Notes under the pieces: generated by a model
What the model was told of the DNA's origin: nothing
What the model saw: the letters and a program-made list of their open reading frames with translations, nothing else
The model's database searches: none
Made by a program: the position numbers and the translations under genes
Source: Polyangiaceae bacterium
GTDB taxonomy: Bacteria > Myxococcota_A > Polyangia > Polyangiales > Polyangiaceae
NCBI GenBank assembly: GCA_036500245.1
Contig: DASYCL010000684.1
Location: forward strand, 1-41,188
Reading direction: 5' to 3'
Length of the DNA: 41,188 nucleotides
In this document: positions 1 to 41,188 of the stretch, piece after piece
How positions within the stretch are numbered: position 1 is the first letter of the stretch
How the letters are laid out: the number at the start of each line of letters is the position of its first letter

Positions 1-1
1 C

Positions 2-808
2 GGAAGCGGCGAGTCGGGGGGCAAAGCCGGCGCGGGCGGCAACGGCAACCCAGCCGGCGCCGGTGGCGCCGCAGGACGCACGGGCAGCGGCGGAACGGGA
101 ACGACGGGTGGCACCACGACCGGCGGTTCCGCAGCTGCGGGCACGACCGGAAGCGGCGGCACGGGCGCCGCAGCAGGTTCCGGCGGCACCACCGCGACGA
201 CTGAGTTGATCGACGATTTCGAGGATCGCGACTTGGTTCTGTTGATGATCAAGAAGCGCAACGGTCCGTGGTACGCCTTCAACGACGGCAGCAAAACCGA
301 CTCGCAAACTTTCGGGATCGCGTTGCTCACTGACGCTGACGCGCGTAGCGGCAGCTCGAGCACCGCGGGATTGCACATGACCGCTGCATCGGGCTTCACG
401 GGCTTCGGCGCGGGCTTCGGCGCGGACTTCGTCAACACCCAAGCCAAGAAGGTGGCGTACGACGTCTCCGCGTACAAGGGCGTGCGCTTCTACGCGAAGA
501 TTGGGTCCGGCGCTCAGAGTGCGATGAAGGTGCTGTTCCCAACTACCTACTCGGATCCGATGGGCGGGAAATGCAACGACGCCGTCGCGATGATGGGTTG
601 TAACGATCACCTGTTCGAACTCGTCACCTCGATCACCACGACGTGGGCCGTCTACGAAGTCGATTTTTCGGATCTGACCCAGCAGGGTTTTGGCTTGCCG
701 CAAGCCTCGCTCGATCCGACCAGCGTCTACAGTGTGCAATTCACGTTGTCGACCGCCGCATTTCCCGCGGACGTCTGGCTCGACGACATCTCTTTCGTGC
801 TGAAGTGA
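2..808 (+). CDS. CBM11-like carbohydrate-binding protein with Gly/Ala/Thr-rich linker (5'-truncated by window edge)
   Basis: The frame of ORF 206..808 is open back to base 2 and encodes a GSGGTG-type linker. The domain carries IDDFED...WYAFND...DVSAYKGVRFYAK...WLDDISF, typical of CBM11/galactose-binding-like folds. Confidence 0.7.
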   Translation, partial: GSGESGGKAGAGGNGNPAGAGGAAGRTGSGGTGTTGGTTTGGSAAAGTTGSGGTGAAAGSGGTTATTELIDDFEDRDLVLLMIKKRNGPWYAFNDGSKTDSQTFGIALLTDADARSGSSSTAGLHMTAASGFTGFGAGFGADFVNTQAKKVAYDVSAYKGVRFYAKIGSGAQSAMKVLFPTTYSDPMGGKCNDAVAMMGCNDHLFELVTSITTTWAVYEVDFSDLTQQGFGLPQASLDPTSVYSVQFTLSTAAFPADVWLDDISFVLK

Positions 809-811
809 GTG

Positions 812-3001
812 CTAGCGCGTGATTGCGTAGGCGAGCGCAGGGATATCGAAACTAGTCGACAATTTCGAATCGTCCGTCGTCGTGATCGGGATGGCGCGGA
901 CGGCTGCGCCTTTGGCGTCGAGTGATCGAGCGTGCCATGCGGCGCGCGGCAGCCTGAGCGTGACGGGAATGAACTGCGCCAGTGCCGGCCCGGCGCCGAG
1001 CGGCCCCACAGTTTGATCAGTCGCGTTCGGGCGATGCGCATTCTCCGCGCGACCGGCCACATTGAACAGCAGGCGGTGCGAATCGCGCAGCGGCAGGCCG
1101 TCCAGTGCGACTAAGGTCGCGCACGCGAAACGATCGGCGAAATTGCCAAATTCGAGGCTGAATTCGCCGAATCTCAGCGCGCTTTGCGCGACCGTGCCGC
1201 AAACCAATTTCAAACCCGGTGCGTCGACGCTGAAGCGCGGATGCTCGCCTCGCGATTCCCAATAGAGCTCGCCCGAATCACTCCCGATCGCGCCGGTGAC
1301 GTGCAACGCGTAGGAAGCAGTCACGCTGCCGCCTCCGTCCCGCAGGGTGATGCCGATCTGCCGCAATGCCGCCGCGGTCTGCGGCACTCCGTTCATGTTC
1401 CAGAGATTCGGTAGAGCGTTCTCGGCGATCGGCAACGCGAGCGGCTGCTTTGGCACGAGTAGCTCGACGCGGCTCGTTCCGGGCGCGACCAGTCCGCCGC
1501 GGAACGCGGTCGCCGCGGCGGCAACGAATGCGAGCTTCGTCGGATGACCTGCGAGATCGAACACACCGTTGATGCGCGTCGGTTCGTATTCGCGTTTTTG
1601 ATCGGCGTAGCTGAAAGCGAACAACGCGTCCCAATCCTGCAAGCCGGCAACGCCGACCAGGAGCGGGAACATCTCCTCGGCGTAGTCGTTGGGCGTGGCG
1701 ACGGCGTACTCCGAGACACTGAACGGCTTACCGAATACGCGGTAGCTGGCCATCACGCCGAGCGTTCCGCCGTCGGCGGCCGTCACTTGCGAGCTGTTTT
1801 GTAGCGACCAGGTCACATCCTTGCCGCTGCCGCTCGAACGCGGGTGATCCCAAAAACCATGCACGTCGACGAAGTCGCTCAGCTCGGCTTCGCGCAATAC
1901 TCCGGCGAGACCGCCGAAGCTCGCTTGGCTGTCGATCAACATGGAGTGCAGTCCGAGCTCGCCGCGAACGAAGCCGGCGAGCTCCTTGACATTGTCGAGC
2001 TCGACCTTGCGCAAGTACTGGACGTAGTCTGCGCGTGCAGCGTCGGATGCTTGGAACGTCGGCAGTACCGGCTTGGCTTCTTCGAGCGCGGGTCCGGGCG
2101 CTCGCAGGCCTTCTGCGGTGCGCTCCGCGAGCCAGGGCGCGTAGCCTTTTTCGAGCTCCGCGCGATAGCTCGCGGGCGCATCATCGGGACTTCCGGCCCA
2201 CGACGGGAAGATCGTGTCCTCGTTGTCGAGTTCGACGTAGAGCAGCGCGGGCTCCGCGCGATACGGAAGCTTGGTCTCGGCGTTTTCGTGACTCAGCAAA
2301 CGCCGCGCACGTTCGCGCTGGGCAGCCAAAAAAGATCGATCAAAGCGATCAAGCACTTTTCCTTGCGGGAAGCGGGCAAGGGCTTCCCCTTCAAGGCCGG
2401 AATACCCGCCGAGCGCGTGCAGCGTAAACGTGAAATAGAGGCCTTGAGCCTTCAACGCGGCCGCAAAGTGATCGAGTTTCGCGACTGACTCGGGGGCAAG
2501 CTCTCCCGTTTCGCCGAACAGCCCGTGTTCGACATCGAGCCCCAGAAGTCGCACTGCGTTGAAGCCGAGCTTCCTCAAGTGCTTCGCGAGGCGGGTCGCG
2601 GTTTCTGGATCGGGAAAGCACGCGACACCCGTGAGGTTGACGCCAAAAAAACGCAATCGCGTTCCGCGATCGTCGACGAAGTGTCCGAGCTCGGCATGCA
2701 CGAAACCGTGCGCGCCTGCGGGTTCGGCATTGAGCGATGAAAGATCGGTGAACGTGTGCTCGTCATCGAGCCCGCTCGGCTCGACTTCGAACAGCTGGAT
2801 CTCAGGGGTTACCGGCGTGGCACCCAGCCCGGATACTGGAAATTTCTGCTCAGTGTGGCAGCCGAAAAACAGCGCGGATGTGAGAAAAATCAGTCGCGCG
2901 CTGTCTGCTACAGAGATTGCGCGAGCGCTATGACCGCGACTATGGTGGGCCGCCCCGTGCGCTCCGGGTCGCTCAATTTGCCTAAAATCATGCTCGAACA
3001 T
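812..3001 (-). CDS. Clan GH-A (GH5-like) glycoside hydrolase, possible lipoprotein; start uncertain (probably downstream of 3001)
   Basis: Motifs RLRFFGVNL, LRKLGFNAVR, ELDNED (NE acid/base), VDVHGFWDHP, FSVSEY (candidate nucleophile Glu), QDWD. Lipobox-like ALFFGC near the N-terminus. Confidence 0.65.
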   Translation of the reverse strand: MFEHDFRQIERPGAHGAAHHSRGHSARAISVADSARLIFLTSALFFGCHTEQKFPVSGLGATPVTPEIQLFEVEPSGLDDEHTFTDLSSLNAEPAGAHGFVHAELGHFVDDRGTRLRFFGVNLTGVACFPDPETATRLAKHLRKLGFNAVRLLGLDVEHGLFGETGELAPESVAKLDHFAAALKAQGLYFTFTLHALGGYSGLEGEALARFPQGKVLDRFDRSFLAAQRERARRLLSHENAETKLPYRAEPALLYVELDNEDTIFPSWAGSPDDAPASYRAELEKGYAPWLAERTAEGLRAPGPALEEAKPVLPTFQASDAARADYVQYLRKVELDNVKELAGFVRGELGLHSMLIDSQASFGGLAGVLREAELSDFVDVHGFWDHPRSSGSGKDVTWSLQNSSQVTAADGGTLGVMASYRVFGKPFSVSEYAVATPNDYAEEMFPLLVGVAGLQDWDALFAFSYADQKREYEPTRINGVFDLAGHPTKLAFVAAAATAFRGGLVAPGTSRVELLVPKQPLALPIAENALPNLWNMNGVPQTAAALRQIGITLRDGGGSVTASYALHVTGAIGSDSGELYWESRGEHPRFSVDAPGLKLVCGTVAQSALRFGEFSLEFGNFADRFACATLVALDGLPLRDSHRLLFNVAGRAENAHRPNATDQTVGPLGAGPALAQFIPVTLRLPRAAWHARSLDAKGAAVRAIPITTTDDSKLSTSFDIPALAYAITR

Positions 3002-3031
3002 CGTCGCTTCGCTGCCTCAGTCAGACGCCTC

Positions 3032-4240
3032 GTGAACCCAACTCATTTGCGCAGAACGATCATCGGCTGCTCGTTGTTGCTGCCGGCTGTCGCGCATGCG
3101 GGGGCGAAGGATCAGATCGCCACCAAGCTCGCGAACCAAGCGATGCAGACGGACTACGTCGGAACGCAGTTCAAAAAAGCCGAACAGAAGCTGAAAAAAG
3201 CGATTCAACAATGTGGTTCGTCCGCGTGTTCGTACGACGTTGTCGGCAGGCTGCACCGCGATTTGGCGACAGTCTACATCGGCGGCACGAACCAAGTCGC
3301 CAAAGGAAAAGCCGAGCTCAAGCTCGCGCTTCAGGCGAACCCGGATCTGCAGCTCGACAACGATCTCGCCACACCCGAGCTGAAGAAAGACTTCAAAGCG
3401 CTCGGCGGCCACGAGCCGAAGCACGAAGACGAAGACAAGGACGACAGCGACGAAAAGCCCGAGAAACCCGCGGCAAAGGACCAAGATAGCGAAGCGGGAG
3501 AGAACGAGGAAAAGCCGGCTCCGCCGCCGTCGGAAGAGTCGTCGAGCGGCGCGCGGAAAAATTGGGTGAGCATCGGTTTCGAGCAAGATTTTTTGGTTTA
3601 CTCGTCGACCAACGACGTCTGCGCCACGAATGGCATCCCGGACTCGAATCCGCCGAGCAATCAGATTTTTCCGGAAGCGCCCGGATACGCGTGCTTCCAG
3701 GGCGGCTCGCAATACGGCTATAGCGCGGGCCAAACGATCTATCCGAACGCGGGCAACCACGTCGGCGCCGGCGTCGGCGTTTCGACCTCGAGCGTGCTGC
3801 TTGGCTTCGATCGCGTGATCGGTTCGAATTTCAGCGTCGGCGCGCGGGTGGGCTTCGCGTTCGGCGGTGGACCGCAGACCCTCGACGGTTCCAAGTTCCT
3901 ACCGCTGCGCCTCGAGATTCGCGGCAACTACTGGTTCGGAAATGATCCGTTTGCGAGCAGCAGCGTGCGCCCCTACGTCGGGCTGTCTGCAGGCGTGGCC
4001 GAGCTCGATGGTCACGTGCCAGTCGAGTACTACCAGGATGCGGCCGGCTATAGCGCGAACAACAAGGGCACACTCGACGCTTGGCGTCGCGCCGGAAAAA
4101 CGTTTGCAGGCTTGGGCTTTGGTTTGATGGTTCCGATTGCGGGTAGCTCCGGCATCGTGCCGGAGCTGCGCGTGAAAGAAATGTTCGGCTCGAGCTCGTT
4201 GGCATTCGACGCTTCGCTCGGCTACGCCTACGGCTTTTGA
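3032..4240 (+). CDS. Secreted/outer-membrane protein: helical TPR-like N-domain, acidic linker, C-terminal beta-barrel-like domain
   Basis: GTG at 3032 gives a signal peptide ending AVAHA. Followed by a helical region, an EDEDKDDSDE linker and amphipathic strands ending LGYAYGF (terminal Phe). The ORF track start at 2756 overlaps the divergent gene. Confidence 0.6.
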   Translation: MNPTHLRRTIIGCSLLLPAVAHAGAKDQIATKLANQAMQTDYVGTQFKKAEQKLKKAIQQCGSSACSYDVVGRLHRDLATVYIGGTNQVAKGKAELKLALQANPDLQLDNDLATPELKKDFKALGGHEPKHEDEDKDDSDEKPEKPAAKDQDSEAGENEEKPAPPPSEESSSGARKNWVSIGFEQDFLVYSSTNDVCATNGIPDSNPPSNQIFPEAPGYACFQGGSQYGYSAGQTIYPNAGNHVGAGVGVSTSSVLLGFDRVIGSNFSVGARVGFAFGGGPQTLDGSKFLPLRLEIRGNYWFGNDPFASSSVRPYVGLSAGVAELDGHVPVEYYQDAAGYSANNKGTLDAWRRAGKTFAGLGFGLMVPIAGSSGIVPELRVKEMFGSSSLAFDASLGYAYGF

Positions 4241-4294
4241 ACGGCAGGATTCAGCGCAAACAGTTCGCTCCCCGCGCGCCATACGCCGACGGTT

Positions 4295-4312
4295 CCTGGA
4301 ACTAGTACCAGG
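4295..4312. promoter_or_regulatory. Palindromic operator-like site 1 (CCTGGAACTAGTACCAGG)
   Basis: Near-perfect 18-bp palindrome in the intergenic region upstream of the CBM11-GH9-GH94 genes. The same motif recurs at five other intergenic positions. Confidence 0.65.
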
Positions 4313-4395
4313 TTCGGTCTTTTCGGCGCGCTCAAGGCACGCTTCGACGCGCTGCGCTGCAGCGCATTCGCCGAGGCCTGGTCGCGGCAGTCGGG

Positions 4396-4411
4396 CTGGA
4401 ACCGATACCAG
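4396..4411. promoter_or_regulatory. Operator-like site 2 (CTGGAACCGATACCAG)
   Basis: 12/14 match to TGGAACCGGTTCCA; core lies exactly 100 bp after site 1. Confidence 0.6.
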
Positions 4412-4531
4412 AAAACTGCCGGCTCGTGGAAAAATTTCGCTCAACTGCAGCCGTGTCAGGCTACTTTCGCGCTCGGTTCATCCGCCCATGTCGTGATCCG
4501 AGCGGCCGCTGGGCTGCGAAATCCCGCAATG

Positions 4532-4545
4532 TGAAATCGGTTCCA
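4532..4545. promoter_or_regulatory. Operator-like site 3 (TGAAATCGGTTCCA) next to -35-like hexamers
   Basis: 12/14 match to the consensus. TTGACG at 4550-4555 and TTGACA at 4585-4590 follow, upstream of ATG 4715. Confidence 0.55.
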
Positions 4546-4714
4546 GGTCTTGACGATTCGTGGTGACTTTGACCGCGGTTTCGGTTGACAGAAACGTACG
4601 GGGAGAAGAACATCGTTGCTCGAGCTCGCGCCGCGATTCGCATGAACTCAGTCGGCCACGTCGACGGTGAACGAGCCAAGTGAGCGAACGCTCGATTTTG
4701 GAGTGACGAACGCG

Positions 4715-5452
4715 ATGAAGGCAACAAAGACGAACGTATGGATGCTCGGTTTGGCTCTCAGCGCTCTGGTGATCGGACTCGGTTGCAAGAAAAAAATCTC
4801 CGCCACCTCCGAAGACGTAAAGAACTCGCCGGAAGGGAAAGCCTGTCCCGCGAGTGAAGGCATGATCTCGGACGGCGAAGCCAACAGCAACCAGATCAAC
4901 CCGATCAAGGGTCGTGGTGGCTATTGGTACACCTTCGTGGACTCGAACGGTTCGACCATCACGCCGACGGCTGGCTCGCAAGGCGGCACGTTCGCGATGT
5001 CGCCGGGCGGTGCCAAGGACACCAAGTACGCTGCGCACATGACGGGCCAAGTCGGAACCGCGGATACGGTTTATGCCGGCATGGGCTTCAACTTCGTGGA
5101 CCCGAAAGGCCAATACGACGCGACTGCGTATAAAGGCATCTCGTTTTGGGCCAAAAAAGGCCCGGGATCGACCGGCAACGTTCGGCTCAAGTTCCCCGAC
5201 TCGAACACCGACCCGGACGGCAAAGTCTGCAAAGAGTGCTTCAACGACTTCGGCATGGATCTGCAGCTGACGGATCAGTGGACGCAGTACGTGATTCCGT
5301 ACGTCGGGATGACGCAGATGAAGGGTTGGGGTTCGCCGCACACGCCGGGCGTCGACACGTCGAAGGTCTACGGCATGCAATGGCAGGTGAACGAGAAGGG
5401 CGCAAAGTTCGACATCTGGGTCGACGAGATTCAGTTCACGGGTTGCCCGTGA
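4715..5452 (+). CDS. CBM11-like carbohydrate-binding lipoprotein
   Basis: GGAG RBS before ATG 4715; lipoprotein signal MKATK...LVIGLGC; motifs GGYWYTFVD, YDATAYKGISFWAK, FDIWVDEIQF; paralogous to the ORF at 2..808. Confidence 0.8.
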   Translation: MKATKTNVWMLGLALSALVIGLGCKKKISATSEDVKNSPEGKACPASEGMISDGEANSNQINPIKGRGGYWYTFVDSNGSTITPTAGSQGGTFAMSPGGAKDTKYAAHMTGQVGTADTVYAGMGFNFVDPKGQYDATAYKGISFWAKKGPGSTGNVRLKFPDSNTDPDGKVCKECFNDFGMDLQLTDQWTQYVIPYVGMTQMKGWGSPHTPGVDTSKVYGMQWQVNEKGAKFDIWVDEIQFTGCP

Positions 5453-5519
5453 TCCCCAGTTGATGCGCGGCGCGTGCACGAGGGCGCGCCGCGCTCAGCG
5501 CGGAGTCGGAGACGAAGCG

Positions 5520-7877
5520 GTGAAGATTGTGCCGGGCGCCCTGCGCGTAGCGAGTGTCTGCGGAGTGTTAATCGCGGGTTGCATTCCGCGCCGCACGCCC
5601 CTACCGAACGGCGCCGTACTGACACGTTCGGATGCCGCGAGTGTGCCGGCCACCGCCGGCAACAATCTGCTCAAAAACAGCTCGTTCGACGGGGGCGTCA
5701 GCTTGCCGTGGATGACCTCGTTCTCTGCGCCCGGTGACGGCAAAGCCGACGTCGTCAATGGTGCGCTGTGCGTCAAGGTGACGAACAAAGGCGCGAACGC
5801 TTGGGACGCGCAGGTTCGTCATCGCGAGATGGTGATTCAGCGGGGTCATACCTATACGGTGCAGTTTCGCGCTTACGCGTCGGCGCCGACGAAGGCGCGG
5901 CCCAAAGTCGGCATGTCCGGCGCGCCATACGCCGAGTACTGGTCATCGACGATCGACGTGGGGACGGAACCGAAGCTCTACAGCGCGGCCTTCACGATGC
6001 GTGGGAACGACGATCCGACGGCGGAGTTTGCCTTCCATATCGGTGGCAACATGGCAGAAGCGTCGACCCCGTTCGACTTCTGCATCGACGACGTGCGGCT
6101 CGATGACCCGGCGTTCACGCCGAGCGCGGACTCCGCGCATATCGTCGCGGTGCCGAATATCCTCGTGAACGAGCTCGGCTATCTGCCGAACGCCGCGAAA
6201 ATTGCGACATTGAAGAGCAATGCGATGACGCCGCTCGAGTGGCAGCTCGTCGATTCATCGGGGAAGGGCGCCGCGAAGGGCAGAACCCAGGTCTTCGGCG
6301 CGGACGCGGCTTCCGGCGACCACCTGCACGAGATTGACTTTAGCGATCTGAAAACGACGGGCGAGGGCTTCACGCTCAAAGTCGAAAGCGACACGAGCTT
6401 GCCGTTTCGGATCGATTCGCATCTCTACAAGAAGCTCAAGTACGATGCGCTGTCGTACTTTTATCAAAATCGCAGCGGCATCGAGATTGCGCCGGCGTTG
6501 GTCGACGATCCATCGCTGGCGCGCCCCGCGGGCCACCTCGGGGACAAGAACGTCAAATGCATGCCGGACAGTGGTTGCGACTACTCGCTCGACGCGAGTG
6601 GCGGTTGGTACGACGCGGGCGACCACGGAAAATACGTGGTGAACGGCGGCATCGCAGTGTGGACACTGCTCAATGAATACGAGCGTGCGAAGTTCCTCGG
6701 CTCGAGCAGCGCCGATTTCGGCGACGGCAAGCTCAAGATCCCGGAGCACAATAACCGGGTCCCCGATCTGCTGGACGAAGCGCGTTGGGAGCTCGAGTTC
6801 ATGCTCAAGATGCAAGTGCCGGCGGGCCAACCCAAGGCCGGGATGGTACATCATAAGCTGACCGATGCGGATTGGACCGGGCTCGGTACCGCTCCGCACG
6901 AAGACAAACTGCCGCGCTATCTGCACGCGCCGAGCACCGCCGCGACGCTCAACCTCGCGGCAACCGCGGCGCAGGCAGCCCGTATTTGGAAAACGATCGA
7001 CGCCGCTTTCTCGGCGAAGTGTCTGGCCGCGGCCGAAACAGCGTGGCTCGCGGCGAAAGCCAACCCCAAGGTTTATGCCTCGGCGAGCGACACTCGAGGC
7101 GGCGGCTCATACGCCGACGAGAACACGAGCGACGAGTTCTACTGGGCGGCGGCCGAGCTGTTCATCACCACCGGCAAGCCGGAATACAAGCAATTCCTCA
7201 ACGCTTCACCGTTCAGCCAACACTTTCGCAGCGCGGCCGGCGGGCACTCGTCGTCGATGAATTGGTCGGATACGGATGCGCTCGGGCAGATTTCGCTCGC
7301 GGTCGTACCGAACGGGCTCGATGCAGGAGCGGTGAAGGAGCTCCGCGCGCGTATCGCCACAGCTGCGGAGCATTACTTGAAAGTCGAGCAGGGCGAAGGC
7401 TATCGCACGCCGCTCGAGCGCAATGCGCAGGGGCAATACGTGTGGGGTTCGAATTCGTTCGTGCTCAATAACTTGATCGTGCTCGCGCTCGCGTACGACT
7501 TCAGCAAAGAACGGCGCTACTTGGACGGTGTCGCGACGGGCATGGACTACTTGCTCGGTCGCAACCCGCTCGCTCAATCCTACGTTTCGGGTTACGGCTC
7601 GAAGCCGCTCGAGAATCCTCATCATCGCTTTTGGGCTTATCAGGCGAACCATAAATATCCGCACGCGCCCGCAGGAGCCGTGTCCGGCGGTCCAAATTCG
7701 AGCGTCGATGATCCTTATGCCAAAGCCGCCGGCTTGCGCGGGTGCGCCGCGGAGAAATGCTTCGTCGATAATATCGAGGCTTATTCGGTCAACGAGATCG
7801 CGATCAATTGGAACGCGCCACTCGCTTGGGTGAGCGCGTTCCTGGACGAAAAAGCGCACGCGAGCGCGCCACAGTAA
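5520..7877 (+). CDS. GH9 cellulase with CBM4/9 and Ig-like (CelD_N) domains, lipoprotein
   Basis: Lipobox VLIAGC after GTG 5520; CBM4 motifs [20 protein letters not shown]; Ig-like VNELGYLP; GH9 signatures [29 protein letters not shown]. Confidence 0.92.
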
Positions 7878-7944
7878 TGTTCGCAAACGAGAACGAGAGC
7901 CTTCGTCAGTAGTTTCAATCAGCCCCTTTTGGAGCCTCAAAGTC

Positions 7945-10380
7945 ATGCGTTTTGGTCATTTCGACGACAGCAACAAAGAATACGTCATCACCACGCCGAA
8001 GACTCCGTACCCGTGGATCAACTACCTCGGCACCGAGAACTTTTTCGGGCTCGTCTCCCACCAGGGCGGCGGTTATTGCTTCTATCGGGACGCGCGGCTG
8101 CGTCGCCTGACGCGCTACCGCTACAACAACGTGCCGACCGATTCGGGCGGTCGCTATTTCTACATCAACGAGGGCGGGGACGCCTGGACGCCGACCTTCA
8201 TGCCGATGAAGAAAGAGCTCGAGTCATTCGAGTGTCGGCATGGACTCGGCTACACGCGCATCGCTGGCAAGCGCAATGGGCTCCGCGCCGAAGTCCTTTA
8301 TTTCGTGCCGCTCGGTGAGACGGCTGAAGTGCATCAAGTGACGTTGAAGAACGAGAGCGCGAGCGCGAAGAAGTTCAAACTGTTCTCGTTCATCGAGTTC
8401 TGCCTGTGGAACGCCCACGACGATGCGACCAACTTCCAGCGCAACTTCAGCACCGGTGAAGTCGAAGTCGACGGCAGCACGATCTATCACAAGACCGAAT
8501 ATCGCGAGCGCCGCGACCACTTTGCATTTTATCACGTGAACGCGAAGGTTGCGGGTTTTGACACCGATCGCGAGTCGTTCATCGGGGTTTACAACGGCTT
8601 TGGTGATCCGGACGTGCCGCTTGCCGGCGAGTCGAAAAATACGGTTGCGAGTGGCTGGTCTCCGATTGCGTCGCACGGTCTCGATGTCTCGCTCGCGCCG
8701 GGCGAGGAAAAGACGTTCGTGTTCGTGCTCGGCTATGTCGAAAATGCGCGCGATGAGAAGTGGGAAAAGCCGGGCATCATCAACAAGACGCGCGCCAAGG
8801 CACTGATCGCAAAATTTTCGAGCGCGGAGCAAGTGAGCGCTGCGCTCGCCAAGCTACGCGAGCATTGGAACGGCATGCTCTCGACTTATGCGATCGAGTC
8901 GAGCGACGAAAAACTGAATCGGATGGTCAATATCTGGAATCCGTATCAGTGCATGGTCACGTTCAACATGTCGCGCAGCGCGTCGTATTTCGAGTCGGGC
9001 ATCGGGCGCGGCATGGGCTTTCGGGATTCGAACCAGGATTTGCTCGGCTTCGTGCACCTCGTGCCGGAACGCGCGCGCGAACGCATCATCGACATTGCCT
9101 CGACGCAATTCGCCGACGGCAGCGCGTACCATCAGTATCAACCGCTGACCAAGCGCGGCAACAATGACGTCGGCAGCGGTTTCAACGACGACCCGCTGTG
9201 GCTCATTTTGGGCGTCTCCGCATACATCAAGGAGACCGGCGATTATGGCATTTTGGACGAGCAAGTGCCGTTCGACAACGACACCAAGAATCAAGCAAGC
9301 TTGCTCGAGCATTTGAAGCGCTCGTTCGATCATGTGACCAACAATCTCGGGCCGCACGGCTTGCCGCTGATCGGCCGCGCGGATTGGAACGATTGTTTGA
9401 ATCTGAATTGCTTCTCCGAAACGCCGGACGAGCCGTTTCAAACCACGGGCAATCGCACCGGGCGCACGGCGGAGTCCGTGTTCATCGCGGGCATGTTCGT
9501 GCACATCGGACCGGAGTACGCGAAGATCGCGGAGTACAAGGGTCAAAAGGCAGAAGCCGAGCGCGCGCGCAGCGAAGTCGTGAAGATGGAAAAAACCGTG
9601 CTCGCGCACGGCTGGGACGGCCAATGGTTCCTGCGTGCGTACGATTTCTTCGGCAAGAAGATCGGCAGCAAGGATTGCCCCGAAAGCGACGCGCAAATTC
9701 TGATCGAGCCGCAAGGCTATTGCGTCATGGCCGGCATCGGCGTGGCGACGGGCGAGGCTAAAAAAGCACTCGATTCAGTCAAAGAGCGACTCGATACGCG
9801 TTACGGCATCGTGCTCAATAACCCGCCGTACCGCGACTATCACGTCGAGCTCGGCGAGATCTCGTCATACCCGCCGGGTTACAAAGAGAACGCGGGCATC
9901 TTCTGCCACAATAACCCCTGGGTGATGATCGCGGAGACGGTGATCGGGCGTGGCGAGCGCGCCTTCGAATACTACAAGAAGATCGCGCCCGCCTACATCG
10001 AGGACATCAGCGAGATCCATCGCACCGAGCCGTACGTGTACTCGCAGATGATCGCGGGCAAAGACGCCGTGCATCACGGCGAAGCCAAAAACTCCTGGCT
10101 CACCGGCACCGCGGCTTGGAACTTCGTCGCGATCTCGCAGTACCTGCTCGGCATTCGCCCGGAGTGGGACGGCTTGTGTGTGAAGCCGTGTATCGGCAAA
10201 GAGGTGGCGGAGTTCACCGTCACGCGCAAGTGCCGTGGCGCGACGTACCGCATTCGAGTCAAGAGCTCGGGTGGGACGGGCAACGTGAAACTCACAGTCG
10301 ACGGCAAAGCCATTTCCGGCCACCTCGTGCCATACGCGAAGGCGGGCAGCACCGTGAACATCGAGTGCGAAGCGAGCTGA
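7945..10380 (+). CDS. cbp: Cellobiose phosphorylase (GH94)
   Basis: 811 aa; N-terminus [81 protein letters not shown], all as in known cellobiose phosphorylases. No signal peptide. Confidence 0.93.
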
Positions 10381-10389
10381 ATCCGCGCG

Positions 10390-10407
10390 CCTGGAACCAG
10401 TTCTAGG
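10390..10407. promoter_or_regulatory. Operator-like site 4 (CCTGGAACCAGTTCTAGG)
   Basis: Palindrome 10 bp after the GH94 stop and ~75 bp before the vWA gene; 12/14 match to the consensus. Confidence 0.65.
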
Positions 10408-10430
10408 AAAATGCGTTAACAATCTCCGAC

Positions 10431-10458
10431 GGAGCACGGGACTTGTGGCCCGTGCTCC
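10431..10458. other. Perfect 10-bp stem hairpin (GGAGCACGGG-N8-CCCGTGCTCC): terminator or 5'-UTR structure
   Basis: Inverted repeat visible between the GH94 and vWA genes; no U-tract on the + strand. Confidence 0.45.
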
Positions 10459-10480
10459 CGGAAAAAGCTAAGCTACGCAC

Positions 10481-11725
10481 ATGAGTAGTCTGCGGACGCA
10501 GCGCTTTTGCGGCGCGCTTGGTCTCGGCTTGGGCGTGGGGTTGTTGCTAGCTACGGCGTGCAGCGCGAACAAGGGTGCGCCGGGCAGCGCGGTGCGCCCG
10601 GGTGGAACTGGTGCCGGAACGGGCGCGGGTGGCACCGGTACCGGGGTCGGTGCGGGCTCCGGCGACGGCAACACCGGCAACATCAACACCGCGAGCGGTG
10701 GCACCAGTGGCACGGACGCGGGCGCTTGTCAGAGTATGGAGCTCGACTTCACTCCAAAGACTCCGACGGTGTTCGTGTTGGTCGATCGCTCGGGCAGCAT
10801 GTTCGAAGCGCCGAATCCGCCGTGGGAGCCGCTCAAGATGGGCGCCTTGCAGGTGATCCAAGAACTTCAGAATGACGTCGCGTTTGGTTGGGGCGCGTTT
10901 ACCGGTCAAGCCGGCGTGAAGTGCCCGGATTTCGCGTCGGTCCCGCCAGCCAAGAACAACTACGACGCGATCAACATGGTCTACGGAACCATGGGTGCGA
11001 CCGGATATAAGTCGGAAACGCCAGTCGGCGAAGCGCTGCCGCTCGCGGCGCAAGCGCTCGCGCAATCACCGGAAGATGGCAACAAGTACATCTTGTTCGT
11101 GACCGACGGTCAGCCCGACTTCTGCGACGACGGCGACGAAAATTGCCCGTTGGACGACGTCGTCTATCAGCTTCAAAAGCTCAATAAAACCGGGATCAAC
11201 ACGATCATCTTCGGTTTGCAGAATGGCAACGTGCCGCCGCAGACGCTGCAGGCATTCGCCAACGCTGGCGCCGGACAACCCGTTGCGGCTCCGTTCACGG
11301 GCACCGCGATGGATGTCTACTACTCGTGCCAGAGCGAAGCGGGCTGGAAGGCGGACTACGCCGAGGCCGGCGTCACGGGCATGAGTGCGGTCGCCGCCTA
11401 TGCGGCGACCGGCGGAATGACGAAGTACTATTCACCCGATGTGACGGACCAAGATGCGTTAACGACGCAGCTTCGCACCGTGCTCGCTGGCGTGAAGAGC
11501 TGCTTGTTCGATCTGAGCAAGTTCACGATCGATCTCAACGGGTTGGACCAAGCGTCGGTCCTCGTGCAGGGGCAAACCGTGCCGCTGGATTCGACCAACG
11601 GTTGGCGCATGAATTCCGAGTCGCAACTCGAACTCGTGGGTTCGGCCTGCACCAATTGGCAACAGCCGCAAAACACCAAGATCGACTTCAATTTCCCGTG
11701 TGACATCGTCACTGTCGTGAGGTGA
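10481..11725 (+). CDS. von Willebrand factor A domain lipoprotein
   Basis: Lipobox LLATAC, Gly/Thr linker, MIDAS motif VLVDRSGSM...ETP...FVTDGQP, Cys-containing C-terminal region typical of myxobacterial vWA proteins. Confidence 0.85.
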   Translation: MSSLRTQRFCGALGLGLGVGLLLATACSANKGAPGSAVRPGGTGAGTGAGGTGTGVGAGSGDGNTGNINTASGGTSGTDAGACQSMELDFTPKTPTVFVLVDRSGSMFEAPNPPWEPLKMGALQVIQELQNDVAFGWGAFTGQAGVKCPDFASVPPAKNNYDAINMVYGTMGATGYKSETPVGEALPLAAQALAQSPEDGNKYILFVTDGQPDFCDDGDENCPLDDVVYQLQKLNKTGINTIIFGLQNGNVPPQTLQAFANAGAGQPVAAPFTGTAMDVYYSCQSEAGWKADYAEAGVTGMSAVAAYAATGGMTKYYSPDVTDQDALTTQLRTVLAGVKSCLFDLSKFTIDLNGLDQASVLVQGQTVPLDSTNGWRMNSESQLELVGSACTNWQQPQNTKIDFNFPCDIVTVVR

Positions 11726-11814
11726 AGCTCGCGGTCAGCGCGTAGGAGCGCTGAGCCGCTTGACGTCCGATTGGGTCGGTGACGGGTTTGCGGACTTAGG
11801 TCGCTTTGCAAGCG

Positions 11815-11838
11815 AATGGCACCTCGTCAGGTGCCATT
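11815..11838. terminator. Hairpin between convergent genes (AATGGCACCT-CGTC-AGGTGCCATT)
   Basis: Perfect 10-bp stem with a 4-nt loop between the stop codons at 11725 and 11875; lacks a clear U-tract. Confidence 0.5.
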
Positions 11839-11874
11839 GCCATTCATCATTGCGACTAGGCGAAGTCGGAACTC

Positions 11875-13740
11875 TCACCACCACATGGTGGCTTCGATCT
11901 TGAACACGTTCTCGTCTGGGGTGAACGTCGGAGCGCCGCGCATGTTGGTCTGCGAAATCGGCGAAGCGCCGAAACCAGTCGGCGGAACTGGCGAGGACGG
12001 CGGCTGGGCACAGAATTCCTGGCCCGGTGTGTAGACGCCGGTCGCGGGGTTCACCGGCATGCCGTTCACGGGGTTACAAGTGCGCTTGTTGTACATGTAG
12101 CGCGAGTATTGGAGCGTGATCGCTTCGCGCGTGAGCCACTTCGACTTGAACACCAGCCGTGGTGAGAGAATCGAGAAGGATTGCTCCGGAATGCGGCTGT
12201 TCGGTTGCAAGCGATCGAAGCGTACGGCAGCGGTAAGCCAGGGTAGGGCCGACCAAGCCAAATCGGCGCCGTACTTGAGCTTGTGAATGCCGTTGATCGC
12301 GTCCACGTCGCTCTTCACCTTGTTGTACATGCCGTAGAGCTTCAGATAGAGATCGGGGCCGTCCCCCCAGAATTTCTGCCCGCCGGAGCTCATCTGCGAG
12401 AAGTTCGTGAGGCTGAACTCGTATTGCGCGAGCAAGGTGTCCACGCCGCCATTGCCGAGGCTGCACTGTTCTCCCATCATGTAGAAGGCTGGGCTGCGCG
12501 CCGCAGCATCTCCAACGCAGCTCGGCCCGAGGTAGTTGTCCACCATGCCGAGACCGAATTCACCGCCGCCCGAGGCGTGGATCACTTCGATCGCGCGACT
12601 CACCGTAAGCGCATCCTTCAATCCAACATGCGAGTACGCGGCGTATAAGTACCCCATCGCACCGAGATCGAAGCGGCCGTCCACACCAGCGGTCCACATT
12701 TTGCCGTCCCCGATATCGTAAATCGAGGTAGCCGTGTTGCCGCCCGTCGGCAGAGGCGTTGTAAAACCGCCGGTCTCGAGCCCAGCGCCCGTCCGCATTT
12801 CTTCGGACGACCATGAGTCCATGTAGTGCGCCGAGAATTGAATTGCCTCCGTGTGCTTGAATCCCACGTGGAAGTGGTCGAGCATCGTGAAACGCGCGTT
12901 GTTGAACTGGCTCGGATCGGGTTTTTTCACGCCGATACCGTGCTCGAACCAGAGTGAGTTCTCTTCGTCGATGTCGTAATCGATGTGCAGCGCTTCACCG
13001 GAGTTGTGAATGCGGCCGAACATGTACGTGTCGTACTCGCCGGCGTCGTACTTACCGGCCGAACCGTATTTGTTCGAGAACGATCCAACGCGCCATGCCA
13101 GCCGGACATTTTCGTAACCGAGGTCCGGAGTGAGATCGATGTAGCCGTCTGATACGCCGAGCTGCGACGCCGCGTTAGCAAACGAGCCCTGATAAAAATC
13201 GTAGCCCTGGATTGACACGGTGCCTTTCGCCCAGGAGTTACCGAGCGAGATGTAAAGCTCGGCCCAGTCCGTTTTATTGTGCGGATTGCTGGCCCAGCTC
13301 AGGTACTGGTCATCGGGAATGACTGGCGCGTGGAGCGAAGTTCCCGTTGCGGCGTTGGGGTACATCGGGTCCGCCACGCGCTTGCCCATGCCAACGCGCA
13401 TCGGCGCGCGGATGTAGCCGTGGTATTCGAACTTCCAGCTGTCGTCGTCTTTGGCGACAGCGGGGCCGGAGACGTTGGTCACTGCGCCCCCTTCGGTCGC
13501 TTTGGCCTTTGCCGCGGGCGTCGTTTCCGGAGTCACCGGAGACGGGGCCGGGTTTGCTTTCGACGGCTCGGCGGGCGGTGCGGGCTCGGAATCGGGCGCT
13601 GGGCCTTCCGGCTTCGGGGCCGGCGTTGTGTCTTTGAGTTCGACCTTGTCGGGCGGCGGAGCAGTCGGCGCCGCATCCTGCGCGGCCGCCGGGACGGCGA
13701 AAAAGAGACCCGAAAAGAAAATGAGGGAGAGTTTACGCAT
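11875..13740 (-). CDS. Outer-membrane beta-barrel protein, candidate LamB-like carbohydrate porin
   Basis: Sec signal ending PAAA-Q, Pro/Ala-rich linker, barrel start WKFEYHGYIRA (compare LamB VDFHGYARS), aromatic-rich alternating strands, C-terminus FKIEATMWW (LamB ends in ...EIWW). Confidence 0.6.
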   Translation of the reverse strand: MRKLSLIFFSGLFFAVPAAAQDAAPTAPPPDKVELKDTTPAPKPEGPAPDSEPAPPAEPSKANPAPSPVTPETTPAAKAKATEGGAVTNVSGPAVAKDDDSWKFEYHGYIRAPMRVGMGKRVADPMYPNAATGTSLHAPVIPDDQYLSWASNPHNKTDWAELYISLGNSWAKGTVSIQGYDFYQGSFANAASQLGVSDGYIDLTPDLGYENVRLAWRVGSFSNKYGSAGKYDAGEYDTYMFGRIHNSGEALHIDYDIDEENSLWFEHGIGVKKPDPSQFNNARFTMLDHFHVGFKHTEAIQFSAHYMDSWSSEEMRTGAGLETGGFTTPLPTGGNTATSIYDIGDGKMWTAGVDGRFDLGAMGYLYAAYSHVGLKDALTVSRAIEVIHASGGGEFGLGMVDNYLGPSCVGDAAARSPAFYMMGEQCSLGNGGVDTLLAQYEFSLTNFSQMSSGGQKFWGDGPDLYLKLYGMYNKVKSDVDAINGIHKLKYGADLAWSALPWLTAAVRFDRLQPNSRIPEQSFSILSPRLVFKSKWLTREAITLQYSRYMYNKRTCNPVNGMPVNPATGVYTPGQEFCAQPPSSPVPPTGFGASPISQTNMRGAPTFTPDENVFKIEATMWW

Positions 13741-13847
13741 GGGGTTTCGTTCCTGAGTCGATCGCCGACTATCCTAACGGCCGAACCCGCTCATGGTCCT
13801 GACCGTGCTCTATTCCTATCAGAGTCGGAACGGAGTCGAAAGACAAA

Positions 13848-13865
13848 TGTGGAAACAGTTCCACA
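13848..13865. promoter_or_regulatory. Operator-like site 5 (TGTGGAAACAGTTCCACA)
   Basis: 18-bp near-palindrome ~110 bp upstream of the porin-like gene start. Confidence 0.65.
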
Positions 13866-13916
13866 CGCGTGCGGCCTGGATTCGCCTGGATACCGCCCTA
13901 CTTGCAAAAGTGAAGC

Positions 13917-13930
13917 TGGAACCGGTTGCT
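13917..13930. promoter_or_regulatory. Operator-like site 6 (TGGAACCGGTTGCT)
   Basis: 12/14 match to the consensus, 67 bp from site 5. Confidence 0.5.
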
Positions 13931-14164
13931 GGATTCGGCTGGTGATCAATTCTGCTCGCGTTTTGCGCAGAATTGCGCGGGAATTAGCTGCCCTTACTAT
14001 CGAGCAACGCGCGCGGACGCGCGAGAAATTCGCGGCATGCGTGGCTCGGGCCCGGCACAGCGACAAGCTTCGCGGCGCAGCACTTTCGCAGCAAGGGCGA
14101 CACTTCTTGCGCGAGACTCTCGCCGTGTGGAGTCGAGTGAGCTCGGATGTTTGGGTGTTTGGCT

Positions 14165-14517
14165 CCTGCCGATTCATCACATCTCCGGCTCTTCTTTTCG
14201 CGCCGGAGCGCGCGCGAAGGCTGGCAACCGAATGCCCTTCTTTCGCACCGGAGCGGCGCGCGAACGCCGGCAGCCGAATGCCCGGAAATAAAACCTGCCG
14301 ATTCATCACATCTCGATCTCTTCTTTCGCGCCGGAGCGCGCGCGAAGGCCGGCAGCCGAATGCCCGGAAATAAAACAAAGCCAGCAGGTTCGCGCGGCTG
14401 ATCACGGTTCTGGAATGATGGGCGGCCACGTTAGAACTGACCGAACAGGCGCCAGTCGCGTCGCTCGATGCGCGAGTGGCCAAGCGCCGTGCTAGCCCAG
14501 GGCCCCAAAACATCCCC
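14165..14517. repeat. Modular dispersed repeat, copy A (three REP-like units plus a ~120-bp tail)
   Basis: TTTCGCGCCGGAGCGCGCGCGAAGG..GGCA.CCGAATGCCC units at ~14196, ~14241 and ~14324. CCTGCCGATTCATCACATCTC occurs twice (14165, 14294). The tail 14396-14517 aligns with 23038-23211. Confidence 0.8.
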
Positions 14518-14659
14518 AATGCAGCGCGTGTGCGTGCTGCGCGCCCCGCGTTCGCGAAACCCAAAAACAAGCCGAGAGACCGACTCCGCGCCACGTAGTA
14601 TACGAGTCACGCGACAATCCCGGGCAGCTTCGCCCGCGTGTTTCCCGCCGAGTGGCTCG

Positions 14660-15949
14660 ATGTTCGGTTTGTCTCGCTATCAATGGTTGGTGCTGTTCGC
14701 GGCTTGGCTCGGCTGGGGCTTCGACGTGTTCGACGGGCTTTTGTTCAACTTCGTCTCGCCGATTTGCGTGCCGAATTTGCTGCATTTGTCGGCGAACGAT
14801 CCGTCGTTTCGCGCTGTCTTGTTCAAACACACGGCGACGCTCACGAGCTTGCTCTTGCTCGGCTGGGCCACGGGCGGAATCGTGTTCGGGCGGATCACGG
14901 ACAAGCTCGGTCGCACACGCACGCTCCTGATCACGATGCTGACCTACGCGCTGTCGACAGCGGCTTGCGCGTTCGCGTCGAACTTGACGATGCTCGGCGT
15001 ATTTCGTTTTTTCGCGAGCCTCGGCATTGGCGGTGAGTGGGCGGCGGGCGCCGCGCTCGTGGCCGAGTCGCTGCCGTTCCAAAAACGCGTGCTCGGCGGC
15101 GCGTTGCTTTACACGTCGGCGCCGGTGTTTTTGTTCTTGGCGACGTTCGTCAATTCGCTCTTCACGAGCAAGCTCGCGAGCATCGCGGCGAACCCCAATT
15201 TGTCCTGGCGTGTCGTGTTTTTGACTGGGCTCGTGCCGGCGATTGTAGCGGTGATCATTCGGCTGCGCGTGCACGAGCCCGAGGGATTCGAGAAAGCGCG
15301 CGAAACGCCGCGCATCGCCGAGTTGTTCACGCCGGAGTATCGCAGCCGCACCCTCGGCGGTTTCGCGCTGGCTTTGGTTGCGCTCGTGACTTGGTGGAGC
15401 TGCAGCGCGTTCATCCCGGCGATTTCTTCGTTTCTCGCGGGGGGCCGTGCGACGCTCCGCGTCGAGTACGTCACGCGCGGCACGACTTGGTTCAACCTGG
15501 GCGGGCTGATCGGCACCATGCTCACGGTCCCGCTCGCGACCAAGCTCGGTCGGCGCAAGATGTTCATGACGTACTACGCGTTCGGCGCGCTCGCCGTCGC
15601 AGGCACATTTGGGCTGCCACTCGAGCCAGAAATTCGCCTGATTTCGATGTTCACGGTCGGGCTCTCGGTGTTCGGCGTGTTCGGCGCGTTCACCTACTAC
15701 TTGCCGGAGCTGTTCCCGGCGCGGCTACGCGGCACGGGTTCCGGCTTTTGCTACAACGTCGGGCGGATCATCACTGCGTTTTTTCCGTGGGTGATGTCGC
15801 TGGTGACGAAGCCCGGCGTCGATCCGCTGAGGATCGTGGTTTGGGTGGCGCTCGCTCCGGCACTCGGCGTGATCGCGCTGCTCTGTGGGGTCGGGCTCGA
15901 GACGCGCGGCTTCGACGCGGACGCTGAGCTCGCGCGCTCCGTGAAGTGA
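14660..15949 (+). CDS. MFS transporter
   Basis: ATG 14660; WLGWGFDVFD, motif A GRITDKLGRTR, GIGGEW, ELFPARLRGTGSGFCYNVGR; about 12 hydrophobic segments. Confidence 0.9.
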   Translation: MFGLSRYQWLVLFAAWLGWGFDVFDGLLFNFVSPICVPNLLHLSANDPSFRAVLFKHTATLTSLLLLGWATGGIVFGRITDKLGRTRTLLITMLTYALSTAACAFASNLTMLGVFRFFASLGIGGEWAAGAALVAESLPFQKRVLGGALLYTSAPVFLFLATFVNSLFTSKLASIAANPNLSWRVVFLTGLVPAIVAVIIRLRVHEPEGFEKARETPRIAELFTPEYRSRTLGGFALALVALVTWWSCSAFIPAISSFLAGGRATLRVEYVTRGTTWFNLGGLIGTMLTVPLATKLGRRKMFMTYYAFGALAVAGTFGLPLEPEIRLISMFTVGLSVFGVFGAFTYYLPELFPARLRGTGSGFCYNVGRIITAFFPWVMSLVTKPGVDPLRIVVWVALAPALGVIALLCGVGLETRGFDADAELARSVK

Positions 15950-15950
15950 A

Positions 15951-16553
15951 CTACGGCCCGCCGGAAAGTACGACGTAGAGGATCGGCACCAGGGCGCCGA
16001 GCACTGCCACCACCGCGCCGCGACCCAGAAGTCCCTTGCGCCCCGGAATCATGAATAGCCCGCTACTGGCCAAAAATAGCAGGAAAACCGCATAAGAATC
16101 GGCAACGATCGTCCAAGCTTTTTTGCCGCGGTTCAAGTGCAGCCAATTCGCGACGCGCAAGAGCGGACGCGGAGCTTGGCCTTCTTCGTGCACGACGCCG
16201 CTCGTGGTGTCGACGTGAAAGGTGCGTTGATCGAACACGATGTCGAGCTCGGTCGGACTGGCGCGATAGACTTCGCGCGGTTCGCCTGCGACGTGAAGCG
16301 AGTTCAAGGCGCTCTTCGCTGCGGCATCGTCGTCTGCGGGCAGCGGCAGCGCGAGCTGATGCGTGCGGTTCACTTGGCGAAAATTCGGATCCCAATCCTT
16401 GAGGTGATTCACGGCGAGCCCCGACGTCGCGTAGACGAAAGTGAGCCCGACCGCGAAGTAGCCGATGTCCCGGTGAAAGGCGCGGAGCCAAGGTCGGAAA
16501 TTGAATTTTCGTCGGGTTTTTGCCGCAGTCGTGGGCAGAGCGCCGTCAGGCAT
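15951..16553 (-). CDS. PepSY-associated TM helix domain membrane protein
   Basis: WLRAFHRDIGYF..GL...YA.SGLAVNH and NWLHLNRG motifs, three TM segments. ATG 16553 overlaps the upstream stop by 8 nt. Confidence 0.75.
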   Translation of the reverse strand: MPDGALPTTAAKTRRKFNFRPWLRAFHRDIGYFAVGLTFVYATSGLAVNHLKDWDPNFRQVNRTHQLALPLPADDDAAAKSALNSLHVAGEPREVYRASPTELDIVFDQRTFHVDTTSGVVHEEGQAPRPLLRVANWLHLNRGKKAWTIVADSYAVFLLFLASSGLFMIPGRKGLLGRGAVVAVLGALVPILYVVLSGGP

Positions 16554-17253
16554 AGCGCTCTTCCTTCCAGGGATCGGCGTGATTGTTGTAGCCACGTGTT
16601 TCCCAATACCCCGGCTCGTCGCGTTCTGAAAAGCGAATGCCGGTGAGCCATTTGGCGCTCTTCCAAAAATAAAAATCGGGCAGCACGGCGCGAATCGGCG
16701 CTCCGTGTGCGCGCGCGAGCGGCGCGCCTTCGAGTTGATGCGCGACGAGCACGTTCGGCTTCAGCGCATCGTGGAGAGAGACGTTCGAAGTGTAGTCGTG
16801 CGCAGCCTCGAAGATCACGTGCCGCGCGGAGGCTTTCGGTTTCGCTCGCTGAGCCAAGTCAGCCACGCGCACGCCCTTGAACTTCGCGCCGAGCACTGAC
16901 CACGTCGTTACGCAGTGCACGTCGAGCGCGAGCTCGACCTGCGGCAGCGCAAGGAGCTCGGCGCACGTGAGCTCGAAGGGCGCCTCGACCGCGCCGTGCA
17001 CGCGCAGTCGGTATGCGCTGGGGCTCGGATCGCCGGGTTCACCGCCCATCGGCTTGAGCGCGTGAATCACGCGCTGGCCGGGCGGAAGCCGCGCTCGGCC
17101 ATCTTCGCGCGTTTGCGCTTTGGCTTCGCGCGTCAGGTCGTCCGAGAGGGCGTACACGCCGCCGAGCGCGAGCACGACCGTTCCAGCCCCAGCGGTCTGA
17201 ATGAACTGGCGCCGCGCAAGCGCCTTCGCAAACTCGGTCGGGTTCGTACTCAA
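16546..17253 (-). CDS. Molybdopterin-dependent oxidoreductase (sulfite oxidase/MsrP/YuiH-like)
   Basis: RLPPGQ, DVHCVTTWS (Mo-ligand Cys), HGAPIR, YFWKSAKWL, PGYWETRGY..ADPWKEERY. TTG start at 17253 has a GGGAG RBS and a Tat-like ARRQFIQ signal. Confidence 0.85.
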   Translation of the reverse strand: MSTNPTEFAKALARRQFIQTAGAGTVVLALGGVYALSDDLTREAKAQTREDGRARLPPGQRVIHALKPMGGEPGDPSPSAYRLRVHGAVEAPFELTCAELLALPQVELALDVHCVTTWSVLGAKFKGVRVADLAQRAKPKASARHVIFEAAHDYTSNVSLHDALKPNVLVAHQLEGAPLARAHGAPIRAVLPDFYFWKSAKWLTGIRFSERDEPGYWETRGYNNHADPWKEERYA

Positions 17254-17359
17254 TTGAGGCTCCCTATCAACGTATGCCGTTCGTGCCCGGCGAGTTACTC
17301 GATCGGACGCATCCCTGGCCCCAAGGGCCGAGAGGAATGCTACTAATGGAAGGTCGAGC

Positions 17360-18208
17360 ATGTGCCGCCTCTTTGGCTTTCGCAGCGTAATTCCTAGCCA
17401 AGTTCACCGATCGCTTTTGGCTGCTGAAAACGCGCTGGGTGTGCAAAGCAACGAACATCCAGATGGGTGGGGGGTTGCCTTTTACGTCGACGGCGCGCCG
17501 CACGTGACGCGCAGTCCGACAACCGCGCTCGGCGATTCGTTGTTTCATCGCTTGAGCGGCGTGGTCTCGTCGGAGACGGTGCTCGCGCACGTGCGCAAAG
17601 CGACGCAGGGCCAGCGCAACGTCTTCAATTGTCATCCGTTTCAGTACGGACGCTGGGTGTTTGCACACAATGGAGACATTCCGAATTTCGAGCAAAAGCG
17701 CGAAGCGCTCGTGGCTCAGGTTTCACCGCGCTTTCGTCGTTTTATCTTGGGCGACACCGACAGCGAGGTTTTGTTTTTTTTGTTCTTGACCGCGCTCGAA
17801 CCGTTCGGCCCGCTCGCAGACAGTCACGATCTCGACTCAATCAGCAGCGCCTTGCGCGAAGCCGTCAATCGCACGCGCGCCTTGGCAGACACGGACGGCA
17901 CGCGCGCGTTGCTCACCGCGGTCGTCACGAACGGCGAATCTTTGGCTGCCGTCCAGGGCGGCAAAGAGCTCTATTTCTCGACCTACAAGACGCGCTGTTC
18001 GGATCGCGGCACGTGTGCGAGCTTGTCTGCGGCGTGCGAGGCGCCGACGGTGAACGGCCGCGTGAACCACTTCATCGTCTCGAGCGAACCCTTACAGGGC
18101 GAAAATGTGTGGGAACCGCTCGCGGCCGGCGACGTGATTGGCGTGGACGCGCGCATGCACGTCCGGCGTTCGCGGCTAGATCACGTCGCGTTACCCGTTG
18201 TCGCTTGA
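17360..18208 (+). CDS. Class II glutamine amidotransferase (YafJ/EgtC-like Ntn hydrolase)
   Basis: N-terminal MCRLFG, HPDGWGVAFY, LAHVRKAT, NCHPF, FAHNG, GDTDSE. Confidence 0.88.
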   Translation: MCRLFGFRSVIPSQVHRSLLAAENALGVQSNEHPDGWGVAFYVDGAPHVTRSPTTALGDSLFHRLSGVVSSETVLAHVRKATQGQRNVFNCHPFQYGRWVFAHNGDIPNFEQKREALVAQVSPRFRRFILGDTDSEVLFFLFLTALEPFGPLADSHDLDSISSALREAVNRTRALADTDGTRALLTAVVTNGESLAAVQGGKELYFSTYKTRCSDRGTCASLSAACEAPTVNGRVNHFIVSSEPLQGENVWEPLAAGDVIGVDARMHVRRSRLDHVALPVVA

Positions 18209-19186
18209 GTCCTGCGGCTCGGGTTTGCGCGCCGCGCCGTCGAAGATCAACGTGTAAGCGTAGCCTGCGCTGTCGTCCGAGCTCTCGGTGCTCAAGCGCA
18301 CATTGCTGACGTGCGTGCTGATGCGGCGTTCGATGCGCGCCGGGATTGCTTCGCGCTGGCAGTGAGCGCTGCCCGCGAGCACCACGAGTTGCCGCTGCGG
18401 AGCGTGAGCCGCGACCCAGTCTGCCGCATTTTGGGCCATCGTCTCGTCCCACACCACTTGGGCCGCGTAGAAGTTGTCGAGATCCATCTCGGGACTCTTC
18501 GGGTGATGCGCCATCAAGCGATCGAATGCCGCGCGATGCTCTGCATTGTCCATGTCGAGGTCAGGCAGTTGCTTGCGCTGGCGCGCGGTGAGCCCCGAAA
18601 GGCCGTTTTCGGCGATGGCGTGGGTCAGCTCCCGCGGCGCATTCAAGGCGCGGAGCGATAATCCGAAGGCGCGCGCGTACCCCAGTACCGGCCGATAGTA
18701 GGCGTAGGGGAAGCCCCAGCGATCTTCGTATTGGGTCCTCTTGCGCAAGCCGGCGTCGTTCAGGCGACCGCGTGCATACGAGCGCAGTGCGTCCTCGTAC
18801 GGCGCTTGAAACATCTCGAACCCGACGCCGAGCGCGCGCCCCGACACCCGAGCCCGGCGCGCCAGTGCTTCCACGATCGCGAGCTCCGCGAAGTGATCGC
18901 GCGCCGAGTCATGGGCTTCGCCTAAACACAAGACGTCATAGCGCGCGAGCTCATCGAAGAGTTGTTGTTGGTCGAGCGTCTGCCCGTCCGAGTTGCGGCG
19001 TGCACGAAAATCCTGCGCCGCGCGCTCGACGACGTCATCCGGCACGATTTCCCTGGGTGCTTTGGGTGGCTCGGGCGCGCCGGGCGCTTCCGCATCCATA
19101 GTGACGCCAATCGGCGCCACGCTAGAGGTCGTGGCGCACGCCGAGGCGAGCAAGGCGAACAACGGCAAAGTCCAAGTACGACGCAT
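18191..19186 (-). CDS. ChaN-family (haem/iron uptake-related) lipoprotein
   Basis: ATG 19186 gives signal MRRTWTLPLFALLASAC; motifs VLCLGEAHD, GFEMF, ALNAP, AQVVWDETMA, VVLAGSAH. Confidence 0.8.
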   Translation of the reverse strand: MRRTWTLPLFALLASACATTSSVAPIGVTMDAEAPGAPEPPKAPREIVPDDVVERAAQDFRARRNSDGQTLDQQQLFDELARYDVLCLGEAHDSARDHFAELAIVEALARRARVSGRALGVGFEMFQAPYEDALRSYARGRLNDAGLRKRTQYEDRWGFPYAYYRPVLGYARAFGLSLRALNAPRELTHAIAENGLSGLTARQRKQLPDLDMDNAEHRAAFDRLMAHHPKSPEMDLDNFYAAQVVWDETMAQNAADWVAAHAPQRQLVVLAGSAHCQREAIPARIERRISTHVSNVRLSTESSDDSAGYAYTLIFDGAARKPEPQDSSDNG

Positions 19187-19194
19187 GGCTCGAC

Positions 19195-21648
19195 TCAATA
19201 TGCGCGCTCGCGCAGCTCCGCCGGGATCAGCGGGCTCGGCCGCGCCGTCGTTAGAATCCATAGTTGATGGGCTGCCCGCGTCGCGGCGATGTGCAGCAAG
19301 TGCCGCGCCTCGAGCTCGGCCGGGTACGCGGAGTCCGTCACTTCGACCGCGATCACATAGTCGAATTCGAGGCCTTTGACCTGACGCACGTCGGTCACGT
19401 CGACGCCGGGTTTAAAGGGGAAGTCTTGAGCGGCGATGCGACGCAAATAGGGCACCTCGCCGCGCTTCAGCCCGTCGTAGTACACGTCGGCTTGTTCGGG
19501 GTAGCGCGTGACCACTGCGACCGAAGCGGAGGGCTCGGTTTGCATCAGCTCGCGCAGCGATTCGGCCAAAAACGCGAGCGCATCGCCCGTATGCCCGAAC
19601 GTGTACAGCTCAACCGGCGCGCCGCTGCGGACCGCGACCGGCTCGTCTTGGCTCGCGAGCGGGCCGAGCACGGCGCGAGAAAACTCGATGATCTCGGCGG
19701 TCGAGCGATAGCTGAGTTTGAGCGGCTCGATCTCGACGTGACTCAAGCCGAGCTCACCGAGCACGGTCTTCCAATCGCTGAACCCATTGTCCATCAAGAG
19801 GCGCTGCTGTGTGTCACCCGAGAGGGTGATGCTGCGCGCTTTGCTCGACGTGTCGAGCACGACCGCCAATTCGACCGGCGAGAGATCTTGCGCTTCATCG
19901 ACCAAGATGTGCTCGTAGACTAGCGGATCCTTGTTGGCCGCGCCGCGCGTGAGCGGTCCGCGCAGCCTCTGGCTGAGCCGCAGAATCAGTGTATCGTCCT
20001 CGATGTCGAGTTTTGCGCCTTCGCTGATTTCTGCGCCGTCGATCCCGCGACGAGGGCTGTCGTGGTCGTCGTTCTGTGCCTCGGCTTCCGGTTCGCTGTC
20101 GTCGTAGAGATTCTTGGGCGAAGCCTGTTCCTTGTCTTTGCGCTGTTCGCGCCGCTCGGCGCGCTCTTCGTTGCGGCCCTCGATGTCGGCGAGCGCTTCG
20201 CCCGCGCGCGCGGCCGACCAAGCGTGGGAGCGATCGAGCTCGCCAACGCTGAATTGTCCCGGTGCAAACTGCGCAAAGTAGCTGCCGAGCGTTTGACGAT
20301 CGCTCAAGAGCTCGGACCAATTCGCGATCACGTCGCGCGCGTCCCGCAGCGCGGCGCGTGCGACGCGCTCGAGCCCGACACGCGCGTCGCGCGACAAGGC
20401 AATGTTTGCGTTCGCTTCGGTCAGCGCGATCATGCCGTGCAAGCGATGCGCGAGCGGGCGCTCCGCCGAAGCAACCCACGCCGCTTGCACGGCGCTCGCT
20501 GCTGAATCGCCCTCGACCGCGCGGAAGATCTCGGTCTCGAATTCCTGGGCGAGCGCAGCGACGTGCGCGTCGATTGCGCGCAGCATGGCCGGATGCTTTT
20601 TCAGGCGCGTGACCACGCTCGGTGTCTCATCGCTATAACGCGATGGCAGCCGCGGAAACAGGCTCTGGCGGAGCTTCTGCACCCAAGCTTCGTAAGTTCG
20701 AATCGCGACGCCGCCGACGCCGAGCGCGGGCAGCACTTCCGAGATGTAACGCGCCAGCGCATCGTTGAACACGATCGCGATCATCCTGTCCGCGCGGAAC
20801 CGGCGCGGATCATGGAACGCGAGGTAGGCGAGGCGATGCAGGCCGATCGTGGTTTTGCCGCTGCCCGCGCCGCCTTGGATCACGACCAGCCCCGAGTCCG
20901 GACTCGTGATCAGCTCGAACTGGCGACGATCGATCAGCGGTGTGATCTCTTTGAGGTGCTTGTCGTCACCGCCGTCCTGTCCAACGCCGAGTTTGCCCGG
21001 GCGGTGATGTTGCGCTGCGCGCGTCGCGGTGCCCGCGCCGCCCGCGAGCTTGGTCGAACTAGTCTCGAGCCGGCGCCATTCGCCCGTGGTTCGCCGCCCG
21101 AAAGTGCCTTGCGGCGCGCTGATCCGGCGCAGTGAGCCGTCCACGATGGTCAAGCTGCGACGGGTCGTGACGGTGCCGGAGACTTCGCGCTCGCCGAAGA
21201 CTTCATCGTAACCTTCGCCCTCTTCGTAGCGATAAAACAGCCGGCTCACCGGCGCGTCGCGCCAATCCACGATGCGCACGCCCGACTTGGTGTCGAGATA
21301 GGTACCGCGACCGATCAGCACGTCGCGTTTTTTGCCGTTTTCTTCGAGCGCCAAGTGGCCGAAATAGGGTGACTTCGGATCGACGTGCACCTCGGTGGCT
21401 TCGCGGCGGCGCGTCGACAAAATGTGCAATCGTTCCATCTGCTCGAGTAGCGGCGGCACGTCTTCGAGTCGCGCAGCGGCGATCTGATCGCGAAGATCGA
21501 GGAGCTGCGCGTCGTAGTCCGCGTTCACCTTCGGTGCCGGTTCGCGAACGCGGTTCTCCAAATGGTCGCTCACCTTGGCGAGACAGCGCTCTTCTTCGGC
21601 AGTAATGCGGTCGAGATCAGGATCGGGCGAGGTGAGAATTTCGGCCAT
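19195..21648 (-). CDS. helD: HelD/UvrD-like superfamily 1 ATPase
   Basis: SPYFGHL and IVDWRDAPVSRLFY (HelD-type N-domain), Walker A QGGAGSGKTTIGLHRLAYL, ILVDEAQD, GDTQQ, SYRSTAEI, KGLEFD, IAATRA. Start taken at ATG 21648. Confidence 0.8.
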   Translation of the reverse strand: MAEILTSPDPDLDRITAEEERCLAKVSDHLENRVREPAPKVNADYDAQLLDLRDQIAAARLEDVPPLLEQMERLHILSTRRREATEVHVDPKSPYFGHLALEENGKKRDVLIGRGTYLDTKSGVRIVDWRDAPVSRLFYRYEEGEGYDEVFGEREVSGTVTTRRSLTIVDGSLRRISAPQGTFGRRTTGEWRRLETSSTKLAGGAGTATRAAQHHRPGKLGVGQDGGDDKHLKEITPLIDRRQFELITSPDSGLVVIQGGAGSGKTTIGLHRLAYLAFHDPRRFRADRMIAIVFNDALARYISEVLPALGVGGVAIRTYEAWVQKLRQSLFPRLPSRYSDETPSVVTRLKKHPAMLRAIDAHVAALAQEFETEIFRAVEGDSAASAVQAAWVASAERPLAHRLHGMIALTEANANIALSRDARVGLERVARAALRDARDVIANWSELLSDRQTLGSYFAQFAPGQFSVGELDRSHAWSAARAGEALADIEGRNEERAERREQRKDKEQASPKNLYDDSEPEAEAQNDDHDSPRRGIDGAEISEGAKLDIEDDTLILRLSQRLRGPLTRGAANKDPLVYEHILVDEAQDLSPVELAVVLDTSSKARSITLSGDTQQRLLMDNGFSDWKTVLGELGLSHVEIEPLKLSYRSTAEIIEFSRAVLGPLASQDEPVAVRSGAPVELYTFGHTGDALAFLAESLRELMQTEPSASVAVVTRYPEQADVYYDGLKRGEVPYLRRIAAQDFPFKPGVDVTDVRQVKGLEFDYVIAVEVTDSAYPAELEARHLLHIAATRAAHQLWILTTARPSPLIPAELRERAY

Positions 21649-21915
21649 CGGGCGGGCAGAGTTCGAACAAAAATTCGGGCTTCGGCGCGTACCACGCACA
21701 GCGCACGGAGTCGACGGCTGCGGAGCGCGAGGAGCTGCTGATCTCGGGCCACGAAGTGCGGCCGGCACCGACTAATTTCCTCTTATAACATTCAGTGCTT
21801 AGAGAGGTGTGGCGACAAGGAACAGCAGCTCGGCTTTGGTCCGCTTTCGGCTAATGTCATGCTTCGAGTTAGGCGTGGCTTCGCACGCCAGAGGGAGCAC
21901 GGTTTGGAAAACTCA

Positions 21916-22899
21916 ATGCGCGCCATGGTGCTCGAGGCACCACGCGAACCTTTGGTCGAACGACGAATGCCGATCCCGCGGCTCGCCCACGGTCAGCTTT
22001 TGATTCGCGTGCGCGCATGTGGCGTTTGTCGGACGGATTTGCACGTGCTCGATGGCGAGCTCGCGGACGCAAAGTTGCCACTCGTCTTGGGCCATCAGAT
22101 CGTCGGCACGGTCGTGGCGATGGCGGAGGGCGTCGAGGGGTTTACCGAAGGGCAACGCGTGGGCGTGCCTTGGCTCGGACGCGCTTGCGGCGATTGCAAA
22201 TATTGCCTGAAAGATCGCGAAAATCTGTGCGACCGCGCGGAATTCACGGGCTACCAAATCGACGGCGGCTATGCGGAGTACGCGGTCGTCGACCAGCGGT
22301 TCGCGTTGCCGTTGCCGGGTTCGTTTCCGGACCTGCAAGCGGCGCCGCTTCTGTGCGCAGGACTGATCGGTTACCGCGCGCTCAGCATGACTGGCGATGC
22401 GGAGCATGTCGGGCTTTATGGCTTCGGTTCGGCGGCGCACATCATCGCGCAGGTTGCGGTGTTTCAGCGGCGAAAGGTCTACGCCTTCACCCGCGCGGGT
22501 GATGCGCGCAACCAAGAATTCGCGAAAAAGCTCGGCGCGACGTGGGCGGGCAGTTCGGATGCGGCGCCGCCGGTGACGCTGGACGCGGCGATCATTTTCG
22601 CACCGGCCGGCACGCTCGTGCCGCGCGCGCTGCGTGCGGTGGGCAAGGGCGGGACCGTGGTCTGCGCGGGCATTCACATGAGCGATATCCCGTCATTTCC
22701 ATACGAGCTTTTGTGGGGAGAGCGTTCGCTGCGCTCGGTCGCAAACTTGACGCGCCGTGATGGTATCGAATTTTTGGAGCTCGCGCCGCGCGTGCCGGTG
22801 CAAATGCAAGTCCAGAGCTACCCATTGCGCGACGCGAACCGGGCGCTCACCGACTTGCGCAACGGCGCCGTCAGTGGCGCGCTCGTGCTCACGATTTGA
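21916..22899 (+). CDS. Zinc-dependent alcohol dehydrogenase family protein
   Basis: CGVCRTDLH, GHQIVG, CGDCKYC...NLC structural Zn cluster, LLCAGLIG, GLYGFG. Confidence 0.92.
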   Translation: MRAMVLEAPREPLVERRMPIPRLAHGQLLIRVRACGVCRTDLHVLDGELADAKLPLVLGHQIVGTVVAMAEGVEGFTEGQRVGVPWLGRACGDCKYCLKDRENLCDRAEFTGYQIDGGYAEYAVVDQRFALPLPGSFPDLQAAPLLCAGLIGYRALSMTGDAEHVGLYGFGSAAHIIAQVAVFQRRKVYAFTRAGDARNQEFAKKLGATWAGSSDAAPPVTLDAAIIFAPAGTLVPRALRAVGKGGTVVCAGIHMSDIPSFPYELLWGERSLRSVANLTRRDGIEFLELAPRVPVQMQVQSYPLRDANRALTDLRNGAVSGALVLTI

Positions 22900-22994
22900 C
22901 GCGATTGCCGGAAGGCCGCAACACGTCGCCGAAGGCTGCGACGGCCCGCGACGTAACGCGTGACCATCAAACCCAAATCAATGTGACTATATCC

Positions 22995-23211
22995 CTCTTT
23001 TCGCGCCGGAGCGGGCGCAAGGCTTGAGCACTCGCCGGGCTGACCACGGTTTTCGACGCGCTTCGCGATCCCCGACGGGGGGAGAAGGGCGGCCGCGTTA
23101 AAACTGACCGACGCGCTTCGTGACACCCGAAGGGTGAACAGGCGCCCGTCGCGTCACTCGATCCGGAAGTGGCCGAGCGCCGTGCGCAGCACAGGGCCCA
23201 AAAAACAACCC
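22995..23211. repeat. Modular dispersed repeat, copy B (one REP-like unit, tail with two hairpin inserts)
   Basis: CTCTTTTCGCGCCGGAGCGGGCGCAAGG, followed by blocks collinear with 14396-14517. CGACGCGCTTCG.GA..CCCGA.GGG.G occurs twice (23054, 23109). Confidence 0.75.
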
Positions 23212-23212
23212 A

Positions 23213-24781
23213 TCAATTCCGAACCACCCCATCCCCCGCGCTGTACGGCGCGCTGCGATCAATCGTAATTTCGCGGCGCAGCGCGCGCGCGAGCGGCTCG
23301 AGTTTGTCGCGAGCGGCAAGTAACTCGAGCTCGAGATCGCCCGGGCCGTCGACGACGATGTCGAGGCGAGTCGGGAAGATGTAGCAACGCAAGCGTTTGA
23401 CCAATTGACTGTGGCCGCGATCGAGTGCGACCGCGAGGCGTAAGATCGCGGACAGTACCTTGACCAGGCGCTGCTGTTCAGCGCCGAGCCGCGCAATGCG
23501 CTCATGGAGTTTCTTCGGGCGCTCGCCGCGATGATAAAGCACGAGTAAGCCGAGGAGCTCGATTTCTTCTTCGGTGAAGCCGCGCAAGGTGGAGTTGCGC
23601 ACGATGTAGCGCGAGTGACGGTGGCGATCGGCGTAACCGATTTGACGGCCAACGCCGTGCACGAGTGCCGCAAACTCGAGCAGCTCGCGTTCGTACGCGC
23701 CGAAGCCGTGAATTTCGACGGTTTGATCGAACAGCTCGAGCGAGAGGCGCGCGATATGGTGTTCGCGTGGATCGTCGCGCTCGTACTTGCGCGCGAGCTC
23801 GACGATGCTGCGCCGGCGCGGATCGGGGATCGGCGCATGCGTCGTCGGCGCGCGCCCGTGGCGCTCCAGGAAATCCCAAATCACGCCTTCGCGCAGCGAA
23901 GCGTCGCAGAGCGTGAGCTCTTCGACTTCGGCCATCTCGAGCAGCTCGGTGAGGAGTACACCGCCGAGGTGAATGGTGTCGGCGCGCGCTTCACCGATGC
24001 CCTCGATTTTGGCTCGTTTCGCCGGATCGAGCTCGAGTAGGCGGCGCGTCAAATCGCGGATGTCGCGCTTCTTCGCGGTTTGCGCGTTGAGCGAACGCCA
24101 CGCGGTGCCGCCCGTGGCGAGATGCGCGGCCTCACCCAGCGTGCGAATCGTGCCCGAAGTGCCGACCACGCGATCGAAGCCGAGTTTGTGTGCTTGCGAC
24201 ATGACCTCGGCGGCTGCGCCGTGCACGTAGCCTTGTAGTTCGTACAGCTCGCGCATGGTGAGCGGCGCGGAGGTTCCGTGATGGTCGAGCAAGCGTTGCA
24301 CGCCGAGGCGCAGGCTCTCGTTCATCAGCACTTGGGTTTGAGTGCCGAGCGAAAGCTCGACGCTGCCGCCGCCGATGTCGAGCACGAGAACGCGCTCTTT
24401 TTGCATGTCGATCGCATGGCGCACGGCCAAGAAGATCAGCCGCGCCTCTTCGGTGCCGGAGATCACCCGCGGCAGCACGCCGGTTTCGCGAAATGTCGCG
24501 TCCAAAAATTCGGTGCCGTTTTCGGCCTCGCGCGTCGCGCTGGTCGCGACTGCGAGCACCTCTTCGACGCCGCGGCTCTCGGCCAGCTTGACGTAACGGC
24601 GCAGCACGTCGAGGCCGTCGGCGAATGCGCGTTCGCTCAGGCGCATGGTGCCGAATAGGCCTTGGCCGAGGCGAACCATCGTCTTTTGACGATCGATCAC
24701 GCTGAGGCCATGTTCGGGGTTCACCTCGACTACGACCATGTGCACGGAGTTCGTGCCGATGTCGATTGCGGCGATTTTCAT
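23213..24781 (-). CDS. ppx: Exopolyphosphatase Ppx/GppA with C-terminal HD-like domain
   Basis: ATG 24781; MKIAAIDIGTNS, ATSATREAEN, ISGTEEARL, DIGGGSVEL, GTSGT, LREG. Confidence 0.9.
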   Translation of the reverse strand: MKIAAIDIGTNSVHMVVVEVNPEHGLSVIDRQKTMVRLGQGLFGTMRLSERAFADGLDVLRRYVKLAESRGVEEVLAVATSATREAENGTEFLDATFRETGVLPRVISGTEEARLIFLAVRHAIDMQKERVLVLDIGGGSVELSLGTQTQVLMNESLRLGVQRLLDHHGTSAPLTMRELYELQGYVHGAAAEVMSQAHKLGFDRVVGTSGTIRTLGEAAHLATGGTAWRSLNAQTAKKRDIRDLTRRLLELDPAKRAKIEGIGEARADTIHLGGVLLTELLEMAEVEELTLCDASLREGVIWDFLERHGRAPTTHAPIPDPRRRSIVELARKYERDDPREHHIARLSLELFDQTVEIHGFGAYERELLEFAALVHGVGRQIGYADRHRHSRYIVRNSTLRGFTEEEIELLGLLVLYHRGERPKKLHERIARLGAEQQRLVKVLSAILRLAVALDRGHSQLVKRLRCYIFPTRLDIVVDGPGDLELELLAARDKLEPLARALRREITIDRSAPYSAGDGVVRN

Positions 24782-24783
24782 GA

Positions 24784-25494
24784 CTACGCCACCGCTGCGA
24801 GCTCCGAAATCAGCTTGGCGAGCGCGTCGAGCGCCGCGGGCGCGATGGTGTGTCCGCCGTTGAAGGGCATGAACTCGACGTTCAAGCCGGCGGCTCCGAA
24901 ATCGTCGCGCAGGCGCTCGGCCAACGCGAACGGCAGCACCGGATCGGCGCGACCATGACTTTGCACGACACGCAGGCCACGCCGCGCGGGCATCAGCTTC
25001 AGCCACTCGTCGTAAGTGATGGTCGTGCCGCTGAGTACGGCGAGCGCGCCGAACTTCCGTTGGCTGTGCAAGACGACGTCGGTTGCGATCATGGCACCTT
25101 GGGAAAATCCGCCGAGCAGTGTCGTCTCCGGCTTGGCCGCGAAATCGCGTTCGAGCGCGTCGAGCATGCCGAGTACCGCGCCCCGCGCTTCCTCCAAACC
25201 CACAGGAACCTCGTCGATGAAACGCTCGACCGTGCCTTGCTCGTAGCGCTCCTGGAGGCGTGCCATGTCGATGTGCCACCAAGCTCGGCCGCCGAAGCCG
25301 AGGTCGAGCGGTGCTTCCGGAAAAACGAAGCGCACTTCATGCGGGACGGCGAGCTCGCGCCAAAGCGGGACCAAATCGGTGCCGGGCGCGCCGAAACCGT
25401 GCAGCAAAATCACGATCGGGCCGGCGCCGCCGCCTTCGCGATCGCTGCCGCCGGTGATGCGCGCTTTCAGTGTGCCGAGGGTAAGCTCTCTCAT
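24784..25494 (-). CDS. Phospholipase/carboxylesterase (alpha/beta hydrolase)
   Basis: ILLHGFGAPG, FVFPEAP, GGFSQGA nucleophile elbow, HGRADPV, GGH. Confidence 0.88.
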   Translation of the reverse strand: MRELTLGTLKARITGGSDREGGGAGPIVILLHGFGAPGTDLVPLWRELAVPHEVRFVFPEAPLDLGFGGRAWWHIDMARLQERYEQGTVERFIDEVPVGLEEARGAVLGMLDALERDFAAKPETTLLGGFSQGAMIATDVVLHSQRKFGALAVLSGTTITYDEWLKLMPARRGLRVVQSHGRADPVLPFALAERLRDDFGAAGLNVEFMPFNGGHTIAPAALDALAKLISELAAVA

Positions 25495-25608
25495 CGGCCG
25501 CGACTTTAGCGCGAGACATTGGCGCCGCGCGCCAAAAGTCACGAAGCGCTAGCTGATGGCCGGCCGAGTTTGACTGGGCGTGGCCCTCGTGGTTCTTTTG
25601 AGGAACGC

Positions 25609-26016
25609 ATGGATCTCAAAGCCTTGATGAGCGAGCTCTTGGGCGAACTCGGGCGCGTTTCCAAGGCGGATGGCGTCGTCGGCAGCGTGCGCGACGCGGG
25701 CCAAGCCAAGGTGCTTCCGCTCAGCAAGATCAGCATCGCGTTCGGCACCGCGATCGGTGACGTTGGCGGGACGGCCAAGCGCGGAAACGATGAACGCGAC
25801 GCGGACGCCGAAGTCGGCGGCGCGGGCGGCGCGATCGTAGTCGAGCCGCGCGCGTTCGTAGTCGTCGGCGAAGACGGCGTGCCGCACATGCTCGCGCTCC
25901 ATCGCGGTAAAACTGCGGTGGTGCGCCGCGGCGTCGAGATTTTGCCAGCGTCCAAGCCGCCGGAGGCGTTGCCGAACGGCGCAACTCCGCGGCTCGGATC
26001 CGGCGAAAAGAAGTAG
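25609..26016 (+). CDS. GerW/YtfJ-family protein (copy 1)
   Basis: GAGGA RBS before ATG 25609; VVG.....G...VLPLSKISIAFG...GGAGGAIVVEPRAFVVV, the YtfJ pattern. Confidence 0.7.
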   Translation: MDLKALMSELLGELGRVSKADGVVGSVRDAGQAKVLPLSKISIAFGTAIGDVGGTAKRGNDERDADAEVGGAGGAIVVEPRAFVVVGEDGVPHMLALHRGKTAVVRRGVEILPASKPPEALPNGATPRLGSGEKK

Positions 26017-26039
26017 CTCGGTCGAGGAGCATCGCACCG

Positions 26040-26729
26040 ATGTTCCTGTGGCTCGCGCTGATTTCGTCGCTGCTCGTGCTGCTCGGACTGTTGTCGCAAG
26101 TGCCGCTCAAGCTCACGAGCAGCGTGCAAGGCAACGCTGAACCGAGCGGGGCTTGGGCCGTCGCTTGCGGTGTCGGCGTCGGCCCACTCGCGTTGAGTGC
26201 GATCGGGGCGCGCGGCGTGGCGCCGTTTCTGACGTGTCACGTGTTCGGCAAGCAGCTCGCGCAGATTCCGTTGTCGCGTTGGCAGCGCCGCGAAAAGCCG
26301 CGCGCCAGCGCGCCGGCGAGCGCGCCCGAAAGCGAAGCGCACGCGCCACTGACACGGATCGAAGTCGCTCTTTCCCGCTTATTTCGCTCGCTCGATCCGC
26401 TCGAGGCGCTGCTCTCGTGGTGGCAAACCGAGCGCATTTTTCGGATCGAATCGCTGATCGTCGAGGTCGGCTACTCGTTCCAAGATGTGGCGCTGACCGG
26501 GCGTATTTTGGCCGCGCTCTATGTGCTTTCGGGCGTGCTGCCCGCGTCGTGCGAGATCCGCCAAACGCCGGGCTGGGAGTCCGAAGATCGCGCGGCGCTC
26601 GCGGCCGACGGTACGTTCAAGCTTTGGCCGGGCCGGCTCCTGCTCTGGGCCGTTCGATTCGTGCTAAAGCAAAGGTCCGAGGCGCGACAGAGCGCCCGGC
26701 TGGCGAAGCGGGCGACAGAGCCGTCATGA
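26040..26729 (+). CDS. Membrane-anchored protein, DUF2953/YtfI-like
   Basis: N-terminal TM anchor; YSFQDVALTGRILAALY resembles the DUF2953 G..D.A.TG motif; lies between two YtfJ-like genes. Confidence 0.5.
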   Translation: MFLWLALISSLLVLLGLLSQVPLKLTSSVQGNAEPSGAWAVACGVGVGPLALSAIGARGVAPFLTCHVFGKQLAQIPLSRWQRREKPRASAPASAPESEAHAPLTRIEVALSRLFRSLDPLEALLSWWQTERIFRIESLIVEVGYSFQDVALTGRILAALYVLSGVLPASCEIRQTPGWESEDRAALAADGTFKLWPGRLLLWAVRFVLKQRSEARQSARLAKRATEPS

Positions 26730-27196
26730 GCGAATCCAAGATCGGCGACATCGTGAACAGTTTGCTCTCGGGCGTGCATGGCATCTCGAAGAGCGAAACC
26801 ATCATCGGCGAGCCCCAACAAGCCGGCGATGCGACGGTGATCCCGGTCCATCGTTTGAAGATCGCGTTTGGCGCGGGCAGCGCAACGGCCGGCGCCAAGA
26901 GCGGCAAGATGGGCGGCAAATCCGGCGGGCACGGCGCGGGTGGTGCGGTCGAGATCGATCCGGTCGCGGTGATCGCGATCAGCAAGCAAGGCCACGCGCA
27001 TTTGCTCACCGTCGAGGGTGATGAAAGCAGCGCTTGGTCCGCGCTGCTCGCGGACGTGCCGGACATTCTCGGGCGTTTGGCGCAATCAGTGGGAGATCGC
27101 ATGCGCAATGAGCTCGCCGTCCGCGGCGTCAAGACGAGCGAGGTCGCGGCTCCGGCGGAGGCCGCGCCGTCCGCGCTCCCCGACAAGCGCGAGTGA
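26726..27196 (+). CDS. GerW/YtfJ-family protein (copy 2)
   Basis: ATGA overlap with the upstream stop; ETIIGEP...GDATVIPVHRLKIAFGAG...GGHGAGGAVEIDPVAVIAI. Confidence 0.8.
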   Translation: MSESKIGDIVNSLLSGVHGISKSETIIGEPQQAGDATVIPVHRLKIAFGAGSATAGAKSGKMGGKSGGHGAGGAVEIDPVAVIAISKQGHAHLLTVEGDESSAWSALLADVPDILGRLAQSVGDRMRNELAVRGVKTSEVAAPAEAAPSALPDKRE

Positions 27197-27202
27197 GCTC
27201 AC

Positions 27203-28534
27203 TCAAGCGGCCGCGCTGAGTACGGCGCGCAGCGAGCGTTCGAGCAGCGTGAGGCACTGACGAATGCTCGGCGAATCGACGCACAAAAACGGCCGGAATC
27301 GGATCGAACGTGGCCCGCACGCGAGCACGATCAGCCCTTCACCGAAACAGCGCTTCACGGTTTGATTGCGGAGCTCGCTGCTCGGTAGATCGATCGCGCA
27401 CAGCGCGCCGAGGCCGCGCGCATTCGAAACTTCGGGGATGCGCGCAGTCAGCGTTTCGAGACCCGAGCGGAGCTCAGCGCCTCGCGCGGCCGCGTTCTCG
27501 AGCAAGCGATCTTGCGTGATGATTTCCAGGATGCGAGTCGCGCGCACCATGTCGACGAGCGAGCCGCCCCAGGTGCTCGAAATCCGGCTCGGTATCGTGA
27601 ACACACTTTCGACCTCGTCGATGCGAGATGAAACCAAGATCCCGCCGACCTGCATCTTCTTCGCGAAGCACACCACGTCCGGCGCGACGCCGAGGCGTTG
27701 AAACGCCCACCACGCGCCGGTGATGCCGACTCCGGTCTGCACCTCGTCGAAGATCAAGAGCGCCTCTCGCTCGTCGGCAAGGCGGCGCAAACCAGCCAAA
27801 AACTCCGGGCGAAAGTGGTTGTCGCCACCTTCGCATTGAATCGGCTCGATCAGGATCGCGGCGATGTCATGGCCGCGCACGTCGAATGCGCGTTCGACCG
27901 CGGCAAGCGACGCGCGTTCACTTTCGGCGATCTCCGCTTCATGGCCTGCGCTCGGAAAGGTGAGTCTGGGGACTGGAATGCGTGGCCAATCGAATTTCGG
28001 GAAATGCAGCGTCTTCGTGGGATCCGTGTTCGTGACGCTCAGCGTGTAGCCGGCTCGGCCGTGAAAAGCCTGTTCGAAGTGCAGGATTTGGCTTCCGCCT
28101 GCCGCTCTGCCCGCCGCGAGATTCTTGCGCACCTTCCAATCGAACGCGGCCTTCATGCCGTTCTCGACTGCGAGCGCACCACCTTCGACGAAGAAATAAT
28201 GTGGGAATTCGGGCGGCGCGGCCGTTTGCGCGAGCGTGTCGACGAATTCTGCGAAGTACTCGGTGTAGAAATCCGGATTGCCGACCTTGGTCACCGCGGC
28301 GCGCGCCAGACGTTGCTGCGTGTCCGCCTCGAGGATGCCGGGGTGGTTGTAGCCGAGCGGATTCGACGCGTAGAAACTCGCGAAATCTAGGTATTGTCGG
28401 CCAGTGATCGCGTCCACGGCGTAGGCGTCGTGGCTCTGCTCGAGGTCGAGCACGATCGGGTACCCGGCGGCGAGCAGGTGTCGCTTGAGCGTCTCATGTA
28501 CCGCCCGAGGCGGTATCCGCATGTGGGTGGCCAT
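27203..28534 (-). CDS. lat: L-lysine 6-transaminase (class III PLP aminotransferase)
   Basis: FFVEGGALAVEN.MKAAFDWK, AFHGRAGYTLSVTNTDP, FPKFDWPRI, EPIQCEGGDNHF, FDEVQTG, FAKKMQVGG, SRISSTWGG. An alternative ATG lies at 28549. Confidence 0.88.
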   Translation of the reverse strand: MATHMRIPPRAVHETLKRHLLAAGYPIVLDLEQSHDAYAVDAITGRQYLDFASFYASNPLGYNHPGILEADTQQRLARAAVTKVGNPDFYTEYFAEFVDTLAQTAAPPEFPHYFFVEGGALAVENGMKAAFDWKVRKNLAAGRAAGGSQILHFEQAFHGRAGYTLSVTNTDPTKTLHFPKFDWPRIPVPRLTFPSAGHEAEIAESERASLAAVERAFDVRGHDIAAILIEPIQCEGGDNHFRPEFLAGLRRLADEREALLIFDEVQTGVGITGAWWAFQRLGVAPDVVCFAKKMQVGGILVSSRIDEVESVFTIPSRISSTWGGSLVDMVRATRILEIITQDRLLENAAARGAELRSGLETLTARIPEVSNARGLGALCAIDLPSSELRNQTVKRCFGEGLIVLACGPRSIRFRPFLCVDSPSIRQCLTLLERSLRAVLSAAA

Positions 28535-28662
28535 CGACAAGTCTAGCATGGCCGCTCGATTCTCGCCTCGGTGAGCGGCGGCAGCACGGCGGCCGCGGAG
28601 CTCGCGCCGAACACTTCGGGACTGCTCAAGCCGCGGGATTTGTGGCTTACTGCCGCACGCAC

Positions 28663-29310
28663 ATGGATGCCCGAGCAATCGCAGGCGCAATCGGAAGCTA
28701 CCTCAAGGACCATCCGGAAGAGCTGTGGCGGCTCTTGCGCAACGCGTTGGCGCTGCGCTTTGGCGTGCCGCTCGCGGCGCTGCGTTGGATGGCGCAAAAG
28801 GGCGCCGGCAAGAAAGCGCCGAAGGACGTGCAGATTGAAGCCGTGCCGCCGGGCGTGCGTTTGTCGGCGTCCTTGGATTTGATGGGCACGCCGGTGCGCG
28901 CGTCGGCGATCGTGTTCGTCGAGCGCGTGCGCGCGAACTCGGATGAACTCGTGTTCGAGCTTCGCTTGGCCGAGGTTTCGCTGAAGGTGACCGATGAAAG
29001 CGCGCAGACGCCGATCGCGGCATTGCTCAAATCCGGCGCGCTCGATCTCAGTAAGCCGGGCAATCTGGCGGCATATATGCCGAAGCGCCCTGCAATTTTG
29101 ATCGACGCACGAGACGATCGCGTCGTGATCGATTTGATGAAGCACCCGAAATTCGCGAAGAATGAGAACGCGCAGCGCTTGGTTCGGATCTTGGCGCCGC
29201 TCGTCACCGTGTCCGGCATAGAAACCGGGCCCGAGCACTTGGACGTCGCGCTGCGGCCGTTCCCCGACGGCGTGGCGGATGTGATTTCGCGCGTGCGCAA
29301 TCTGTTTTGA
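28663..29310 (+). CDS. Hypothetical protein
   Basis: 215-aa ORF with coding-like GC3 bias and globular composition; fills the gap between lat and the lactonase; no family recognised. Confidence 0.65.
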   Translation: MDARAIAGAIGSYLKDHPEELWRLLRNALALRFGVPLAALRWMAQKGAGKKAPKDVQIEAVPPGVRLSASLDLMGTPVRASAIVFVERVRANSDELVFELRLAEVSLKVTDESAQTPIAALLKSGALDLSKPGNLAAYMPKRPAILIDARDDRVVIDLMKHPKFAKNENAQRLVRILAPLVTVSGIETGPEHLDVALRPFPDGVADVISRVRNLF

Positions 29311-29343
29311 TTGGGGCGCTGCGTGGCCACAGGAATCATACCG

Positions 29344-30198
29344 ATGTTCGAACCGGAACCGGTTGCAAACTATCACTGCAAGGTCGGTGAAAATCCGCTT
29401 TGGGACGAGCGCGAGCGCCGCCTCTACTGGGAAGATATCGAGAGCAATCGCTTGTTCCGCGTCGACCACGAGAGCCGCGAGCACGAATGTTTTTTCACCG
29501 GCGACAGCATGATCGGTGGATTTTCGTTTCAGGAAGACGGCTCATTGCTGCTATTCGAAGCCGATCGCATTTCGGTGCTGACGAAGCAGGGAGCGCATCG
29601 CGTGCTCGTGTCAGGCATCGACGCCGATATGCGGCGCTTCAACGACGTGATTGCCGATCCCGAAGGCCGGGTGTTTGCCGGCACGATTGGCAAAACCGAT
29701 CAGAGCGGGGGCCTTTACCGCGTGGATCTCGACGGCACGGTGACGCCGTTGTGGAAGGGCACGGGGTGCGCGAACGGCATGAGCTTCACCTCGGATTTGT
29801 CGCGCTTCTATTGGACGTGCAGCACGACGCGGATCATCTACGTCGCCGACTACGATCGCGCGACGGGAACGCTCAGCAATCGCAAACCGTTTTATCGAGC
29901 GCCGCCCGAAGAAGGCACGCCGGACGGCATGACCATCGACGAAGCGGGTGAACTGTGGTCGGCACGCTGGGGCGGCTCCTCGCTGCTCCGCATCGCAGAG
30001 GATGGAACCATCAAACAAAAAATCGAATTTCCGGTAACGCGCGTGTCGTCCGCCGCGTTCGGCGGTCCGGATTTGCGCACGCTCTACGTCACGACCGCCG
30101 GCGGCAAAGTCACGGACGACGCACTCGACGGCACGCTCTATCGCTTGGAAGTGCCGGTTCCGGGTCGACTCGAGTTTCGCTCCCGGATCCGGCTCTAA
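29344..30198 (+). CDS. SMP-30/gluconolactonase/LRE family protein
   Basis: GENPLWD, LYWEDI, RFND...DPEGR, ANGMSF, PDGMTIDEAGELW, AFGGPDLRTLYVTTA. Confidence 0.9.
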   Translation: MFEPEPVANYHCKVGENPLWDERERRLYWEDIESNRLFRVDHESREHECFFTGDSMIGGFSFQEDGSLLLFEADRISVLTKQGAHRVLVSGIDADMRRFNDVIADPEGRVFAGTIGKTDQSGGLYRVDLDGTVTPLWKGTGCANGMSFTSDLSRFYWTCSTTRIIYVADYDRATGTLSNRKPFYRAPPEEGTPDGMTIDEAGELWSARWGGSSLLRIAEDGTIKQKIEFPVTRVSSAAFGGPDLRTLYVTTAGGKVTDDALDGTLYRLEVPVPGRLEFRSRIRL

Positions 30199-30217
30199 AA
30201 GCCTTTCTAGGTGACTC

Positions 30218-32038
30218 TCATTCAGCGGCCGAGGCAGCCGAACTCGGCGGTGGCGCGGGCGCTTTCGGCTCGGGCTTGCCGGCCCACCACGCCTTCAAAC
30301 GCTCCATGCTGAATGGCCGCGAGTAGGCCCAGAGCACCATCAAGCTCAGCGCATAGAACAGCCAAGCTTGGCCGACGAAGCGATCGTCGACCCAATAGAA
30401 GCCGGTCGGTGGGTTGAGCAAGATCGTACTGATGCCGCTCGTCACCACTATCGGTGGTCCGAGCGCAGGACGCACTGCGACCATGGCCGGTACGACCATG
30501 AACAGCGAATAGTAATAACAAGTGAGGTTCGTGAGCGAGATCACGAGGCACGAACCCACGGCGAGGCCGATCCAAAGCAACTTGGTGCGCCGCAGCGACC
30601 ACGCGGTCCACGCGAATGCGCCCGCGCAGATGAGCAGGAAGAGCGGCTTGACCGTCTTGAAGCGATCGATGCGGCTTTGCTTCCAACCCTCGAACGGGTC
30701 GTCCATGTTGTCGTCGCGCAAAAAGCGCATGCGCCCGTCCCAATTGGTGAGCAGCATGGTCTCGAGGCCCATGTGATTGGTGAGCGGAGTCGCGTTGTGC
30801 ACCTTGATTGTGTGCCCGAAGAACTGCTTGTACGAGTCGACGCCGCAGACCGCGACACTTGCCGGAATCAGCACGCCGGCCGCGATCAAACAGCCGGCGA
30901 TCAGTCGGCGATGGTCGCGTTGCAAGTAACCGAGTAGGCCCTTTTCAATTTTTATTGCTGGCGCGAGCGGTCCAGTTCTGCCGCGCCAGCCGCGACCTTT
31001 CACGACCGCTTCGTCGCCGGTCGTGCCGAAGCGATAGCGGCGGATGAGCTCGTAGAGCACCATGATGCCCCAGCCGCCGAAGAAGACGACCGGGAATATG
31101 CGCAAGAGAGACGACCAAGTGAGCGCGGCGCCGGACAAGAAAAACTTGCGCTTACGCGCGCAGCACACCGCGGCGACCAGGAAAAATAGCCAGTCTTGGC
31201 GCAGGAACGCGCCGCCCGTCCAATAGAAGTTTGCGGGCGCATTGCAGCCCCAAAACACCGTTGCGACGAGCATCACGCGCCAGCCGAAGGCCCAATAAAA
31301 TAGAGCCACGATGCCGACGTGCAAGAGCACGTCGATGCCCGATAAGATCTTGAAAAACTTGTCGCCGGCGGGCGCAAAACTGCCGAACAGCTTGCCCGTC
31401 ATCGTCCACACGGGTGGCGGATTGTACCCGTGGTCCTTCTGCATGTTGTCCCAGTAGCTACCGACCGACGAGTGATAAAACCAATCGACGTCCTTCTTCC
31501 AATCCTCCCAGCGTGCGGCCGTGAAGTGGTTCTTGCACTGGCCCGGATCGGTGAGGATGTACGTGTCTTTGACCGGTTTGATCAGGTTTACGTGCAGATC
31601 ACGGATCTCGCGACTCGCCACTTGAGCGCGGCGACCGAGCTCGATTTCGGCGATCGCGGTGCACTCGTAGAGTCGGTTATAGCCAATCTCTTTGAAGTAC
31701 TTCGAGCCGAGGTAATAGTGGAAGAACTCGTGCCGGTGGTAGTACTCGCTGTAACGAACGTTCGGATTGAAGAAGTCGAAGTAGGTGAAGAACGCGAGGA
31801 TGGTCAGGACCCACGCGATGTTCCGCTTGTAGCGGCGCGGAATGCGTTCACGCAGGCGCGCCGCGCGCACCTCGTACATGAGCAAGAGCGCCGTCACCAT
31901 CGTGAGCGCGATGCGCATGAACTTCATCGCGCCTTCCCAATTGTTCTTCTCGAAGATCTTGTTCTGCCAGAAGAAGTCCTGATCGGGAGCGAACGCGCTC
32001 AAATGAGAGATCGCGTTCACGACGGAAAGCAAAGTCAT
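30218..32038 (-). CDS. Polytopic membrane protein, GT-C/GT87 (DUF2029)-like glycosyltransferase
   Basis: Many TM segments, a large periplasmic loop, GYNPPPVW motif, FLRQDW, LRIFP. Confidence 0.55.
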   Translation of the reverse strand: MTLLSVVNAISHLSAFAPDQDFFWQNKIFEKNNWEGAMKFMRIALTMVTALLLMYEVRAARLRERIPRRYKRNIAWVLTILAFFTYFDFFNPNVRYSEYYHRHEFFHYYLGSKYFKEIGYNRLYECTAIAEIELGRRAQVASREIRDLHVNLIKPVKDTYILTDPGQCKNHFTAARWEDWKKDVDWFYHSSVGSYWDNMQKDHGYNPPPVWTMTGKLFGSFAPAGDKFFKILSGIDVLLHVGIVALFYWAFGWRVMLVATVFWGCNAPANFYWTGGAFLRQDWLFFLVAAVCCARKRKFFLSGAALTWSSLLRIFPVVFFGGWGIMVLYELIRRYRFGTTGDEAVVKGRGWRGRTGPLAPAIKIEKGLLGYLQRDHRRLIAGCLIAAGVLIPASVAVCGVDSYKQFFGHTIKVHNATPLTNHMGLETMLLTNWDGRMRFLRDDNMDDPFEGWKQSRIDRFKTVKPLFLLICAGAFAWTAWSLRRTKLLWIGLAVGSCLVISLTNLTCYYYSLFMVVPAMVAVRPALGPPIVVTSGISTILLNPPTGFYWVDDRFVGQAWLFYALSLMVLWAYSRPFSMERLKAWWAGKPEPKAPAPPPSSAASAAE

Positions 32039-32338
32039 CGCTCGTAGATCCTTCCGCTCACCCGGTCATCCCGGACGACGCAGAGGCGTGTTACACCAGA
32101 GCCGGAGCCTTGTCAGGTGCTTCGAGTTGGCTCAGTGTCGCAGCGCGGAGCGTGCTCTGAGCCATTTTTTGCCGGCCGCTGTGCCGGACTGTGCCGTGCA
32201 GGAGCACCCCCCAAATAAACTCGAGCCGGGCAATCCATTGGACCGCCCGGCTCGTCGTAGCCCCAAAATCCCGGAGGGTGAGGGGCGTTGACCTGCGCTG
32301 CCCGCGCGATCGACGCGCGAGTCAGATCAGGCCCAGCC

Positions 32339-32595
32339 GTAGTTGCGAGGCCCTGAATGCCCGATGACCGGGCCGACCTCGTCCGGCTAACCTCGAGGGT
32401 CCACCTCCGGGATAAAGGTACAACTACTCATCATGCCTGTCCTCCTCCGGCAATAGCCGGACGCCCGCGCCCCTCACTCAAACGAGAGAGGCTCATCGCT
32501 CGGTAAGCGGCGGTGGGGGCGCTTCCGAAAGGAGACCGATTCGCGGTCTCGACCCTAAAGTGCGAGGTGTAGAGGAGCTCCTCCACCGGACAAGC
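32339..32595 (+). ncRNA. Candidate structured non-coding RNA of unknown family
   Basis: Continuous set of helices in a 715-bp intergenic region, with GAAA and UUCG-containing loops. Most G-U pairs form on the + strand (details in findings). Confidence 0.45.
32387..32434 (-). CDS. Candidate 15-aa micro-ORF MMSSCTFIPEVDPRG
   Basis: GGAGGAGG Shine-Dalgarno 6 nt before ATG 32434; TAG at 32389-32387. Confidence 0.25.
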   Translation of the reverse strand: MMSSCTFIPEVDPRG

Positions 32596-32753
32596 CCGGG
32601 AACTTCTTCCTGCCTGCACGTTGCTGGAAAAAATAGCACTCGGCCCCCGAAATATCCAGGCTTTTATCTTTTTGGGTTAGGGGCGCGCCCAGCTGCGCGG
32701 TTCGGCCCGGTGGCGGACGTGATGCGCCTCGAGCCGCCGGAAGCTTGGGCTCG

Positions 32754-33299
32754 TCAATCGGCGATCGCGGTCGGGAGTGCGGTGCGCATGGCCGTCAAGT
32801 TGTAGCTCACGGTGCACGGTAGCGACGCGAAGCCGCCTGCTACGCCGACCCAATTCGAACACACACTGCCCGCTTCCGCGGAGTACGCAAAGCTCATGTT
32901 CACCGTGAAGCTCGCGACGTCGATCGTGCTCGAGCCGAGCACACCGCTCGCGACGTCGCTGCGCGCGACGGTGCAGCCGGGCCGCGCGCCTTCGGCGGCC
33001 TGCAACGTCACTTCGACGCCGCTCTGAAACGCGAAGCTCTCGCCGTCTTCGGCGATGGTGCCGGGGATCGCTTCTTCGCCGTTCAGCCAGTAGAGCGTGC
33101 TGCCGTCGCGCGAGAGCTGCACGTCGAAGGCCCAGCTGCTCGTTTCGCCGAGAATCGCACTGGCTTGGCAAGTGTCGCCGCTGAGGGTGCCGGTCGCGTG
33201 AAACGTGCCCAGGCGATCGCCGGGCTCGTGCGCGTCTTGGCCGTGCCCGACGCAGCCCGCGCACAAAAACAAAATCGCGCACACGACGTTCGGTCGCAT
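32754..33299 (-). CDS. Hypothetical lipoprotein
   Basis: MRPNVVCAILFLCAGC lipobox; beta-rich domain with paired Cys. Confidence 0.7.
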   Translation of the reverse strand: MRPNVVCAILFLCAGCVGHGQDAHEPGDRLGTFHATGTLSGDTCQASAILGETSSWAFDVQLSRDGSTLYWLNGEEAIPGTIAEDGESFAFQSGVEVTLQAAEGARPGCTVARSDVASGVLGSSTIDVASFTVNMSFAYSAEAGSVCSNWVGVAGGFASLPCTVSYNLTAMRTALPTAIAD

Positions 33300-33357
33300 G
33301 CGCGATGAGCTATCAGCAGGGCTCGCCGCGGGCCAAGATCCCGCGTTCCGGGCGAGC

Positions 33358-33519
33358 TCAGGACTGCGCGGCCGGTTCCGAGGCGGGGGCGGCGTTGCGC
33401 TTCAGCGCGTCTTCCAAGCCGATGCGCTTGCGCTGGCGGAGCTTCACTCGCTTGCCCTTGAGCGGCGTGGTGAGCCATTCGTGACGACGGCGGACGTTCC
33501 AGATTGCGCGATTCGACAT
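33358..33519 (-). CDS. Small basic hypothetical protein (53 aa)
   Basis: ATG 33519; MSNRAIWNVRRRHEWLTTPLKGKRVKLRQRKRIGLEDALKR...; codons mostly end in G/C; fits between the lipoprotein and the divergent kinase. Confidence 0.55.
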   Translation of the reverse strand: MSNRAIWNVRRRHEWLTTPLKGKRVKLRQRKRIGLEDALKRNAAPASEPAAQS

Positions 33520-33577
33520 GTGGGCGCGGCATTTAGCCGACCTTTCCGGAGCGCGCAAGGTAAAGTACCGGCGAAAA

Positions 33578-34486
33578 GTGACCACCGGCCAACTTTCGCT
33601 GATCCCCGCCTCGGGCGGGGTGGTCCGTTCGCCGCGCGGGCAGAGCTACTTGCTCGGCAAGCGGCTCGGCGCGGGCGCGTTCGGCGCGGTCTTCGACTGC
33701 ATCGGCCCGTTCGACCAATCCTTCGCGCTCAAGCTCTTTTTGCCCGGCAATCGCCCGTACGAGCAAGTGCGCGCCGAGTGGCTGCGTGAAGCCGAGCGGC
33801 TGTACCGCTTGCGCCACCCGAACATCGTCTACGTGCACGATTACTTCGAGGAACAAGGGCTGTTTTTCTTGGTGCTCGAGCGCTGCGATCACAGCTTGGA
33901 AGAAATGTTGAGCGCGCCGTTCACCGATCGTTTGGTGGTGGATGTCGCGCGTCAGCTCTTGTTCGCGGTGCAGTACCTTGCGGACAACGAATTCGTGCAC
34001 AACGATTTGCACGCGGGCAACGTGCTGGTCGTGCAAGGCGAACATCTGACGGCGAAGTTGAGCGATCTGGGCATTGCTCAAGAGCTTTACGGCTACGGCG
34101 GCGCGCGTCCGCCGATTGTGCAGCACCGCTTGATGGCGCCGGAAGTCGCGGCCGGCGGCTATTCGACCAAGCAGAGCGACCTCTATCAGCTCGGGCTTTT
34201 GGTTTATCAGATGCATACGGGCGTCTACCCGATCGACACCACGACCGGGTACGACGGCGTGATCGCGCAAATTCGCGAAGGCGTGCCGCGCGCCAAGGCC
34301 GAAGCACTCGGCACGCCGATCGGGGATGTCGTGAGCGTGATGCTGCGTCGGCAAGAGCAATATCGGTACACCTCCGCGCAGCAAGTTTGGGAAGATCTGC
34401 GGAAGCTCGACGTGTGGTCGCGCGATCGCGAGCTTCGCACTGGACCCCTGCCCAAGTTCGAGCTTGGGCCGGACACGCCGAAGTAG
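33578..34486 (+). CDS. Ser/Thr (Hanks-type) protein kinase, kinase domain only
   Basis: LGAGAFGAV, FALK, REA, HPNIV, HNDLHAGN, SDLG, MAPE, SDLYQLG. GTG 33578 chosen to avoid overlap with the small ORF. Confidence 0.85.
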   Translation: MTTGQLSLIPASGGVVRSPRGQSYLLGKRLGAGAFGAVFDCIGPFDQSFALKLFLPGNRPYEQVRAEWLREAERLYRLRHPNIVYVHDYFEEQGLFFLVLERCDHSLEEMLSAPFTDRLVVDVARQLLFAVQYLADNEFVHNDLHAGNVLVVQGEHLTAKLSDLGIAQELYGYGGARPPIVQHRLMAPEVAAGGYSTKQSDLYQLGLLVYQMHTGVYPIDTTTGYDGVIAQIREGVPRAKAEALGTPIGDVVSVMLRRQEQYRYTSAQQVWEDLRKLDVWSRDRELRTGPLPKFELGPDTPK

Positions 34487-34497
34487 AACGGATCAGC

Positions 34498-35514
34498 ATG
34501 CGCATCACGATGGTAAAAAAGAAGCTCCTCGGCGGCGAAGCTTGCAAGAAATGCGTGCAAGCCGAGGACATGCTGAAAGCGCGCGGACTCTGGTCGCGCA
34601 TCGACGACGTGGTTTGGGCGAACGAGGGCGAGCCCGAGTCACCGGGCATGCAGCTTGCCGCGAAATACAAAGTCGATCTCGCGCCATTTTTCGTCGTCGA
34701 AGACGACGGCGCGGAGCCGCGCGTGTACACCAGCACGGTGCAGTTCATCAAAGAAGCGCTTGGCGGCGGCACGCGCGTCGAGCCGAGTGCGAGTTCGGGC
34801 GCAGCGCTCGGCACGGACGAACTTGCGAGCTTGGTCGTCGATTTCGACAGTGCGCCGCCGGAACGGACGATTCGCTGGCTGCTCGAGCGCTTCGGACGCG
34901 AAGCGGCGATCGCATTCAGCGGCGCCGAAGACGTCGCGATCATCGACATGGCCGTGAAGACGGGTTTGCCGTTTTCGGTTTTCACGCTCGATACTGGGCG
35001 CTTGCACCCCGAGACCTATCGCTTCATCGAAAAGGTGCGCACTCACTACGGCATCGCGATCGACGTGATGTTCCCTGACGCTGCGCAAGTGCAAGGAATG
35101 GTCGAGAAAAAGGGGCTATTCAGCTTTTACCAAGACGGTCACGGCGAGTGCTGCGGCATCCGCAAGATCGAACCGCTCCGGCGCGTGCTCGCGCAAAAGC
35201 GCGCTTGGATCAGCGGTCAACGTCGCGACCAAAGCCCGACGCGCACCGATGTTCCCGTGATTCAGCTCGACTCGTCGCATTCGGGACTCGCAGGTCAGCT
35301 CGTGAAACTGAATCCGCTCGCGGGTTGGAGCTTGAAAAAGGTGTGGAGCTACATCCGAGCCAACGAAGTGCCGTACAACGAGCTCCACGACCAAGGCTTC
35401 ATCTCGATTGGTTGCGAGCCCTGCACGCGCGTGCCGCGCCCGGGCGAACACGAGCGCGCCGGGCGCTGGTGGTGGGAAGAAGCCACTAAGCGCGAATGCG
35501 GACTGCACGTTTAG
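34498..35514 (+). CDS. cysH: APS reductase (CysH family, [4Fe-4S] type) with N-terminal CxxC thioredoxin-like domain
   Basis: AFSGAED, LDTGRLHPETY, ECCGIRKIEPL, GQRRDQS, SIGCEPCTR, RAGRWWWE, ECGLH; ~95-aa N-terminal extension with CKKC. Confidence 0.88.
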   Translation: MRITMVKKKLLGGEACKKCVQAEDMLKARGLWSRIDDVVWANEGEPESPGMQLAAKYKVDLAPFFVVEDDGAEPRVYTSTVQFIKEALGGGTRVEPSASSGAALGTDELASLVVDFDSAPPERTIRWLLERFGREAAIAFSGAEDVAIIDMAVKTGLPFSVFTLDTGRLHPETYRFIEKVRTHYGIAIDVMFPDAAQVQGMVEKKGLFSFYQDGHGECCGIRKIEPLRRVLAQKRAWISGQRRDQSPTRTDVPVIQLDSSHSGLAGQLVKLNPLAGWSLKKVWSYIRANEVPYNELHDQGFISIGCEPCTRVPRPGEHERAGRWWWEEATKRECGLHV

Positions 35515-36065
35515 TCGGCGTGCTCGCGAGCGGCTGGACGCTGTGCGCGTGGCCAGCCGTAGCGCGAGCGGACGTTCAAGGGTTGTGGCCGCTCGGCACT
35601 CCGGGCCGCGATCCGACGTTCAACTGGGACTTGGATTTCTTCGGCCAAGTCGAGGCCGGCGGATTCGTCGCGCTGAATGATTTCTCGGGCTTTGGTGGGC
35701 TTGGTTTGAAATCACAGTTCAGCGTGGAGGGCATCGGTGGTGCCGTCGGCTTGCGCTGGGAGCGCGACGCACGCGGCAGCGGCGGGCTCGGCTTCTTCGA
35801 GCCGCAGCTTCGTCCGTTCGAGCTCGCCAAGTGGCGACTCTATCGCTACGTCGATCCGTATCTTGCGGTCGGAACCGAGCTCGGCGCGAACGCGCGCGGA
35901 TTTCGCGCTACCGCTTACGCAGCGGGCGGCGTCGACATCGCGCTTTGGCCGAGCGAAGCGCACCCCGCGTTGAACGTGGAGTACGTCCTGCGCGCCGCGC
36001 AAACCCCTGACGACTTCGCGACACAGGTGTTGAGCCTCGGACTATCCGTGCGTTCGGTGTTCTAG
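35496..36065 (+). CDS. Hypothetical secreted/outer-membrane beta-strand protein
   Basis: Signal-like ...AVARA-D, alternating strands, terminal Phe; overlaps the cysH stop by 19 nt. Confidence 0.55.
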   Translation: MRTARLVGVLASGWTLCAWPAVARADVQGLWPLGTPGRDPTFNWDLDFFGQVEAGGFVALNDFSGFGGLGLKSQFSVEGIGGAVGLRWERDARGSGGLGFFEPQLRPFELAKWRLYRYVDPYLAVGTELGANARGFRATAYAAGGVDIALWPSEAHPALNVEYVLRAAQTPDDFATQVLSLGLSVRSVF

Positions 36066-36079
36066 TTTTCGTCGAAGAC

Positions 36080-36883
36080 TCAGTTGATGACTTTAGTGCC
36101 GTTGCCGCGCAAGGGCGCCAGCGTCAGTCCGTCTTCGTCGGCGGGCGTGCCCGCGACATAGACAAACTTGAGGCCTTTGATCGCTTTGAGCGGCGAGGCA
36201 TCTTTGACTTTGGTTCGCTGAATGCTGAGCTTTTCGAGCTTCGTCATTTTCGCGAGCGGGCTGATGTCTTCGACTGGGCAATCATCGAGCGCGATCTCCG
36301 TGAGCGAAGTGAGCCCGGCGATTGGCTTCAAATCCGAGACTTGGCTGCGGCCCAGATCCAAGCGATCGAGCTTCGTGAGCTTGGCGAGCGGCGTGAGATC
36401 TTTGATTTGATTGCGCGAAGCGGCGAGTGATTCGAGATCCTTCGCGCTCGCGATCGGCGTCAAGTCGTCGTAGTCGCCCGGGCCGAGGAACAAGTCTTTC
36501 AGCCCTGTGAGTTGCGAGAAGATGCAAATGTCGAGGCCGGCCATTTTGACCTGCGACAGATTTAGCGATTTGACCTTCTTCAGATCAGCGTTCGTGATCG
36601 CGCCGTCCGGTTTTTGCAGCTTCTTCCGCACTTCGGCTTCGATTTCTTTTTGATCGAACGTGACGTTCGGGCCTTTCGGACAATCTTCGAGCTTCTTCGT
36701 GACTTTGGGTGGTGGAGGTTTTTCTGCTTCCGGAGCCGCTGCGCTCGGTGCGGGCTTGGCCGAAGGCGCAGCGGAAGCCGTGGCCGCCGCTGAAGCGGCG
36801 GCATCTGGCTTCGCCGGATCGTCACACGCCGAAAAGAGCAACCCCAAACCAAACACGCAAAGCGAACGATGAAACGTCGACAT
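36080..36883 (-). CDS. Internalin-like leucine-rich-repeat lipoprotein
   Basis: Lipobox LLFSAC, Ala/Pro linker, 22-aa repeats of the type DLTPLAKLTKLDRLDLGRSQVS. Confidence 0.85.
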   Translation of the reverse strand: MSTFHRSLCVFGLGLLFSACDDPAKPDAAASAAATASAAPSAKPAPSAAAPEAEKPPPPKVTKKLEDCPKGPNVTFDQKEIEAEVRKKLQKPDGAITNADLKKVKSLNLSQVKMAGLDICIFSQLTGLKDLFLGPGDYDDLTPIASAKDLESLAASRNQIKDLTPLAKLTKLDRLDLGRSQVSDLKPIAGLTSLTEIALDDCPVEDISPLAKMTKLEKLSIQRTKVKDASPLKAIKGLKFVYVAGTPADEDGLTLAPLRGNGTKVIN

Positions 36884-36905
36884 CGCCGCTGACTCTAGTA
36901 TCGGT

Positions 36906-37844
36906 TCACGTTGGGTTGGAAGCGGGGCGGCGCGCTTTGCGCTTCGATCCGGCGCGCGGGCCGCGGCGGTCGACGCCCAAGACGCGCACCAAATCCAAGA
37001 ATTTGTGCAGTGCCGGCGACAGATTTTGCTGACGCCAGACGATCAGGAGCTCGACCTGTGGCGCGCCTGCGATCGGACGAAAGCTCAAGCCAGGCCGGCG
37101 AAAGTTGCGCATCGAGGAAGGCATGATCGAGACACCGAAGCCCGCGGCGATCATGCTGATGATGTCGAGCTGCGGCGCCTCTTGCACGATCCGCGGCGTG
37201 AAGCCCGCGGCGCGGCACAAGCCCATCAGTTGGTCGAAGTAAGCCGGGCCGCGTGAACGCGGAAACATCACGAACGGTTCGTGTGACAGCGCGGAGAGCG
37301 CAATCAAGCGTCGCGAGCAGAGCGGATGGTCGTCGGGCAGCACGACCATCAGCGCTTCGCTGCGCACGCGTTCGGATACGAGTGTCGGATCGTCCACCGA
37401 CGAGCGCACGAAGCCGACGTCGAGGTTGCCGGCTTTTAACGCGTCGATCTGTTCGCCCGGTGACATTTCGCGAAGCGCGATCGCGACCGCGGGAAAGCGC
37501 GTGCGGAACGCGCGTAAGAGTTCGGTGAGCCCGCTGTAGGCGAGCGAAGACGGATAGCCGACCACGACTCGTCCGCTCTCGCCCTCGCTCGCGCCGCGCG
37601 CGTCGTGAATCGCGGCGTCGAGGGTGTCGAAGACGTGGCGCGCGCCGTTCAGCAAGGTGTTACCCGCAGGGGTGAGTTCGACGCGCCGGCGCGAACGCTC
37701 GAACAGCTGGAACCCGAGCTCGGCCTCGAGCAGCTGGATCTGCCGACTGAGCGGCGGCTGGGCCATGTGCAGGCGCTGCGCGGCGCGCCCGAAGTGCAAC
37801 TCTTCGGCGACCGTAACAAAGTATCGCAAATGCCGAAGCTCCAT
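36906..37844 (-). CDS. LysR-type transcriptional regulator (BenM/CatR/AlsR-like)
   Basis: MELRHLRYFVTVAEELHFGRAAQRLHMAQPPLSRQIQLLEAELG HTH; PBP2 substrate-binding domain. Confidence 0.93.
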   Translation of the reverse strand: MELRHLRYFVTVAEELHFGRAAQRLHMAQPPLSRQIQLLEAELGFQLFERSRRRVELTPAGNTLLNGARHVFDTLDAAIHDARGASEGESGRVVVGYPSSLAYSGLTELLRAFRTRFPAVAIALREMSPGEQIDALKAGNLDVGFVRSSVDDPTLVSERVRSEALMVVLPDDHPLCSRRLIALSALSHEPFVMFPRSRGPAYFDQLMGLCRAAGFTPRIVQEAPQLDIISMIAAGFGVSIMPSSMRNFRRPGLSFRPIAGAPQVELLIVWRQQNLSPALHKFLDLVRVLGVDRRGPRAGSKRKARRPASNPT

Positions 37845-37877
37845 CGATCGCGCGTCCTTCGCCGTGAACTACGTCAC

Positions 37878-37896
37878 TGATACCTTAAAAGTATCA
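37878..37896. promoter_or_regulatory. LysR recognition site TGATAC-N7-GTATCA
   Basis: Perfect inverted repeat containing ATAC-N7-GTAT (T-N11-A) in the AT-rich divergent promoter region between lysR and the RND gene. Confidence 0.75.
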
Positions 37897-38007
37897 CAGG
37901 GTCGGAAACAATATATTGGACGATCGCTCCGGCGGACCTTAGGAGGTAGCAAGCCTGCCGTTTGCTGCGGTCCTGCGGATCGGCGGCGCGTTCAAGCGGT
38001 CTTTCTC

Positions 38008-41000
38008 ATGTGGCTCGTACTCGTCGCGCTCAAGCGCCCCTACACGTTCGTCGTGATGTCGATGCTGATCGTCATCTTGGGCGTTTTCACGATTATCCGG
38101 ATGCCGGTCGACATTTTCCCGGACATCGACATCCCGGTCGTCACCGTGATCTGGAACTACGCCGGGCTGCCCCCTGAAGAGATGGAGCAGCGCATCACCA
38201 CCGGTTACGAGCGCGTGCTCACGACCACGGTGAACGATGTCGAGCACGTCGAGAGCCAGACGCTGAGCGGCATCGCCGTGATCAAGATCTTCTTTCAGCC
38301 GGGCGCCAGCATCGACGCGGCCGTTTCGCAGGTGACCGCGATCTCGCAAACCTGGGTGAGGCAACTGCCGGCAGGCGGGACGCCGCCTTTCATCATTCGC
38401 TACAGCGCTTCGAACGTGCCGATTTTGCAGATCGGTCTCGAGAGCGACACGTTGAGTGAGCAGCAGCTCTTCGACTACGGCGTGAACTTCATCCGCGCCG
38501 ATATCGCGACGGTGCCAGGCGCACAGCTGCCGTATCCCTACGGTGGCAAGCAACGCCAGGTCGTGATCGATATCGAACCCAAGAAGCTCTACGCATGGGG
38601 CCTCTCGCCGCGCGACGTGAGCAATGCGCTGGGGTTGCAGAACGTGGTTTTGCCCACCGGCACGGCAAAGATGGGTGTCGAGGAATACCCGATCCTAATG
38701 AATTCGAGTCCCGAGCTGATCTCGCAGCTCGGGGAAATTCCAATCAAAACCGTCAACGGCACCACCATCTACATCAAAGACGTGGCCAACGTGCGCGACG
38801 GTTACTCGCCCCAGACCAGCATGGTGCACGTCTCCGGCAAGCGCTCGGTGCTGATGAGCATCCTCAAAAACGGCAGCGCGAGCACGCTCGACGTCGTCCG
38901 TCGCATCCGCGAGATCTTGCCGACCACGATGGCCAAGCTGCCGAAGGAGCTGAAGGCCTCGTTGATGTTCGATCAATCCGTGTTCGTGCGCGCGGCGATC
39001 TCCGGCGTGGTGCGCGAGGCGGTTATTGCGGCGGCCCTCACCGCATTGATGATCCTGCTCTTCCTCGGCAGCTGGCGCAGCACGTTGATCGTCGTGATCT
39101 CGATTCCGCTCTCGATCTTGGTGTCGATCGTGATGCTGCACGCGCTCGGGCACACGCTCAACGTGATGACCTTGGGCGGCATGGCCCTCGCGGTCGGCAT
39201 CTTGGTCGACGACGCGACCGTCGAGATCGAGAACATTCACCGGAACCTGGCTCAGCGAAAGACAATGGTTCGCGCGATCCTGGACGGCGCCCAGGAAATT
39301 GCGCTGCCGGCGCTGGTGTCCACGTTGTGCATTTGCATCGTGTTCGTGCCGGTAGCGTTCATTGCCGGCGCGGCGAAATCCTTGTTCGTGCCACTCGCGC
39401 TCGCGGTCGTGTTCGCGATGCTCACGTCGTACATTCTGTCGCGTACGCTCGTGCCGACGCTCGTGCGCTACTTGCTCGAGAAGGAAGTGAACGCGCACGC
39501 GCAGGGCCTCGACTCGCTGCACCCGCTCGGCCCGGTCGGGCGCTTTTTTGCGGCGTTCGAGCGCGGGTTTGCGCGGCTGCGCATCGCCTACGGCGGCCTG
39601 CTCGCCTGGACGCTCGACAATCGTGCTGCGTTCGCGGCCGTGTTTTTGACCTTCGTCGTGACGTCCGCAGCGGTGCTCACGCCTCTACTAGGTCGCGATT
39701 TCTTTCCCAGCGTGGATGCCGGCTTGATCAAGCTGCATGTGCGCGGCGCGCCCGGCCTGCGCGTCGAAGAGTCGGAGCGGCGTTTCGCGGCGATCGAAGA
39801 AACCGTCAAAACCGTGATCCCGAAGGACGATCGCGACGATGATCGACACGATCGGCGTGCCGAACAGCGGCATCAATCTGTCGCTTAGTGAAGGCGCTCT
39901 GATTTCGCCTTCGGACGGCCAAATCATGATCTCGCTGAAAGGGGGCCACAAACCGACGCAAGACTACGTGCGCAAATTGCGCCGGACGCTGCACCGCGAG
40001 TACCCTGAGACGACGTTCTTTTTCTTGGCACCGGATATCTCGACACAGGTGTTGAACTTCGGTCTGGCCGCGCCGATCGACGTGCAACTCGTCGGCGCGC
40101 CGGGCAAAGAGGCGGATACGCTCGCCGTCGCGCGCAAGATCATGACGCAGATGCGCAGCATCCCGGGCGCCGCCGACGTGCACATGGCCCAAGTCTTGAC
40201 CAAACCCGAGCTTCGCATCGACGTGAACCGCACGATGGCATCGATGGCCGGGCTCACGCAGAAAGACGTGGCCAGTGACATCTTGGTGTCGCTGTCTTCG
40301 AGCACACAGGTTGCTCCGAGTTTTTGGCTCGATGCGAAGCGCGGCGTGCAATACGCCGTCGCGATCCAAACGCCGCAATACGAGAACAACAGCGTCGACG
40401 CCGTCGATCAGACACCGATCTCGGTCGGGACCGACACGCCGCAGCTGCTCTCGAACATGGCTTCGATCTCGCGCACCATGGGACCGGCGAACATCACGCA
40501 CCTGAACGCCGCGCGCACCTACGACGTGCAGGCCAACGTCGACGGCACAGATCTCGGCTCGGTTTCGAGCGCCGTGTCCAAGATCGTCGACGCGATGAAG
40601 CCGAGTTTCCCCCGTGGCACGACGGCCAAAATCAAAGGCCAAGCCGAAAGCATGGAATCGTCCTTCACTGGCCTGAGCTATGGGCTGATCTTCTCGGTCG
40701 TGCTCGTGTACTTGCTGATGGTGGTCAATTTCCAGTCCTGGCTCGACCCGTTGGTGATCTTGATGGCGCTACCGGGCGCGATCGCCGGCATCATTTGGAT
40801 ACTGTTTTTGTCTCACACGACGCTGAGCGTGCCGGCGCTGATGGGCTCGATCATGTGCGTCGGCGTGGCGACGGCAAACAGCATCCTGGTGGTCACCTTC
40901 GCCAACGACATGCGGGTGGTCGGGTTGGACTCGGTCAAGGCCGCGCTCGCCGCCGGCATGACGCGCCTGCGCCCCGTGATCATGACCGCGCTCGCGATGA

Positions 41001-41188
41001 TCATCGGCATGTTGCCGATGTCGCTCGGTTTGGGTGAGGGGGGCGAGCAAAACGCGCCGCTGGGCCGCGCCGTCATCGGCGGCCTGATGCTCGCCACCGT
41101 GACCACGCTCTTCTTCGTTCCCGTGATGTACAGCTTGCTGCGCACCAAGCCGCCCGCCGCCATCGATCCGACTTTGGAGGAAGTATGA
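38008..41188 (+). pseudogene. RND efflux permease (AcrB/CzcA/NolG family) split by a frameshift near 39829; real lesion or sequencing error
   Basis: ATG 38008 MWLVLVALKRPYTF, DIFPDIDIP, GILVDDA...ENI. The second frame 39830-41188 has RLRPVIMTALAMIIGMLP. The fused product would be ~1060 aa. Confidence 0.85.

What the first reader, a model, noticed from the sequence alone, without database searches (positions are those of the whole stretch)
2..15949. PUL-like cellulose/cellodextrin utilisation system built on lipoproteins and a porin instead of SusC/SusD
Seen in sequence: two non-catalytic CBM11-like proteins, a lipid-anchored CBM4-Ig-GH9 cellulase, a GH-A hydrolase, cytoplasmic GH94 cellobiose phosphorylase, a vWA lipoprotein, a LamB-like barrel and an MFS transporter are clustered, and several share one operator motif. 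Established: GH9 releases cello-oligomers and GH94 phosphorolyses cellobiose in the cytoplasm. Inference: this is a cell-surface-tethered bind/cut/import/phosphorolyse pathway in a myxobacterium, with no cohesin/dockerin or TonB-dependent receptor in this window. The MFS link is the weakest, because a repeat element separates it from the operators.
Basis: partly seen in the sequence, partly recalled or inferred. Interest (0 to 1): 0.75.

Follow-up and report, generated by a model that had tools for sequence, protein, structure and literature searches.

The report
Porin-based plant-glycan loci in myxobacteria
An uncultured myxobacterium groups cellulose-cutting enzymes, a cellobiose-splitting enzyme and predicted lipid-anchored sugar-binding proteins around an unnamed outer-membrane channel predicted to look like maltoporin; related channels recur in many relatives, often beside enzymes for other plant polysaccharides, so these bacteria likely import plant sugars without the energised SusC/SusD importers known from gut bacteria.

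Summary
Confirmed and extended. The window (a Polyangiaceae MAG) encodes CBM11-fold lipoproteins, a lipoprotein CBM4-Ig-GH9, cellobiose phosphorylase, a GH148-like glucanase, a vWA lipoprotein and a barrel with no Pfam match, modelled as an 18-stranded maltoporin fold (Z 23.5). A LacI-type palindrome precedes three units and is conserved upstream of the porin in 26 of 29 syntenic loci. Linkage survives across genera: 41 of 61 genomes with the phosphorylase have the porin within 16 kb, as do 18 of 20 with GH48. The porin family is expanded (up to 18 matches per genome); 15 of 26 porin loci in five genomes have an adjacent co-oriented CBM11-like gene (0.26 expected), and paralogues mark xylan, mannan-like and pectin loci. 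The MFS is probably a bystander; the inner-membrane step, surface exposure, transport and co-induction are untested. One genus of large complete genomes, probably Sorangium, lacks the porin. It works like the maltose regulon or a PUL but is a member of neither. No description was found in the searched literature; this scan noted the same system once in another genome. New variant of a known kind.

The parts
2..808 (+). CBM11-like protein with Gly/Thr linker, 5' end cut by the contig edge; orthologues begin with a lipoprotein-type signal
   Evidence: profile E 9e-58
812..3001 (-). GH148-like (clan GH-A) predicted lipoprotein glucanase without the CBM4 insertion; start codon uncertain (about 2900-3001); accessory
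3032..4240 (+).
4297..4545 (.). Three palindromic operator-like sites (4297 with 3 mismatches; 4397 and 4532 with 2) upstream of the CBM-GH9-GH94 unit
4715..5452 (+). Stand-alone CBM11-fold predicted lipoprotein (245 aa), the most constant partner of the phosphorylase and porin
5520..7877 (+). Predicted lipoprotein CBM4-Ig-GH9 cellulase, CbhA/CelK-type architecture, no dockerin
7945..10380 (+). GH94 cellobiose phosphorylase, no signal peptide
10392..10405 (.). Operator-like site 89 nt upstream of the vWA gene
10481..11725 (+). vWA-domain predicted lipoprotein with a DxSxS motif; weak similarity to CglB (E 1.7e-7, far below cut-off); accessory (21 of 79 loci)
11875..13740 (-). Unnamed outer-membrane barrel: signal peptide, Pro/Ala-rich extension, predicted 18-stranded maltoporin-like fold ending in an invariant Trp-Trp
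13850..13930 (.). Two operator-like sites (13850, 13917), 110 and 177 nt upstream of the porin; conserved in relatives
14165..14385 (.). Genome-wide interspersed repeat; not part of the system
14660..15949 (+). MFS transporter closest to aromatic-acid/sialate symporters; probably not the cellobiose importer

Best explanation
The region is a conserved cellulose/beta-glucan locus whose predicted lipid-anchored CBM11-like proteins and GH9 likely bind and cut glucan at the cell envelope, whose predicted maltoporin-fold channel likely lets cellobiose and short cellodextrins diffuse through the outer membrane, and whose cellobiose phosphorylase would split the product in the cytoplasm, all likely under a LacI-type operator. 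Shown: gene content, enzyme families, lipoprotein-type signals, conserved linkage across genera, the operator footprint, and the family-wide pairing of porin and CBM11-like genes. Predicted by modelling: the two folds. Inferred: outward-facing lipoproteins, passive TonB-independent passage, substrate size, LacI-type repression relieved by cellobiose. The inner-membrane importer is not fixed in the locus (different MFS or ABC systems in different genera) and in this genome is probably encoded elsewhere. Paralogous porins likely do the same job for other glycans, so the family acts as the marker of a myxobacterial kind of polysaccharide utilisation locus.
For: Fold: best matches maltoporin Z 23.5 (rmsd 3.8, 368 aligned) and sucrose porin 22.2, next family 18.0; CBM11 Z 17.0. 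Linkage: 41 of 61 genomes with the phosphorylase orthologue have a porin hit within 16 kb on the same contig, 10 of 11 genera, and 61 of 61 hold the family; 18 of 20 GH48 genomes; 16 of 20 porin loci from 15 other genera hold GH9, GH48 or GH94; GH1 replaces GH94 in Polyangium, Byssovorax-MAG loci. Lipoprotein-type signals in GH9, GH48, vWA, CBM and GH148-like orthologues. Operator upstream of the porin in 26 of 29 syntenic loci, 30 permuted palindromes 0-7; 8 of 45 ORFs downstream of genome-wide sites are glycoside hydrolases or lyase-like against 0 of 68 random ORFs. Paralogues: 15 of 26 loci have an adjacent co-oriented CBM11-like gene, 0.26 expected; 6 of 9 sampled paralogue loci hold GH/PL/CE genes for other glycans; the cellulose-locus porins form one clade (SH-aLRT 99, quick tree).
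Against: No transport, localisation or expression data. Only 11% identity to LamB and no sequence-level match. 12 of 48 well-flanked close homologues have none of the queried cellulases nearby, and 29 of 90 porin-bearing genomes lack the phosphorylase. Genus g60 (complete 11-15 Mb genomes) has GH9, CBM11-like and GH94 genes scattered and no porin match (0 of 12 by protein; 0 of 5 by profile), so the channel is not needed by every relative with these enzymes. Polyangium and Minicystis carry the locus though a review names only Sorangium and Byssovorax as cellulose decomposers (PMC6164225). The genome also has 9 TonB-dependent barrel matches. Lipoprotein-type signals are common among this organism's secreted proteins, and such proteins may face the periplasm. 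Within the genus, housekeeping neighbours are as syntenic as the enzymes (GATase 29, helicase 27 of 79).
Confidence: 0.68

Rival explanations
1. Periplasm-first variant: the lipoproteins face the periplasm (or travel in outer-membrane vesicles); the porin admits soluble cello-oligomers and mixed-linkage glucan fragments made by other enzymes or organisms, and the CBM11-like proteins act as periplasmic catchers. The locus would serve scavenging rather than attack on insoluble cellulose.
For: CBM11, CBM4 and GH148 prefer single or mixed-linkage glucan chains (PMC5725463 passages; 6r31 title). Carriers include genera not named as cellulose decomposers. No GH48 in this genus (0 of 12). No surface-targeting signal was tested.
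Against: CbhA-type GH9, and in other genera GH48 and GH6, act on polymer too large for a porin (established knowledge); long Gly/Ser/Thr linkers after the lipid anchor suit reach beyond the membrane; the same operator precedes GH6, GH45, GH12 and CBM3 genes.
Confidence: 0.17
2. The barrel is not a sugar channel but a surface platform or exporter that displays or anchors the CBM, GH9 and vWA lipoproteins (comparable to barrel-lipoprotein display in myxobacterial gliding, recalled); sugars enter by TonB-dependent or general porins.
For: The tightest family-wide partner is a lipoprotein gene; porins are often tandem pairs (16 of 26 loci); long Cys-bearing loops; other 18-stranded barrels such as AlgE and Wzi also score; vWA protein weakly resembles CglB.
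Against: Maltoporin and sucrose porin stand 4-5 Z units above other barrels; in some loci the porin is next to sugar ABC or SSF importers and cytoplasmic GH1/GH94, which fits import; conserved Arg/His/Asp/Glu in predicted strands suit a polar lumen.
Confidence: 0.1
3. The cluster is loose: an ordinary carbohydrate-enzyme island inherited with its neighbours, in which the porin has no functional tie to the enzymes.
For: Housekeeping genes are co-syntenic within the genus; gene order and orientation vary; MFS, vWA and GH148-like genes come and go.
Against: The porin-enzyme link persists where the housekeeping neighbours differ, the porin has its own conserved operator, and separate paralogue clades repeat the association with other glycans.
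Confidence: 0.05

Closest known systems
E. coli maltose system (LamB, MalEFGK2; maltodextrin phosphorylase MalP recalled)
   Same: Sugar porin of the 18-stranded LamB fold (predicted here), diffusion through the outer membrane then an inner-membrane importer (PMC13543919 passages), cytoplasmic phosphorolysis, one regulon.
   Different: No sequence match to LamB; beta-linked substrate, which native LamB restricts (PMC7797564 passage); lipid-anchored polymer-cutting enzymes and CBM11-like proteins; many paralogues per genome for different glycans.
Bacteroidota polysaccharide utilisation loci (SusC/SusD)
   Same: Clustered outer-membrane importer, non-catalytic glycan-binding lipoproteins and lipoprotein hydrolases; repeated importer-plus-binding-protein gene pairs, often tandem, marking loci for different glycans.
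   Different: No TonB-dependent transporter in the locus and no SusD match in the genome (genome 80% complete); the binding protein has a CBM11 fold; passage would be passive; in this window the CBM gene is 6.4 kb from the porin.
Vibrio chitin cascade (chitoporin ChiP, GH94 chitobiose phosphorylase; recalled, search found no paper with all terms)
   Same: Polymer cut outside, oligomer through a specific porin, GH94 phosphorolysis inside.
   Different: Chitoporin is a 16-stranded porin and scores lower; free chitinases; substrate here is glucan.
Acetivibrio (Clostridium) thermocellus CbhA/CelK, CBM11 of CelH, cellobiose phosphorylase
   Same: Closest solved relatives of the GH9, CBM and GH94 proteins.
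   Different: No dockerin in the GH9 and no cohesin match in the genome; lipid anchor instead; diderm envelope.
GH148 EngU (PMC5725463)
   Same: Acid/base Glu pair four residues apart in an N-E motif and a downstream S/T-E-Y nucleophile motif; distant homologues carry an inserted CBM4.
   Different: No CBM4 insertion; lipoprotein-type signal; not aligned directly to EngU.
Myxobacter sp. AL-1 cel9-cel48 cluster (PMC2635677, search listing and start of abstract only)
   Same: GH9 beside GH48, as in 11 of 79 porin loci.
   Different: Described as extracellular cellulases; no importer mentioned in what I saw.

Membership tests
Bacteroidota PUL (Sus-like) | Adjacent SusC-type TonB-dependent transporter and SusD gene | tested here: not met
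   No such match among the 33 window ORFs scanned; SusD family 0 matches in the 80% complete genome, control rings in Bacteroides
Bacteroidota PUL (Sus-like) | Lipoprotein hydrolases and glycan-binding proteins clustered with the importer | tested here: met
   Lipoprotein-type signals by inspection of orthologues and clustering; surface exposure itself untested
Bacteroidota PUL (Sus-like) | Substrate-induced co-transcription | not testable with these tools
   Shared conserved operator only
LamB sugar porin family | 18-stranded outer-membrane beta-barrel of maltoporin fold | tested here: met
   Model pLDDT 83.9, 18 long strands by my count, Z 23.5 to 1mpr; a prediction, not a structure
LamB sugar porin family | Sequence match to the LamB family | tested here: not met
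   0 of 33 members match a LamB model at E 0.1; profile finds no porin in PDB sequences
LamB sugar porin family | Aromatic greasy slide lining the pore | tested here: inconclusive
   37 conserved aromatic columns, but no coordinates were available to map them to the lumen
LamB sugar porin family | Homotrimer; sugar-specific conductance | not testable with these tools
GH94 cellobiose phosphorylase | Full-length high similarity to characterised cellobiose phosphorylases, above other GH94 activities | tested here: met
   1318 bits against 434 (chitobiose) and 146 (4zle)
CBM11 | CBM11 beta-sandwich fold | tested here: met
   Z 17.0 to 1v0a, 15.5 to the CIA30-type 7zkq; Foldseek top four rows are CBM11
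CBM11 | Sequence match to the family model | tested here: inconclusive
   Window proteins get none; 4 of 120 listed homologues carry PF03425; profile to CtCBM11 E 8e-5
CBM11 | Beta-glucan binding | not testable with these tools
   Needs a binding assay
GH148 | Clan GH-A catalytic Glu motifs as in EngU | tested here: met
   Invariant E218 and E222, near-invariant E392 against EngU E235/E239 and E581; motif comparison only
GH148 | Direct homology to EngU | not tested
   EngU sequence was not fetched
Cellulosome | Cohesin/dockerin assembly | tested here: not met
   No dockerin in the GH9; cohesin 0 matches in the 80% complete genome

The most novel reading that the evidence does not exclude
Polyangiaceae have their own, TonB-free counterpart of the SusC/SusD paradigm: an expanded family of maltoporin-fold channels, often tandem, each physically partnered with CBM11-fold surface lipoproteins that feed glycan fragments to the pore, with separate clades for cellulose, xylan, mannan and pectin. 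The porin would be a marker gene for an overlooked guild of uncultured soil cellulose degraders spanning at least 25 genera.
Probability: 0.35. Interest if true: 0.87.

Novelty: new variant of a known kind. Interest (0 to 1): 0.7.

Why it matters
Polyangiaceae are labelled in soil cellulose isotope experiments (PMC8545098 passages), yet how myxobacteria take up plant sugars is not described in the papers I found. The locus names a concrete candidate channel, binding protein and operator, present in cultured strains (Polyangium fumosum DSM 14668, Minicystis rosea DSM 24000). PUL predictors keyed on SusC/SusD or Pfam would miss it, since the porin and most CBM11-like proteins have no family match. 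A natural beta-glucoside porin is also of use: outer-membrane entry limited cellobiose growth of engineered E. coli (PMC7797564).

Tried and rejected
MFS as the cellobiose importer: rejected as unlikely. Repeat at 14165-14385 as a regulatory RNA or part of the system: it is an interspersed repeat with at least 50 similar copies listed, and Rfam gave 0 matches in 1-17000. Single-sequence PDB searches for the CBM, GH148-like and vWA proteins gave nothing meaningful. The 3032-4240 family got no family or PDB match. Raw genome-wide motif count is not by itself unusual: 53 sites against 2-292 for 30 permuted palindromes; only the share outside ORF bodies (41 of 53 against 21% pooled, at most 40% among 14 controls with 20 or more hits) stands out. 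Promoter/terminator scan was uninformative. The regulator was not identified: 3 LacI-family matches, none in the locus. No RNA holder was listed. The careful tree did not finish; the quick tree is cited. Literature searches finding no description of this system: 0 papers; 4, none on myxobacterial porins by listing; listings; term look-ups in PMC12093494 (porin, GH94, lipoprotein 0 occurrences) and PMC13543919 (no myxobacteria). Supplements were not read and subscription papers are not in the library.
Full report
Setting. The window is contig C684 of an 80% complete, 4.9% contaminated MAG. Named close homologues are from Polyangiaceae MAGs. Real reading frames were chosen by third-position GC and translated.

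Gene content. 5520-7877 is CBM4-Ig-GH9, closest to CbhA among solved structures (592 bits), with a lipoprotein-type signal kept in orthologues. 7945-10380 is cellobiose phosphorylase (1318 bits against 434 for chitobiose phosphorylase) without a signal peptide. 4715-5452 and 2-808 have no Pfam match, but a 112-sequence profile finds only C. thermocellum CBM11 in PDB (E 8e-5) and the model (pLDDT 91.4) matches CBM11 best (Z 17.0, rmsd 2.6, 159 aligned; CIA30-type next at 15.5). 812-3001 is clan GH-A: its profile hits GH5 mannanases, distant homologues carry GH5 and CBM4 labels, and invariant E218/E222 and near-invariant E392 match the EngU motifs in PMC5725463 (passages), so it is GH148-like without the CBM4 insertion. 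10481-11725 is a vWA lipoprotein. 14660-15949 is an MFS whose best matches are aromatic-acid and sialate symporters, all below cut-off.

The barrel. 11875-13740 has no Pfam, NCBIfam or PDB sequence match. A model from 92 sequences (pLDDT 83.9, pTM 0.86) has 18 long strands by my count. Foldseek ranks LamB and sucrose porin first; the second look gives maltoporin Z 23.5 (rmsd 3.8, 368 aligned, 11% identity), sucrose porin 22.2, and the next family 18.0. All 33 aligned members end in Trp-Trp, as LamB does (recalled). The family holds 775 clusters at 50% identity, occurs in 33 of 36 genomes of the genus with up to 18 matches, 91 of 251 genomes and 25 of 75 genera of the family, and 17 of 301 genomes across the phylum. 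Tallies include G034 and G273, flagged unpublished; both are among the 61 below and unlinked, so without them the count is 41 of 59.

Operator. A 14-base palindrome fitting the LacI-type pattern (pattern recalled) occurs 6 times in the window at up to 2 mismatches against 0.06 expected, five of them upstream of the CBM-GH9-GH94 unit, the vWA gene and the porin; none lies at 1-4296. As the consensus came from these sites, I tested it elsewhere. It lies within 950 nt upstream of the porin hit in 26 of 29 loci that share this genomic context, against 0-7 for 30 permuted palindromes, and in 2 of 49 other loci (kin are not independent). Of 53 genome-wide sites 41 are outside ORF bodies, against 21% for controls; the raw count is not unusual. 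I fetched 38 of the 47 sites outside the window, favouring intergenic ones. Of 45 ORFs starting downstream, 8 match GH45, GH6, GH12, GH3 (2), alpha-1,3-glucanase or Cip1-like (2) at E 1e-10 or better, against 0 of 68 random ORFs (Fisher p 4e-4); a CBM3 protein and a porin paralogue (C64) also follow sites. Three LacI-family genes exist elsewhere. The element between operators and MFS is a genome-wide repeat.

Linkage. In 20 loci of the same genus the CBM11-like, phosphorylase and porin core recurs while GH9, vWA, MFS (5 of 20) and the GH148-like gene (2 of 20) vary; housekeeping neighbours are also syntenic there, so I went outside the genus. Of 75 other family genomes with a GH94 match I set aside 12 of genus g60 (54% identity) and 2 with only distant paralogues; all 61 remaining hold the porin family, and 41 have a listed porin hit within 16 kb on the same contig, in 10 of 11 genera (a lower bound, since 250 porin hits were not listed and many contigs are short). 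29 of 90 porin genomes lack the phosphorylase. All 20 GH48 genomes are porin genomes and 18 have the two within 16 kb. Of 20 porin loci from 15 other genera, 16 hold GH9, GH48 or GH94, mostly with different flanking genes. Among 79 loci from the GTDB scan (8-kb flanks, often cut): CBM11-like 49, GH9 34, GH94 31, vWA 21, the 3032-4240 family 12, GH48 11, this MFS 9, another MFS 8, family-5 ABC binding protein 5; 36 of 48 well-flanked loci hold a queried cellulase, phosphorylase or GH1 and 12 do not. Named carriers include Polyangium fumosum, P. jinanense, Minicystis rosea and a Byssovorax MAG, where porin, CBM11-like gene and GH9 (GH48 in Minicystis) run in one direction and GH1 often stands in for GH94 (L117, L118, L122-L124, L127, L136).

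The family as a locus marker. In five contiguous, porin-rich genomes that I chose, 42 porin matches form 26 loci, 16 of them tandem; 15 have a CBM11-like match within 1.2 kb, all on the same strand (0.26 expected from density), and 21 within 10 kb (1.47 expected) (CBM threshold E 1e-5). Nine paralogue loci from three genomes: GH10/GH3/GH67 (L206), GH44/GH2/LacI (L207), GH5/CE2 (L209), PL14 (L210), pectate lyases/GH88-like/UxaE (L213), GH5 (L214), sugar ABC with isomerase (L212), and two without a recognised enzyme (L208, L211). Of 11 loci from other families, 7 have a sugar-related neighbour (GH15, GH13, deacetylase, sugar ABC parts, TrmB, SSF) and 4 none recognised. In a quick tree of 51 rows the window's porin lies in a clade of 28 rows, mostly from cellulose loci (SH-aLRT 99), apart from the paralogues. 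The own genome has further paralogues on C418, C956, C15 and C64, those on C418 and C956 beside CBM11-like genes. In the window itself the CBM gene is 6.4 kb from the porin, and only 14 of 79 close loci have it directly downstream, so strict SusC/SusD-like adjacency is a family tendency, not a rule.

Against. Genus g60, complete genomes of 11-15 Mb (a size typical of Sorangium as I recall; not verified), has no porin match and scattered GH9, CBM11-like and GH94 genes. A review names only Sorangium and Byssovorax as cellulose decomposers while expecting more uncultured ones (PMC6164225 passages), so cultured carriers such as Polyangium may not attack cellulose. The genome has 9 TonB-dependent barrel matches, though no SusD or cohesin match. 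Lipoprotein-type signals are common in this organism and do not show which side of the membrane a protein faces.

Mechanism. Most likely, anchored CBM11-like proteins and CBM4 hold glucan chains at the envelope (inferred); anchored GH9, with GH148-like and regulon enzymes, releases cellobiose and short dextrins (family knowledge); these diffuse through the maltoporin-fold channel (inferred from fold and context); an importer encoded elsewhere crosses the inner membrane (open; a MalK-type ATPase is adjacent in L005, L007 and L023 and sits on C956 here); cellobiose phosphorylase yields glucose and glucose-1-phosphate (established). Confidence 0.68, with periplasmic scavenging 0.17, display platform 0.10, loose cluster 0.05.

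Known systems and novelty. It works like the maltose regulon (PMC13543919 passages) and like a PUL, but fails the SusC/SusD test and the LamB sequence test. Papers seen: PMC12093494 (term look-up and cellulose section), PMC8545098, PMC5725463, PMC6164225, PMC13543919, PMC7797564 (passages), others as listings only. No description of this porin family or locus was found in searches; supplements and subscription journals were not seen. An earlier AI note of this scan (e1-9964517) reached a similar reading in another genome; I saw it after forming mine and do not count it as support. Verdict: real, new variant of a known kind, interest 0.7.

Noticed in passing
G000:C214:1-2489 (L047): Second copy of lipoprotein + CBM11-like (66%) + phosphorylase (88%, cut) in the order seen in L011; probably a contaminant contig from a related strain, or a duplication.
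   Followed up: partly
G000:C956 and C418 (L044, L045): MalK-type ATPase, two CBM11/CIA30-like lipoprotein genes, then a porin paralogue that appears split between the two contigs, a second porin and another CBM11-like gene; in L005 and L007 the ATPase sits next to the window's first CBM gene, so this cassette may lie just left of the window (no exact end overlaps found).
   Followed up: partly
window 15951-17361: Molybdopterin oxidoreductase plus PepSY-TM pair stays beside the porin in about 20 of 79 loci, more often than the MFS; probably plain synteny with the GATase and helicase genes.
   Followed up: partly
window 29354-29367: Sixth operator-like site at the start of an SMP-30/gluconolactonase gene; homologues lie near the porin in 6 of 79 loci.
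   Followed up: no
L049:4664, L052:398: The operator precedes DUF1552/DUF1592 gene pairs at two places in the genome, hinting at a link of these uncharacterised proteins to glycan use.
   Followed up: no
L067:2461-2485: Two operator sites in tandem before a winged-helix regulator cut by the contig end; another candidate for the regulator or a target.
   Followed up: no
L028, L032, L035, L036: Loci of other genera that lack the operator often carry a histidine kinase with a LacI-type sugar-binding domain, a possible alternative sensor.
   Followed up: no
L011:8231-9121, L028:17656-19998: Two further lipoprotein families without Pfam match recur beside the porin (12 and 11 of 79 loci).
   Followed up: no
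window 14165-14385: Composite interspersed repeat with many copies across the genome; no Rfam match.
   Followed up: partly
window 37624-41188: AcrB-family gene in two overlapping frames covering profile positions 4-588 and 609-1020, a split or frameshifted gene or an assembly error.
   Followed up: no
window 30218-32038: 606-aa multi-pass membrane protein with no Pfam or NCBIfam match.
   Followed up: no
L024, L025, L029, L033, L036: GH48 enzymes with lipoprotein-type signals next to the porin; GH48 found in 20 of 251 family genomes and none of genus g60.
   Followed up: yes

What the first reader, a model, noticed from the sequence alone, without database searches (positions are those of the whole stretch)
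4295..13930. Six copies of a TGGAACCGGTTCCA-like palindrome define a candidate cellobiose regulon
Cores seen: 4297 TGGAACTAGTACCA, 4397 TGGAACCGATACCA, 4532 TGAAATCGGTTCCA, 10392 TGGAACCAGTTCTA, 13850 TGGAAACAGTTCCA, 13917 TGGAACCGGTTGCT. All are intergenic and upstream of CBM11-GH9-GH94, the vWA gene or the porin gene. The 14-bp TG-N-AA-N-CG-N-TT-N-CA shape is typical of LacI-family operators (compare actinobacterial CelR, TGGGAGCGCTCCCA). No LacI gene lies in the window, so the regulator would act in trans. Multiple sites per promoter (100, 135 and 67 bp apart) suggest DNA looping (inference).
Basis: partly seen in the sequence, partly recalled or inferred. Interest (0 to 1): 0.7.

Follow-up and report, generated by a model that had tools for sequence, protein, structure and literature searches.

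The report
Myxobacterial cellulose regulon operator sites
A 16-base palindrome sits in front of many cellulose-digesting genes across an uncultured myxobacterial genus and is likely the binding site of a LacI-type repressor that would switch them on when cellobiose appears; the same sites flag a porin and several proteins of unknown function as likely parts of that system.

Summary
The six palindromes are real, lie outside genes, and belong to a genome-wide motif, CTGGAAC(C/T)(G/A)GTTCCAG. Of 53 genome matches, 37 are intergenic against 12% expected. Genes right behind sites are enriched for cellulase and beta-glucoside enzymes (14 of 62 against 1 of 109 controls, p=2.6e-6). The site before the CBM11-like/GH9/cellobiose-phosphorylase genes recurs in 16 of 17 relatives of this uncultured Polyangiaceae genus. 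The likely regulator is a stand-alone LacI on contig C459: it is in 23 of 24 relatives, is the only LacI found in two genomes that keep the site, has operator-like repeats before its own gene in close relatives, and its K15-S16 residues partly fit a published LacI code. It works like actinobacterial CelR/CebR but with another consensus. Cellobiose as inducer, repression and binding are inferred, not shown. DNA looping is not supported. The regulon also takes in a maltoporin-fold porin, four Cip1-like proteins and two DUF1592/DUF1552 cytochrome operons related to Cellvibrio Cbp2D-type proteins. Verdict: new member of a known kind, useful as a parts list.

The parts
4296..4311 (.). Operator-like palindrome, about 410 bp upstream of the CBM11-like gene
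   Evidence: 19.1 bits; in-frame stop
4396..4411 (.). Operator-like palindrome, about 310 bp upstream of the CBM11-like gene
   Evidence: (22.1 bits)
4531..4546 (.). Gene-proximal operator-like palindrome of the CBM11-like/GH9/GH94 run; a site is found here in 16 of 17 relatives
   Evidence: (21.4 bits)
4715..5452 (+). Predicted lipoprotein with a CBM11-like fold; candidate surface glucan-binding protein
   Evidence: no Pfam/NCBIfam hit; model pLDDT 89.8, top Foldseek hits CBM11, E 2e-8, TM 0.60
5520..7877 (+). CBM4-Ig-GH9 cellulase, CelK-like (start codon uncertain, 5460 or 5520)
   Evidence: Pfam; NCBIfam CelK 836 bits, below its 1700 cut-off
7945..10380 (+). GH94, closest to cellobiose phosphorylases
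   Evidence: Pfam; 1318 bits to solved cellobiose phosphorylases against 434 to chitobiose phosphorylase
10391..10406 (.). Operator-like palindrome about 80 bp upstream of the vWA gene; weakly conserved
   Evidence: 20.6 bits; 2 of 7 relatives
10481..11725 (+). vWA-domain predicted lipoprotein, function unknown
   Evidence: Pfam VWA E 3e-5; weak CglB hit far below cut-off
11875..13740 (-). Outer-membrane porin of an unnamed Myxococcota family; candidate cellodextrin channel
   Evidence: Atlas; model pLDDT 68; Foldseek: chitoporin, maltoporin, sucrose porin, best TM about 0.5
13849..13864 (.). Operator-like palindrome about 115 bp upstream of the porin gene
   Evidence: 16.0 bits; porin promoter has a site in 7 of 9 relatives
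13916..13931 (.). Second operator-like palindrome upstream of the porin gene
   Evidence: (20.1 bits)

Best explanation
The six palindromes are part of a genome-wide 16-bp motif in front of cellulase, beta-glucoside and uptake genes, and are likely operators for a stand-alone LacI-family protein (contig C459) that would repress these genes until cellobiose or a cellodextrin releases it. Shown: the motif, its place outside genes, its enrichment before cellulose/beta-glucan enzymes, its conservation at orthologous promoters, and the co-occurrence of that LacI. Inferred: that this LacI binds the motif as a dimer, that it represses, and that the ligand is cellobiose. In this model surface cellulases (GH9, GH6, GH45, GH12, some GH5) cut cellulose, the CBM11-like lipoprotein holds the products, the porin admits them, GH94, GH1 and GH3 cleave them, and rising cellobiose lifts repression at some 30-40 promoters, including a ROK-family regulator gene.
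For: Intergenic enrichment: 37 of 53 matches at 2 or fewer mismatches; 120 permuted-palindrome controls average 13%, maximum 50%. A matrix from the six window sites alone gives 31 of 43 intergenic hits outside the window. 51 of 65 site-gene pairs have an in-frame stop between site and gene. First genes behind sites: 14 of 62 carry GH/CBM/Cip1 domains against 1 of 109 controls (p=2.6e-6). No site before GH10 (1), GH43 (3), GH13 (8 entries), GH16 (3), PL1 (2) or recA (2), some with truncated upstream DNA. Conservation in relatives: CBM promoter 16 of 17, porin 7 of 9, ROK gene 22 of 27, DUF1592 operon 17 of 26, DUF1552 operon 17 of 28, against 81 of 4064 genes in this genome; site columns 0.84 conserved against 0.45/0.49 in flanks. 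The motif fits the LacI backbone (T)G-A-CG-T-C(A) (PMC2978694). The C459 LacI is in 23 of 24 relatives with recognition residues KSTVSR unchanged; it is the only LacI match in G003 (98% complete) and G017, both of which keep the CBM site. Three or four operator-like units at 20-21 bp period precede its own gene in the near clade. The published K15S16 class includes GA/GA (4), GA/GT (8) and GA/GG (2) sites, the mixtures seen here.
Against: No binding, ligand or expression data. The published K15S16 class is mostly GG/GG (44 sites), whereas half-sites here are mostly GA (80 of 140, partly a product of the matrix). A scoring site before the lacI gene occurs in only 4 of 23 relatives in one set and 11 of 23 in an overlapping set; the distant clade has none. 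G024 lacks this LacI, yet keeps a 17.5-bit site before its DUF1592 gene. Several cellulase-family genes with intact upstream DNA have no site (GH5 on C768 and C856, GH9 on C671). 48 of 62 first genes have no CAZyme Pfam hit. Exact matches in five distant genomes were often inside coding sequence, several in Gly/Thr/Ser linkers. No consensus promoter could be placed against the sites (3 of 42; 0), so repression is assumed from the family. Relatives are kin, not independent tests.
Confidence: 0.62

Rival explanations
1. Same LacI and same sites, but the signal is general sugar status (glucose, a glucose phosphate or another beta-glucoside), making it a broad carbon regulator in the manner of CcpA or FruR and possibly an activator at some promoters.
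For: The lacI gene sits among housekeeping genes, not sugar genes. Regulon size is in the 'global' range of PMC4052901. Sites also precede a ROK-family gene, an AraC gene, an ECF sigma factor with a glycogen-debranching gene behind it, an epimerase, and (divergently) enolase.
Against: Starch, xylan, pectin and GH16 enzymes lack sites; the conserved core is cellobiose phosphorylase, its porin and the CBM lipoprotein; paralogues of this LacI group sit beside GH1, GH44, GH43 and sugar transporters.
Confidence: 0.22
2. The motif is bound by another regulator: the paralogous P15M16 LacI on C442, a LacI missing from this 80%-complete assembly, or the ROK or AraC protein.
For: Related LacI paralogues in other genomes have motif-like sites before their own genes. 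The ROK gene carries the best-conserved upstream sites. G024 keeps one site without the KS LacI.
Against: G003 and G017 have one LacI match each, the KS protein. The ROK orthologue was not found in G021 (95% complete), G013, G005 or G011, which keep the sites. The C442 LacI has its own different perfect palindrome nearby.
Confidence: 0.11
3. The motif is a by-product: codons for Gly-Thr-Gly-Ser linkers in mis-called genes, arms of a REP-like repeat, or a LexA box.
For: Read in frame the core spells Gly-Thr-Gly-Ser, and such linkers explain many coding hits, including two of my 'intergenic' calls (C739, C164) and several exact hits in distant genomes. A similar 17-bp hairpin repeat exists in 13 copies.
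Against: All six window sites and 51 of 65 genome pairs are cut off from the gene by an in-frame stop; flanks of the strong sites are unrelated, unlike those of the repeat; neither recA gene has a site; no Rfam match in the window.
Confidence: 0.03

Closest known systems
CelR/CebR regulon of Thermobifida and Streptomyces (TGGGAGCGCTCCCA; PMC5332605, passages and table read)
   Same: 14-bp palindrome on the LacI backbone before scattered cellulase and cello-oligosaccharide uptake genes (GH5, 6, 9, 12); natural CebR boxes include the half-site TGGaAcCG seen here.
   Different: Consensus differs at 4 of 14 positions; other phylum; the candidate protein is only distantly like solved LacI proteins (best full-length hits are PurR, about 120 bits); uptake would go through a porin and CBM lipoprotein; the regulator gene is not beside a sugar operon.
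K15S16 class of TVSR LacI regulators (PMC2978694; text parts 1-4 of 7, Table S1 and Fig. S6 read as machine-extracted text)
   Same: KSTVSR recognition helix; G at NT-6 and NT-5; GA/GA, GA/GT and GA/GG sites occur in both.
   Different: That class is mostly GG/GG; here GA dominates. The hinge has Phe where most members have Leu (AA-54), and the central step is CG in 54 of 70 sites, CA/TG in 11, TA in 3.
Cellvibrio japonicus Cbp2D and Teredinibacter X122/X132 proteins (PMC8981238, PMC12542752, PMC10916295; passages read)
   Same: The regulated DUF1592 protein has one CxxCH and matches the C-terminal half of proteins with CBM2, YceI, cytochrome c and DUF1592 domains, one named Cellvibrio sp. (31% identity, E 8.5e-43). 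Its operon is followed by a Cip1-like gene with its own site; X122 domains are Cip1-like.
   Different: Here the modules are separate predicted lipoproteins without CBM2, paired with DUF1552; no AA10 LPMO match in 4 of 5 genomes tested, one weak partial match in the fifth. I did not align Cbp2D itself; equating X132 with DUF1592 rests on domain order.
Global LacI regulons CcpA, FruR, PurR (PMC4052901; passages and supplement term searches)
   Same: Many operons, stand-alone regulator gene, patchy autoregulation.
   Different: Annotated targets centre on one substrate; no myxobacterial entry found in that paper's supplements.

Membership tests
LacI-family operator | Even palindrome on the (T)G-A-CG-T-C(A) backbone | tested here: met
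   Matrix; backbone from PMC2978694; centre CG in 54 of 70 sites
LacI-family operator | Located in promoter regions and conserved at orthologous promoters | tested here: met
LacI-family operator | A LacI protein co-occurs with the motif | tested here: met
   23 of 24 relatives; sole LacI match in G003 and G017; exception G024 keeps one site
LacI-family operator | Recognition residues fit the half-site | tested here: inconclusive
   K15S16 allows GA, GT and GG, but GG/GG dominates the published class
LacI-family operator | Autoregulatory site before the regulator gene | tested here: inconclusive
   Present in the near clade, weak half-site arrays in a second, none in the distant clade
LacI-family operator | Direct, ligand-sensitive binding | not testable with these tools
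   needs EMSA or footprinting
CelR/CebR regulon | Consensus TGGGAGCGCTCCCA | tested here: not met
   Consensus here TGGAACCGGTTCCA; only hybrid half-sites in some relatives
CelR/CebR regulon | Sites before cellulases and cello-oligosaccharide uptake and cleavage genes | tested here: met
CelR/CebR regulon | Regulator orthologous to CelR/CebR | not tested
   No tree with CelR/CebR was built; no characterised close relative appeared or 101
CelR/CebR regulon | Cellobiose is the inducer | not testable with these tools
   inferred from regulon content only
Looping repressor (E. coli LacI type) | Tetramer helix and conserved, phased operator spacing | tested here: not met
SOS (LexA) box | Site before recA | tested here: not met
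   best scores 1.7 and 7.9 bits

The most novel reading that the evidence does not exclude
The operator outlines a complete myxobacterial cellulose-use system with no known counterpart: a new porin family and a CBM11-like lipoprotein for cellodextrin capture, plus a co-regulated redox arm (DUF1592 cytochrome with DUF1552, Cip1/X122-like proteins, possibly di-haem and octahaem cytochromes) that attacks or conditions cellulose without an LPMO. This would give regulatory evidence from a second phylum that the unexplained Cbp2D-type and Cip1 modules work in cellulose breakdown.
Probability: 0.25. Interest if true: 0.75.

Novelty: new member of a known kind. Interest (0 to 1): 0.48.

Why it matters
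Polyangiaceae are major labelled cellulose users in soil isotope work (PMC8545098, passages), yet my searches found no description of how any myxobacterium regulates its cellulases. The operator gives a candidate regulator and a parts list. It ties four groups of proteins of unknown function to cellulose: the porin family, the CBM11-like lipoprotein, four Cip1-like proteins (fungal Cip1 is co-regulated with cellulases and has no settled activity, PMC3764139), and two DUF1592/DUF1552 operons. Each is testable with purified protein even though the genus appears uncultured. The regulatory logic itself is ordinary.

Tried and rejected
DNA looping: rejected for now; spacings of 91-94 and 107-110 bp recur at the ROK promoter and 94 bp at three porin promoters of related genomes, which may be shared descent. 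ROK protein as the regulator: not found in four genomes that keep the sites. LexA box and REP repeat: rejected. Codon artefact: explains coding hits only. Replication by exact pattern in five distant genomes (22 loci) was mostly uninformative: about 5 sat clearly upstream of expected genes (GH9, a GH12-like gene, two porins, the AraC orthologue), at least 4 were Gly/Thr/Ser linker codons and several more lay inside domains; I do not count it as support. C475 cytochrome/DUF1501 pair: site in 1 of 16 relatives, so not a conserved member. Cip1 orthologue of C570: 4 of 7 relatives. Promoter placement failed. PDB sequence search for the CBM-like protein gave only spurious antibody hits. A family-wide pattern count was at about control level in most genomes outside the genus; the LacI subfamily was found in 7 of 118 genomes outside it. 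Rfam: nothing. Earlier scan notes: none returned. Literature searches without a prior description: and supplement search 39; the library lacks most subscription papers and RegPrecise itself could not be queried. Gene calls outside the window come from my own codon-based caller.
Full report
Observation. The six cores are at the stated places. The window has 9 matches within 3 mismatches of the consensus against 1.2 expected, and no shuffle of 100 reached 9. The six named sites are intergenic and each is separated from its gene by an in-frame stop; the other three matches are coding. The window is contig C684 of a 5.45-Mb, 965-contig, 80%-complete genome. The nearest relatives of its LacI are labelled Polyangiaceae or Myxococcales metagenome bins.

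Genes under the sites. 4715-5452 has no profile hit but folds like CBM11 (pLDDT 89.8; E 2e-8, TM 0.60). 5520-7877 is CBM4-Ig-GH9. 7945-10380 scores 1318 bits against cellobiose phosphorylases and 434 against chitobiose phosphorylase. 10481-11725 is a vWA protein. 11875-13740 is a beta-barrel of an unnamed Myxococcota porin family whose model (pLDDT 68) best resembles chitoporin, maltoporin and sucrose porin at TM up to about 0.5; that shows a porin, not its substrate.

Genome-wide motif. Of 53 matches at 2 or fewer mismatches, 37 are intergenic, where 12.4% of positions are; 120 palindromes of permuted half-sites average 13% and reach at most 50%. A matrix from the six window sites alone finds 43 strong hits elsewhere, 31 intergenic. 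The refined 16-bp matrix, CTGGAAC(C/T)(G/A)GTTCCAG, gives 59 hits of 16 bits or more, 44 intergenic. Only centre lengths 2 and 3 stand out, and the 3-base form is mostly a separate repeat.

Regulon content. I scanned 78 genes behind sites on 50 of the 52 selected contigs (two had no downstream gene) and 109 first genes from 26 contigs, 24 drawn at random from site-free ones. Of 62 first genes, 14 carry GH1, GH2-like, GH3 (2), GH5, GH6, GH12, GH45 (2), CBM3 or Cip1-like (4) domains; 1 of 109 controls does (GH18) (Fisher p=2.6e-6). Two of the 62 later proved to be coding hits; neither was counted as a CAZyme. GH10, GH43, GH13, GH16, PL1 and recA genes have no site, though some lack upstream DNA. 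Against a neat picture, two GH5, one GH9 and some GH3 genes with intact upstream DNA also have none, and 48 of 62 first genes have no CAZyme hit; many are predicted lipoproteins of unknown function.

Conservation. In relatives of the same genus a site of 12 bits or more lies upstream of the CBM11-like gene in 16 of 17, the porin in 7 of 9, a ROK-family gene in 22 of 27, one DUF1592-DUF1552 operon in 17 of 26 and a second in 17 of 28; the vWA gene in 2 of 7, a Cip1 orthologue in 4 of 7 and the C475 pair in 1 of 16. The rate over all genes of this genome is 81 of 4064. At the CBM promoter the site is 0.84 conserved, its flanks 0.45 and 0.49. These genomes are kin, so the counts are not independent. 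Outside the genus the pattern is at about control level in most genomes.

The codon trap. In frame the core reads Gly-Thr-Gly-Ser, a common linker in these lipoproteins. This explains many coding hits and spoiled my exact-pattern replication in five distant genomes. It does not explain the promoter sites: 51 of 65 site-gene pairs have an in-frame stop between them, and most of the rest lie upstream of an evident start and read in varying frames.

Regulator. The genome has three LacI genes. One is beside arabinose genes and has YQ residues; one (C442, PM) has its own different palindrome. The third (C459, 11347-12384, minus strand) has KSTVSR, sits among housekeeping genes and is found in 23 of 24 relatives with the recognition helix unchanged. 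G003 (98% complete) and G017 have no other LacI match and keep the CBM site. G024 (98%) lacks this LacI and the phosphorylase and has no strict match, but keeps one 17.5-bit site. In the near clade three or four operator-like units at 20-21 bp period precede the lacI gene; a second clade has weaker half-site arrays; the distant clade has none. In the published LacI code (PMC2978694) K15S16 proteins bind GG/GG most often (44) but also GA/GT (8), GA/GA (4) and GA/GG (2) (read from machine-extracted tables); sites here are GA/GA 19, GA/GG 11, GA/GT 10 and AA/GA 10 of 70. The fit is partial. The ROK protein was not found in four genomes that keep the motif, so it is more likely a target.

Mechanism. 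Most likely a LacI dimer sits on these sites and blocks transcription, and cellobiose or a cellodextrin entering through the porin releases it, inducing cellulases, uptake, phosphorylase and glucosidases together. Binding, direction and ligand are inferred from family knowledge and regulon content. Looping is not supported: spacings are neither conserved nor phased and the protein lacks the E. coli LacI tail.

Comparison with the known. It works like actinobacterial CelR/CebR, whose boxes include a TGGaAcCG half-site (PMC5332605), but the consensus differs and orthology was not tested, so it is not filed as a member. I found no prior report of the motif or of a myxobacterial cellulase regulon (supplements of PMC4052901; PMC12093494 has no mention of LacI). 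The library is incomplete, and bioRxiv supplements were closed.

What is new. The regulon links unexplained proteins to cellulose. Two of the four Cip1-like proteins were searched against the PDB and both hit fungal Cip1 (E 4e-22 and 2e-12). The DUF1592 protein matches the C-terminal half of CBM2-YceI-cytochrome-DUF1592 proteins, the domain order described for Cellvibrio Cbp2D, which is needed for growth on insoluble cellulose and whose X132 domain is unexplained (PMC8981238, PMC12542752, PMC10916295, passages). A role of these domains in carbohydrate use was already suggested from gene context (PMC5615132; a CBM2-DUF1592 protein in PMC6004670). No LPMO was found in 4 of 5 genomes. DUF1592 is a large family here, and only some copies carry sites.

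Verdict. Real feature; new member of a known kind; best explanation 0.62; interest 0.48.

Noticed in passing
G000 contigs C32, C64, C103, C407, C424, C470, C514, C595, C636, C672, C786, C848, C955: A separate REP-like hairpin repeat of about 60 bp with a 17-bp palindromic core resembling the operator and conserved flanks; 13 copies.
   Followed up: partly
window 14165-14365; also L024 12550-13090: Interspersed GC-rich direct and inverted repeats (42-nt and 33-nt units) between the porin and MFS genes; a related unit lies upstream of the lacI gene.
   Followed up: no
L024 12481-12538; L128; L106: Tandem operator-like units at 20-21 bp period before the lacI gene, some with one extra central base; copy number varies from 1 to 4 among close relatives.
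   Followed up: partly
L054 about 1494-1513 and G000:C510 upstream of GH43: The second LacI (P15M16) has its own perfect palindrome beside a sugar symporter gene, and a similar site precedes a GH43 gene: possibly a second small regulon.
   Followed up: no
LacI on C459, hinge helix: Hinge reads YTPWTTARNF, with Phe in place of the usual Leu and a Trp, the same in all orthologues but one seen; it may relate to tolerance of CA/TA at the operator centre.
   Followed up: no
window 2-4240: A second CBM11-like gene (2-808), a 629-aa secreted enzyme-like gene without Pfam hit (812-2701) and a barrel-like gene (2930-4240) stay near the CBM-GH94 genes in many relatives.
   Followed up: partly
window 29353-29368: A 15.6-bit match in the first codons of a gluconolactonase-family gene; probably coding coincidence, but the enzyme could fit oxidative sugar use.
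   Followed up: no
L048 1969-3804; L004 462-1781: An octahaem cytochrome c divergent from a GH3 gene shares a 23.6-bit site, and a di-haem oxidoreductase has an 18.2-bit site; conservation not tested.
   Followed up: no
G000:C214 877-2489: A second CBM11-like/GH94 pair, 88% identical in GH94, without a site in the short upstream DNA; duplicate or bin contamination.
   Followed up: no
window 38008-41188: The AcrB-type efflux gene is split into two overlapping reading frames near 39839-39888.
   Followed up: no

Follow-up and report, generated by a model that had tools for sequence, protein, structure and literature searches.

A conserved structured RNA gene of the Polyangiales with a micro-ORF and a second Shine–Dalgarno sequence anchored to its stop codon

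Results

The locus and its predicted transcript

The window analysed here is a stretch of 41,188 nucleotides of DNA from a Polyangiaceae bacterium, in which a densely structured, non-coding RNA of about 260 nt, antisense to both flanking genes, had been proposed at 32339..32595. We are confident that the element at this position is a conserved structured RNA gene on the minus strand, carrying a micro-ORF that is under selection. It lies in the same sense as both of its neighbours, which in this genus are a 181-aa lipoprotein-like ORF and a gene for a 606-aa membrane protein. With its promoter, the element covers about 32213-32659 and runs past the proposed interval at both ends. The predicted transcript (32213..32623, minus strand) is the span from promoter to terminator and measures about 410 nt, with a 5′ end that is inferred to within 3 nt on either side; predicted lengths in the family are roughly 285-490 nt. 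Read from 5′ to 3′, the conserved anatomy consists of a multibranch domain, a GAA, the covarying helices P3 and P4, a first Shine–Dalgarno sequence (SD1), an ORF of 12-24 codons, a variable 3′ domain and a terminator.

An alignment of 30 loci from the genus, including the window's own, contains a bounded minus-strand unit with a promoter-like site, a conserved 5′ end and a covarying terminator followed by a U run. The predicted extended -10 element, GTGC-TATTTT (32630..32639, minus strand), includes a CGTGCTA that is near-invariant in the 30 loci while its flanks diverge. The predicted -35-like hexamer CTGGAT (32654..32659, minus strand) lies 18 nt before it, a spacing that is conserved in the genus alignment, and reads CTRG or TTGG in relatives. 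Across the family TAnnnT is enriched 200-240 nt upstream of the AUG. A scan with the sigma-70 consensus found no promoter at the element, and the promoter call rests on this conservation.

The 5′ part of the RNA folds into a predicted four-way junction (32560..32619, minus strand), made of a closing helix P1 and the hairpins P1a (32610-32599), P1b (32598-32587) and P1c (32586-32569). In 29 rows of the genus alignment, 116/116 cells are paired in P1a, 116/116 in P1b and 194/203 in P1c. Of 109 family members, 75 have a P1b-type hairpin, whose loop is AUGG in most cases, compared with 2.0 in shuffles, and G-C/C-G and G-C/A-U swaps occur between members. Hairpin P2 follows (32532..32550, minus strand) and varies in length among relatives. 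Next come the conserved GAA (32525-32523) and P3 (together 32461..32525, minus strand), in which 32522-32517 pair with 32466-32461 and enclose a variable arm. All five of five P3 pairs form in 79 of 96 members, against a null of 3.8% with random partners, and two-sided changes are found at all 6 pairs, both in the seed alignment A2 and in the held-out alignment A3. Of the cells in the seed alignment, 96.5% are paired, and two-sided changes number 51 (0/500 shuffles; slid controls 37-53%). The corresponding values for the held-out sequences are 95.8% and 98, from a model-fitted alignment of the kind that leans toward its own structure. Hairpin P4, CCGGC...GCCGG (32447..32460, minus strand), abuts P3 and lies directly 5′ of SD1; as some members were collected by means of a P4 pattern, its invariance is partly by construction.

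Downstream of the ORF, the variable 3′ domain (32255..32386, minus strand) has a CGCGCG hairpin (32319-32303) and a GCCCC/GGGGC stem (32286-32260) that contains an anti-SD-like CCCTCC tract (32278-32273). The unit ends in a predicted intrinsic terminator (32213..32254, minus strand) with a 15-bp stem at 32254-32222 and a U tract at 32219-32213, for which 171 of 174 cells are paired in the genus rows. One loose caller finds a terminator in 97 of 111 family members and in 53 of 150 random sequence windows, and in the family it follows the stop codon by about 53-223 nt (5th-95th percentile).

Several tertiary or regulatory contacts were looked for without success. A three-way junction in which the pyrimidine linker pairs with SD1 or SD2 showed no preference for cognate partners (-8.16 vs -8.14 and -8.64 vs -8.45), and none was found for the pyrimidine tract of the ORF with SD1. 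A Loop-E (AGUA/GAA) pairing of the ORF start with the linker gave no registered pairing above the non-cognate level, and, judged by eye, the window's genus shows no compensation for a kissing contact of the linker with the P1b loop.

Strand and structure of the original prediction

All strings listed in the original prediction, including its seven coordinate-anchored motifs, are present where they were placed. Its case for the plus strand turns around, because both folding energies and the balance of G-U pairs favour the minus strand. Unusually stable folding is absent on the plus strand (32330-32600, z -1.56, 12/200 shuffles as good) and is found on the reverse complement (z -3.34, 0/200); the full 412-nt minus-strand unit reaches z -5.47, compared with -3.3 for its own plus strand (60 shuffles). 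The G-U wobbles had been said to favour the plus strand as well, whereas the nine conserved helices, counted in 29 same-genus rows, contain 114 G-U pairs when read as minus and 15 when read as plus.

Some of the proposed helices mirror real minus-strand helices and others are species-specific. TCCGGC/GCCGGA is the mirror of P4, GAGACC/GGTCTC is the mirror of P2, and the TCC-GAAA-GGA stem is kept in 81 of 87 cells. The remainder are poorly kept in the genus homologues: cells are unpaired or gapped in 65/203 cases for GTAGTTG/CAACTAC, 55/145 for CGAGG/CCTCG and 98/203 for GCGCCCC/GGGGCGC, where the conserved register is instead GCGCCC (32522-17) with GGGCGT (32466-61). That the RNA is independent, structured and conserved was borne out, and the collection of homologues and check for covariation that had been suggested gave homologues in 33/36 same-genus and 132/151 order genomes and the two-sided changes in P3 described above.

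The open reading frame and its peptide

The idea of a non-coding element did not survive the alignment, in which 30/30 genus loci carry an AGGAGG-type SD, an ATG and an ORF of 13-15 codons. In the window SD1 is AGGAGG (32441..32446, minus strand), followed by the 15-codon ORF MMSSCTFIPEVDPRG and TAG (32387..32434, minus strand). Across the family, 157 of 158 unique ORFs close within 12-24 codons, with a mode of 14, and 146 of 157 start with AUG. SD1 reads GGAGGAGG or GGGGGAGG in 135/157 ORFs, and its GAGG ends 8-11 nt before the start codon in 134/157.

The peptide changes freely. Its pN/pS is 1.07 (34 disjoint close pairs), a value near 1 that constraint on the RNA at synonymous sites confounds. 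The peptides are hydrophilic, with a median GRAVY of -0.51 (5th-95th percentile -1.44 to 0.45), and a loose pattern, M-[HDNQ]-S-T-x-G-L-S-x-E-V, recurs across families. On these sequences the peptide is likely a by-product of the micro-ORF and not its functional product.

Some further observations concern the ORF. Codons 2-4 (32423-32431 in the window, minus strand) follow a conserved NAN-WGT-A after the AUG, and AGT makes up 135 of codons 2-5, though it accounts for 6% of Ser codons genome-wide. On the plus strand these codons read as TAnnnT, antisense to codons 1-5, in 81 of 157 ORFs compared with 19 ± 4 in shuffles. Members from family f22 (L406-L408, L412, L413, L415, L420, L427, L433, L434 and L437) mostly have GTG starts and 20-24 codons, with the second SD still near the stop.

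A second Shine–Dalgarno sequence at the stop codon

The signature of the family is a second Shine–Dalgarno sequence (SD2) inside the ORF, anchored to the stop codon. In the window it is GGAGGTG (32402..32408, minus strand), 11 nt before the last sense codon; the modal spacing in the family is 8 nt. We scored SD2 as present when a segment ending 6-14 nt before the stop forms an anti-SD duplex of -7 kcal/mol or lower. Energies were computed with a 12-nt anti-SD, which matches the observed 16S tail except for its last base. The 16S rRNA is unassembled in G000; in five genomes of the order the anti-SD is the standard GAUCACCUCCUUU.

By this measure SD2 is found in 138 of 158 unique ORFs and in 61 of 1486 long genes of G000. 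Patterns or a model containing SD1, P4 or SD2 were used to find many of the members, and since the members are related their counts are not independent. That said, SD2 is present in 46 of 51 ORFs from members found without the SD2 pattern (by synteny or the SD1 pattern alone), and in 42 of 57 members held out from the seed of the model. It is weak or missing in 20/158 ORFs (15/57 of those held out) that retain the other features.

Over 139 ORFs the position of SD2 has a standard deviation of 1.7 nt when measured from the stop, compared with 7.4 nt when measured from the start. A gap of exactly 8 nt separates its end from the last codon in 100/157 ORFs (44/51 in the unbiased set), and the same rule picks out 19/1486 genes. 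This spacing is close to the 8-11 nt that separate SD1 from the AUG. The Glu codon at SD2 is GAG in 136 cases and GAA in 1, compared with a genome-wide GAG usage of 52%, and the codon after it begins with G in 128/137 (V, G, A or E). Variants of SD2 are found in other reading frames and in AAGGG, GGGGG and CAGG forms. From these sequence patterns, selection at SD2 appears to act on nucleotides.

What does SD2 serve? No AUG is found near the stop in 151 of 157 ORFs (6/157 have an ATG there), which disfavours ordinary reinitiation. Part of the conservation of SD2 could be structural, since ensemble predictions tend to place SD2 in pairs with the 3′ domain (0.45). The end of the ORF also folds better with its own post-stop sequence than with that of another member (-15.8 vs -14.3 ± 0.24 kcal/mol), while the share with five or more cross pairs between the two does not differ (0.81 vs 0.82).

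Distribution

With 32200-32700 as query, BLAST gave matches in 33/36 genomes of the same genus and weak ones in 2/24 other genomes of the order. An exact pattern run over the genome_contigs collection returned 49 records, nearly all labelled Polyangiaceae, Polyangiales, Myxococcales or Myxococcota with 'uncultured Sandaracinus sp.' and 'uncultured Sorangium sp.' among them. L052 and L057, two of the 49 records, were dropped as chance matches with long ORFs and no other feature. A pattern made of the P4 hairpin, SD1 and ATG matched 82/301 order genomes, with 4 control matches. Its loci have the same architecture in other families, after a minority with long ORFs was left out as chance.

The widest view comes from a covariance model of the core (R1, 54 seeds). 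It matches 132/151 order genomes, with one copy in each except for G074, which has two (L424 and L425) with nearly identical ORFs. Beyond the order it matches 2/2 genomes of f26 (same class) and 3/13 of f55 (another class). A second model, built from 59 held-out matches, did not extend the range (24/150), and under strict filters f26 and f55 are the only other families in the phylum sample in which either model found the RNA. A loose phylum-wide pattern was set aside as uninformative, with matches in 205/401 genomes, many of them by chance. Among viral_contigs, 12 pattern matches gave 0 that passed the member filter, compared with 19/120 in metagenomes. The RNA was found in 4/5 further genomes of the family, the four being the complete ones, and complete single-contig genomes with the RNA are G105, G129, G145, G168 and G275. 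A search for a second copy in G000 gave only a chance-level match of 41 nt. Two unpublished genomes, G034 and G340, contribute one row and one count, and no claim depends on either by itself. Several of the smallest order genomes gave no match to the RNA (G085, G043, G260, G270 and G051; 1.8-4.0 Mb, including all three of f8), and other small genomes of the order retain it.

Gene neighbourhood

The element is a stand-alone gene. In the genus, the 606-aa gene is on the same strand as the RNA and syntenic with it in 29 of 30 loci. The same flanking gene pair occurs without the RNA in L107, L110 and L111. Among 67 diverse members the flanking ORFs point either way, and those scanned (91/130) belong to unrelated families, among them YceI, YchF, HrcA, VWA, Maf, SpoU and an HtrA-like protease.

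The neighbours merit some description of their own. The 606-aa protein (30218-32038 in the window, minus strand) is a multi-pass membrane protein without a Pfam or NCBIfam match, often multicopy, and found in 137/201 family genomes. GT87 is present in 13% of its Atlas neighbour members, which hints, as a lead only, at a GT87/GT-C glycosyltransferase. Between the RNA terminator and this gene lies a promoter-like pair CTGACA...TGTAAC (32088-32116, minus strand), which is TGACA...GTGTA in close relatives, and others have -10-like sites of the form TAGCCT/TACTT. In 88 fetched loci an unannotated gene for a 53-aa basic protein, MSNRAIWNVRRRHEWL... (33358-33519 in the window, minus strand), without a Pfam match, lies two genes upstream of the RNA. 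It is present in 10/10 f1 and 7/7 f11 genomes, including a reduced one of 1.8 Mb, was not found in other families, and looks, from its sequence, like a small nucleic-acid-binding protein. Downstream of the RNA, several other genera of the family have a tRNA gene (L335:2466-2538, L325:1027-1099, L322 and L336); this adjacency is shared with rreB, which neighbours tRNA-Gly in the passages of PMC5711450 available to us, and is probably a coincidence.

Presence in RNA libraries

Contigs matching 32276-32608 at an identity of at least 85% are found in three metatranscriptome runs from two studies and in one run of guessed type. Some have depths of 70-83 on the element and little on the flanks, and over 8 kb at 80% identity the element bins are the deepest in X2 and X5. 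These contigs are relatives' sequences, unstranded and chosen for holding the stretch; their depth is unsuited to ranking, and they speak for presence in RNA libraries only. Of the sampled words, 5-9% are present in the RNA runs, and the element lies outside the coverage of X3.

Searches against known families

The absence of a recognised family, claimed in the original prediction, agrees with the Rfam search it called for: Rfam 15 gives 0 matches in the window at the gathering threshold and 0 at E<=10 in 32030-32800. A resemblance to the 3′ end of c-di-AMP (ydaO) riboswitches had also been suggested. The segment in question is the reverse complement of the last codons of the ORF and its stop, and a ydaO identity found no support in the same Rfam search. 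In 15 diverse members Rfam matches only flanking tRNAs and, once and by chance, CcsR1, and ARAGORN finds nothing in the window. The RNAs tmRNA, RNase P and SRP score above their cut-offs elsewhere in G000, and the element was rejected as any of these. An identity as 6S RNA was rejected as well: a sub-threshold 6S candidate sits elsewhere, on contig C575 (G000:C575:1224-1420, L036; 32.3 bits, cut-off 46.4), and is probably a divergent Polyangiaceae 6S.

A CsrA sponge of the CsrB/RsmZ type was considered and discarded. CsrA is found in 27/81 order genomes; it is present in 0/10 genomes of f17 and 1/10 of f9, families in which the RNA occurs in 16/20 and 33/34 genomes, and variants of SD2 keep GAGG or GGGG rather than GGA. 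A type I toxin mRNA is disfavoured, the hydrophobic peptide expected of one being at odds with the GRAVY range given above, and a leader-peptide attenuator was rejected for want of a fixed co-oriented downstream operon across the order.

We found no description of this RNA in the literature searched. It may appear as an unnamed motif in the supplements of PMC11109978 or PMC8632094, or in closed papers; myxobacterial terms are absent from the main text of the former and from one supplement file of the latter.

Discussion

The family described here is real and undescribed, single-copy and near-universal in its order. From its sequence, the RNA is best read as a stand-alone structured mini-mRNA that would load a ribosome and likely parks it at termination. 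A Shine–Dalgarno sequence that precedes the P-site codon by about 8 nt is in position to pair with the anti-SD, and SD2 has this geometry with respect to the last codon. In vitro, an SD upstream slows the release of mRNA from post-termination complexes about 50-fold (Chen et al., PMC5737721). It is from this geometry and these kinetics that we infer loading at SD1 and likely parking at the stop.

How might such an RNA work? The stacked P3 and P4 would leave SD1 exposed, and a ribosome would initiate there. A dozen or so codons on, it would stand at the stop, with SD2 placed for pairing with the 16S anti-SD. This pairing would slow the release of the mRNA, and the ribosome would dwell until it is split by RRF and EF-G. 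Because the end of the ORF folds better with its own post-stop sequence than with another member's, a parked ribosome would melt and hold open a hairpin that otherwise covers the ORF end and the stop codon, and RNA folding or turnover would be coupled to the state of termination and recycling. We put the chances of such a ribosome dock, with the ORF loading a ribosome at SD1 and SD2 likely parking it at the stop, at about even.

Other explanations share part of this evidence. A dual-function or trans-acting sRNA, in which translation does no more than protect or process the transcript and the ribosome-binding sites of other mRNAs are paired by the 5′ junction or by a CCUCC-type tract of the 3′ domain, would suit the predicted promoter and terminator and the anti-SD-like pyrimidine tracts that many members have in 3′ hairpins. 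The 70 nt past the stop also pair slightly better with the cognate SD1 (-10.5 vs -10.0 ± 0.11), and one member has a chance-level similarity to CcsR1 (E 0.65). However, the 3′ domain is the least conserved part of the RNA, in length and in sequence, and therefore holds no conserved seed, and the tracking of the stop codon by SD2 is left unaccounted for; we consider this reading unlikely. It is decidedly improbable that the peptide is the product, as a signal, a modified-peptide precursor or a small regulator, with the RNA structure only controlling its synthesis. An ORF with a strong SD is kept in 157/158 members, and M-x-S/C-S/T and x-E-V residues recur. Against this stand the pN/pS and the 136:1 bias for GAG, an ORF length that ranges over 12-24 codons, a motif that lies in other frames in 7/124 and 15/59 members, and the lack of a conserved modifying enzyme beside the RNA.

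The idea closest to the original prediction is an antisense-controlled pair resembling a type I toxin-antitoxin system, with a plus-strand RNA that runs from near the AUG over SD1 and the 5′ leader. The enriched TAnnnT antisense to codons 1-5 would fit its promoter and anti-SD tracts could silence the mRNA, but this TAnnnT is absent in 76/157 ORFs, no conserved -35 or plus-strand terminator was seen, the G-U pairs favour the minus strand by 114:15, and the peptides are short and hydrophilic and come from a single conserved chromosomal copy, all of which makes such a pair very improbable. We give hardly any credence to a role as 5′ leader of the GT87-like membrane gene downstream, be it a leader-peptide attenuator or riboswitch-like. 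The synteny and shared strand in 29/30 genus loci, the order of short ORF and terminator, and small possible antiterminator hairpins in some genus members are what such a leader would have; across the order, though, the next gene is unrelated and often convergent, no regulatory codons are shared, and the membrane gene, which is preceded by a -10-like site of its own past the terminator, is found in L107, L110 and L111, where the RNA is missing.

Read as a ribosome-loading mini-mRNA, the RNA is closest in kind to rreB, and by analogy may work alike, with a short ORF for ribosome binding. According to the passages of Hahn et al. (PMC5711450) available to us, rreB is a stand-alone mRNA of 165 nt whose 14-codon ORF is preceded by a 17-nt SD that binds the 30S subunit. 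In the same passages, rreB and rreR of Alphaproteobacteria are free-standing small structured mRNAs with their own promoter and terminator (predicted here), an ORF of 14-18 codons (modal 14 in our family), a genomic context not conserved beyond the family, and a proposed role in ribosome binding and RNA turnover rather than through a peptide. The rreB RNA, as portrayed there, has one extended SD of 16-17 nt reaching into a GUG start and a conserved peptide, whereas ours is about 285-490 nt long, with a large multibranch 5′ domain, an SD1 of 6-8 nt, a mostly AUG start, a peptide that varies freely and an additional SD tied to the stop codon. The defining 16-17-nt complementarity is absent here, SD1 (GGAGGAGG or GGGGGAGG) being followed by non-complementary spacers, and the RNA is therefore not a member of rre, a group also marked by co-sedimentation with 30S subunits and by turnover that depends on the start codon.

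Other known systems share single features with it. In termination-reinitiation and at internal SDs of the prfB type, SD-anti-SD pairing takes place at or near the stop within ordinary mRNAs, and couples or frameshifts the ribosome into a downstream frame. Our RNA resembles these cases, and the post-termination complexes with an upstream SD (PMC5737721), in such pairing by a ribosome at or near the stop, which here would be likely; it differs in having no downstream start and in making the arrangement the conserved core of a dedicated gene. Dual-function sRNAs such as Spot 42/SpfP (15 aa) and RNAIII also have their own transcription unit and an SD-led ORF of about 15 codons within a structured RNA; we see neither their conserved base-pairing seed nor a conserved peptide here, and a stop-anchored SD is absent from those systems, as far as the passages of PMC12310071 available to us describe them. 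The same passages held no myxobacterial example. Pxr of Myxococcus is, like our RNA, a small RNA conserved throughout a myxobacterial lineage, but in the parts of PMC5684412 and PMC8538405 available to us it is a three-stem-loop sRNA of the Cystobacterineae, whereas this RNA is longer, bears an ORF, belongs to the Polyangiales side and has no Rfam match. Finally, RNAs with the CCUCCUCCC motif such as CcsR1 (RF02791), which is linked to a small ORF, have anti-SD-like tracts in hairpins downstream of that ORF, as here; the match to CcsR1 is at chance level in 1/15 members (21.8 bits, cut-off 65.3), and our RNA lacks repeated modules.

We place the family among ribosome-binding small mRNAs, possibly as a separate new class. 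It is conceivable, if somewhat doubtful, that this would be a near-universal, housekeeping-like RNA class of the Polyangia, with a dummy ORF on which SD2 clamps a ribosome at the stop, acting as a sensor or store for recycling, and with the 5′ four-way junction as an effector or protein-binding module.

In summary, an undescribed RNA gene is present in one copy across most of a large and deep bacterial order and beyond. Such an order-wide, one-copy distribution is otherwise typical of tmRNA, RNase P, SRP and 6S RNA. SD2 appears to be a natural and strongly selected SD for a terminating ribosome, an arrangement known in vitro and not, in the literature searched, as the core of a gene. With this RNA, ideas on how termination and recycling might be sensed or tuned in bacteria become cleanly testable.
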